From the NCBI GenBank assembly GCA_002245135.1, contig NGBS01000327.1, positions 1 to 64,000 of the forward strand: a stretch of DNA of 64,000 bases. The letters run 5' to 3'. The DNA comes from Proteromonas lacertae. Its lineage: Eukaryota. Shown here one piece after another: positions 1-64,000 of this stretch. Every line of letters starts with the position of its first letter. Position 1 is the first letter of the stretch. The translations under genes and the position numbers were made by a program. The notes beneath the pieces are model-generated. The model did no database searches. It saw only the letters and a list, made by a program, of their open reading frames with translations, and was not told the DNA's origin.

Positions 1-804
1 TTATTATTATTACATTATTATCATTGCTATTATTTCCATTGTTGTTATTATTGTTATTATCATTACTTCCATTGTCTGCATTTACTAATACTCCTCTTAC
101 CATATTATCATGTCTATTTGTATAACATTTTCTGCTCTTATTTCAGCTGCACTATTATAATGTTCATTATTCATTATGTTAAAATCATTTTCTGGTTCTG
201 GATGTCTTTCATCAATTTCATAATGAGTTTTTTTTAATTCTTCTATTTTCTAGTTGTGTAACACCTATTCTCTCTTTGGGTGTAAAACAACAAATGGATT
301 TCTTTGTAATATAAAATCAGATGCCATACACAATTTATCAATACCATCTGCTATAACGAGTTTTAAATATGCCACATTCTCTTGCATTAGCAGAGTTTTC
401 ATTTCCTGTTAATTTGGATTATAAGCTTCTAATGGTTTACCATGCGCAAAAGGACCTGTTACAAATAAATTTTTACACCAATTAAACATTTTCATATGTT
501 CATCATATAAATTATATATTCTATTAAACTCATGATTTGGCCAACCTATTGGAATAAGTCTATATTGAATAATTAATGCTTTGTTAAATCTTTTCACTTC
601 TTGATCCACATAATTATTTAAATCATCTTCACTTATATTTTGAAATGGTATGACTTGATTCCTTCTATGTCTTCTTCTATGTCTTATTCTGCTCATATCA
701 ATAGGTACATTGTCTTCATTTTCTTCATCTTCATATTCATCATCATCTGTGGGTCCATCTTCTTCATCATCATTTGAATTGTTAACTTGAGGTTGCGGTT
801 GCAT
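1..804 (-). CDS. Hypothetical element protein with acidic N-terminus; apparently frameshifted and continuing past 409 toward the window start
   Basis: ORF 409..804. After the stop, coding-like sequence continues in shifted frames (LTGNENSANARECGIFKTRYSRWY; HYEIDERHPEPENDF), then an Asn-rich tract. Confidence 0.45.
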
Positions 805-883
805 ATATATATAACAATATATAAATTAAAGAATAATTCAAATAAAATTATATTTTAATATTTCTCAACAATTATAAAACATA

Positions 884-1855
884 ATGCAACCAAAAGATAG
901 TAACAACATATTAGCTAATAGAAGAACATTGTTCTTAACAACATCAGACTATAATGAAAAATTATCTAATAAATGGGTTAGATGTATTAATACTCCAACT
1001 ATTACTGAAAAATATCAATATATGAGTTTAATTACTGCAGTTATTCCAAATAACTTCTATACAGTACAAGATGAAGTAAATGATCATATTCTCTTTAATT
1101 TCACTTACTACGAATGCATAAATCCAGATAAAACAAATCCAGCAGAATGGGAAAAACCTGAGAATCAGCTTGGACCTTATTATAAAACTATTGATGCTAA
1201 AATACCTCAAAGAAATTATACTGGTAAAGAATTATTAGAATTTTTTAGTAATAAGTTACTATCGTTAAGTTTTGCAGAAATAGCAGGTGCAGCAGGACCA
1301 TTGCCAGATGAAGATCTTTCACAAAACTATCCGTTTCGTAAAATAGATGATCAAACAGATATACTTCAATTTAGTGAAAGTTCAGAAAATAGATTACACT
1401 TAAAATTCAAATACTTAACTCATTTTGGTAGATTATATTTCACAGATTTTAGCATTGAATTCCCTAACTTAGTTTATAAGTTATATGGTGTAGATGAGAT
1501 GAACAAAAAGTTAGATATTTATCATACAGCAGCTCCAATTGAAGCATTTTTTAATAATATTGATATAGAATATGACAAAATATTGCCTAATCAACCGTCT
1601 TTAATTTGGGTGTCATTCATACAAATTAGATGTGACTGGGTTAATAGTGGTGAGAATTCAATGGTTTTAGCTAACATACCTGTGAAAGATCTTAATACTA
1701 ACTACACCACATTCACTAATCCACAAATTGAATGGACAGCTAAGAAGATGCAATATCACGAATATCAACGAATGACTATATCAGTCACACAACAAGATGG
1801 TTATGCAATTTATTTAAAAAACTTACCTATTTATTTTGAGATTATTTTGTATTAA
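884..1855 (+). CDS. Minor capsid protein (penton, single jelly-roll) of Polinton-like virus
   Basis: 323 aa. N-terminal LFLTTSDY...SLITAVIPNNFYTV and C-terminal FIQIRCDWV...VLANIPV...MTISVTQQDGYAIYLKN...FEIIL match the PLV/polinton penton pattern. Adjacent to MCP and ATPase. Confidence 0.75.
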   Translation: MQPKDSNNILANRRTLFLTTSDYNEKLSNKWVRCINTPTITEKYQYMSLITAVIPNNFYTVQDEVNDHILFNFTYYECINPDKTNPAEWEKPENQLGPYYKTIDAKIPQRNYTGKELLEFFSNKLLSLSFAEIAGAAGPLPDEDLSQNYPFRKIDDQTDILQFSESSENRLHLKFKYLTHFGRLYFTDFSIEFPNLVYKLYGVDEMNKKLDIYHTAAPIEAFFNNIDIEYDKILPNQPSLIWVSFIQIRCDWVNSGENSMVLANIPVKDLNTNYTTFTNPQIEWTAKKMQYHEYQRMTISVTQQDGYAIYLKNLPIYFEIILY

Positions 1856-1908
1856 TAAATTTCTTGCTATTTTTAAGTATTTTTTAATCTTTTAAAATAA
1901 CATAAATT

Positions 1909-3330
1909 ATGTCAATCACTGCTATACCTAATTCACAAAAGCATGAAAGCATTGTGCCAGCTTACATACCAATTTACAACCATATTTTAGTTACTCCAAA
2001 CCAAAGCAGGAATGAGACTGTTTTATCTTTAAATTCAAACAGTGATGCTATTACATTTGAAATATCTGGTGATAATTGTGTTAACTTATCAAAAAGCTAT
2101 TTTGAATTCATATTAGATTATACTACAGGTCAAACTAGAGCTCATGCTGCTGCAGATTCAGGTAATTGGGATATGCCTTTTGTACCTAAAAGAGATACTA
2201 GTGCAAATAATTTAGATAAACTAACATTGAAGAATACTATGAATTTTGGTACATTAAAAGTATACAACAAAACAGGAACTTTGCTATGTGATTTGGATAC
2301 TAGTTATAATGAATATAGAGATTTAGCTCATGAAATTGCAAATCAATTTCCTTATGATTTAAAAGAACCAGATTATTACAAGAAAATATTTGATGGTTTA
2401 GGATTTAATACTGCAAATCAAAAAATAGGTGAAAATTTATTATGTCATTCAGCTAATACATTAAATCCAAGTGGAGGTGTTCAAAATTATTATGTAATGC
2501 AAAATGGTATGACAGATACATTACATGGTCAAATACTGTGTAGATTTCATTTTGCAGACATATACAATACTATTTTAGCTTTGAAGAATGATATTTATTT
2601 TGGTGAAGTAATATACATACAATTCACATTTGCACCTATAATGAATTGGGTTCATCATAATGATGGAGATAAATATATAAACCAATGGCAAGCATTTTTA
2701 GGAATGAAAATAGTTAATCCTCATCTTTATGTTTGTTATAACAAAGATCCAACTTGCAATGCCAATACCATCAATTATTCAACTCATCATCCTATTGACT
2801 TTACTGATTTTAACATAGTTCAAATAACTAAAGATCCTATTCCAGGTAATAGTACTTTTAACTATAACTTCAGTATTAATAGCAGCATTGGAAGTTATGT
2901 TAAGTTTATATTATACAGAGCATACATAAATGATGCTTATATAAGAACTATAGTTCCTTTTGATAAAGAAGAAGATAGAATTAGATGGCAAATTAATGAT
3001 TTTGTCTATACTCCTGATTATTTATATCCTGCAAAATACCAAACTTGGGAATATATGAGAAATATTATTCAAAATACATTATATGAAAAATGTTCAGCAT
3101 ATTCATTCCCTTATAGATTCTTTGATGTATTAAATTTCAGTACTGATCGATTAACTGAATTAAAATTAAGAGCTGGTAAAGACTTAGCAAGTGATTTAAA
3201 AATTACTTTGGATTGCTCAAATCATGATTTTGATACTGCAAAAAATACTTATACAATTCATCATAAATTCTATATTATTACAGGTAAACAATTAGTTATT
3301 GGACCAAGAGGTGTTGAGAAAGTAGTATAA
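1909..3330 (+). CDS. Major capsid protein (double jelly-roll) of Polinton-like virus
   Basis: 473 aa, beta-rich, N-terminal ITFEISGDNCVNLSKSYFEF like PLV MCPs. Lies between penton and packaging ATPase. Intronless. Confidence 0.72.
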   Translation: MSITAIPNSQKHESIVPAYIPIYNHILVTPNQSRNETVLSLNSNSDAITFEISGDNCVNLSKSYFEFILDYTTGQTRAHAAADSGNWDMPFVPKRDTSANNLDKLTLKNTMNFGTLKVYNKTGTLLCDLDTSYNEYRDLAHEIANQFPYDLKEPDYYKKIFDGLGFNTANQKIGENLLCHSANTLNPSGGVQNYYVMQNGMTDTLHGQILCRFHFADIYNTILALKNDIYFGEVIYIQFTFAPIMNWVHHNDGDKYINQWQAFLGMKIVNPHLYVCYNKDPTCNANTINYSTHHPIDFTDFNIVQITKDPIPGNSTFNYNFSINSSIGSYVKFILYRAYINDAYIRTIVPFDKEEDRIRWQINDFVYTPDYLYPAKYQTWEYMRNIIQNTLYEKCSAYSFPYRFFDVLNFSTDRLTELKLRAGKDLASDLKITLDCSNHDFDTAKNTYTIHHKFYIITGKQLVIGPRGVEKVV

Positions 3331-3401
3331 ATAACACTTTATTATTGACTTCTATTTTTATTTTTTGATTTCTCACTACATAATATATATATACACACAC
3401 T

Positions 3402-4163
3402 ATGTTTAAATTTGAAAAAATAAATAATATACAAATTGAACCTGTTGATGGTGGTGAGTCTTTTGATCCTAAGAAAATTCTGGGATATGATTACTTTAAT
3501 GAGCCTTTCTGCAATATATTTATTGTAGCTCGTAAGAACAGTGGGAAAACCACTTTGATATACAATATATTAAGACATATTATAGATCCAAAATATAAGA
3601 AAAAACAACATGTACATTTTTTCGTAGGCACAATTAAACAAGATAGGATATATGATTCAATTAAAGAGTTATTAGATTATAATGAAATTAGTTATGATGA
3701 AAACGATTCATTATTTGAACCTTATTCAGGAGATAATTTAGTAGAGAAGTTAATGAAATCAATTGATGATACAAACAAAGATAATTTTGAGTATGCAGAA
3801 CATATTATAATATTTGATGATCTTAGTTTAGAGTTGAAAACAGCTAATATCATACCAGTATTAATGAAAGAAAATAGACATTTAAAATCAAAAATTATAA
3901 TTAGTAGTCAATATATTACTGATATAGTACCTTCAGCAAGATCACAAGTAGATTATTGTTTAACATTTTATGGATTGAGTAATAGAAATTTGTTTGACTT
4001 ATACAACTCATTGAATATATGGATACCTGAATATGAAACATTTAAAGAGTTATATTTAGCTGTTACTAAGCCACAATATAACTTCTTATATATTGATAAT
4101 GTTAAAAAAGTGTTTAGAGCTAACTTTAATATTTTGATTGAAGATCATTCTGAAGTTTCTTGA
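3402..4163 (+). CDS. A32-like (FtsK-HerA family) viral genome-packaging ATPase
   Basis: Walker A IFIVARKNSGKTT, Walker B IIIFDDL, Arg-finger/sensor KENRHLKSKIIISSQY, IVPSARSQVDY, C-terminal YNFLYID. Confidence 0.92.
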   Translation: MFKFEKINNIQIEPVDGGESFDPKKILGYDYFNEPFCNIFIVARKNSGKTTLIYNILRHIIDPKYKKKQHVHFFVGTIKQDRIYDSIKELLDYNEISYDENDSLFEPYSGDNLVEKLMKSIDDTNKDNFEYAEHIIIFDDLSLELKTANIIPVLMKENRHLKSKIIISSQYITDIVPSARSQVDYCLTFYGLSNRNLFDLYNSLNIWIPEYETFKELYLAVTKPQYNFLYIDNVKKVFRANFNILIEDHSEVS

Positions 4164-4207
4164 TGTTTTTATTAATTTTGTTATTTTATTGTTTATTAAT
4201 TCAAAAA

Positions 4208-4993
4208 ATGTTTATTGGGGAACGAAATACTTCAGATATAAATATTGATACAGATAAGCTTGCTAAAGATATAGCTGACAAAATAAATATACAACCTACT
4301 GATCCTGATACTATTGTTAAACCTATTAATAATCATACTGATACTCAAATAAATAATATTATTACACCTGTTAATGATATCAAAACTACTACAAATACTA
4401 TATATGGTAAATGTCAAGAAATATATAATGTTGTAAATAATAGCTCTGGAGGTAGTACTACAATAGTTAATAATTCTGTATCACCTAAATTATTGCATAC
4501 TGAATATACATATTGGTCAGTTAATTTCTATATATTTCAAGATGGTTCCATCAATCAATATGAATCTACTGTAAAAGTACCTATAAAAATTCAAATGTTT
4601 GAACATTTTATGAGAATCAAGATATACAATGGCCTTGTTTTAAAAAATCATGATGATGGTTATGGATTTATATTATATCTAGATGACAATCATGTTATTA
4701 AAGCTGAACCAGGTAAAGAAGATTTATTGCAACAATATTATAACAAATTATTAGAAACATACTTTGTAGATGGTAGTAATGGAATATACTTCCCTATACA
4801 AGGTGTAATAAATGAAACTTCACAACCTGCAATTAATGATTATGGATGTTTTTGGCCTATATTAAGAAATAATAATAATAAATGTAATCTTTATATAGAA
4901 CGAAAAGGTCTTGATGCATATTCATATCAAGCATTCCCACCTCAAGTTATTATAACAGAGTGGATGGATACAGGTGTTACAGAACCATTTTAA
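4208..4993 (+). CDS. Hypothetical viral protein, possibly fibre/spike
   Basis: First ATG at 4208 (MFIGERN). N/T/I-rich repetitive N-terminal shaft, SSGGST linker, beta-rich C-terminal domain. Co-oriented with capsid genes. Confidence 0.5.
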   Translation: MFIGERNTSDINIDTDKLAKDIADKINIQPTDPDTIVKPINNHTDTQINNIITPVNDIKTTTNTIYGKCQEIYNVVNNSSGGSTTIVNNSVSPKLLHTEYTYWSVNFYIFQDGSINQYESTVKVPIKIQMFEHFMRIKIYNGLVLKNHDDGYGFILYLDDNHVIKAEPGKEDLLQQYYNKLLETYFVDGSNGIYFPIQGVINETSQPAINDYGCFWPILRNNNNKCNLYIERKGLDAYSYQAFPPQVIITEWMDTGVTEPF

Positions 4994-5128
4994 TCTTTAT
5001 TATGATTATTTTATTATGTTTATTATAAAATTTATTATATTTTTATTATATTATATGATTTTTATTAAATTACGCATATTTTTAAACCCTGTCCCAAATC
5101 ATTTTAAGATAAAGATTCGTTTTAAAAT

Positions 5129-5608
5129 TTAGAGTATGTTTATCGTAGTTTGATCATTGTTTCCTTTAACTTCTTCTTGTGCTTCTTCTTCCTCATCATC
5201 ATCACTATCATCAAATATATAATTCTTCTTTACATAATGTTTCAACATAGGATTCTTCTTCAAATGAACACTTCCCATTCCTTCAGGTAGTGTTAACCAT
5301 TCAATATACTTATCAAACACTGCAAAATAATGTCTATTTAATCCTCTTGGTTTTACTGATGGTTTAATATCGAAAAGCATCATATAATATCTCTTATCAC
5401 TATACTTTGTCCACATCTTTTGATGGCAAATAGCACAGAATTCATTATAAGACTTTATCTCTTCCTTAGGTAATGGGCTATCTAAAACTGCACTTATGTT
5501 ATGGTTAAAATATAAGTAAAACTTACATGTTCCACATATACACTTATCTAAATAATCTTCATTATTTCTAAATGAACAAAAGAAAGCAAAGTTTACTGAA
5601 GCACACAT
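5129..5608 (-). CDS. Hypothetical Cys-containing protein with acidic tail (element-borne)
   Basis: 159-aa intronless ORF with CxCxxC and CxxC motifs. Confidence 0.5.
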   Translation of the reverse strand: MCASVNFAFFCSFRNNEDYLDKCICGTCKFYLYFNHNISAVLDSPLPKEEIKSYNEFCAICHQKMWTKYSDKRYYMMLFDIKPSVKPRGLNRHYFAVFDKYIEWLTLPEGMGSVHLKKNPMLKHYVKKNYIFDDSDDDEEEEAQEEVKGNNDQTTINIL

Positions 5609-6249
5609 ATTTATATATTTTTTGATAAAAACGGTTTTTCTAAAATATCAGGAAAATCAAAACTGTTTCTTTTTTCTGTTTATAACAACAGTTTCTCGTC
5701 AGAATTTCGATTTAGTAAAAAATATAGAATACTGTAGATAATTCTTTAAATATATATTTTTGACACTATTTAAATTCTTTTGAATGTTTTTAACTACACT
5801 ATATAAATCCATAAATAAATTGATAAATGAAAAAAAAAACCAAAAAAAAGTAAGAACGCATTCTGTAGCTTGGCCACCACACTATTTAATCACTAAGTCC
5901 TAGTCAGGCTACACAGGACACGCTACTTACTTACATAGAAATACATTTCTTATTCTATAAAGTAGCTACCCTGCCGGGGTAGAACAGGTAGCTACCTATC
6001 TATTTATACACTTTATTTCTACTATCCTACTCTAAAAACTATTAAAAATATAAAAATAAATTTTAACCCATAAATTTATTCACACACTAAAATATATAAA
6101 GAATTTTAAATTCACCGCTTGCTCCAGTATAACCCGTACCAAAAACTAATTCACACTCAAATCGCTTATTCTTATCTGTAGAAGGCACCTAAGAATAGTC
6201 TGGTACGGTTTACCCACATACAGTGATATTCTTACGGTTATACATATAT

Positions 6250-6360
6250 ATTGGAGATAATACTAACATTAATCGAACCATTACACCACTAAAGTATATT
6301 GTTGTTAAAGCATAAGTTATTAAGAAGATTTTACCTTCATTGTTACTCTTAAAACATAAA
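6250..6360 (+). repeat. 111-bp exact direct-repeat copy of STT3 coding sequence (20637..20747)
   Basis: attggagataatactaacatt...ttactcttaaaacataaa is identical at both loci, offset 14387. Confidence 0.95.
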
Positions 6361-9300
6361 ATAAACAATTCACTATTTTATAAAGAGATTCTTACAGTTT
6401 CTAACAACGCACTTCATTTTTTCTTAATACAGCATCTGATTAAACTAGTTTGAATGATGTTGTTTTTAAATTCCTTAGATGATATGTGTTACTTGATATT
6501 CTCATCCGATTTAGAAGTATTTTTAGTATGTATATACTGATAGATAAGTGAAAGAGTAGTTAAGAGTAGTAATGAAGTAGATTTGGTTTTATGGCAAGAG
6601 AATGAATTTAAAACACTGAAGATAATAAATGTAAATAAAATAAAAGAGAAAATGATATTGAAATTCTGTGACATCCTGTCACAGTTACAACATTGCTGTT
6701 CATCCTTTATTTATCCTTCTAGAATTCTTCAGGTGAACAAGTGTAGTGAATATATGGTAGTTTGTAGAGAATATTATATAAGAGATTTAGAAGAGATAAT
6801 TCAAAGAAAATCCTTGTCAAACGATGATACTTGTAGTGTTATATGTTCAATATGTGACTATGCGGTGTTATTAAGCGAATATGATGTAATAATAAGTAAT
6901 TTGAAGAGTTCGAATATAGTATATGGAAGAGATGAAACAATAAAAATATGTGATTTGTTCTTAGATTTAATAAGAAAAGAAGAAGATATGAAGATTTACG
7001 ATGTGTGTTTCAAAAGTCCAGAAGAATTGAAAGGATTAGAATATAATGAGAGAAGTGTGATTTGGTCAATTGGATGTATTTTATATGAAATGATTTGTAA
7101 GAAATTACCATTTAATGAAGATAATAATATGATTAAAACGAAAGAAAATATAATGAGATGTAAGTACAATATTGATGTAGAATGTGATGAAATGTTGAAA
7201 GAAATGATAAATAAGATGTTAAACATGAAAAATGAAGATAGAATGAGTTTAAATGATTTGACAAAAGAAATGATTAAACTAAACGAGATATTGAGAGATG
7301 AAGATAATTTTTTATTGGTAATTGATGAAAGAATAGAATTATTATTCAATAATGATTATTTAATAGATATTTCAATATTTAATGTAAAAGCAGAATATTA
7401 TCTCCATAGAAAAGAAAGTATGTATATATTATATTATTGATATTATTTGAATAGAAATTGGTGATAATTTGATAGAATGTTACAACAACAAATCTGATAA
7501 TAAAATACTATCAATATTATTGATGATGAAATTATACAAAGAAGATAACTTAATAAAAGATAAACTGAAATTTCAAATTCATCACAAATGTAAAAGAAAT
7601 AAAAATAGTAATTTAGATGAAATGATATTTAATATTGATGTTGATTGTATTGATAAAAAGATAATCAGAATTTATTCAAAATGTATTTGTTTATGTAAAG
7701 AAGGAATGGATTATTTCTTCAGAGTATTAAAACTAACGAATTTTGCAAAACTCAGATTTTGTATAAATCTGATTTTTTTGATTTTTTAGATGATGCTGTT
7801 ATTCCAGCTCAACATCAATCATTATTCGGTTCTTATTTTTATGAATTATCAAATTTTCAAGAATTATATTTATGCAAATGTAAAATCACTTTTCATTTCA
7901 TTAAATCATTTGTGAAATTAATTCCATTCATGATGAAATTAAAATATATAGATCTAAGATGTATTTAATATTTTAATTACTTTGATATAGCTAATCCAAT
8001 TGGTCCAAAAGGATTCAAAATGTTACTTCCATATCTGCAGTTATTAATTAATGAATATAATGAATTGAGACTTTATGATATGAATTTGAATGATAAATCA
8101 ATGATATTATTATCTGAAGAATTATACAAACATTCAAATCTAGAAGAAATAGATATTGTAAAGAACAAAAATATTCATTCATCAGGATTAAAAGCCTTAT
8201 TCTCCAAATTTCCTATATCAAAAATTTCATTTGATTTTAATAGAAGTAAAGAATTGCTGGTTGATAAAGACATTCCAAAATTACTTAGATATATAAAATG
8301 CTTTAATATGAATAATTCTGAGATTGATGATAATATTTTCAAATCATTCATTCGCATAAGAACAAATGAATTGAAAAAGATAAAATATTTATATTTGAAT
8401 AGTATAATTTGAAATTTCTCTATTATTTAGATAATATATTAACATATGAAAGTGTAGACTTAATCATCAATAATTTATCTTCATTACCAAATCTTAAACA
8501 TCTTGAGTTAGATGGAAATGAAATAGGAGATATGGGAATGAAAATATTATACCCTCATATGCATTTATTGATAGATAACTATAAAAGAATGAAATGTTCA
8601 AGTATAATAATTATTATTAAACGTATAATAGAAATGGGATTATCTTCAACTGGATTGAAGTATTTAGTTGATGGCTTAAGGAACATTAACAAAAGGATTT
8701 TGCTTGAAATAAATGATAATAATGTTGATTCAGATGGAATAACATATTTAATGAATTATATGAAAGAAAATAATAATATTGAAAAGTTAGTGATTTATAG
8801 TATCATGATTTTATATTTGTTACTAGATAATGCAATTGGCAATGCTGGATTTAGATTATTGTAGAATAAACTAAACATATTAGAATACTATGGAGTAGTA
8901 GATTTGAGTAATATATCAATTGATGATGAAAACGTAATATTATTAGCTAGTAAAATGAATTTAATTGTAAATTGTTACAAAATAACTCTAAATGGCAACA
9001 ATATCCGAATGAATATATCTGACTTAGGCAATACAGGGACAGGACAGGGACATGTCCTAGGACAAATTTAAAAAGGACGTCCTTTGAAGAAGCCATTCTC
9101 CTAGGATATTAAAATTGGCAAAGTACAAAACTTGATTTTTTAATATTTCAAAATTATTTTCTTTTATGCTTATCTTATTTAACTTAAATAGTAATAGAAC
9201 ATAACTATTATATAATATAGAATCATAATTGAAATAATAATAGCAACTTCGTCAATAATTTCTATATAAACAATTCATAATCACTCTCTTCTTCATCATC

Positions 9301-10576
9301 ACCTTCATCATCTTCATTATCATCCTGATATTTTGTGGATATTGTTGAAAGTTTTAATCTCATCATACCATTTATTAACTCCAACTTTAATTTACTTCTT
9401 CTGGTATTTTGTATATAAGATTGTATACTAAACGAACGTTCGATATAAGAGCTAGATGAAGGAATAACTTTGAGAATTGAATAAACTTTATAAAGATTTC
9501 TAAAATACCTACCATATGATTCAAACCAAATGTCATTTTCCATTGTTTCTATATATTTAACGCCTTTATATTTGCTTCTTGTAGAGAAACAATCCAATTC
9601 TTTTCCAACTTCTTCATCAAAAATTGAATCAAATTTTGATAACATAAATGTTATTATTCTTTCTTTTTCTTCTTCAGAAAAGTCATTTGAATCATATATG
9701 TTTAAATATTTTGCGGTTAACAAGACATCCATATCAACTAAGTGTAATTCCTTCTCTACAATATTTGATACTTCTTCCTTCTCTTCGCTACATAAATTTA
9801 TGAGATCAGCTTTTATATTCTTAAAAATATCATAAGCACATGATAAGTTGCTAACGTCACGAGATAGTGTATGTACCTTTTCACATACGTATGTGCAAAT
9901 TCTTTCTATTTCTTTTATATCCTCAAGTTCACTTCTCTTTAATAAATTGATCCTAATTAGCAGCTCAGAGTAACTAATAATATCTTTAAACATTTTGCTG
10001 AAACTTGACCATCTGGTTGAGCATCCTTTCTGTATCTTGATGTTATGCTTTAACTCTTGGAAGACTACTGCTCTAATAGTTTTTGAACTGTTTATGAGCC
10101 TTACAATCTCACAACATGAAGAGTATACTCTTTCATATCTTTCTATTTTGGTTATTATTTGTCGAATTATAATATTCAGGATGTGAGCGGTGCAGCCTAT
10201 AGCTATTACTGGTTTATCTATCATATTTTGAATAATTCTAGAAGCTCTTATCATTACTGGACAATTATCTGTCATTGATGCACATATCTTTTCAAAACTA
10301 ATTTCGTTTCTATCAAAACAATCTTTTATTAGTTGAACTATTGTTTCTGCACGTCCATCTCCATTCGATTCAACTGATTCTATGAAATAAAATCCATTTT
10401 TTCCTTTACAGGCTATGTTATAAATACTACAATGACTGATATCTTTATATTCGTCTACGACCAGAGTGAGGTTTTCTTCTTTTTTAATACTATCTAAGGT
10501 CTTTTTTCCTTCTAGTATAATTGTTTCTTTTATTCTTTTTGTACCCCAAACTTTAAATTTTGTCGGAGCTACAATA

Positions 10577-12935
10577 CAGTCAAACCTGTATAACTTGAAG
10601 TAATATAACTCGAATAATTTACATTTTTATTTTATTATATGATTTTATTTTTTTGTTATTTTTACATGTTCTAATCTTTTATAAATTACTATTACTATAA
10701 TATATTCTATCTATATTATTCTGAGGGTCATGATCTTCTTAAATGTCTCTCTGTTTGAAATTACTATATTTTCTTATTCTATATCAAAAGATTAGTAAAT
10801 AAATAAACCATTACAAGAAATACTATTCATAAATTCTTCTTGCTATGATTTATTTTCTATAAAAATGAGACTATAAAACGAATATTATTTTGAAACATAT
10901 TTTGATTTTACTAATTCTAACTAATCTTAATGACTTAACTAATTTTATTTGTATATTTCTAGTTGAAATAGATTAATTTAATTTTTTGATTAATATTGAG
11001 ATAGATTGAAATGAATTATGTTGAATCAATCACTTAGAGTATATAAAGATTAATAATTCATCACTTTATTAATATCTAATCACTTATATCCATAATATAT
11101 CATTTTTATATCCATAATTTATCACTTAGTAAAAAGTGATTAATCAAGTGATTGATTTCATTTAATAAATTCTTAACATGTTGAACAATTCAAAAAAAAG
11201 AAGTGGTACTCAATTACCCTTACACACTAAAGCCATGTTGCTTAGACAATTAGAAGCTAAGCGTATAACAAGGTAGGAAATATGTCAAAAATACTCAGTA
11301 AAACAATCAACTATATCTACATGGCTTATGAATAAGGATAAAATCATGAAATTTGAAGGTAATAATAATCATTAAGTTGTTATAAATAGATAAAGATGAT
11401 AATATATTTAGAGAGAGAAAATCAAAGTATCCAGAGCTGGAAAGAAAATTATTGAATTGGTATAACTCAGCAATATCAAAAATATATATAACTCACATCC
11501 CAATCACAGAGTCAATTTTATTATACAAACTCAATCAATTATCAGAGAAGAAGTTCCATATCTCATATGTTCAAAATTTAATGAAACGTAACAAACTGAG
11601 TAGCGTAAATCTTCATGGTGAAGCGTCATCATGCCCAAATGTTAATATTAGTAATGTCCGTAAGATTATTTCTTCTTATAAACCTATGTTCGTATTTAAC
11701 ATGGATGAAAGTGGTTTATATTACTCACAATTGCCTAGAAAATGTGTAATTGACAACCATGAAAAGAAGAACTTCAAAGGATTCAAAATAGCAAAGTCAC
11801 GTATTTCAATCGCAATTACAGTAAATATGGATAATTCAATTAAAGTACCAATTCTTTATATTGGAAAATCACAAAAACCTTTATGCTTTAATGAAAAACC
11901 TAACAATTACATTAATCAATCCAATGCTTGGATGGATAATAGAGTTTTTAAATACTATATGGATAATATTTTTCTTCCCTCAGTCAAAGATATTATTAAA
12001 AACAACAAAGTACTTTTGGTGATGGATAATTGTGCATCTCATCCTAGATCATTAATTGGAGCAGAATATGATAACATTCAACTACTTTTCCTTCCGCCTA
12101 ACTGCACAAGTCGTTATCAACCATTAGATATGGGAATTATTAACAAAATAAAAAGTAATTATAAAACTGAAATTTTAAAGAAATGTGTAGGAAATATTGA
12201 AAACTTTGAATTAATAAAGAATATTCAAATTGAAAACAGCAAAGGAAAAGGTGGTATAGCTTTATGTAAGCAACCGAATATAGCAGATGCTTAAAAAAAC
12301 AACAGTTATTAAATGTTGGTTGAAATCTTCATTACCATCTGAAGAACAAATAAAAGAATTAAATTCCATATTACAATCAGAAAATTGTAATATGAATGTT
12401 GATGATGATGAAGAAAGTCAATGCGAATTAAGCCAAATAATTGGTAAAGTAAATGATATTATTATAGAAGATGGAAATACAAATTCATTTATAAATGCAA
12501 CTTCTCTTTTTAGTACAAAATCTATAAGTGAGTTGTACCCATTTTATAGCTTTGAAAATGAAGATGGTTTTAAAGTAGAAGTTGTTGATAATGTAATTCA
12601 AGAAAATAGTAAAGAAGATTCAAATAATGCAACCTGCAAAACCAAAAGAAGAATTGATAATATGTCTAATGAAATAAATAAAACTAAAAAAAGCAAGATT
12701 AACAACATCTTCGAATAATCTTTAAAACACTTATAAAATCTCTTTGTATATCAATTATTTTTAGTGTATTTAGTATATTTATTCAAATGTATAAAATAGT
12801 AAATTATTATCATTTTGTTTCAACATTTTATTTGATTATAACTCATTTTTCAAATAAACAAGAAGCAAAAAATATAACTCGAATTTTTGTCCGTTTCTTG
12901 AAAATGAAGGGGTTTGAGTTATACAGGTTTGACTG
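10577..12935 (+). mobile_element. pogo/Tigger-like (Tc1/mariner superfamily) DNA transposon, nested
   Basis: Perfect 19-bp TIRs CAGTCAAACCTGTATAACT, TA duplication at 10575-76 and 12936-37, subterminal AATATAACTCGAAT copies at about 10602 and 12871. Confidence 0.95.
11178..12718 (+). pseudogene. pogo/CENP-B-like DDE transposase, degraded
   Basis: HTH (EICQKYSVKQSTISTWL) with an in-frame TAG, FNMDESGLY, NAWMD, LVMDNCASH, LPPNCTSRYQPLDMGII; further breaks near 11370 and 12290. Confidence 0.9.
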
Positions 12936-14954
12936 TATCTCGAAAACTTTTCTTTTCAATTGCATGGAATGAGATACTATTGCAATTATGAATCTAATAA
13001 TTCTCATATTCAACTCTTGTTCATTAATTTGTTCTACAACAGCTAAGTTAGTTTGTACCAATTTATTTTTGCATCTAGAATAAAATAAATATACTATACT
13101 TAGCCAAATGTCTCTTCAAGTGTGTTGAATGTTTAATAATGTATTCTTTGCAACGTTTACACATTACTCTGGTAGACTTTTCATTGTTGTATCTTTTTTC
13201 TTTTGTTAAATCGTAATAGCTGTATATTGCGCTTCTAGGTTTAGCTGGCATTGAAATGCAAATGTTTGATAAAATCAAGCTTTTGTTTTGTTTTGTTTTA
13301 ATTGAACTTAAACACAGAGGTTTATATATTAAAAAAAACACAGTATAGATAATATACATCAAAATTAGTACAAATAATTAAAAATAATAAGAGGACAGAG
13401 TTGAGGGACAATAAGAGGACTGTAGGGAATTTTGAAAAGTTTCAGCGATAGAAAAAGGACATAATAAGGGACAGATTAACAAAGGACATCCTTTGCAAAA
13501 GTCAGGAATGGATTAAGATCAATTTGTTGCAGATCATTAGAAAATGAAAATTATCCATTTATAGAAATGAAATGTTTAGCATGGACAAATGAAGAATTGA
13601 AATATTATTTGGATTATTGTATTAAAAAGAAAAGAAGAGAATGTTTTAGAAAATATGATTTATCGAGTAATATTATTATAATATTAATTTTGTAATGAAA
13701 TAGATATGAATTTGAATGATTCTCACATTTCATTAATTAAACAGATTAATTATAAAACACTTGATTTATCAAATAATAAATTAAGTTATAATGGATTTAA
13801 AGAATTGATGCATCGTCAAACAAGAGGTGTATGGAGTATAATAATATTTAAAAATGAGATTGGAAAAGAAGGGATGAAGATAATATGTAAATATTTAAAT
13901 ATATTTGTTGTTGTTGAAAACTTACAGAGTGATATAAAATCATTGAATATTTCAAGTATTATATGAAATGACTTTTAATTTTGAATAGATATTGCGATGA
14001 GCGAAAGAGGATTAAGATTGTTAATAGAAAAATTAAAAGATTATACTCCATTAGAGAAAATAGACATATCAGGAAATAAATTAAATGAAGAAGGATTAAG
14101 ATTAATGAATGTAAATAAAGAAGTATTTGACTATTTAGAAGAATTGTCAATAACAGTAAAAGAGAATATAGATAAATCCGTATTAAAATCATTTTTATAC
14201 ACATTTTCGACAATTGAAACAATCAACTTAGATGGCATATCAGAAGTAGAAAAGAAAGAATTATCTCAAGAATTCTTCTACATTATGTAATAAATTTCAT
14301 TATTATTCTTATAATTTCTCATTCATTCATTTACTTTGTGTTAATCAAAAATGACTATATTCAGAAATGTGAAAACATTTAGATGTCAATGTCATAAATA
14401 AGTAAATTCATAACTTTGGAAGTTTAAAGTTTATGAGTAAACGAAAGGCTAGAATACATTTCCTATTCATTGTAACCTGTCTATGCCATAATAAAGTATG
14501 TAGAACAGTCGATTGTGTAGTAGAGATAATATTGAATGTGATGAATGTTGTAAAAACTGTAAAGAAAAATACACTCCTTTACAACAATACAATTTTGTTC
14601 ATATTCTTTCAATATTTATTATTATTCAACTATTATACACATCAGTTAAACAACCAATATATAAAGCAGAGATAAGTAGAAAAAACGTTTATAAAGAGTT
14701 GCTCATGAGAGAGAGGTATAATTCCAACTAAATAAAATGAAAAAGAAATGATTTATTAACGAAATTTTACTTCTCATCTCTTTCTACATCATAACAATAA
14801 TTACTTTCAAATTTATTTTGATCAAGCATTTAGCTTGATAATTCTTTTTGATTGATTTGATTGGCTATTCTCTCAATCAATTGAATTATTCATAGCTCGT
14901 TTATTCGGTATTTTCATCTCGTTTATATATATAATTTATTTTATAGAAAGTGAT

Positions 14955-17900
14955 ATGAGTAGTACTGTAAGTAAAGATAAAATGGTCAGAAAATCAAGCG
15001 TTGTGTTAGATTTTGATAATAATAAAAGAATGAAATTAGAAGAAGATAATTTTGTGAAGATAATGAACAGCTTGGTAGATGATGATAAAGATTTTTTAAG
15101 ATTTACAGATGATAGTGTTAATGTTTTTCAATTTCCCAAAAGAATGATTTTGAAGAGATCGTGTTACTTACAAATGTATAAAGATATTATCAAATTAATG
15201 AAGAGTTATGACTCTCCAACGATTATTATAAGTGGACAACCTGGTATAGGTAAAACTAGTTTTTTGTATTACCTATTACATTGTTTAAAGAGTGATGATA
15301 GTTACAGATATATGGATGAAAGTAAAACAATAAAAAGAGTAATTAATGGTATTTACGTGGTAAAAGGAAAGAAAAATGGTAATGAATATGATAATCAAGT
15401 ATATAAACTAGAAAAAGACAAAGTATCTATTATTAAAAATGACCTGGCGAATGTTACAGAATCAATAATAATAGTAGATACATTTAGTGATGAATATAAA
15501 CCAAATAATATTGTTATATCAATAAGTTCACCCGATGAGGACAACACAAAAGAATTCCAAAATAGAAACGATAAAACTAAATTATATTTCGAGACATTAA
15601 GTTATGAAGAAGTAGAAAAATGGTTTGATAAATGTATAGATATTGACAGAGATGCAGAATTTAAAGAAATATGTGAAGCTTATGGTAATATTCCAAGACA
15701 AGTTTACTTCCATCATTTATATAAAGAGAATTATGGTAATAATAGAAATTATTGGAAATATTATCAGAAGTTAATAGATGGAGTTGTAGGTACAATTGGT
15801 TACAATAATTTTGTTGGTAATTATATGGAACAAAAAAGATTAATCGAAAATAATGGATTATTGAATATAATATTAAAATATGATTATAAAGAAGAAATGA
15901 ATGCTTATTTAGGTCATAAAGTATTAGTACCAAAAGATCATTTAAAATTCATATCTGAGAAGGTTGAAAAATACATAGTGTATAAATTCTATCCACCTAA
16001 AAATAAATCTGAATATGAAGAATTATGCAAATATTATAAAGAAATTAAGAACGATGATAAAGAAATGAAAAGAGTTGCTATGAAACAAATGATATCATAT
16101 GAATTAAGCATGGAAAAAATAAAATTGAATGCAAGAGGAGATAAGAATTTTCAGTTGAATTATGAAAAGCCAATCTTAGTTCATCATCCTGAAGGTGCTA
16201 AACATTTTATTTATTTAATATTGGATGAAAATAATTATTTTGATCTAATAATGAATGGGATATTTATAAAGATATTCTTAGATGGTGAGAAATTAGAAAC
16301 TGATGAAACAAGAATAAAAGAATCAATCAAAGTATAAATAGTCTATATTTATGTAATATAATGTAATAGGAATATAATAAAAGTGAAAAATGCAAATATA
16401 AGTATTGTGGTTTAAATGAAAATCGAGAAGTAGAAGTAAATGAAGTAAAAGTAGAAGAAGAAAGAGGAAGAGAGGAAGAAGAATTAGAAGTGATTAAAAG
16501 AAAAGAAGCATCTGAGAATCCATCATCTGCACTATGTAAACTACCAGCAGAAAAAGATTTTGAAGTATTTGCCGATATAGATGCTCGACGTTTTTATTTA
16601 ATGAGAAAATGTTATTATCGAATTTTGAATGAAATTTATCCTGAAGGTATGAAGCTAGATTACAATCATCAAAAGAACTATTTAATATTTGGCCAAGCTG
16701 GAATAGGAAAATCAATATTAGCGAAAGTTATAAAAGAATATATTCATGAAAAAAGGAATGGAGAAATTAGAATAATACATATAAATAAAAAAGGAAAGAG
16801 AATAGAAGGTTATAATGAAGATAAACTAGACAAAGATTATATATTAATTTGTGATGGAGGTTTAATAGGAGAAGATGATTATGGTGATGCAAAAATGATA
16901 ATACTATTAGCTGATCCATCTGATAAAAAGTATAAAACATTTCAGAGTAAGAGATGTCCTCTGGTGATGTATATACCTCCATTTACAAAAGAAGAAATCG
17001 AAGAAGTAATAATTCTAGAAAATCCCCACAATATTAAAAAAACACAAAATGCAAATCATTTTATTAATAAATCTGAATTAACAGAAAGTTCAGCAGCATT
17101 ATCTGGAGATATAGATGGTTATAAAAGAAGAATAGAATTATATAGAAAGAATTACGAATATTATGGAGGTGTAATTGGAAATAAAGAATGTGATGAAAAA
17201 ATGATTAAAGAAGAACTTACTAAAATGAAGAAAGATAATAAACTAGAAGACATAATTAATGGAATTAATGTATGTTCTCTTTCGAAAGGTTATAATAATA
17301 AAATATTAATATATGAAACATGTGAAGATGTTACTGAATCGAATCATTTGACATTTATATCTGAAACAATTCGACAAATGTCCAAAAAAATATTATTCAA
17401 AATTACTTCCAAAGAAGAATGTAAAGATATGATGAATATTTTATTTAGTTCTACAAATGGAAGTATAAAAGGATGTATATATGAGAATGTAATGATCTAT
17501 GTACTTAAAAACAATGAAATATTTAGAGAAAAAGTAATAAAAGATATGTGTAATTCAAATGAAGATTTAAAAGAATTAATTATAGATAATATATATAAAA
17601 ATATAAAACCTAGAATGACAAAAATCAGGATAAGAAATGATTTTGACAATATAGATAAAAATGTTAAAGTAGTGAATGTTAAAGATGATGTTGATTTAGA
17701 TACAAGAATAAAAAGAAAAGAAATGAATATTTTCGATCTAAGTTATGATGGAGGTTTTCCTGACGTAGATGCATTGATTGGTCCTATCGGCATTCAAATT
17801 ACAGTAAGTGAGAGACATGAATTATCACCCGAAATGGTTGTTATTTTAAAGAAGTTATTTAAAAAGTATAAAGGTAATAGATATAATCGTATTGGTTTAT

Positions 17901-18127
17901 TCTATGTAAGTCCACAAGAAAATGTTTCTATAAATACAAAGAAAGGTAGAGATGTAGATGCATTTCCATTATGTTTTAAAAATGTTCTTGATAAAGATAG
18001 AAATGAAATCAAAAAATTCAAAGAAAAAGAAATAAAAGAATTAATCGATGAAGCAAAAAGTGCAAGAAAAACAATATTTATATCATATTCAGAATTATTA
18101 ACGTATGTTCATAATTTGAAAGATTAA
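14955..18127 (+). CDS. Crinkler/RHS-type protein with two P-loop NTPase units and a C-terminal restriction-endonuclease-fold domain (2 exons)
   Basis: GQPGIGKT and GQAGIGKS Walker A motifs, SSPD/ADPS sensor regions, C-terminal FPDVDA...IQITVSERH. GT-AG intron 16332-16369 joins the two ORFs in frame. Confidence 0.72.
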
Positions 18128-18386
18128 TTAAGTATAAAACAATTGATTAATATTATTATTATAAACTGTTAATCATATGTTTCTTTTACTTCATTCAAAA
18201 AAGCATTAAAAATAGATTCTTTAGTTTTATAGCCAAACGAAAAAGATGAGTTTCATATTCTTAAATATAATATGTCATTTTGAAAGTGAAGGGACAAAAA
18301 TAGGACAAAAGGAGAAAGTGATTTCCTTTACCTAACCCAGATTATTACTAAAATAAGAAACAGTATATAAATATATCAATTCTTCT

Positions 18387-19650
18387 TTAAATAGAAATAT
18401 CTTCATCGATACTCTGGTTTACACAACCTAAATATGATTTATAATATCCATCAACTGATAATTCATCTATAGCTCCATTATTCCATATCAAATCAAAACC
18501 ACCTATCTGTAATTCATCTCCACTTCTCTGATTTTCTAAATCAATTATATTAAATACATCTTCAAGTAAAGCTGTTTTCATTTGTTTATCTGATTCTGAA
18601 CTAATCACCATAGAAGGCATAGCATTTACTTCTAATAACCAAGGTGTTAATGTATCATCAAATAATATATCATATCCATATAATTCAAAACAATGTTTAT
18701 CTTGAATCATCACATTCTCTACACTAAATAGAGATTTTAATATCACACTTTGAATATCACTAAATAACATTTCGGTTCTTTCTTTTCCTATTTTCGTTAA
18801 TAAGTATATTCTTAATGATTTTAAACCCCACTTACTGTGATTATTATTATTATCATAATCATCTGTGTGTTTTTGAATTGATACATTTGTTAAATGAATA
18901 TATATATTTTCTATATCTTTTGGATCTGAACTATATCTTGAATTAGTAAAACGACAAAATCCAGTAAATATAAGATTAAAGAAACATTAATTAAAATATT
19001 ATTGATTTAAAAAAGATATCTTCTATATAACCATACTTGCAATGGAGTATAAGATGTTACTAAACAATATATTCTCATATCAAATTTCTTTCCACCTATT
19101 AAATAAGGATTTTGAATATATTTTTGAACTAAATAAGCATCACTTCCTTCTTCATATCCTTTCTTCCATTCACTAATATCAGATGGTTTTGTTATTATAA
19201 ATATACCTTTACCTTGAGATTTACCCACCGGTTTCATTATCCATAATCCTTTCTCTTTCTTAAATTCTTCTACAAACATACTATATTCAGCTGGTAGAGT
19301 GTAAGAAACTGGACAAAAACTATATTCTCTCAGCTTATTTGGCTCATTACTTCTTCGATATTGAATCTTTATCTTATTCACATTTTTTATAAGAAGGTCT
19401 TTTCGAGTTAACTCATAGAAATTTCGAAAATGGTTTACTTTCTGATTATCTCGAAATCGAATTCCATCAAAATCACTTGTGACCCAATTCTTATCTGCCC
19501 ACATTATATCCCAACCTTCTTCTGTCTCACTTTCTTTCCAACTATTTCTTTTAGTCATCACATCATGCACAGCGTTTTTTACTAAACACTTAAATGTAAT
19601 CGTATTGTTTCTATTCAATTATAATCATCACTATACTTTCTTTTTATCAT
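18387..19650 (-). CDS. TTLL9: Tubulin polyglutamylase, TTLL9-like
   Basis: VNHFRNFYELTRKDLL, WIMKPVGKSQGKGIF, KKFDMRIY, GFCRF, IHLTNVSIQK, CFELYGYDIL, WLLEVNAMPS. Needs AT-AC intron 18964-19019 and a short 5' GT-AG intron. Confidence 0.85.
18964..19019 (-). other. U12-type AT-AC intron (56 nt)
   Basis: Starts ATATCTTTTT, branch-like TTTCTTTAAT, ends TTTAC. Removal gives the conserved WLYRSGFCRF. Confidence 0.88.
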
Positions 19651-19765
19651 TTTAAAAAATCAAAAACGAATATTTTTTGTGAAACGAATACTTTTTTCAT
19701 ATTTCAATAAAACACACATATTTAGATATATATAACTTAGAAAGTATATATATTTATCATTGTTT

Positions 19766-22022
19766 TTATTCAGAAGAGAAATTTGGTTCTTTCAACACTC
19801 GATATATTCTCACTATCCAATGTTCACTTGTTAAAGCCTCTTCCAAATGATGCAATTTTATATCTTTTATTCCAATTTCACTGTTTCTTGCTCGATCATA
19901 TCCTTGACTTATTTCAGCAAATCGATAATAACTTAATTTATACATCAAACAATTCTTCATCACATCAGTTGCACTATTATCTACTACATATTGATGACTT
20001 GAACTATAATAATTATCTTCTTGGATTTCATCAGGATATACACCTGCACCTATTCGAACCATCCATAAGAATTTATTTATATCATCTCCTGAATAACCAC
20101 TTAAACCACCAAATATTATTAATACATAATCTACATCTAAAGATTTCATTATTGGATAAGCATCATCTTCACTGGAAGCAAATGCTCGACCTACGGTAGC
20201 TATGTGAGTATTATTCCAAGTATTATTATCAACTAACACTGTTCGATTAGCTATAGCTGTTATTTGATAACCATAATCCCACCAACTCATTATCTTTGCA
20301 TCATCTTTTGTATTCATTCTTAACCAATAATATGCTTCACGGAAATCATCAAATATTCTTTTATTTTCACCTCCTCCTGCAGCTAACACGATTGATGGAC
20401 TTGAATAAGCACTTGCAGTTACCCAAACACTATGTAATCCAAAATTACATAGAATAAAACTCATAAATATTATTACACCTATTGATATTGTCTTTTGATG
20501 AGGAATTTCTTCATTTTCATTATTCTTTTTCTTATTATTGTTGTTATTATCTTCATTATTATTATCATTATATAATACAATACTCATAAACTTTGTCATT
20601 ATTTCACTTACATATATTCCTCCTAAAATACAAGCAATTGGAGATAATACTAACATTAATCGAACCATTACACCACTAAAGTATATTGTTGTTAAAGCAT
20701 AAGTTATTAAGAAGATTTTACCTTCATTGTTACTCTTAAAACATAAATATAAACCACTTGGAATAAAGAATACTAAAATATGTAAATCAAAGAAATAACT
20801 TGACCAACTGGTAGGTTGATGTTCTGATACGGAAGCAATTATTGGAATATGAGCTTTGGCATAAGTTGGATCTAATAAACTATAAAATCTTCCAGTCCAA
20901 GGAGCTAAGAATCCAGTAATATTCATTATTATAAATGCTATACCAACTATTGAAACTGCAAATACAACGATGGATTTACACAATATTATAAAGTCTTCTT
21001 TACTTACTAATCCTTTTATATAATCAACAAATGCATAGATTTGAATTATACCAAATACACCTAATGCACCAAGACATTCACTACTATAAATTGGTTGAAA
21101 TCCAACAAAGGATATTTGCATCGATAATAAAGTACCTAATGCATAAAATGAAGAATATGTTATATATAATCGTTTACTATATCTTCCACATATTAATAGG
21201 AATAAAACATGTAATGGAATTATATTCATTATAAACACATATCCACCCCAGGCACTTACCATATAGAAATACCATAATGCTGTTATTAATGAATATATTA
21301 AACTACCATTATTCAACGCTTTTATCCAATAATAGAAAGTTATTATTAATGCAAAGATTGCTACACCTTCATTATCATAACTACCAGCTACTGAACGAGA
21401 TATATAACCAGGCACCATTCCCACAAATGCAGCTGCTAATAATCCACTACTTTCAGCTTTTCTTTTATTTTCTTCTTCATCTTCCACTGAAGATTTGTTT
21501 GAAGATTTTGTTATATTTTTTCCTAACATCACTTCTCTGGTTAATAAATATGTCACAATTGCTGTATTAGAAGCCATCCATGGTGCTAGAAATACACAGA
21601 TATTTCTGATATTCATTGTTATATTCAATAAATTCACTAAATAGTATAACACAGCTGCTGTTGCCATTAAACCAGGATATATTGTTCCACCAATAATACG
21701 ACCTAATGGATACCATGCATGATCATCAAACCAATTGTGAAAATTGTAAAAACCTTCATTAGTAAGAAACTTAGTTGTTCGAAAATTGAAATATGGATCA
21801 AACTCATGAATTACACTTTCAAATCTTAAAACTGCAAATAATCTCATCATAAATGCTATAACAATAATAGTATGAATTTATAGATATACCCATGATGTAA
21901 ATTAAACCTAAAATAGCATATCTTAATACCCTCTCTTGGTCTTCAACTGCTATGCATGACAATCTCTTTTTTAAAGAGGAAACTTTATCAATTTCAACTC
22001 CTTGAGGTTTTGTTTTAGCCAT
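19766..22022 (-). CDS. STT3: Oligosaccharyltransferase catalytic subunit STT3
   Basis: [40 protein letters not shown] motifs; one short GT-AG intron near 21860-21890. Confidence 0.97.
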
Positions 22023-22198
22023 CTACAATCTATTAACATAAAAATAATAGAAAAAAGAATAACAAATATAAATGAAATATAAAATCCATTATAATCAATC
22101 ATATAATAGGTATATACTCTATAAAATGCTAAAAAATGAAATGAAGGTTTGAAGCTTGATTGAGGTTTGATAAAAAAAAGAATTTTCATTGTTTTATA

Positions 22199-23657
22199 AT
22201 GAATAAGAAGAGATACAAACCAAACAAACACAAAAATAGAAATAATGAGCCATCTGCAGCATTTTTAGAAGCATTAGAAGAACAGAGAAGACATCAGAGT
22301 GAATCAATAGAAACAAAGACTATACAGATTCAAACAGATGATAATTATATTTATGACAAAAATACAAACAGATATTACAAAAAAAACAAAAAAGTATTAA
22401 AGTTGATTGATAATTATGTTTAGGCAAATTCTATTGTTCCAAACATATTAAACAGATGTAATTTTGAAAAAACAAAATCATTCTTTAACCGTATATGTCT
22501 GATTATGATATTCAATTATAGATTTTGATGATTTTTACTTTGATTCATCTACTTTATTGCCCAATTATTATAATATTAAGACATTTCATTCATTGTTCTT
22601 TAGAAGATTAGATAATTTGCATAGAAACGATTGTAATATAAGCAAAAATGTGATTGTATATATTTTTTGCATTTTTATTTTTTATTTAGATGAATAAATT
22701 CTCTCACAGTTATATCGAAGTTGATAATAATCCTCTGATGAAATCATATAAATATTTATTAGGCAATGATGGTATCTATGAAAAAGAAGTGATTACTAAG
22801 ATAGAAGAAGTTCAAGTAGATTGTGTATAATTATTATAATATTATTATAATAAATAGAAATATGATAGTAGATGTTTCAGTAGTAAAAACTCAATTTTGT
22901 GTTTTATAAACACATTGAGTGGATATATAGTGTTATAGTATATAAATATATATATATATAATGAAATAATTTTTATATATAATATAGTGATGTGAAGAAT
23001 AAGAATTATTATTTAATTAATGATGATAATAACAAATACATATATTCATTTACTTTCAATAGAGATGAAAATATAAACTCTTTTGTATATGGAAGTGAGC
23101 ATGAATTATTTTATAATGTAATGAAAGAAGATGGTGTAATTATGAACAAGAAGATCAGCGAATCAAAATATGCAATTAATTCAACATATTTGGATAATAA
23201 TATCTTAATATTTAGTAATCAAAATGGTGATTTATTTTTAAGAGATATTAGGATGAATAAATCTAATTTCATATTTAATATGAAAGTGCCAATATGTTGT
23301 ATTAATGAATATAATAATTATATGATATTAAACGGATATAATAACAAGTTATTACTGTATGATATTAGAATGAATAACAAAAAAGATGGAGTGTTATATT
23401 ATCCAAATTATCATAATATCTGTAAGAATATTGAGAGTTTAAAATTGGATGAGTTATTAATTAGTGGTAATGATGATGGTAGAATAAGGTGTTGGAGTAT
23501 ATTGACTGGAACTCAAATGTATGAGTCTGAGAAAATTGACGATATTGTGTATTCTATTGAATATAAAAGAAATGATAATTTTTGTAAAAATATACCATAT
23601 CTGCATGGATTAATAAAGACTGATAAAAATAGTTTTATATTTAACTCTAATTTTTGA
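22199..23657 (+). CDS. WD40-repeat protein (possibly DCAF4/WDR21-like), multi-exon
   Basis: YIYDKNTNRYYK N-terminal motif; WD-like repeats LRDIR, LYDIR, SGNDDGRIRCWS; several short GT-AG introns. Confidence 0.6.
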
Positions 23658-23805
23658 TTATAGTAGTTTGTTGTTATGTATTTGTTTGTATTTATGTGTG
23701 TTGATGATAAAAAAACGTTTAGAGATAATAAAAACATTTCTAAGTCGAGAAATTAAGGTGAAAAGCAAAACAAAAAACGAATATATTTATGGATATATTA
23801 TTTTT

Positions 23806-25749
23806 ATGTCATTTATACCTGTATTAACCAATATTAATATATCTAGGCAATAGATGAGATCAGCGTAAAAGAAGGTTGTGAATACTTTGATAATTGTGAT
23901 TGGAGAACAGCTGAAAGGTTGTATTTAAGTAGCTTACCAGCAAATGGGAGAGAAAATGAATGTAACCCAACTCATTTGTCTGATATATATTATTGTCTAT
24001 CATTCTGTTATGGTTTGAACAATAATTTAGAATATTCAGAAAAATATATATTGCAATGTTTAAAATACAACCCAATATCAATATATGGACTATTGTTGAA
24101 GGTAATATGTATGATTTCTAAAAGAAATGTATTTGATTGTTATTTTTTGTTATATTTAGTATGAACATATGGAGAAGATAATGAGTATAGTTGATGAAGA
24201 GAATAGTAAACTAGAAATGGATGTAATAGACATGTTACTGAATAAATGTACAATAGATATAATAAAAGGGATTATATGCAATATAAAAGGAAGTTATAAG
24301 AAATGTTTAAGTTATTGTGATGAGATAGATAACTGTATTACAAAAATTAATAAATATAAAAAGAATTATGAAAATATATTATATTTAAAAGAGTGTATAG
24401 ATGGTATAAATACCTTTAAAATGATTATTAAAGGAGATACTTATAAGCATTATGCGCATTATGATAATACATTTCCAAAAAGAAGTGTAGAAATATATAC
24501 TGAGATATTAAGAGATAGACCTTATTGGTGTAGAAATCGAATAGGAATTGGAATGGAATGGAAAAATCCTTCAAGATTTTATCAAATGGTTTGTTCTTTA
24601 CTTACCTTATTTAGAGTATTAAAAAATGGAATTATTAATTAAATAGAAAATACCTAATGGAATTAAGAGATACAAGAATCCAGAGTTATTAAATGTGTGT
24701 AAAGTAACAAATGAATTATTAATAAGAAAACAGCTTGATTTTAATAAAAAGATAATAAATGATTTTGAAAAGAAGAATGATATGTCACAAAATGTAATTG
24801 ATGAAGATAAAAGTGATGATGATGATGATGAAATTGATAATAATGCTAATCAAAAGAACGGCAAAACTGTTGAGGAAATAGAAAAAGATCCAGACACAAC
24901 AAAGTTGCTATTTTCTACACTTAGTTTATCAATAAGAATGATGTATGATGGAATATATAGTAAATTGAAGGATTTTGTTGATATTAATGAAAAACTAATA
25001 CAATTGGAAAGACCTTACAGAAAATTACCTAAAGATATAAAAACTATAGTCAATCTATGTAACAGATTTGCTACTATGAATTCATGTCAACAGAAGAGTT
25101 ATTTATATGATCGTTTGAAGAGAAATACAAATTTAAGAACTATATTGTTAGATTATATTCCATTTGGTCCACTTGTGCAATGTACTGAAAAATATCTTTT
25201 AAATCCAGAACGTATTACAAAGCAGCCAATACCCAATAATTGGATAGTTTTTTATATGCAACCTGTATATAATATAAATATATAATATAATACTATATTA
25301 TTTAGAAATATAAAAAGATGATTACTAATCCTGAAAGATTTTATAGGTTATTATGGAATGAGAAATATCCTGTGGAAGAGATTAATATGCCATATATCCT
25401 TTTTTAATGGTTATTAATTCTCATTATGAATATCTTTAATCACTTTTCTACTAGTTAGAGAAGATATGATGAATATCTATTGGGATTTTTTTGGCTATGG
25501 AGCAATACCTACTCAGAATGGTGTAGAAATATTAGGTCATAAGAAGAAAGTAAAACCACCACCTCCACCACCAAGTCCACCTTCTCCACCATCTCCACCA
25601 CCAGCAAGACCTTCTTCTCCTATATCAAAACTAAAATTCATAACATATCCAATGCAATCATGCTTATATTCATTAGAAGATGAATGGAATAGAATCCCAA
25701 ATACATATAAATCAAGACATAAAGAAATAGAAGATTTATTATGTATGAT

Positions 25750-25789
<40 letters not shown>

Positions 25790-26489
25790 TCATATAAACA
25801 ATGATGAAATAACATCATTTAGTGATGTAAATAGATTAAGAGAATTAATGGGATATGAAGAAATTGATTTTGAAAGTAGTATAAAGAATAAAAGGGATGG
25901 AACAATAGTACAATCTCCCTATAAATTCACATATTTATCAAATGAAATAATACCGATGAAAGAGCATATTGAACATAAAACAGGATATGGTGTAAGGTTA
26001 ATAGATGTTCCAAAACCAATGTTTTGTAATAATAACAGTGAAGATAAAAATGATGATATTTATCAATTTAAAGAATTAAGTAATAATTTAATACCTTATA
26101 TGAATAGAACCTATTCACCAATAGAAATAAAAAGAACAAATAATTTGAAGTCTTTTAAACCAATTAAAGCAAAAGCTCCAAAATTAGGATTAAGGACAAA
26201 ATCATATATACCAACAGATTTAGAAATAGAATTAGCTAGAGAATACGAGTTTTATAGTGATCCAATATCTGTGGCTTTAAGGAATAGTATAAAACCCAAA
26301 CAACCTAAGAAGAAATTGAAAAGAAAAATGGATCCTTTTCCTAATAGTCATAGATATATTCGTGATTATTATGATACACCTTCAGATCAATCATATCAAA
26401 CTAAAACTATGACTATTTCAATCAAAAAACAGACTAGATCAGATTTAATTCGAGGAAGTAGAATAGAGCAATACAAAAATATGAAGTAA
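23806..26489 (+). CDS. Large multi-exon hypothetical protein (helical N-terminus, Pro-rich segment)
   Basis: Consecutive ORFs joined by short introns, including AT-AC intron 25394-25451. Confidence 0.6.
25394..25451 (+). other. U12-type AT-AC intron (58 nt)
   Basis: Starts ATATCCTTTT (U12 consensus), branch-like TCTTTAAT, ends TTCTAC. Splicing joins INMP-LVREDMM in frame with ORF 25466. Confidence 0.88.
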
Positions 26490-26761
26490 GTTAATTTAAA
26501 TCTTAAATATTCATTCGTTTATTTATTTTATTAATGTTTGTGATGTTTTTTATTTTAACAATCATTTCTTCATAATGATATGGATTTTATAGTCTAAAAG
26601 CACATTGAATGCATTAGTTATATTGCACATATTATATACTAACCTTTAACATATATACATATGTTATATATGTGTGTAACAGTTATTATCATATCAACCA
26701 ATCATTAGCAAGTTTCTAGAATATTCGTTTCATTAAATCTTTAAAATCCAACTCAAACACA

Positions 26762-27356
26762 ATGGTATGATTATTATTTTTGGAGATTATTAATTATTAT
26801 TATAGCCAAAACCAATGGAAATGAAATGGGCTGAAAAATCAAGTGGTGTCTCATTTAATGAAAGTGGCAAACATTGTACCAGAGATACTGAAGGTAGTTT
26901 CGAAGTATATATAAAAGATTCTATTTCATAGCATGCTGTATGTGACTTAGGCTTTACTTATGGTCATTTTAAATGGACCTTTACAGTTAAGAAGACAACA
27001 TCAGGTACTCTCATTGGTGTTACAACCAAGCCATGCAAGAAGTCATCATTTACTGAACCAAACTACACTTTATGGAATTGTTACAATGGTGAGTTATATA
27101 TAAATGGAAAACGTACTAAAGTCATTGAAAAAGTAAAACCAGGTGATAAAATCACATTTGCTTACGATGGCACTCGTGGAAACATGGTTTTATAGTATAT
27201 TTATTGATTGTTATATAATAACATAATAGTAAGAACGGAAAGCAATGTTCTGATGGTTTTCAAGGTATTCGTGATAAGATTTTCCCATGTGTATGCTTCT
27301 ATGGACCAGGTGATACTAAACCAACAGTAGAAATCTTAGGTTGTGAACAAGAATAA
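26762..27356 (+). CDS. Small stand-alone SPRY/B30.2-like domain protein (4 exons; absent from ORF track)
   Basis: Spliced translation gives GFTYGHFKWTFTV...LIGVT...VKPGDKITFAYDGTRGNMVLYKNGK...IFPCVCF. Confidence 0.75.
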
Positions 27357-27512
27357 GTAAAGTGAATAATAATGTATATTAAAAATATAAACAGTAGTAA
27401 ATTCATCTTCATTTATGTAATTTATGTTTGTTTTAGTTCATCACCACAAAAATACATCAATAATTAATAAATGGAAGTAGACATTTATATGTCTTATATC
27501 ATTACCTCATTT

Positions 27513-28726
27513 CTATGAAAATCCTCCCATACCTGCCATCATTGATGTAAATATATTTTGATGTGGAGATGAGAATTTTTCATTCCTTTTCTTCTCTTCT
27601 TCAAATTCATTATGTGCAATTAATTCTGTACTAAGAATGTCATCGATATTATTCTTAATTTTTAAATATTCATTACTATCTCCACTAATTTCTTTCTTTA
27701 TTGGGATTAATACATCATCTAACTCAATTTCATAAAATTTAATAAACTCATGCTCAATAGTGAATGAAATCATATTATTAGCTTTCATATAATCTAACTC
27801 CTTGTTGAATAATTCAGGATTAACTCCAATTCTATCTAAAAATGTTCTTATTCTCATAGAAACAAAGCAATAACTGCAATGCAATATACAATCAATGATA
27901 TATCTTTCCTCTAATATATATTTAAATAGTATGTCTAATATCTCCTCATTTCCACTTACAGATTTGCTTATTGCTACTATATCTGATTGCAACATATCCA
28001 TATTATCTAGATTAATAACATGATTCTCATAACTTTCACAAAACTCTAAGATGTTTTCATTCTTTTCATTTAACTCTGTTGTTAATTGTTTAGTTAAAAA
28101 ATGAGGAGGAGATTTAGCCTTTCCAAACATACATATATTCATTAATACAAATAACTGATACACACTGTTGTAATCTTCTGATACTTTTTCATCTGATGAG
28201 ATACATGCAAAATATGCCAAAATATATTCATATGCTAATTGATAATCACCATGGATAATACACAATTTGAAGCATAATAAGTAGATCTTTTGATTAACAA
28301 TAACTGGTACTTCAATGTCAGCATTGAATGAAACAGTCTTGATAAATCGATATGGTACATTTAAATATTTTAAATCGAAACATGACTGTAGATAACTCAA
28401 TATAACATCGTTAATGGGTAATGACCATTCACCATCTTTTGATTTAGCATCTAAATACTCAGTAATAAAACCAAGGTATAATTTAACCAATTCAATGCTA
28501 TGAGCTGTAAAAAAGAATAATTATACTATTTCTCTAAATTATTATTACATAAAAACAGAAAGTACTTGCTAAATACATTCTTAAATTCATCATTTTCAAA
28601 TAACTTTACTTTATCAATATTTTCATCGCCAACAAAGTTAATTAATTTTTCAACCTCATGTATGGTAATCTGTGATGTAGTAAAGTCCAATCTTTCTTGT
28701 TTCTTGTAATAATTACTCGCACTCAT
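27513..28726 (-). CDS. Hypothetical protein, possible PCI-domain (COP9/proteasome/eIF3) subunit
   Basis: Two exons. Helical body and C-terminal winged-helix-like CFVSMRIRTFLDRIGV...ELDYMKANNMISFTI. Confidence 0.45.
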
Positions 28727-28794
28727 AGCAAAAATTGAAAAGATAAAATAGTTTCAAACCTAGGCTCGGCTCATGTCACAAGCCTTAATCAAAC

Positions 28795-29548
28795 ATGGCT
28801 GAATATGATAAAATAAACGAGAAAATAGCAGCAGAAACAGCTATTGGAGATTCTATAGAAGATTTAGAAGAAAATGAGCCAAAAAATACAACTCCAAGAG
28901 ATGTTATGTTGTGTGGACGTAGAATTGCACAAACTGGTATATTTTAAATAACTGTTCGTAAATTAAATTATTCAGGTGGCTATCTTGGTAACAGTATTTT
29001 TGCTTCATGGTGATCCAAATTGTCACATTCCTCCTAATGTGTTGATGGTTGGTCCACATTGGCGTATTATGTTTATAACAATTGCTATTATATCGGCTGT
29101 TAATTTTATCATAATTGGAATATGGTATGATGTTAATTCACTTACTTTCTATAGTGCCAAACGTTGGTCTGTTATTTTTACAATTATTGGATGGATTATG
29201 TGTATGTTAGCCTATTTATTGGTTGGATGTAGTAATCCAGGATACATATACAATTTAATGACTGAAGATGAAGCAAAAACAAGATTCCCACATAAACATT
29301 TACATAAATGCATGCGCTGTAATGCTTATGTTCCACCAAATTCATTTCATTGTTCATTTTGCAATGTTTGTGTAGAAAAGGTATGATTGTATTATTAGAT
29401 GTTGTTATTATAGTTGGATCATCATTGTCCGTGGGTAGGAAAATGTATAGGAAGATATAATCTCTATTTTTTCCATGGATTTATAGGTTTTTTACTTATT
29501 AATGTAATAATGATTTTTCTAACAGCTATTTTAATAGATCATATTTAA
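28795..29548 (+). CDS. DHHC palmitoyltransferase
   Basis: CSNPG, CMRC...HCSFCNVCVEK|LDHHCPWVGKCIG across an intron; TM helices. Confidence 0.92.
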
Positions 29549-29672
29549 TTTTTTACTTTTACTCTTTGAAATAGTTTGTTATGCATTTTCATTTTCTCCC
29601 TCATAAAACAAAACAAATTTGTTAATCTTGTATTGTGCGGTTAACTCTTAAACAAGATTAAATGTACTTAGT

Positions 29673-30836
29673 TTACCAGTCTTCATCATCACCGAATAAA
29701 CCACCAACATTTCCAGTTTCTTCTTCCTCTTCTTCTTCTTTCTTCTCTTCTTTCTTATCAGTCAGCAGCAGCACCACCAGCAGCTGGAGCAGCTACAGCG
29801 AATGCAGATGGATTAGCTAAATAGTTAAGATATGGTTCAGCTTTTTCAAAAGTATAATCAACTTTTTCATCAGTGCAAATACCAACTAACATTTTAAAGG
29901 CATTGTTCAAACTGTGTGGTAATGAAGCTAATGTTGGATAGTTAATTTCTAAACTTAAAGCAGCTACAGTTCTCATAGATTGTAAGAAGAATCCTTTAAT
30001 ATCATCTGGTGTTAAATCTAACACTGCTGGATCAAATAATGAACCGTTATCATATACTTGAAGAATAGTCATACCATAGGTGAATGGATGAATATTCAAT
30101 TTATCTAATAAAGCAGCTTGACCTGGTAATACCTTTTCACCTTGTTTTACCAATAATACTGGTGAAATAATTTCAATTTGTGCCTTTTGAATCTTTAGTG
30201 GCAATGTTTAATGCTTGGAAGAATGAGGTTTGACCTGGATCACATCCAGTTGGACCTGGTGGTACCATAACATCACATGGAGCAATTGTACCTGTTCTTG
30301 CTGGGGCTGGTTTCTATAAATACATTATTAATATATAAGAATATTTCATAATATATATATATAATAATCAGAGCTTCTTAAAAGGACATAGATTTTTATA
30401 TATGCTCATCTTTATTCACTTTAAAAAAATCATCATGTTATTATTTATATTATATATATATATATATATATATACCTTGTTAGCAAGAATAATTTCTCTG
30501 ATCTTTGATAAATCTCCTTTACAGAATACTAAACCAATGTTTCCTACAAGGTGATGAGCTAAATGCTCTAATGGATGAGCAGTGTGGGTTTCATTTTCCT
30601 TTTCTTTTAAGTAATCGTGTAATACTTTTCTCATTAAAGTCTATATATTAAATTATATTATTATATACGTTCTTTCCCATAAGAATAAGAGCTTCACCTC
30701 TTAAAGCTTTTCTGATTTCTTGTAATTGTTGAGAACCTACATTATCAATACCGCAGATGAGGATTCTGTTGTATTCATCGAAGTATTGTCTAAGATCCTT
30801 GTGATACTTTTCTTTTCTTTCAGTAGATAATGGCAT
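29673..30836 (-). CDS. RPLP0: 60S acidic ribosomal protein P0 (uL10); two apparent 1-nt insertions
   Basis: [41 protein letters not shown], acidic C-terminus ending [10 protein letters not shown]; frameshifts near 30195 and 29761. Confidence 0.95.
30361..30443 (-). ncRNA. Intronic C/D box snoRNA, U61/SNORD61-like
   Basis: Inside the ~160-nt RPLP0 intron: box C ATGATGA (30436-30430), box D CTGA (30371-30368), terminal ATAATAA/TTATTAT stem, guide GTCCTTTTAAGAAG complementary to conserved 18S CUUCUUAGAGGGAC. Confidence 0.85.
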
Positions 30837-31714
30837 CTAAGAAATAAATATAATAAAAATGAATTTATACTGTTTATGGCGATTAAAGCTAAAAGTAATT
30901 TAACCTTGAAAAGGAGCCTTTGCTTTTAATCTTATTTAACCGCTATAGATAAATTAAAAATCACAAGAATCATTAAATAGATAGTATTAGGTTCATTAGA
31001 ATTGCACAAGATATTCATAAGAAAAACAAAAAACAAATAAAAATGAATAGATGAGTTAAAAAATGAAATGCAAAAGAAGAAATATAATTCATACCAAAAG
31101 TTATTAAAAATTTCTTTGATAATCAAGAGAATTTTTTATTTTATCTAATAGTTCATCATAGATTCATTTATATTTGTTGCTGTTGTAAATACATCAATTA
31201 TCAACATTAACATTATCTCTTCACAGAATATAAATAGAATATAAGTGAGATTATAACATTGTTTCTTGTCAAAATGTAGTATATATCTAATATATCTCTA
31301 AAATATTGCTTGTAAATTCTGAAATTAATGAAATCTAGGTGATTATAAACAAAATTGAGTATTTATGTTTATAAAGTGGTGTAATATTCACTTTCTTCTC
31401 ATATATATGAAAACTATTACTTCCATAATTTGTATTTATGATTTTTTCATACGCCTAATACAAAAAAGTCAAATGTCATTTCGTTCATTTGCTTAGCTGT
31501 CATAAATATTTATCACTATTTCAATTGTTACATGTGAAAAAAGTATTTTAAGAGTGAAAATGGATGATAAAAACATCGACTAACACTTCAAATAACTAAA
31601 ATGCCAAACTGCATTGAAAATTGTGATTTTTTTTTAATGTATTTCAATCATCTCTTACTTTAATTACCTAGAAATCATCTCAATTTCTTTAGTAAGTAAC
31701 TTTTCCTTTGTCCA

Positions 31715-33612
31715 ATGTCTTCTACAACCGATAGTGCTAAAAATCAATCATCTGATTTGCAAACCGAAGTATCAGATGAATTATATATTTTGTTTAGGTC
31801 AATAAATTATTCCAGAAGGATAATTTACAAAATGATATTGAATTGATTTCACATATAAATCCTGATATGACTATTCCTGTAAGTGCTATTGTTAGTCGAT
31901 TAGCAAATATATCCACCGATGAAAGTGCTATAATTTCAATTTTAGAGAAGTGTATACTATGTGATTTAGTAAACAATAATACAATTGTGAAAGTGAAGGT
32001 ATTAATACTGTTCTATTTATTATAATAGTTGGAAAGAAGAACAGTTATATTAAGAGAAGTTAGTGAAAATGCAACTGAAGAACAGATTAGATCATTATTC
32101 ACTGATGCTTCATGTGGAGTAGTTGAATTAGTTGAAAAAGAGGTTGCCAACTCATGGTATATATTATTTTCATGTTGCTTATATAATATAGGTTTGTTAC
32201 CTTCGATACTGAAGAACATGCAAGATCAGCAGCTTTACAAGCGATGAAGAAAGAAATAGATGGTAAAAAAGTTCATGCTAGACTACGAACAGAAACACTT
32301 GTTTTAAATACACCATCTACCTATATTCCTCCAGCACCAACATCAACATCACCAAATCCATTATCCAGCAATCCATCCACTTCAAATGAAGAGAATATGG
32401 ATTATTACTATAATAATTACAATTTTTATGGTGTTAATGGTTATGATATGAACAGTATTCCTTTAGAAGGATTAGATGCTACATCATTTTTACCTGAAAA
32501 CCTTCGAAAGAACAATTATAGAAATAGTAATGGAGGTGGTAGAGGAGGAATGAGAAAAGATGGTCGTGGTAATGATAGAGGTAGTAAAGGTGGTAGAGGT
32601 AATAACAATAATGGAAGGAGAGGTGATAGCCGTGGTAATGATAGAAATAATAGATCTAAAAGAAATGATATAGGTGGAAGTAGTAGATATAGAGATGATT
32701 GGAGATCTAGACCATCATCATCATCAGGTAGAATGTATAATGATATGACAGTAAGTAATAATACTAGCACAACTTCTGATCCATTAAATTTCCCACCATT
32801 AGCAATGGATGATGTTGATAGTGGATATCATGAACCTTATATTTCATATACTGAAGATGAGATAATTAGTATTGTTAAGAATTATACTAATTTCTCATTA
32901 CCAAGTAGTTTAGAAGAAGGTGATCATAGTGCAGCTGTATATATAATATATATATATATATATATATTGTTATTATAAATAGATTGGAAAAACACCAAAT
33001 GGTAATTTAGTAAAGAATCAGAGATCTATGTCAATTGATCAAGCTCTTGAACATGGAAGACCATTTAGATTTGCATCTGTTGATTCTACTGATTATAATG
33101 TAATGTTGTTTGGTGGAGATTCATCAGAAACTGAAAAGTTATCACCATCAATAAAACCAATGAATTCAAAACCAATTCCACCGATTTCAAGTAACCCAAA
33201 AGGATATGCAGCTGTAGTTAAAAATGGAAAACCAGAAGTAGCATCACCACCATCAACAACAACAACAACACAATCATCAAATACAACAAGTGCTAAAACA
33301 GATTCAGGACATTCAGAATCAAATAATAAATTTAAGAATGAAAGATCTGGTCAAAGAAGAAAATCGAGAGATAAGAAGGATAAAACTAAAAGAGGTACAT
33401 CAAATGGAAATAGTATAAATTGGACTTATCATTCAAGTCAAGACAAATCCAGTAAAGATAATGGTAATTCATGGGCAGCTATTGTTACTAAACCAAAGAA
33501 TGAAGTTCCACCACCACTACCACCAACAGCTTCATCAGCAAAATCACCTTCCAAATCAGAACAACCAAACAAAAGTGATGATAAAACAATAAGTGAGGAG
33601 AATAAATCATAA
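31715..33612 (+). CDS. La-related RNA-binding protein (LARP4-like: La motif + RRM, RGG and low-complexity tail)
   Basis: LFQKDNLQNDIELISHINPDMTIPV (La motif), RRTVILREVSENATEEQIRSLF...NSWFVTF (LARP4-type RRM), NFPPL motif. Confidence 0.75.
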
Positions 33613-33749
33613 GTCTGTGTTATTGTTGTTATTTTATTATTATTATTATTATTATTGACATTATAGTATTCTGTTTTGTTTTGATAATTCAAGAATAAAA
33701 TGTTCTAAAACGGTTATATTTTTGAAACATTCTATATTTGAAATATTCA

Positions 33750-35237
33750 ATGCTTGCTAACATATTTTCAGTCACAAAAAGGAAATCTGTGTATTATTGT
33801 TAATATTTATTTATTTAGAAAAATGGAAGAAGTAGAGATTGTAAATGAAAAGTATATACTAACAACTAAATTATTTCTAGGAATAACAATAAAAAGCCTA
33901 GCATTCTAGCTTTAGACATACAATTAATGGTAAAATTAGGAGAATTAAACCTAGATATGTTTAATAAATTATTAAGGAAGTATAATTCAGGTAAAAATAT
34001 TCCATCATATCTTAATGAACTAATGAACGATCTAATTGCAAAAATGATGGAATATTATAACCATTCTCAAGCTGATGTGGAGAAAGCTATTAAGTATGAA
34101 TATAAATCATATATTTAATAGCTTATTGATAAAAGTTCTTACTATGCCTATATATTCTGCAGTAAACTGTGAAGATTATGAAAACTGTCTAGGAATGGAT
34201 ATGAATCAATTTTCTCAAGAAAAATTAGAGGGTTGCAAATCTAAGATATGTGAAATTACAGATTTATACAATGAAAATAACAAAATTGATAAAAATGAAA
34301 TAATACAAACATACAATAATATTGAGAAAGATATTCTAGAATCAATAGATTCGTATAAATCATCTCTCAGAGAGAAAACAGAACAGATAGAGAAGGAAAA
34401 AAGTGAAAAGAATAATATAGTGAAAAATATAGCATCAAAGTATATTCTTTATTGTAAATATTAGTATAAATCTATCAAGTGATGATGGTTTGGAAGAGGA
34501 AGAAATAAAAACAAGGTTTAGAGAGAAGTGTATTTTGCTGGATGGATTATTGACATATTTATATACAGATAAAGGAATTGAATATCAAGTGCAATATAAT
34601 ACACAGTGTGACAAAATAAAAGAAGTTGAAAATGATATTAAGAATATAAACAATATGATTACATTATTTACAGATTTAACTAATATTCTAAATTGCATAA
34701 ATGATAAATCACTAAAACCAATGACCAATACTGTATAATTATTAATAATATTTACATATATATTATAATAATAGGAAAATAATAATAATAAGTACAAATC
34801 AACAATTACATCTATGATCAATAATATGTTTGGATATTTGAAAATACATTTCAAAGAAGTGGATGAGAAAATTGTATAATAAGCATTATATCTATAAATA
34901 TAGTCAAAATTAATTAAGAATAAAAATGAAATTGAATCAGAAATAGATAATTGTACATTATATCCTCCTAATTATCAATTGGAAATTAAATCTTGTAAAG
35001 AGAAAGAGAGAGACGTTGTATATAATCATATCTTAGTTATAATATAATATGATATAGCTTATAAAAGCAATAAATGAATATCAGAATATACTTAAAGTAG
35101 AACTTATATCATGCGAGAATATAATTAATAATCTTCCAATAGCAGTAGATATAAATTCAAGTTTTTCAAATGAAATGATGAAGTTGGACAATATCAATGA
35201 AGATATAAAAACAATAATTAACGGAATTATTAAATAA
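33750..35237 (+). CDS. Multi-exon hypothetical coiled-coil protein
   Basis: ORFs 33927-34738 linked by short GT-AG introns. Confidence 0.6.
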
Positions 35238-35282
35238 TATGATTATTAATTGATATTTATTTATAAAAACATGATAAAAAAC

Positions 35283-36328
35283 CAGGGTTGTATTTATCGG
35301 TTACCGACGGAGATAGGTCAAAACCTATAGGTTTTGCCTTGAACGTCGGTCTGTCAAGCCTTACAAGCCGAATATTATAAAATCTATTTTAATTCATTAT
35401 ATACTAATTTTCCCTTCATAAAAACTATCTTATAATATATTTTAATACTTGATTCATATATTTTCAATCCAATTAAATAATTTTTAACTTTTTATAAAGA
35501 ATTACAATTTAATACTCAACAATAATTAGGTATTTTATATAATTATGTTCTTATTTATTTCTACTAATCATCAATTTCATTTGTAATCTATCACATGATA
35601 AATTTGATTTGGATAAGTTACTTATTTGTCCAGTATGTTTAAACTGTTCTTGGCAAGTATGTATACCCTAGGAAACTTGGACTTTAATGATAGCCAGATA
35701 TTTCCAATGGTTTCAGAGGTGCTGTAATGAATATCATATTGCAAATATTCTTGTACTTCATTTGGCATAATTAATCTCTTTCTTTTTACTGAAAATGCAT
35801 TTATCAAGGCTTTTTATCTTTAACATATTATACCAAAAGGTTTTGTAAAAGTTAAAATTAAGATGTTTAAGCATATTTGCCTCTTTTAAGGCAATAACTT
35901 CACGAGCCGCTCCAATTGGTAAAACTATACTCCTAGAATATATAATGATAGATTATATTAGATACATTTATGATAATTTTAAGAAATGATTAATGTCAAG
36001 CTAAAAGTTTGCCATTTTTTCTTTCAAATTTTTATAATCATTCTATACTTTATATTACATATATAACACAATAGAATAACTCATTGGTAAGGTTAGATTC
36101 AATTATGAAGAAAGAAAAAAGCGCATCGACCGACGGTTAATTCGGTATTTTATAGAATGATATATAGAGCTTGAATTCAATATGTACAGTTAGATAATAT
36201 TATTAATATCACATGTTTAGGAGGAGGTCAGCTAATAGTTACTACAGCCTGGTGTCGGTCAACATTTGTTTATTGACCTACGACCGATCGGTTTTCTCCG
36301 TCGGTCATGACCGATTTATACAACCCTG
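35283..36328. mobile_element. Non-autonomous hAT element (1046 bp)
   Basis: TIR CAGGGTTGTAT (11 bp perfect), perfect 8-bp TSD TAAAAAAC, CCGAC/TCGGT subterminal repeats, remnant hAT dimerisation-domain ORF (EVQEYL...WLSLKSKFPRVYILAK). Confidence 0.93.
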
Positions 36329-39300
36329 TAAAAAACCAAAAATTCAATGTTTATCTAAATATTGATTGTTAGTTATATAATTATATGTTTTATGTAATTT
36401 CATATAAATCATTTTTCTATGTAAATTTTTAATTCTAGGACAATTTAATATGTTCAACATCATATATTAAACAAACATCATATATTCAACAAAATTTCAT
36501 CATTTCTTTAGTTTCTTGCCATTATCTTTATTTCCAGGTTCACCAAATCACTATGAGAAAAAGCTTGATGTTTTTTTTTCTTTTTTGTGTTTTTTCTCTG
36601 TAACCATAAGGAATTAGAAAAAAAATACGTCATAAGTTATATGTGATATAGATGTCTATGAAAATTTAGTTATTTTTGTTACAGTGGTGATATGCAATTT
36701 AAGGTAAATTTCATCCTTTTTGTAATTTAATTAATGTAACATGTAATATATAACATTTTATCATAATTTTCAATTTTTGGCTCTAATATATCTATTTCAG
36801 CACTGAAAAAATGAAACTAATACAATCAAAACAGAATCAAGCCTGCACCACTTAACATCTTTGTGAACTTTGTTTATTATAAAATAGAGTTTGTATTGCC
36901 ATAATATTTTGGTAGTCGCGAGAGTGGGTTGATTACAAATTTCTGATATATCTCACTTTGGCAATAGTGGGATAGGTAATTCAATGGAATTTACGTAAAC
37001 GATGTGAATTCCCCATTTTAATGGCTTGCTGTATTTTTTGGATAGTAGTTAAGCGAATTGTTTTACAATTTTTTGCTAACTCTTGCCAATTAAGGAGATA
37101 CATTCATTTTTGGAATACTACCTTCTTCAGGTAAAAAATTAGGTAGTATATTTATATATAATTCAAACACAACAAAAGAAACATATAATATCACTTAATT
37201 AATAATAATTCTCTTTTTGGGGATCTTTTAGGTTCTACTTCCTCTATAATCATATATGAATATAAATATATATACTAAAAATAACTTTAAGCCTATAAAA
37301 ATATAAAAATAAAAGAAAAACAATACTTAGAATTGTCTGGAATTTTCTAAAAATATCCTCTCCTCCTATCATCTCTGTATCTATATATATATAAAATAAT
37401 ATACTATCATTCTTTACTATCAATTTATCTATGAAATAATAAAAATAATATGCTTTACACTATTTCCAATCAATATTCACACTTAGTGTTTATCTTATAC
37501 TTTATTATATATATAATGAATAGTATATACTATTAATGAGTTTTCATTTCTTGAATATATTTTATTGTTATGGGTTTTATTATTTATAATTATTTATTTA
37601 AAGAAAATATACAAGTTGTTTTGGTAGTAAAACTATACTTTCTTTCTGATGCAAAGTTCATATAAGTAAAACTGTACTGTTGTAGGTGGAACTGGTTTAG
37701 CTGAGGTATCTTCATATTCTAAAGTATGTACATTCACTAACTCCAGGTTATACAGCAGTTTATCTTTGATATTATTTAGACAACTAGACAAAAATAGACT
37801 GAAAATATGTTATTAGAAAGTGAATATTAGAAAGTTATATCCTTAGGTTAAACAGCTGTATGTTGAAATAAAAATCCACTTTATATAGCAAAGTTAACAG
37901 CTGAGTAAAAAATCAGGAATACTAATGAATGAGGACCTAGTTCAAATCGTACCTATACAATAAATGTTTCAAATGGAAAGAACACAATTCAAATACTAAT
38001 GGCAATTAAAGTAGTTATAAGTGATGTTCAATTAATTCCTCCAACTACAGTTAAACATAATGTATCAATAGCAACAGGTGCATTACTGTCAGTTCAATTA
38101 TTTGATATTAATGCAAGGACTTTTCAAACTATTAATGTTACAAGCAAAAACTTATGACAAATATTATGGCATATTTATTTAAGATTAAATGAATTAAGAG
38201 ATATATAGAATTGCTAATTCATTTAGTAATAATAGACAATCTTATAGGCAATAATGTACATACTTTAGAATATGAAGATACCTCAGCTAAACCAGTTCCA
38301 CCTACAACAGTACAGTTTTACTTATATGAACTTTGCATCAGAAAGAAAGTATAGTTTTACTACCAAAACAACTTGTATATTTTCTTTAAATAAATAATTA
38401 TAAATAATAAAACCCATAACAATAAAATATATTCAAGAAATGAAAACTCATTAATAGTATATACTATTCATTATATATATAATAAAGTATAAGATAAACA
38501 CTAAGTGTGAATATTGATTGGAAATAGTGTAAAGCATATTATTTTTATTATTTCATAGATAAATTGATAGTAAAGAATGATAGTATATTATTTTATATAT
38601 ATATAGATACAGAGATGATAGGAGGAGAGGATATTTTTAGAAAATTCCAGACAATTCTAAGTATTGTTTTTCTTTTATTTTTATATTTTTATAGGCTTAA
38701 AGTTATTTTTAGTATATATATTTATATTCATATATGATTATAGAGGAAGTAGAACCTAAAAGATCCCCAAAAAGAGAATTATTATTAATTAAGTGATATT
38801 ATATGTTTCTTTTGTTGTGTTTGAATTATATATAAATATACTACCTAATTTTTTACCTGAAGAAGGTAGTATTCCAAAAATGAATGTATCTCCTTAATTG
38901 GCAAGAGTTAGCAAAAAATTGTAAAACAATTCGCTTAACTACTATCCAAAAAATACAGCAAGCCATTAAAATGGGGAATTCACATCGTTTACGTAAATTC
39001 CATTGAATTACCTATCCCACTATTGCCAAAGTGAGATATATCAGAAATTTGTAATCAACCCACTCTCGCGACTACCAAAATATTATGGCAATACAAACTC
39101 TATTTTATAATAAACAAAGTTCACAAAGATGTTAAGTGGTGCAGGCTTGATTCTGTTTTGATTGTATTAGTTTCATTTTTTCAGTGCTGAAATAGATATA
39201 TTAGAGCCAAAAATTGAAAATTATGATAAAATGTTATATATTACATGTTACATTAATTAAATTACAAAAAGGATGAAATTTACCTTAAATTGCATATCAC

Positions 39301-39657
39301 CACTGTAACAAAAATAACTAAATTTTCATAGACATCTATATCACATATAACTTATGACGTATTTTTTTTCTAATTCCTTATGGTTACAGAGAAAAAACAC
39401 AAAAAAGAAAAAAAACATCAAGCTTTTTCTCATAGTGATTTGGTGAACCTGGAAATAAAGATAATGGCAAGAAACTAAAGAAATGATGAAATTTTGTTGA
39501 ATATATGATGTTTGTTTAATATATGATGTTGAACATATTAAATTGTCCTAGAATTAAAAATTTACATAGAAAAATGATTTATATGAAATTACATAAAACA
39601 TATAATTATATAACTAACAATCAATATTTAGATAAACATTGAATTTTTGGTTTTTTA

Positions 39658-40703
39658 CAGGGTTGTATAAATCGGTCATGACCGACGGAGAAAACCGATC
39701 GGTCGTAGGTCAATAAACAAATGTTGACCGACACCAGGCTGTAGTAACTATTAGCTGACCTCCTCCTAAACATGTGATATTAATAATATTATCTAACTGT
39801 ACATATTGAATTCAAGCTCTATATATCATTCTATAAAATACCGAATTAACCGTCGGTCGATGCGCTTTTTTCTTTCTTCATAATTGAATCTAACCTTACC
39901 AATGAGTTATTCTATTGTGTTATATATGTAATATAAAGTATAGAATGATTATAAAAATTTGAAAGAAAAAATGGCAAACTTTTAGCTTGACATTAATCAT
40001 TTCTTAAAATTATCATAAATGTATCTAATATAATCTATCATTATATATTCTAGGAGTATAGTTTTACCAATTGGAGCGGCTCGTGAAGTTATTGCCTTAA
40101 AAGAGGCAAATATGCTTAAACATCTTAATTTTAACTTTTACAAAACCTTTTGGTATAATATGTTAAAGATAAAAAGCCTTGATAAATGCATTTTCAGTAA
40201 AAAGAAAGAGATTAATTATGCCAAATGAAGTACAAGAATATTTGCAATATGATATTCATTACAGCACCTCTGAAACCATTGGAAATATCTGGCTATCATT
40301 AAAGTCCAAGTTTCCTAGGGTATACATACTTGCCAAGAACAGTTTAAACATACTGGACAAATAAGTAACTTATCCAAATCAAATTTATCATGTGATAGAT
40401 TACAAATGAAATTGATGATTAGTAGAAATAAATAAGAACATAATTATATAAAATACCTAATTATTGTTGAGTATTAAATTGTAATTCTTTATAAAAAGTT
40501 AAAAATTATTTAATTGGATTGAAAATATATGAATCAAGTATTAAAATATATTATAAGATAGTTTTTATGAAGGGAAAATTAGTATATAATGAATTAAAAT
40601 AGATTTTATAATATTCGGCTTGTAAGGCTTGACAGACCGACGTTCAAGGCAAAACCTATAGGTTTTGACCTATCTCCGTCGGTAACCGATAAATACAACC
40701 CTG
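39658..40703. mobile_element. Mirror copy of the non-autonomous hAT element
   Basis: Same TIRs and TSD as 35283..36328, inside the duplicated arm. Confidence 0.93.
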
Positions 40704-40748
40704 GTTTTTTATCATGTTTTTATAAATAAATATCAATTAATAATCATA

Positions 40749-42236
40749 TTATTTAATAATTCCGTTAATTATTGTTTTTATATCTTCATTGATATTGTCC
40801 AACTTCATCATTTCATTTGAAAAACTTGAATTTATATCTACTGCTATTGGAAGATTATTAATTATATTCTCGCATGATATAAGTTCTACTTTAAGTATAT
40901 TCTGATATTCATTTATTGCTTTTATAAGCTATATCATATTATATTATAACTAAGATATGATTATATACAACGTCTCTCTCTTTCTCTTTACAAGATTTAA
41001 TTTCCAATTGATAATTAGGAGGATATAATGTACAATTATCTATTTCTGATTCAATTTCATTTTTATTCTTAATTAATTTTGACTATATTTATAGATATAA
41101 TGCTTATTATACAATTTTCTCATCCACTTCTTTGAAATGTATTTTCAAATATCCAAACATATTATTGATCATAGATGTAATTGTTGATTTGTACTTATTA
41201 TTATTATTTTCCTATTATTATAATATATATGTAAATATTATTAATAATTATACAGTATTGGTCATTGGTTTTAGTGATTTATCATTTATGCAATTTAGAA
41301 TATTAGTTAAATCTGTAAATAATGTAATCATATTGTTTATATTCTTAATATCATTTTCAACTTCTTTTATTTTGTCACACTGTGTATTATATTGCACTTG
41401 ATATTCAATTCCTTTATCTGTATATAAATATGTCAATAATCCATCCAGCAAAATACACTTCTCTCTAAACCTTGTTTTTATTTCTTCCTCTTCCAAACCA
41501 TCATCACTTGATAGATTTATACTAATATTTACAATAAAGAATATACTTTGATGCTATATTTTTCACTATATTATTCTTTTCACTTTTTTCCTTCTCTATC
41601 TGTTCTGTTTTCTCTCTGAGAGATGATTTATACGAATCTATTGATTCTAGAATATCTTTCTCAATATTATTGTATGTTTGTATTATTTCATTTTTATCAA
41701 TTTTGTTATTTTCATTGTATAAATCTGTAATTTCACATATTTTAGATTTGCAACCCTCTAATTTTTCTTGAGAAAATTGATTCATATCCATTTCTAGACA
41801 GTTTTCATAATCTTCACAGTTTACTGCAGAATATATAGGCATAGTAAGAACTTTTATCAATAAGCTATTAAATATATGATTTATATTCATACTTAATAGC
41901 TTTCTCCACATCAGCTTGAGAATGGTTATAATATTCCATCATTTTTGCAATTAGATCGTTCATTAGTTCATTAAGATATGATGGAATATTTTTACCTGAA
42001 TTATACTTCCTTAATAATTTATTAAACATATCTAGGTTTAATTCTCCTAATTTTACCATTAATTGTATGTCTAAAGCTAGAATGCTAGGCTTTTTATTGT
42101 TATTCCTAGAAATAATTTAGTTGTTAGTATATACTTTTCATTTACAATCTCTACTTCTTCCATTTTTCTAAATAAATAAATATTAACAATAATACACAGA
42201 TTTCCTTTTTGTGACTGAAAATATGTTAGCAAGCAT
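40749..42236 (-). CDS. Duplicate of the 33750..35237 hypothetical coiled-coil gene
   Basis: Mirror ORFs; one G/E difference (CLGMD vs CLEMD). Confidence 0.6.
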
Positions 42237-42373
42237 TGAATATTTCAAACATAGAATGTTTCAAAAATATAACCGTTTTAAAACATTTTATTCTTGAATT
42301 ATCAAAACAAAACAGAATACTATAATGTCAATAATAATAATAATAATAATAAAATAACAACAATAACACAGAC

Positions 42374-43457
42374 TTATGATTTATTCTCCTCACTTATTGT
42401 TTTATCATCACTTTTGTTTGGTTGTTCTGATTTGGAAGGTGATTTTGCTGATGAAGCTGTTGGTGGTAGTGGTGGTGGAACTTCATTCTTTGGTTTAGTA
42501 ACAATAGCTGCCCATGAATTACCATTATCTTTACTGGATTTGTCTTGACTTGAATGATAAGTCCAATTTATACTATTTCCATTTGATGTACCTCTTTTAG
42601 TTTTATCCTTCTTATCTCTCGATTTTCTTCTTTGACCAGATTTTTCATTCTTAAATTTATTATTTGATTCTGAATGTCCTGAATCTGTTTTAGCACTTGT
42701 TGTATTTGATGATTGTGTTGTTGTTGTTGTTGATGGTGGTGATGCTACTTCTGGTTTTCCATTTTTAACTACAGCTGCATATCCTTTTGGGTTACTTGAG
42801 ATCGGTGGAATTGGTTTTGAATTCATTGGTTTTATTGATGGTGATAACTTTTCAGTTTCTGATGAATCTCCACCAAACAACATTACATTATAATCAGTAG
42901 AATCAACAGATGCAAATCTAAATGGTCTTCCATGTTCAAGAGCTTGATCAATTGACATAGATCTCTGATTCTTTACTAAATTACCATTTGGTGTTTTTCC
43001 AATCTATTTATAATAACAATATATATATATATATATATATTATATATACAGCTGCACTATGATCACCTTCTTCTAAACTACTTGGTAATGAGAAATTAGT
43101 ATAATTCTTAACAATACTAATTATCTCATCTTCAGTATATGAAATATAAGGTTCATGATATCCACTATCAACATCATCCATTGCTAATGGTGGGAAATTT
43201 AATGGATCAGAAGTTGTGCTAGTATTATTACTTACTGTCATATCATTATACATTCTACCTGATGATGATGATGGTCTAGATCTCCAATCATCTCTATATC
43301 TACTACTTCCACCTATATCATTTCTTTTAGATCTATTATTTCTATCATTACCACGGCTATCACCTCTCCTTCCATTATTGTTATTACCTCTACCACCTTT
43401 ACTACCTCTATCATTACCACGACCATCTTTTCTCATTCCTCCTCTACCACCTCCATT
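42374..43457 (-). pseudogene. 5'-truncated copy of the LARP4-like gene (lacks La motif and RRM)
   Basis: Duplication breakpoint at 43457 falls inside the RGG-encoding exon. Confidence 0.85.
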
Positions 43458-43666
43458 CTCTTGCCACTAGTAATATGAAAAATCTTAGATGATATTATTA
43501 TATTCATTGATCAGAAACTGATATTTACAATGATTTATTAATAAATGGTAATATTAAACTATGGGATTTTTTTTAATTAATTAACTGTGTTTTGTTTAAG
43601 TTTTAAAGAAAAACACAAAACATTAAAGCAATATAACAATAATAATAATATTATTCTGATATGTAT

Positions 43667-44248
43667 CTATGATAATTTTCTCAAATGATCATACTTAGTA
43701 TCTGTAAATCCCCACATTTCGTAAAATACGCATACTCTTAAAGCGATTGATTCGTATAAATCATCAAATTCTTCTCTTCCTAACACATACTCTGCACAGT
43801 ACGCTAAACATTCTGCAAAACCACCTAATGAAAGTCCACCTTCTTTTGTTTTATTACTCATAAAGAAACACTGATCAAATTCTTCATCAGACATAAAATC
43901 TTCATAAGCATCATGATTTTGGAGCATTTCTTTAAATTTAGTCTTTGTTACATAAAAATCACCATAGTCTTCTTCAGCATATTTCAAGAAGTATATTTTC
44001 ATTGTTTCTTTGAATCTATCAGAAATGAGCTGAACATCTCTGTTTTTATATGACTCGCCACTAAGAATATCCTATTTTTCATAAATGAATGCTATGTATA
44101 CAATTTTAACTTCTTCATTAACATCTTTACTTTCTTCTAATTTATCTTTTTCTAAATCTACAAGTGTAAACATTCTTTTTCCCATTTCATTGACAAATTC
44201 AGCATCTGATTTCCCATCTTTGATAATATCATTGAATGAAATCTGCAT
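43667..44248 (-). CDS. Hypothetical protein with EF-hand-like region
   Basis: Two exons; FYVTKTKFKEML...EEFDQCFF...GLSLGGFAECL resembles a degenerate EF-hand pair. Confidence 0.5.
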
Positions 44249-44372
44249 AATGGATTGATTAACGAATGAAATAAAATATAGACCTTCAATATAAAAATAT
44301 TTGTTTCAAGCCAAACAATAGCTCAAGCCAAACATTATTTCAAAAATCGTTATTACTCTGTTTGTTGCACAG

Positions 44373-45191
44373 ATGGTATTTATTATGTTGTATATTGCTA
44401 AGAACTTATTAAAATCCTTTCTGTTGATAATATGTTTTACAATATACATAAAAGAAGTAAAAAGTGAAATTGACACAACTCGAGAGGATATAATTACATC
44501 TTATGAGTGTAAAATTAATACTTTATCCATAAATTCCAATTATAATGTTTTTGTTGTAGAAGATGTTCAAATTCGTTATGAGTTACCTGTTTGTGATGAA
44601 GATGATTTATATATATATCCAGTAGTATCTACAGATGGTTCATATCCTATATTTGACGATGATAACTGGAATATAAATTGTAACAACAATTTGTTAGTTG
44701 CCAATTATAGTTTACCAATTTCTACTTCTTCTTTAGATTTTTGGTGTGGTTATGATGGTAGTGCAAATAAAACAGAATATAGGTTTTTAGAAAAGAAACA
44801 AATAGGGTGTAAAGATTCATACAACGAAGTATATTTATTAAATTTTAATGATAAAAGAGAATGTAAATCTCCTCCATTTGATCCAACAAAATTAAAATCT
44901 GTGAAATGTAATGAAGATAATTATGAAGCTGTAATACTAGAAGAATGTCAATGTCCAATCGAATATATCAATGGAAGTGAAAGATATGAAATACAATCTG
45001 ATAAAAATCGTCATGTAAATAGTGGTGTTGAAATAGAAGCTAAATGTGTTTATGGTGGTAATAGCGTAGTTACATTAAGTTGCAGTTATACAGGATGGAT
45101 ATTAGATAAAAGTAAAGGAAGTTGTGAAAATGAATCTTTCAAAAGATATCCTTACTCAGTTTTAGTTTTATTTATTCTTATAATATTTTAA
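44373..45191 (+). CDS. Cys-rich secreted / membrane-anchored surface protein
   Basis: Hydrophobic N-terminus, many Cys, hydrophobic C-terminus VLVLFILIIF (TM or GPI signal). Confidence 0.65.
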   Translation: MVFIMLYIAKNLLKSFLLIICFTIYIKEVKSEIDTTREDIITSYECKINTLSINSNYNVFVVEDVQIRYELPVCDEDDLYIYPVVSTDGSYPIFDDDNWNINCNNNLLVANYSLPISTSSLDFWCGYDGSANKTEYRFLEKKQIGCKDSYNEVYLLNFNDKRECKSPPFDPTKLKSVKCNEDNYEAVILEECQCPIEYINGSERYEIQSDKNRHVNSGVEIEAKCVYGGNSVVTLSCSYTGWILDKSKGSCENESFKRYPYSVLVLFILIIF

Positions 45192-45390
45192 GTTAAGTAT
45201 TTTTATTTATTTTATTTGTTTAAATCATATAAAGAGATGTTAATTTTAAATTTTATATATTTATTATCTAAATGTCTAATAAATATAGTTTACTATTCTT
45301 AAAATCACCATATACGTTATATATTGGAAGTATTACAAACAAAAATATGACAAAAATCCAACATATCACTCAATTAGCAACAAAATTTAA

Positions 45391-46742
45391 TTAGTTTCCT
45401 TCAACTTTTGTATAATAAGCAATAATACATTGCCTTAGCCATCTTGGAAATTTATTTGTATTAATATGCTGTTGAATATAACAAAATCTATAATTAATTG
45501 AGTTTTTGTTAAGAAATATATTACTTTTGTTTATAAAATTGTATGAATTATCATAAAAACTACATAAAATTATCAACAACATACAAACTCCTAATACACC
45601 AACTTCATCACAAACAATATATATATTGTTTTTCTTTCTGTTAAAAATATTTTCATTCAATATTTTTATTATATCTGGAATGTATTTGTATCTCCATTCA
45701 ACTCTATATTTCTTATTGTTAACAAGTTTATAATGAATTAAACTCTTCGATTTAATTAAATCTTCATCTATTTCCTCGATTTCTTTAATATTAAGAATAA
45801 ATGTTGATTTATTATCAATTATAGTTGAAATTTTAGTTGATAAATAAATATTTAATGGTAAAATTGTAATTTCTATATCATTTCTAATACTGTATGAAAT
45901 ATTGCTGTTATATTCATTGATCCATTTATTCACTTTTACTTCTAATTCATCTTTATCTGTTGCATTTTCTATTTCTTCAATATATTTGTACATAATTTCT
46001 GGATTTAACCCCTTATTCCATCTTTCTTCATCATCTCCAGCTCCTGCAATATAATCCCAACTATAATATATTCTGTTATTATAATCATCACTTTTTGAAG
46101 CATTTACACATATTATTGTATGATAATCAAATGAATTTATTTCTATTTTATTATAATCATATTTACTTTGATTTATCCAATAACATTTTAAAGGTTTTTT
46201 AATCTTAGGTATATTATTCAAACTTAGTAAATGATTTACTAGCTCTTCTTTCCATTTGTTTGTCATTTCTTTTATTTGATCAACTTCAGAAGGAGGTATA
46301 AATGATGGTAAACATAAATAAGACTCTGAAAAGAAATATAAATTCCAAACTGAACACCAAATAGGGATTGTTTTAGATAAAGAATCAGGAAAAGGTTTTC
46401 CAAATCTAGTACTATCCACTATTACAACACCATCTGATTCACTTATTAATTTCAAAAGAGATAAATTTAATCGACTGAAACTAAAAGACCAACGATAGGA
46501 ATGACCATCAGTGGATTTAAAATAGCATGTATCATCAAATGAGGGATAATACCACAATCCATTTCTCAAATTAGCTACAATAGGATATATTGAATAAAAT
46601 AAAGCAATTTCGCTAATGAACTTATAATCTAGTAATATTGATCTATTTATCACATAAATATTACATAAATATACTTCAAAAAGTTAAAAAAATAGTCATA
46701 TTTATCTTTGTGAAGTATCTGAACAGCATTATTAATATTCAT
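45391..46742 (-). CDS. RIT1: Initiator tRNA A64 2'-O-ribosylphosphate transferase
   Basis: ANLRNGLWY, CYFKSTDGH...WSFSFSRLNL, IVDSTRFGKPFPDSLSKTIPIWC, YIAGAGDDEERW; one 5' intron. Confidence 0.93.
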
Positions 46743-46836
46743 TTTGAAAAAAGCTTGACGTTACAAATACGTTTGGCTTGAGACAATATTGAAAAAGTTA
46801 ATTAAAAATATCGTAGTTTTTTATGAGAAAATAGAC

Positions 46837-47520
46837 AATGACACAGCAATTAAAAGCAATTACTAGAGTAGATTGAATTTGACAAATTGTAATCTTGCTT
46901 TTGTTTTTATTAACTCATTTGTTAGATGGATTTTGTGAAAGAAAAGGATAATATCACAAATCTTTTAATTCATGATATTATGAATGATTAATATATATTA
47001 CAATAATATAAGAAGGAAATGAATTAAAAGATATAACAATAGATAATATCATCAATAGAATAGATTTAAATAATATCTCAATAGATGATGTAAATTTAAT
47101 TTATTAACTTTAAAGACGGATTTGTTTAGAGAATATAATTTAATTTATTTAAATATTTGAGATTAAAATGAATGGATTTATGACAATCTGTTCAAAAAGA
47201 AAAGAAAAAATGATGATAAAAGATGTTATGATTTATTAAGTATTTAATAAAGTTATATATTGATTATGAAATACTTGATATATTCACTAACAAGATTAGT
47301 TATAAAGGTTTAAAAGAATTGACAGGTTCTTTTCAAGAAAATGTAAAATACATTTTAATAGGCAATAATCCAATGGAGATGTAGGAATATTGAATAAATG
47401 TTGGAATGAAATGATAAAAAGATTATGAACTATTAGAAAAGATAAATGTGGAAGGAAATGTTATAGAAAAAGAGAAATGAAATTAATGGAAGAAACGAAG
47501 AAGTTTTCTAAAGAAACATA
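46837..47520 (+). pseudogene. Degraded LRR gene fragment
   Basis: LRR-like pieces (IDLNNISIDD, LDIFTNKISYKGLKEL, INVEGNVI) broken by stops and frameshifts; similar to the 8880-14290 LRRs. Confidence 0.6.
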
Positions 47521-47533
47521 GTTAATTAATTAA

Positions 47534-49160
47534 TTAAGAAAAATCCCATAATTTAATATTACCATTTATTAATGGTAACATTAATAAATCATTGTAAATA
47601 TCAGTTTCTACATGCACATCCAATCCTTCTATATTAAAAGAAGATAGATATTCCCATCTTTTTGCATCATATATTATTATCTGACCAGAATCTTTGGATA
47701 TTATTAATTTTCCATTAGCTAAACCTATATGAACAAAATCACCACTCATTCTGTTTAATAATATTCTATTTATTAATTCACCACTATTGAATTTCCAAAT
47801 ATATAATATATCATCATTTCCTACACCTAACAAATGTTCTCTCTAAATTAAATATTATAAATAAATAAAATAGATTATTAATACATCTTCATCAGCAGTA
47901 ATACAATAAATCTTGTAATTATTCATATAAGTAAATAAGGATTCATTATTTATTTCATATTTTCTACAATATTTAAATGTATTCTTCTTATCAAATGAAT
48001 GGATTGTTCCATTACATAAACTTACTATATAATTTTCATTTACTATTATTCTGATTATGGGAGTATACTCAATTATATTGTTGTTCTTGTTTTGACAATA
48101 ATTATATACTTCAATTGAATTTATTAAATCTCCATTTTTTATATCATAGATTTCTAAAGTACCAAGTATTGTCCCTATTATCACATAATTCTTATCCTAT
48201 TAATTCATTGATTATATATAAATTATTACTTGAACTACATCTTGTATTGAATGACTATGAATTTCTAATAGCTTATATCCTAAATCTATATCCCAAATTG
48301 TTACAATGTTATTTAATCTAGAATAACAACATACTCTAGAATTCAGCATTCCACTTTCATTGTCCCATTGAGCAGCTAATCTTAATGGTTGACTTACTGG
48401 TAATACTTTATATCTTTTAGTACATCTATTATCATTATGAATATATAATATTATTATTTTACCTCCAACTCTTTCGAAGTTTATACCATACTGTTAAGTA
48501 ACCATTTCGATCTCCAAATACCATTTGACGATTTTCTTCGAATTTTATACTTTTGTTTTGAATTACAAATGTTATACATCTTGTAGATGGATATAATGAT
48601 TGAAATCCAGTTAATTGATTTGTTTTACAATTCCATTCTGTTAAACAATCATTATGATGAATTATTACAAACCTATTACTCTCTTTATTATAACCACCGA
48701 TTAGTGCTATATCTCCATAACTTGAACCATTAATTTCATATTCTTTGTATTTCTTTTCTTTCCAATTATTCTCTATCTAAACATCATAAAAATAGTTTTT
48801 ATTAAATTTTACTTTTGACATTCTTAAAACTCGATTATGCCATGATTCATCTTCTTGTAAATATCGATTTGCTAATTTCCAGTTTCGATGAAATAGAAAT
48901 TCCCAAATATCTTCATCTTCTAAACATCTTCTCCAATTAACACAAGTAGCTGATAAACATATTACTATATATCATTTTCAAATGGAAATAGTAGTACTAT
49001 CGTTTGGTGTTAAAAACATTAAGCAGTTCAGAAGAATATCTTTCAACATATTTGACCAACTTCTTAATTTCACTTTGCATATTCGTTCTTTATATTCTTC
49101 AGCATATGGAAACACTCCAAGTGTTTCTGAATATATTCTTTTTCGTTTAATAAAAGACAT
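47534..49160 (-). CDS. F-box / WD40-repeat protein, multi-exon
   Basis: F-box-like LKDILLNCLMFLT...LSATCVNWRRCLEDEDIW, then WD repeats (GTLEIYD, LYIWK, NIKLWD). Confidence 0.75.
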
Positions 49161-49368
49161 ACTTACTTTTAAAAATCGATAATCGTGTTTTGGGTGTTCG
49201 AAAATTATATTTCTTTATTGTATTGATATTCTGTTGAACTAAACACGATAGATACAACATATTACCATGATGGTAAACATTTCACAGTAAAAATAAGCAT
49301 TACAGAAGAATAAACCATACAAAACCAGAAACAACAATTAGAGTCGTTTCACTTCAATCATTTCAAAA

Positions 49369-50232
49369 ATGTCAGATTCAACTTCCAAAGAAAAGTATAT
49401 ATAATTTGCATATTGCTGTTTTTAAATTTATTTATTAAATTTATTTATGCATGTATAGCAATGATGACAGAAGAAGTGAAGACAATGAGAAAGATACAGA
49501 AAGAGATAATAAAAGTGATAAAGATTCTAGATCTGTATTTTAATATGTTTTATTATTTTAATAGAGAAGTGGATCAAGAGGAAGATGTATATTAGAGAAT
49601 AGTTTATTATACTGTTAGATAGTGATGATGATAACAACAAATCATCCAAAGAAAGTGAAAAACCAAGATATAATAACAAATACAATGCATACAGACCAGA
49701 TAAGAACGATTATCGTTGTTGTAGCAAATGTCTAGGTAATAAAGACAAACGAGATTGTGCATGTTTAATACCCTCAAGTAAAAGAAGATCTAATATAGGT
49801 AAAGAAGGTTGTAGAATGTGTGGTTGTAGAGGTTGTCATCCAGATGATAATTCTAATAGTCGTCGAAGAAGTAGATCACGTAGTTCAAGTTATCATCGTG
49901 GTCATCGAAAAAGTAGACGTTCTGATTCAAGATCTTATAGTAGATCTCGAAGTCGTTCATCTAGTTATCGTAGATCAGGTCATAAACGAAGTTATAGATC
50001 AAGATCAAGAAGTTCTTCCAATCGTAAATTGAATGATAGAGATCTAAAAGTATATTTCTTTTTATATACTATTACTGCATAGAATGGATGTTGCAAAAAA
50101 TGTATGAAAGCATTTGCAGGAAGAGCTTGTGCTTGTCAAGTTCCATCAGCACACAGAAAAACAGATTTATCAAAGAATGGTTGTTATCATTGTGGATGTA
50201 AAGGATGTTCTCCAGCTGATTTAAAAGATTAA
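49369..50232 (+). CDS. RS-rich protein with two copies of a Cys-rich putative zinc-binding module
   Basis: Five exons; SRSRS tract flanked by two CCxxC-x(7,8)-CxC-xxP...GCxxCGCxGC modules. Confidence 0.75.
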
Positions 50233-50865
50233 AAAGAAGAAAAAAAACATATAAAACTATTTACTTCACCACATTTTTCATTTTTTTAATTTAATCTCCT
50301 TTTATAACATCATCAATCATTCATCATCATCAACATCATCAACAACAAAAAATGATTTCATTCAAATTTACCATTTCATATTTTCATCAGCTCATCTTAA
50401 TCCTCTTTAACTATTTATGTGAAATACATTAATCATCTCAACAACCTAAATCCAATAATGATCAAAAAAAGACATATTTTTTTAATTATATATATGTAAT
50501 GATAAAATATTTTCTAATTTTTATTATTATTATATTTATTTTACTGTATCAAGTTATTATAATCTCAAAATTAACAACCTCATGTTAAATCTTTAATTTT
50601 TGCTTTTTATTAACTAATTTAATATTCTATACACACACAATCACAATATTGATATTCAGCTAAGTATACATAAAGTCTTAGATACAGAATTATTTCACCT
50701 ATTCAAAAACACTCAACTACTAATATATACACAAACTGTATCTACTAGTATACTAATCACCACTAATTTTATTGTGGTTAATACACTTCTTTCTTCTTAA
50801 TTCATTAATACTATTTAAGACATGTATTTATTATGTATTACATTTAACAAACAAGTTTGATAAAA

Positions 50866-52246
50866 ATGGCTCAATTCGGAAATTTATATCATGTAAATGT
50901 GAGATTGACTGATTTAAAGGTTATTGAAGAGAAGTATACTTTTATAAATATATTGATAAAGAGAACCGTTGATTGACAGTGATTTTAATAACACTCATTG
51001 TTTAGAATCATCTAGATTAAAACCTATTGTTTGTAAATTGATGAAAAATGTATATTTATATTTATAATGTGTAAATAGATTGCAGAACTTGAAAAGTTAA
51101 TGAATTCACCAATAAGAAGCAGTAGTGATAATCCAACTCTTTCAGACATAAAATTATTTTTAACGGAGCATGATTATTACGGAAATATAGAAAATTTACA
51201 AGGAATTGATGTAATTGATTTTCTAGCCTCAGAATTACAAACATTAAGAGTTTTAAATCAAACTGCCAGTAAATCATCTACCTCAAAATGCAGTTATGAC
51301 GAGATGATTACACCAATTTGTAAAATAATTGGCATAGATACTTCTCAAAGTTCTTCTAAACAAATTGAAGAGATAATAGACTATCTGAATAAATCTGTAG
51401 AACAAGGACCTCCAATACTTAATGAAAATGAATATGTAAATGAAGAGAAAACCTTTATAAATCAGTTAAACAACAGTTACTTTGAAGATTTTAAGTTAAG
51501 AAAACAGATGTTGCTACAAAGATTAGATGTAACAATTCAATCGATGTTATGGTCTAACAAAGCCAAAGGAATAGTAACAAATATAATATCAAATATTGAA
51601 CCATTTAGAAATAAAATAAATAGATTGTATAATGATATAATACCAACTGATTCATTATTTACATGTTCAGCAAATGTAATATTATATATATATATATATA
51701 TAATTAATAGTTAATTAAAGAATTATCTCAGAAAGTAACATCCAAACATATTGATTCAATTGTTAAGCATTATGTTATTGATAATGTACCAGATAGAGGA
51801 GGAAGAACCATAACTTCTGAATCTTATAAACCATCCAATAAAACTAAACAAATTGTAGAGAATAATATCCCAAAGCACCATCAGTTGGTAGTGTAGTAAG
51901 TGAAATTCCAAATACTTCTTCTTCAACTTTAAAACCAGAGTGTCCTAAAGGTTATTGTAAAACTTACTTTGATAAACGTTCATGTAATTATGGAGATAGA
52001 TGTAAATACTATCATGATCCTCCTGAGTGGTTATGTTTGGATTATTTCTTCACAGGTGATTGTAAGAATAGTAATTGTATGATGATGCATAAAATACCAG
52101 ATGATGCATGTTATGAATATTTAGTGTATGAACAGTGTTCAAAACGTCGTTGTAAATTTAAACATCCTAAAACAACTCAATGTCCTCAGTACTTTTATGA
52201 ACATAAATGTGTAAATGGGGATAAATGTCATTATCGACACAACTAA
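50866..52246 (+). CDS. FAM98-like protein followed by four CCCH zinc fingers (-1 frameshift near 51870)
   Basis: RKQMLLQRLDVTIQSMLWSNKAK and VPDRGGR (FAM98 signatures); four C-x8-C-x4/5-C-x3-H fingers downstream. Confidence 0.78.
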
Positions 52247-52370
52247 ATATCTAATGTTCACTTTATTTTAATGATGTTTATAAAATTGGGTATTGAAAAT
52301 TGAAGAATAAAACGGATATAATACATTGTTGTTTTTATCAATATCTAGTTAGCATATTACAATAATAATT

Positions 52371-53627
52371 ATGTCATCTGGTAGAGGTTCTGCAATTCTT
52401 TCACCATATGAATCTTTAACAGTTGAAGATCTGGTATAGTTGCAATATTATAGTTGATTGATATAGGTCGTTGCTAGTGAAGATATAAAAAAGAAAAAAA
52501 AGAAATCGAGAAATTATCATCTTCTTATACCACTTAATCAAGAATGTCTTACAATGGCTCAAGCTTTGTACTGTATAATTATATTATTGCACTTATTTTA
52601 TATTATTTAAACTAGTAAATATAACTGATATAAGCCATATCGAAATTGCATTTATCAAATTGTGGGAAAAAGATCCAACCTCCTGTAGTATTTCACTAAA
52701 AATTTTACTTAATGTATTTCCCAAAGAATATTCAGGTTTTATCAAAACCTATTTTCATGAAACTGTAGGATATTATCAGTTCTTTATTTTTATATGCTTA
52801 TATTCATTTTTTTCACATCAACAAATATTTTCTGTAATGATAGCGCAAGCGAAGATTTACAGTAATGTATTAGTTACAAAAGTATAGATCAGTTATTTTT
52901 CTAATATTCATAGGAACAAATTAATTCGTTTTATGAAGAGTTTCATATATGTAAAGAAGATTTACTCGATCTGTTTCAATGTCTAGATTCTTCGCATATC
53001 GATCTACCGGATGCTCCTAGTAATGCCTATTCATTAAAAGCTTTTATTAGACATTTTAATGTATCTTTACAATTTTCAGGGTTTTTAACCAGTTTTAAAA
53101 ATGAAATTATAAAATTAGTATTTGGTCAGCAACTCTTTAATACAATATCAAGTAGATTGTTTTATTATAACCATAAAGCAGAGTTTTTAAGTGATCCAGT
53201 AGAATCTTGTGCTGATAAGTGTTATAGGATAATGTTTACCAATGACCCACCACCATATCATTATGATTACTGTCCGCCTTTAGCTAAACAGAAAAATGCA
53301 ATGGATGAAGTAATATATATAATAAAACAGAAGTATGGTTATTCATCAAGGAAAAGCTCTTATAATTTTGGATCGTTTGCTTTAATATTGAAGAAATCAT
53401 CTTTATTAAATAACAACACCAAATTTAATATTAGTGAAAGGAAAATAACTGATGTAAATAGGTTCAAATACAAAACATCTTTATCTGGAAATTATCAACA
53501 TACTTCTTTTATACTTGCAGGAAAAAGTATTTCAAGACCAGTATCCCCTATACAAGAACAAATAACTAATATACCAAAGAGGTCTTTGAATAAAGTATAT
53601 CCAGAAGAAAAGACTTGTAATTCATAA
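52371..53627 (+). CDS. Hypothetical protein, paralogue 1 of tandem pair
   Basis: Multi-exon; shares ESC..K..R..FT..PPPY and DEVIY motifs with the next gene. Confidence 0.6.
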
Positions 53628-53757
53628 ACGTATATACATGTTTAGGTATAGTATATAAACTAATATTTTTAACATATTTATATTGATAATTTGTGTATGA
53701 TGTTTTGGTAAAAGAATGAAACGAATTTATTTTTAAAATGTCGTTTCTATTTTTAAA

Positions 53758-55239
53758 ATGGCTGTTTTGAGTCCTAGCTCAACATATAAGGTTCTAGACT
53801 ACGGACCTGACGTAACTATATTAGTATACACATTCTAACATAAAATTTAGAAGGAAGCAACAGTATTAGCCAATAATTACAAGAAAAACGTCCCAATAAC
53901 AAGTGTTTTACCTTTGAGATCGATATCCGTTATTTTAAGTGAATCACTATTTTGTATATCATTTGTTCATATTCAACCATTAGTAAATAATTATGAGGTG
54001 GACATTATTTTGAGGTCGTATTTAAAAATCTGGATTAAGGAAGTAACTTATAACTACATTCCTTGCAGTAAATTACTCTATGAGTTTCCTACCAAATTCT
54101 ATGGGATTATAAGATCTTTTTTTGCAGATAGTATATTATTATATCTCATATAAATTATTTACAATGATTATTATAGAACCAGTTTACTATGATGGATATC
54201 TGACATTTGTTTTTTTATTTACATTTTATACTCCAGAACAACTCCTTCCATTAATGTTTTCAATGTGTCAAATTAATAGTAATATGTACATAACTAAAGT
54301 ATAAATATTATTAATATAAATATATATTGTTAGAATCAAATTATTAAATTTTTAAACACATATTTGATAAATCAAGAGTGTTTTAAGGATATGTTTGATT
54401 CACTATCAAAGAAAAGAGAACAGATTTATTTCCAACAACATTTTATTAATTCTACGATGTTTGATCGTCCTTTCAATCCAACCAATGCTGAACAGTCAGG
54501 TAAATTAAATTCATATCAAGTACCCTATAATTCACAATTCCAACAGTCATTTAACCAACAGGTACTAGAACAACAACAGCTATCATCTCAACAATCATCA
54601 TCTCAAACACCAACACCACCTCCACAACTGCAAATATATCAGCAGAAGCATCATACGCATGTTCATCACCATCGTCATCCTGCTAAAAGTGAATTGTATG
54701 ATATGAAAGATTTATTTAAATATTTTGTTAATTCTGTTACATTTGTATCTTTTCTATCAGAGTTTAGATATCATCTTGTTACTAATATAGTATCACCAAA
54801 TGTGTATGATATAGTAAGGCAAAGAATACAGTTTTTTTATTCACATAATGTTGAAAGACCTCCAATTGAATCATGTTGTCAAAAAATTATAAGAATGTTA
54901 TTTACAGACATTCCTCCACCTTATTACTTTAATTATAGACCTCTTACAGTTAATGATAAAAATTTTGATGAAGTTATATATTATCTCAGATTATCATTTG
55001 GATATGCAGATAGACATTCATTAGCTTCATCTTATAGGAAAATGCATGCTTCAAAGACAAGATCAAATCATAACAGTATTGCTCCAGAGTCATGTGACAA
55101 TAGTTCTACTCCTATACCCCTTCAATCGGAATTATCTTCAAGTTATGCAAATAGTATGGAATCAGAAATCCAAAAAACTAAATCCAGATCTAAATATCAC
55201 AGTGTAAAAATCCTTCCAACAAAAAATGGAGGTTTGTGA
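53758..55239 (+). CDS. Hypothetical protein, paralogue 2 of tandem pair (Q/H-rich insert)
   Basis: Multi-exon; IESCCQKIIRMLFTDIPPPYY, FDEVIYYL. Confidence 0.6.
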
Positions 55240-55414
55240 AATCATAATATATTATGTGTAATTAGAATCATTTATATGTAAGTAATTAATTGTTTAGTGT
55301 TTTATTTTTAGAAATGTGTGTGTGTTTTGTAGGAATTATAGTTGAAATTTATACATATTCAACCAACCAACAATAATAATAACAAGAACAAATTTTAAAA
55401 TAATAATATAAGAT

Positions 55415-58400
55415 TTATTCTTCTCCACTGCTACTTTCATCACTGCTGGAAGTTTCACTTTTTGATTCTTTTCTTTCAATAGCATTTGGAGTAGAGTTTG
55501 GTTTGGCTTCTTCTTTTCTTTCTGGTATTGCACTTTCAGTTTCAGTTTCAGTTTCAGTTTCACTATCACTACTTCCACTACTACTACTATAACTGGATGA
55601 ATAACTTAATCCACTTCCACTTCTTTTTCTGCTGGACTTACTTTTAAACTTTATTGGTTGTGGTGTTACTCCTTCTCTCTTTACTTCATCTTTTGGTACT
55701 TCTTTTTCTTCTTCATCCTTTTGTTGTATTGTTTCTTCCTCTTTCTTTACTTCTTCTTTATTTTCTATATTCTCACTCTTAGGTTTTTCTTTTTCATCCT
55801 CTTTATTTGAGTTAGCAACTTCTTCTTTTATTATTTCTTTTTCTGTTTCTTTTAATTCAACTACTTCTTCAACATCTGATTCTTCTTCTTCATCTGATTT
55901 TTCATCCTCCTCCTCTTTCTTTTCTTCTCCTTTCTTTTCATCTACAACTATTGTTGGTATTTCTATATTTGAACCAGCTTGTTTATTATCTCCATTAGGT
56001 TTTATTCCTTTGTTAGGAACAGGCTTCTTGAATTTATTATTTGGTTTTGATTTTGTTTTAGGATGAGTTACAGTCTTTCTAGACCTACATAACATTAATC
56101 CAACAACAATTATTATAACAATTACTACAGCAGCAACTATTATTCCGATTAAGGCACCTGTTGATAAACTACTATTACTTTCACCTTTACCTCTATTATT
56201 TGGATTAGTTGGATAAATTGTTTTATCTTCTACATTGGTTATTTCTACCTCACAATCTTTGAATATTGTTTCTTCTTCGGATGAATCAGCTAGTGTTTTG
56301 ATTTCTTCACTTAATAGACTTGAATCTTCTAATAATCTATTTGCCACATCTAATATTTTTACTTTTGTTGATTCTTCTGGAATAGTAATTATTATTTCAA
56401 TATTCATTTCATTTTCCAATCCTCTTAATAATAATCTTCTATTATTTAATATTACTTCAATAACATCTCTTTTTAATGTTATATTATCATTTTTATAAAT
56501 TTCTATTATTGAATCTTTCAATATATTTATATCATCCTCACTCAATTCATATATTGTTTTAGATGTAATATTTGATATTCTTATTTCAATAGAGATTCTT
56601 TCAATCGGTTTTGGTGTTGTTGGGATAATTGTAGTAGGAATTGAAGTTGTTGGATCTAATGTTTCGTTAGTTGATTCAATTGTACCAGTGTCATTAGTAT
56701 CATCATCATTTTTTGTTGATGTAGTTGGATTATTAGTTTCAGTAGGTGATTCGGTTGTAGGTATAACAGTAGGTGATTCAGTTGTTGGAATAGCTGTTGT
56801 TGGATTTGGTGTTGTTGGAGTTAATGTTGTTGGAGGAATTGTTGTTGGTTTTTCAGTTGTTGGAGAAATTGAAGTTGGTTTGGTTGTTGGTGTTTGAGTT
56901 GTAGGATTTGGAGTAGATGGAGGAATTGTTGTTGGAGTTAATGTTGTTGGAGGATTTGATGGAGGAATTGTTGTTGGAGGAATTGTTGTTGGTTTTTCAG
57001 TTGTTGGAATAGCTGTAGTTGGTACAATTGTAGTTGGTTTTGGTGTTGTTGGAGGAATTGAAGTTGGTGTTTGAGTTGTAGGATTTGGATTTGTTGGAGG
57101 AATTGTTGTTGGAGAAATTGAAGTTGGTGTTTGAGTTGTAGGATTTGGATTTGTTGGAGGAATTGTTGTTGGAGGAATTGAAGTTGGAGTTTGAGTAGTT
57201 GGATTTCAGTTGTTGGAGAAATTGAAGTTGGTGTTTGAGTTGTAGGATTTGGATTTGTTGGTGTTTGAGTAGTTGGATTTGGATTGTTGGTGTTGAGTAG
57301 TTGGATTGGTGTTGTTGGAGGAATTGAAGTTGGTGTTTGAGTTGTAGGATTTGGAGTAGATGGTGGAATTGTTGTAATTCTGCAAGCAGAATCATCAATC
57401 TCTTCCCATTCTCCTTTTTCTCCACATCTTCTTGTTATAAAAGCATTTGATTCACCTCCACAACTTATTTTACTTGTTTCGCCCAACGGTATTGATTTCC
57501 ATTCTCCTTCTGCAAAACATGACAATCTACAACTATATGGATATACACCACCTGTATCTACACCATCACCACTTCCTTCATTAACTTGAATTCTTATCCC
57601 ATTAAATGCCATATCATTATCACTTTGCTGTGAAAAGTACTTAGAATGATAACCAGCTACTAATGTATTATTTGGTTGAGGATAATTATATAGTGGAATA
57701 TAATCACTCTCAGCAGAATTTGGATATGTTTTAATACCTAATAACGTAAAATTATTAACTAAACGATTAGTATTACTACCTGTTCTATATTGTAAACCGT
57801 TAAACCATCTTGATTCTTCTGGATAGAATGTATATTGGAAATATAATGGAATTGAAGCACTATTCCATGTACCTTTTTTACCTACTTCATAATTAAATGC
57901 ATATTTTGTTAACTCATTACCATTATAATTTGATTTATCACTATAGACATTGTCATCAGAATAATATGTATATTTATCAAAATAACAACTATTAATTCCA
58001 GATAATAAATAAAATTCATTTATCTTAAATTCATCTACTTCTGTTGAACTTATATCAGATTTATGAAATTCAATTCCTAATATATTTCTACCTTTCTGAA
58101 TTAACGTAACTGAAGCTGTTACAAAGTATTTTCTTTCACTCTTTTCATAACTACCACCCCATGTTTCACTTGTTGCATCTTTTGGTAAATATTTATTATA
58201 GAATTCTACTCCATTCATTAACATTCTAACACCTCCATTCGAAAATGTAAATGATAAATAAAACATTGATAAATCAATTGTATCTTCAGTAAATTCAAAT
58301 GATTGAATATAATATCTCACCAACTTATCATCATTAAACGATGGTAAAGCATCTACACTAATCCAATTACTCGAATCAAACAATAATCCACTCCAATCAT

Positions 58401-61400
58401 TATTATCTTGAATATCTTCAGTATATTTGATTTGATTGTTGAATGGAATTAGATTCTTTGTATTTACTTTAACTTTTGATTCAGTTGAATTAACAAAATG
58501 TCTTCCTCTAAATAATACTGCTCCATTATGTAATAGTTGTAATCTCATTTCACTATATTCCCATGTTTGATTATTTGTACTTCCTAAGGTTAATTCATAG
58601 GATGTTGGATCTTCACAGAAATATTTCTTGCTTTCACCAACTACTTTATCAAATAATTGAATTTCTTTCTCTCCATTCATCATTTTATAGGTTATAAATC
58701 CTTGGTCACCACTTTTTATATATAAAGCTACTTCAAAGAACACTTTTTTACAAACATTAGATGAAAATGTTAAGGTCATTTCATCGCTGGTTTCACCATT
58801 TGGCATATTCTTAACGGTTATTATTATCGATTTTGATTCACTTTTCTCTGTCGGAGTTCCATAGATTAAACCACTTTCTTTATCAAAGTTCATTCCTTTT
58901 GGTAGATTTTCTTCATTTGTTACAACAAAAACCTTTCCTCCATTTTCTATTGATGGATAAAACTCATAATAGATTTCATTATTCAATTCAAATGATGCTG
59001 ATTCATAACTTAGTATTGGTTTATTACTTAAATGAATCATATCAATTACTACAGTTTCATCTTTAAAGAATGATGAATATTTAAATATATTTCTATTTTC
59101 ATATGATAATTTATACCAACCACCTAATTTGGAATTGGATATTATCTTTAATTGTGCATTTACTTTTGGAATACATTTCATAAATGTATAAACTCTATTT
59201 GATACTAATGATCCTTCACTGGATGATAAATATATTGATGTTTCTCCATTTAATATTTCAAATACCACACTTTCTGGCTGACTTTTGATTAAATAATCCA
59301 TTATCAAAAAGTCATTTCCTTCATTACAACCTGCTATATTAACATTTATATCAACAGATACTGTTCTATAAGTAAGACATTCTACTTTTATTACTCCTGA
59401 ATATGAACCAATTGCTTTACCTGTTAAAACTCCGTTAGAATCGATGAATATAAAATCAATTGGAGATATTAATGAAACAGTATGACAAACCAGATTTGTT
59501 GGTATTAATTCAAAATTTTCATTAATTGATGCTACAATACCACCATTTGGATATTCAATTACTGGTTCTGTTAATGGTTTTACTTCAAATATAAATTCAG
59601 AGAAATATTTAATTCCATCTTTTTCAGCTGTTATTATATAAATTCTTTCTTTTTCTATAACACTTACTGTTCCTGATACTTCACCTGTTTCATTTGAAAA
59701 TGATAACCCAATTGGTAAAGATGGTTCAATCGAATATTTAAATCCTTCTAAATTCACATTGTTATTAATAATTCCATATGATATAACATCATTGACATAA
59801 TAATTGTTATATATTGAGGAGTATATAAATGGATATGGTTGATCAGTAAATAACCATTCATTTGGTATTAAGGTATATAATCCGCTATTACTATTATCAT
59901 ATAACAATTCCAATTCTTTCATATTATCATATCCATCTTTTGTATAAACAATTCTTAATTTGTATAGTTGATTTGTTAATTCAATTGTTTTATCAACTTC
60001 ATGTAAACCATTTCCTACTGCTTCAAATATTACTGATCCTAATTCTAGTCTACAATAATCATAACATTTTAATCTCATTTTATAACTTCCGCCTGATTCT
60101 ATATTCAAATATCCCCTGTAATCAGCAATAAATAAATGACTCATTGTTGATGGTAATCCATTCCATAGATCTTCACTTTGAGGATGGAAAATTGATGAAT
60201 CTTCAACTCTTTTCAACATTAGTCTTGAATCAACAGCTGATGCTGGTTCTTCAAATATGTTCACATCAACTTTACTCGCTGTATAATATTTAACTAGCAA
60301 TCCATTGATTTTATTCGCTTTATCACTGTCACTATAACATATTATTTGTACATTGGTTTTAGAAACATCAATTCCACCATTTGAACTAATCTCTACTGAT
60401 TTGAACTGATTATCACAAACTGTTGGAAATCCAATTAATGCTCCATCTAATCTAATACTTAAACCAACTATTGAGGGATTCATTGACCATTTGGATGGAT
60501 ATCCTTCATAAGATGCTGTTACTGTTTTACTTACTCCTTCATTATAAGTGATTGTATTAATTGCATAGGATAAATGAGTTAATAAAAATCCACCATTATA
60601 CATTATGTTGTTGATATTCGTTCTTATACCACTTGGAGTAGTATAATATGCTTTAAAATCATTTTGACCTCCTCCACCCCATGATAAATATCCAATAACA
60701 TGATATCCTTTTGCCAAATGGATTACAAAAGTCTTTTCATCATTGTAAGCAGTAGTTGTATATCTTTCTACTCCATAATTACCATATGCAAACTTTTGAC
60801 TATCATCAGATACTCCTGATAATACATAATCTCCTTCTTCAGCAATATATAAATATCCTCTAATTCTAGCAACAGTAAATTGACATGGAATCCAATAATT
60901 TGTCGTACATAAGTTACTACTATTTGAATATGTTACTTCTGTATTTGTGATAATTATTGGATCTTTTACACTATAATAACCATTTTCATATCCTAACCAC
61001 ATATCTTTTAACTTCTTATTCATAAATTTTGCATCTGCATCAATACCATCTTCTTTTTCTGTCTTCCATATAATAAATTCTAATCCTTCTGTAAAGCTAC
61101 CACCACCTTTTTTCCATTCAAATGTAATATTAAACTGTCTATCAGAATGAAGTAAAACTGTAGTGGTTTTTTCTTTTGTTATATCTGTTGCCCTTCCAGT
61201 AATTCTACCTGTATTCGCATCATACAAAATACCAAAAGGTAAATTAACAATATTTAATACAATTGGCTGAATATTACATTTTAATTTCAAATCATATTCT
61301 ATTTCTAATAAATTGATTGATTCAAAACCATAACTACATTTCACTTCATCTCTTAATACACTTACATAAATAAAAATAAATGTATTATCAGTGAATATAA

Positions 61401-63238
61401 CTTGAACATTATAAACATATTCTTCTTCACTATTTACTATCAAATTATTACCTGAAAATGTCAAACCATCAATACCTTCAGTTGTTGATTTTATAGCTTT
61501 ATCTAATGTTATAGATGCTTCAACTCCAGGCTTTGAATTGAGTTTTGTTGATGCAATACATCCATGATTAACTTCAATATCCCATTCACCATTTATATTA
61601 CACATTCTTGTTTTATAACCACCATCTGGACATGTTAAATATGATTTACCTCCTACATATACTGAATCATAACCTTTTGATGCTGAACATATTGGAATTG
61701 TATTTTTTTGTAAGGTAAACAACCTATATTGAATATAATGACCCCAACCATTATTATATGCCACATTATCTATAACAGAAAATTTATAACTTTCATAGGC
61801 TTTTTTCACATTTTTCAATGAAAATGTTTTAATTTCAGAACAGCCTATAGTTAGTTGCAAACCTAAATTAGTGTTTGAATATATTTCTTCCCAGATTGGA
61901 TGATCTTTATCTGTTGCACCATATATTTTTATATTTTTTGGACTTGTATCACCATTATTACTACATCCACTTATTTTAAATTCATTGAAATAAAATGCAT
62001 TATAACCTTTGAATTTGTATACAATACTAAATGGAAGCCAGAATGCTTTATTCTTTGGATGTGCATTATCCTGTAATGTAATTGCACTATAATCACCTGC
62101 TGCTCCTAATGTAAATACTTTATCCACATTCCTCACTTCTCCTTCATATCCACTACTAGTATAACCCTTAACATCACTTGTATCAACTGTTGCTGTTGTA
62201 GTTATAATTTGAGAAGATGTAATTTTAGCCATTTCTTCTAATGTCACTGATAATGGATCACTTCCTACAGAATCTAATTTATGAATCTCAATTGCTATAA
62301 CATTCTCTCCATTTCTGAGTGAAGGAAGAGGAATCCAAATAATTTCTTCAGTAGCTGCTGCAAATGGAACTATTGCATTACCATTAAAATTTCTTTTGAA
62401 GATTTCATTTCCATTTATGTAGATTATTATACCATCTTTGTAAGTAATTGTTAATTTTGGTGGACCACTATTATTTATGTCAGTAATAGTAAACACATTT
62501 CTATAATATCTTATTTGTGAGGTAAAGTCTAGGAAAGAATCAGATTTGATCCACTCATTGTCATTTTCATCATAATCTTCCTTCCACGAAGTTAATACAG
62601 GTAAATCATTTCTATATTGCCATTGTACAGCTAATAAATGTCTAATAACATCTGTATCAACCAACTTTACTCCATTTCTAGAAAAAAAGACTTTTACTAC
62701 TTCATTCAATTGTATTTCATCTAAATCAATTTTAATGCCTTTAGAATTGCCTATTTGAAAGAATAAATCACCTAATTTAGTATAATCAGAATCTAAGCTT
62801 TCTAACTTTAGCTCATACACACTAGGTATAACACAAACTGCAGTTATCCCAGAACCATCTTTTGATCCTTGTGAAAACAATTGTAGGAGGTTTATTTTTT
62901 GGTTTTCATTGTAGAGAGAAATGGATGTTACTTTGTTATTCTTATCAGTATTTACCTCTTGGTCAGTGTTTCTAACATACCCTTCTATTTTTATTACCAA
63001 TCTTACTTGATTATCAATACATGCTGAGTGATGAAAAGAGTTAAAAGCACGTAAAAAAGGTTTTTCAGGCGAATTAGAGATGATGTCTAAATGATCTAAA
63101 AGCTCACCACCAATATTTTCTTCATTTTCACCAATCTTTGGTAAAGAAGAGTCAGCCAGATATAAGCTAATAGCGACTATAAAAAATAAAAGAAATATGT
63201 TGTATACAAATTAATATCATAAAGATATTGTTGCACAT
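55415..63238 (-). CDS. Giant type-I membrane surface protein (signal peptide, discoidin/PA14-like and Ig-like domains, Pro/Thr mucin stalk, TM, acidic tail)
   Basis: Spliced N-terminus MCNNIFMILIFAISLYLADS; Ig-like LPxGLxFxxxTGxIxGTP repeats; PA14-like RGYLYIAEEGDY...SDD; PT repeats; TM GALIGIIVAAVVIVIIIVVGLML. Frameshifts inside the repeats. Confidence 0.8.
56740..57380 (-). repeat. Imperfect tandem repeats encoding PTTIP/PTTQTPTSIP mucin-like stalk
   Basis: Recurrent gttgttggaggaatt and gaagttggtgtttgagttgtaggatttgga units. Confidence 0.9.
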
Positions 63239-64000
63239 CTTGAATAATAGTATATTCTAAAATTTTCGAGAACAATGTTTTTGTAACGACACGATAAGAA
63301 TTTTCTAAGTGCTTTTTGTGACTTTAAATAGATTTTTCTCAATAACTATAAGGAATAAAATAGTAAAAATTTGTCAAACGATGTATCATGCTTTGAGCTT
63401 TATCATAGTATACTTAGTTTCATAATTACCTCTTTCATGTCATTCGTCTGTTTTTGATATGTTACATTATAATTGAATAACAACAAACATAAATAATAAC
63501 ATTGATATATTTTTATTTGATTTATATCATTTATTAGCTTTAAAAACTATAATACATCTCGAACTGTACTGATTTTAAATACCACGTATTTGGCTAATAG
63601 GGACTGAAATATGTTAATAAATTTTATACGTAATCACTACCTATATACGATATGTATAGTATAGGAGTATTCCAGAAAGGACGATATTAATTTTGACTAG
63701 GTAATTGAATGTAATCATGATATTATGTGATTTTTGATGTATGTGTGTGTAGTTAAATAGAGCCATATTGCTATTTTTGACTAATTGCTTCTAATTAAGA
63801 AGATATCAAAATATTTTTCATATCAGCACTATATGCTGTATTATTATGTTAATCTGAATAGCTAAACCCCATAAATACACTGTATAACATATATTATAGA
63901 TAAATTACTGAATCAATATTCTTCTCCCCTGGAATTCTGTTGCTATTCTAATAAAATAACTATTAAAATATAAAAATAACTATAATACTTATATAATCAT

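Follow-up and report, generated by a model that had tools for sequence, protein, structure and literature searches.

Positions 1-6249 of the window, the whole 64,000-nucleotide stretch of DNA analysed here, probably form the right portion of a Polinton-like dsDNA virus (PLV) integrated in the genome of a gut-dwelling stramenopile, likely one of the Opalinata. The features that mark membership of the PLVs (Polisuviricotina in the broad sense), a double jelly-roll (DJR) major capsid protein (MCP), a penton protein and an A32-like packaging ATPase, were found among its predicted products. The initial annotation had read the region as a PLV capsid and packaging module beside protist genes, and that core is retained here. 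Its proposals of an undescribed lineage and of a Blastocystis-like host are not.

The module consists of four co-oriented, intronless and unbroken open reading frames on the plus strand at 884-4993, as had been described. ORF1 (884-1855) encodes 323 aa, ORF2 (1909-3330) 473 aa and ORF3 (3402-4163) 253 aa, all free of internal stops, while ORF4 (4163-4993) encodes 276 aa, or 261 aa if translation starts at the ATG at 4208. ORF1 and ORF2 are separated by 53 nt and ORF2 and ORF3 by 71 nt, and ORF3 and ORF4 overlap at TGATG. In 200 shuffled versions of 884-4993, the longest stretch without a stop had a mean of 80 aa and a maximum of 146 aa. All four ORFs are full-length when set against their homologs. 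The description of the region as intact holds for these four ORFs only, as the minus-strand sequence left of position 409 contains stops in all three frames.

The product of ORF2 is predicted from its structural model to be a DJR MCP. The model has a pLDDT of 55, and a Foldseek comparison with the PDB bore out the expected jelly-roll fold: the MCPs of mavirus (E 4.1e-10) and Sputnik (E 3.8e-8) were matched, 118 PDB chains fell at E ≤ 0.001, and 23 of 23 among the matches listed were DJR capsid or scaffold proteins. Against BFVD, the model matched an ascovirus MCP (4e-11) and then an uncharacterised MELD-virus protein (4.4e-10), which is 14% identical and whose source virus is not named there. 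Searches by sequence returned little. Neither PHROGs nor Pfam gave a family for the penton or the MCP; across 29 MCPs, Pfam gave just two stray families with one member each, and a search of PDB sequences using the MCP alignment gave no match. Close MCP homologs number seven, at 38-77% identity. In an MCP tree that included five of the eight close sequences, the window clade lay on a branch so long that the tree was unable to place it.

The 323-aa product of ORF1 is a predicted minor capsid (penton) protein, based on profile similarity, its position upstream of the MCP and a penton-like modelled fold. A profile of the ORF that precedes the MCP in environmental PLVs matched it at 97% with an E of 6.5e-11, and five homologs share 36-60% identity with it. 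The fold check of this assignment succeeded in part. Foldseek placed the adenovirus penton base on top, at an E of 0.08 that is below significance. With VIA, the best 23 of the 39 matches listed were pentons, including those of mavirus (6g41; Z 5.2, rmsd 3.9, 118 residues aligned) and Sputnik (Z 3.9), but all Z scores were at or below 5.7 and likewise below significance. The expected jelly-roll part, residues 1-64 and 237-323, falls below a pLDDT of 50 and was therefore modelled at low confidence.

The assignment of ORF3 to the A32/FtsK-HerA packaging ATPases was confirmed by both profile and motifs. The protein matched Pfam Pox_A32 (PF04665) with an E of 6.4e-5 and 23 bits, narrowly passing the cut-off of 22.8, and the packaging NTPase B204 of STIV2 with an E of 0.0024. 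Its sequence contains a Walker A variant, ARKNSGKT, and the Walker B motif IIIFDD, as well as KENRH and IISSQ. All 28 aligned relatives share G48, K49, D139, D140, R159, H160 and S169 without exception. The ATPase has 107 homologs at E ≤ 1e-10, the best of them 92% identical, and no match in a phage collection. The ATPase tree was built by a quick method and without an outgroup from 99 of the 107 homologs and 29 of the 84 environmental loci described below, selected on length.

The module was compared with 84 environmental PLV loci (L001-L084) on IMG/VR and JGI contigs. Searching for loci with the MCP, or with the ATPase sequence on its own, recovered none in viral contigs or metagenomes; a wider ATPase alignment did recover loci, 4 plus 80 of 195. 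These relatives have homologous penton, MCP and ATPase in the same order as the window, an order found in 13 of the 13 loci that hold all three. Profiles built from environmental sequences only picked the correct window ORFs (MCP 99.4%, penton 97.1%, against 0.13% and 0.17% for the crossed controls) and matched no other part of the window, a result that is favoured by the selection of most of these sequences with the window's own profiles. Identity to the window is mostly 28-38% for the ATPase and only 13-18% for the MCP. In 12 of the 13 loci, MCP and ATPase are separated by 374-1788 nt containing a small conserved ORF, which the window lacks, and an adenain-like protease domain, part of a large ORF family in 23 of the 84, was not seen in the window. 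Relatives also encode rve, pPolB or SF3 helicase, and L016 has both pPolB and rve. The element family most likely arose within an aquatic PLV group and has evolved fast since.

The suggestion of an undescribed lineage has largely been pre-empted. In Tables S3/S4 of Bellas 2023 (PMC10120064), an unnamed MCP cluster, MMPC 25, has 285 hits, all in Proteromonas lacertae, with an estimated 5.7 of 52 Mb of the host genome. As presented in those tables, it stands among the "new" clusters, separate from the virophage columns and without a group name, and its representative was confirmed as DJR by ColabFold and Foldseek; the clustering threshold was 25% identity across 30% of the length. A 2026 preprint (Bellas and Sommaruga) plots Proteromonas PLV MCPs. 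When the window MCP was set by eye against the first 400 residues of the MMPC 25 representative, as given in that supplement, 52 of 77 positions agreed in five hand-picked blocks, and the clade-specific blocks NLSKSY, INSSIG and INDF are common to both. As judged from this by-eye sequence match, the element is likely a member of MMPC 25, of Proteromonas type. Six short motifs of environmental MCPs were absent from the available part of the supplement, and the word Proteromonas does not occur in the main text. The published tables supply MCP counts only, and no penton, ATPase, gene order, termini or relatives are described alongside them. New here are the relationship of all three proteins to those of aquatic PLVs and the right end that abuts a piece of host STT3.

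The same survey bears on the host. Its tables count MCPs in 0 of 10 Blastocystis assemblies, and the GC content of the window (26.3%) is nearer to that of P. lacertae (27.0%), the MMPC 25 host, than to the 21.5-23.1% of tortoise or the 39-55% of human Blastocystis. On these two counts a Blastocystis-like host was not upheld, and the host appears closer to Proteromonas. The window shows no enrichment of the Blastocystis 3' motif TGTTTGTT (8 vs 6.2).

PLV genomes span about 15-40 kb between terminal repeats, and the hallmarks of Mavericks/Polintons are pPolB, an rve integrase, an adenain-like maturation protease and a target-site duplication of about 5-7 bp. The element presumably runs past the left edge of the window, which would then begin inside it; of its two junctions, the right one alone falls within the window. 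No match to pPolB, rve integrase or adenain-like protease was found in the six frames of the window, where only 883 nt are seen to the left of the penton gene. That stretch holds a 131-aa ORF with an acidic N-terminus on the minus strand (409-804), divergent from the penton gene and without a Pfam or PHROG family. Small penton-divergent ORFs occupy the equivalent position in L018, L021, L022, L026 and L045, and no sequence match links them to it. The broken or non-coding minus-strand stretch at 1-408 matched no ORF in the 84 loci.

To the right of the ATPase, ORF4 had no match of weight in Pfam or PHROG. Its Atlas look-alikes, phage hypothetical proteins (0.88) and a tail-needle knob (0.78), are at lead level only; large fibre-like ORFs, judged by eye, are frequent 3' of the ATPase in relatives. 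ORF4 may encode a vertex fibre or receptor-binding protein. A 159-aa Cys-rich ORF follows on the minus strand (5129-5608) as a possible zinc-binding accessory gene, with Pfam zinc-finger matches only at E 0.07-0.2 and an Atlas GFA-like match (0.79) at chance level. The last segment, 5641-6249, is non-coding, with no ORF of at least 60 aa, and is a candidate terminal inverted repeat that stops exactly where host-identical sequence begins. Its CpG content is close to expectation (10 observed, 11.5 expected), as opposed to 13 vs 72.7 in the four ORFs and 45 vs 88.8 in the flank. Rfam gave no match in 1-8000, this end included, and no tRNA was found. A search for long terminal or inverted repeats within 1-12000 found none; the partner of the candidate repeat would lie beyond the window.

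The switch from the non-coding end to a host exon is sharp at 6249/6250. The adjoining 117 bp (6250-6366), which read as STT3 on the minus strand, are a direct copy of host STT3 coding sequence at 20637-20754 (99.2% over 118 columns, E 7.6e-53). The full STT3 gene (Pfam STT3, E 1.6e-111) lies 14 kb from the right junction. A right end set against such a 99%-identical piece points to a recent insertion with rearrangement, or to an assembly join. We consider it likely that this copy of the element recently landed in an STT3 copy inside a locally duplicated or rearranged segment. A mis-join is nonetheless conceivable because the STT3 piece is just 117 bp, the full gene is 14 kb away and a near-perfect (99.87%) inverted duplication of 5.2 kb lies at 32529-43457. 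The neighbours had been called intron-rich. Short intron-like GT-AG gaps are indeed present in a kinase/LRR-like gene (~6540-9000) and in RPLP0, but STT3 is one open frame of 703 codons.

If the host join were an assembly artefact from multi-copy or free viral sequence, the viral genes would be genuine and only the integration spurious. Hundreds of copies of the family have been reported, and false consensus and frameshifts are described for regions of such elements in Bellas 2023 (PMC10120064); the junction crosses a brief repeat of part of a gene that lies 14 kb off, with the inverted duplication nearby, and frame breaks were noted by eye in RPLP0. Against this, the sharp switch at 6249/6250 is what an integration site should look like, the four ORFs run for 4.1 kb without a break, and GC content is the same in 1-6249 (26.6%) and in the flank (26.2%). 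We regard such an artefact as improbable. A virophage (Virophaviricetes) is far less probable still. Mavirus and Sputnik give the MCP its best PDB matches, and the ORF1 model resembles the mavirus penton, but identities are 10-11%, ascovirus and iridovirus MCPs match equally well, PLV capsids are absent among the PDB matches, and the homologous MMPC 25 is kept apart from the virophage columns in the published tables. A host-gene origin was rejected on the lack of introns and the viral folds, as was a giant-virus fragment, since the module is compact and its nearest relatives, contigs no longer than ~21 kb, have the gene complement of PLVs.

The most serious competitor agrees with our preferred reading on origin and departs from it on competence. 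The copy could be a decaying remnant or non-autonomous, with its capsid ORFs open, its replication arm lost or broken and its mobility dependent on other copies. The broken leftward frame and the strong CpG depletion of the ORFs are consistent with this, and fragmentation is frequent among the PLVs of a related stramenopile according to the 2026 preprint. Yet the ORFs are full-length, a 92%-identical ATPase exists elsewhere, so little divergence in the STT3 piece suggests that the event was recent, and CpG loss can arise from low GC3 alone. Decay is a real possibility, though we think it the less probable state. At the other extreme, the element might belong to a virus lineage that still integrates actively in anaerobic gut Opalinata, derived from aquatic PLVs and just inserted into the essential STT3, with host sequence duplicated or carried along. 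Its capsid module would be stripped down, without the small MCP-ATPase spacer gene and possibly without the maturation protease. We find this fuller scenario rather unlikely; if it is true, Polinton-type virions and genome rearrangement driven by a virus could be demonstrated directly in a gut protist amenable to culture.

As an integrated PLV, the element would be expected to follow known Polinton, PLV and virophage biology. It would be excised upon induction, and a replicase encoded beyond the left edge of the window would copy it. An icosahedral shell would be built from MCP trimers and penton pentamers, into which the A32 ATPase would pump the linear genome, with ORF4 as a possible vertex fibre, and reinsertion would be by an integrase, most plausibly of the rve type. 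Protist genomes known to harbour endogenous PLVs number in the hundreds, and the capsid family described here seems already counted, so the find is a clean example and opens no new system. Its value lies in the penton, ATPase and gene order that it supplies for an unnamed MCP cluster, now tied to aquatic PLVs, and in a junction suggestive of recent integration into a host gene. No Maverick-Polinton virions have been seen to date, and a gut protist with an estimated tenth of its genome in such elements, would be a usable system for a virion search if full-length copies are intact.

Mavirus and Sputnik are the best solved structures for the window MCP, and the penton also matches the adenovirus penton base; at 6-13% identity, these likenesses reflect a shared fold and not family membership. 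The Blastocystis MELD virus (Starrett 2021, PMC8502044) likewise has a gut stramenopile host and is of Polinton type with divergent virion proteins, and it carries pPolB and an integrase.

The four ORFs of the likely integrated Polinton-like virus (PLV) are all uninterrupted and located on the plus strand, as the initial annotation had placed them: predicted penton (884-1855, 323 aa), predicted major capsid protein (MCP; 1909-3330, 473 aa), A32 ATPase (3402-4163, 253 aa) and a 276-aa fourth ORF (4163-4993). The longest stop-free run in shuffled 884-4993 was at most 146 codons in 200 trials. Two flanking ORFs, at 409-804 and 5129-5608, are on the minus strand.

The MCP matched nothing in sequence searches of Pfam, PHROGs and the PDB, and its seven homologs (38-77% identity) were found in Logan assemblies only. 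An AlphaFold model built from eight sequences, these homologs and the window MCP, was middling (pLDDT 55, pTM 0.54). The 23 Foldseek matches listed for this model were solely double jelly-roll (DJR) capsid or scaffold proteins, with the mavirus MCP as the best (E 4.1e-10); matches in BFVD were the ascovirus MCP, an unnamed MELD-virus protein, and adintovirus and virophage capsids at 7-14% identity. On this model, a DJR fold is well supported for the MCP. In the MCP tree, the window clade sits on a very long branch.

The penton has five homologs with 36-60% identity. Its model is good only over residues about 61-236, and the jelly-roll itself lies outside the modelled part. No Foldseek match reached E<=0.001; the top ten were adenovirus penton base or crown domain, all above that value. 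With VIA, rows 1-23 among the matches listed were pentons, including those of mavirus (Z 5.2, rmsd 3.9, 118 aligned) and Sputnik (Z 3.9), while unrelated folds had Z <= 3.1; Z values of this size are weak when taken alone. The jelly-roll fold anticipated for both capsid proteins was thus recovered for the MCP by its DJR matches, and for the penton only indirectly.

The ATPase matched Pfam Pox_A32 (E 6.4e-5) and STIV2 B204 (E 0.0024) and has 107 homologs. An alignment of 28 ATPases was used to retrieve relatives, which yielded 84 loci in total, 4 of them viral and the others metagenomic (80 of 195). A quick tree, unrooted, has a branch (SH-aLRT 99) that separates the window ATPase plus 12 Logan proteins from all other sequences; they sit within a wider group of 36 rows (98) that also includes the environmental loci L011, L016, L031 and L041 and three Lithocolla proteins. 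Across the 84 loci, the window MCP and penton profiles match 31 and 15 ORFs, respectively. The MCP is upstream of the ATPase on the same strand in 27 of the 29 loci with both, and the penton-MCP-ATPase order is kept in all 13 loci with the three genes. Environmental-only profiles match the window alignments at 99.4% (MCP, 24 sequences) and 97.1% (penton, 14 sequences), figures biased toward a match because most of these sequences were chosen with the window's own profiles; crossed controls stayed below 0.2%, and within the window only the expected ORFs were matched. Whereas most environmental PLVs have a small ORF between MCP and ATPase, nothing in the window matched it (best E 0.3). One relative carries two MCP genes in tandem (L047:2628-5122).

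Among the 84 loci, only 12 of which reach 10 kb, seed searches found rve and SF3 in 4 each and pPolB in 3; L016 has pPolB, rve and SF3 helicase, and L031 has rve and a primase-helicase. A large protease-bearing ORF family occurs in 23 loci. None of these was matched by seed search in the window, which starts inside the element.

We consider it likely that an integrated PLV is present, of which the window shows the right arm with its particle-building and packaging module. The capsid module would form icosahedral particles and fill them with a linear genome, and the replication and integration genes would lie to its left. Penton, DJR MCP and A32 ATPase, the three features of the capsid module, are all predicted as initially proposed, and the element would work like a Polinton or PLV. 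The structural matches support the fold of the MCP and do not fix its family; that the element is a virophage is highly improbable. A decayed or non-autonomous copy, compatible with a PLV right arm as to origin, is possible but less probable. All three minus-strand frames left of 409 contain stops, so intactness is supported for the four ORFs rather than for the whole element. Such breaks in multi-copy elements are often consensus errors, according to the available portion of Bellas 2023 (PMC10120064).

The stretch at 5641-6249 is non-coding and, unlike the viral ORFs, not depleted in CpG. It is a candidate terminal repeat with its partner outside the window. CpG numbered 13 against 72.7 expected in the viral ORFs (884-4993) and 45 against 88.8 in the flank; the depletion in the ORFs may reflect methylation-driven loss or codon bias. 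At 6250 begins a direct 117-bp copy, 99.2% identical, of STT3 coding sequence (20637-20754), which is succeeded by different host sequence. The simplest biological reading is that the element inserted into an STT3 copy within a tandemly duplicated or rearranged segment; if so, STT3 sequence and a short duplication are expected at the left end. A false join of viral and host sequence by mis-assembly would yield the same junction picture, and warning signs occur elsewhere in the window, namely an inverted duplication and frame breaks in RPLP0; we regard such a join as unlikely. The 5.2-kb duplication (32529-37734 and 38253-43457, 99.87% identical, 518-nt spacer) doubles several ORFs and is due either to a recent fold-back event or to an error of assembly. 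The breaks in RPLP0 (ribosomal protein P0; 29670-30840, minus strand, two introns), apparent by eye, include a stop ahead of the acidic tail and suggest residual assembly indel errors or a pseudogene. Just outside the duplication is a short inverted repeat pair (43513-43584 and 47526-47609, 83% over 84 columns).

It had been suggested that the capsid proteins might define an undescribed lineage. However, the portion available of Bellas 2023 (PMC10120064) already lists Proteromonas lacertae with 285 MCP hits, all of them falling in a single "new", unnamed cluster (column 40, cluster 25), absent from all other genomes of that survey, estimates 5.7 of 52 Mb as viral, and confirms the cluster representative as DJR via Foldseek. 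Between that representative and the window MCP, 52 of 77 positions agree in five blocks that were hand-picked and compared by eye rather than by computed alignment; INSSIG occurs in both but in none of the 24 environmental MCPs. A 2026 Halocafeteria preprint, in its accessible part, has a plot in which MCPs of Proteromonas PLVs appear as an already known set (10.64898/2026.07.28.741278). The PLV here belongs to a known kind, and this copy was perhaps already counted among the published hits. In the searched literature on viruses of Proteromonas and Blastocystis, we found no paper on the element's full genome; subscription papers or preprint supplements may name it. In Starrett 2021 (PMC8502044, in part), Blastocystis data are described as containing a MELD virus that has both pPolB and an integrase, and further related literature, likewise partly available, includes 10.64898/2026.06.19.733378, 10.64898/2026.10.13.758929, PMC7805220, 10.1101/2024.03.23.586382 and PMC13215967.

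The GC content of the window is 26.3%, nearer to P. lacertae (27.0%) than to tortoise (21.5-23.1%) or human (39-55%) Blastocystis as given in the accessible text of Lind 2025 (PMC12129017). The window shows no enrichment of the Blastocystis 3' motif, and 0 of 10 Blastocystis assemblies have an MCP count in the available part of the survey (PMC10120064). GC content, motif result and MCP cluster distribution, rather than a phylogeny, suggest a Proteromonas-like host within Opalinata instead of the Blastocystis-like one suggested at first.

Eukaryotic genes extend from 6367 onward (kinase domain, hAT and DDE_1 transposases, TTL, STT3, RPLP0, Rit1), several with short GT-AG intron-like gaps. Directly after the STT3 fragment is a kinase and leucine-rich-repeat-like gene (6367-9000) whose open frame, preceded by stops, starts at about 6540 and may lack its 5' part. 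A transposase of the hAT family (PF05699) follows at 9262-10275, and one of the DDE_1 type, its frame interrupted by a stop, at 11386-12718; the insertion neighbourhood is mobile-element-rich. Tandem intronless ORFs of 493 and 585 codons at 14856-18127 show weak P-loop NTPase matches (nSTAND3, E 1e-4; ABC_tran, E 8e-4) and may resemble Crinkler-type NTPase-nuclease proteins. A minus-strand open frame of 2090 codons at 56938-63210, followed by Thr/Pro-rich repeats, has He_PIG, PA14 and HRM matches; its predicted product is a large surface protein whose domains resemble bacterial ones.
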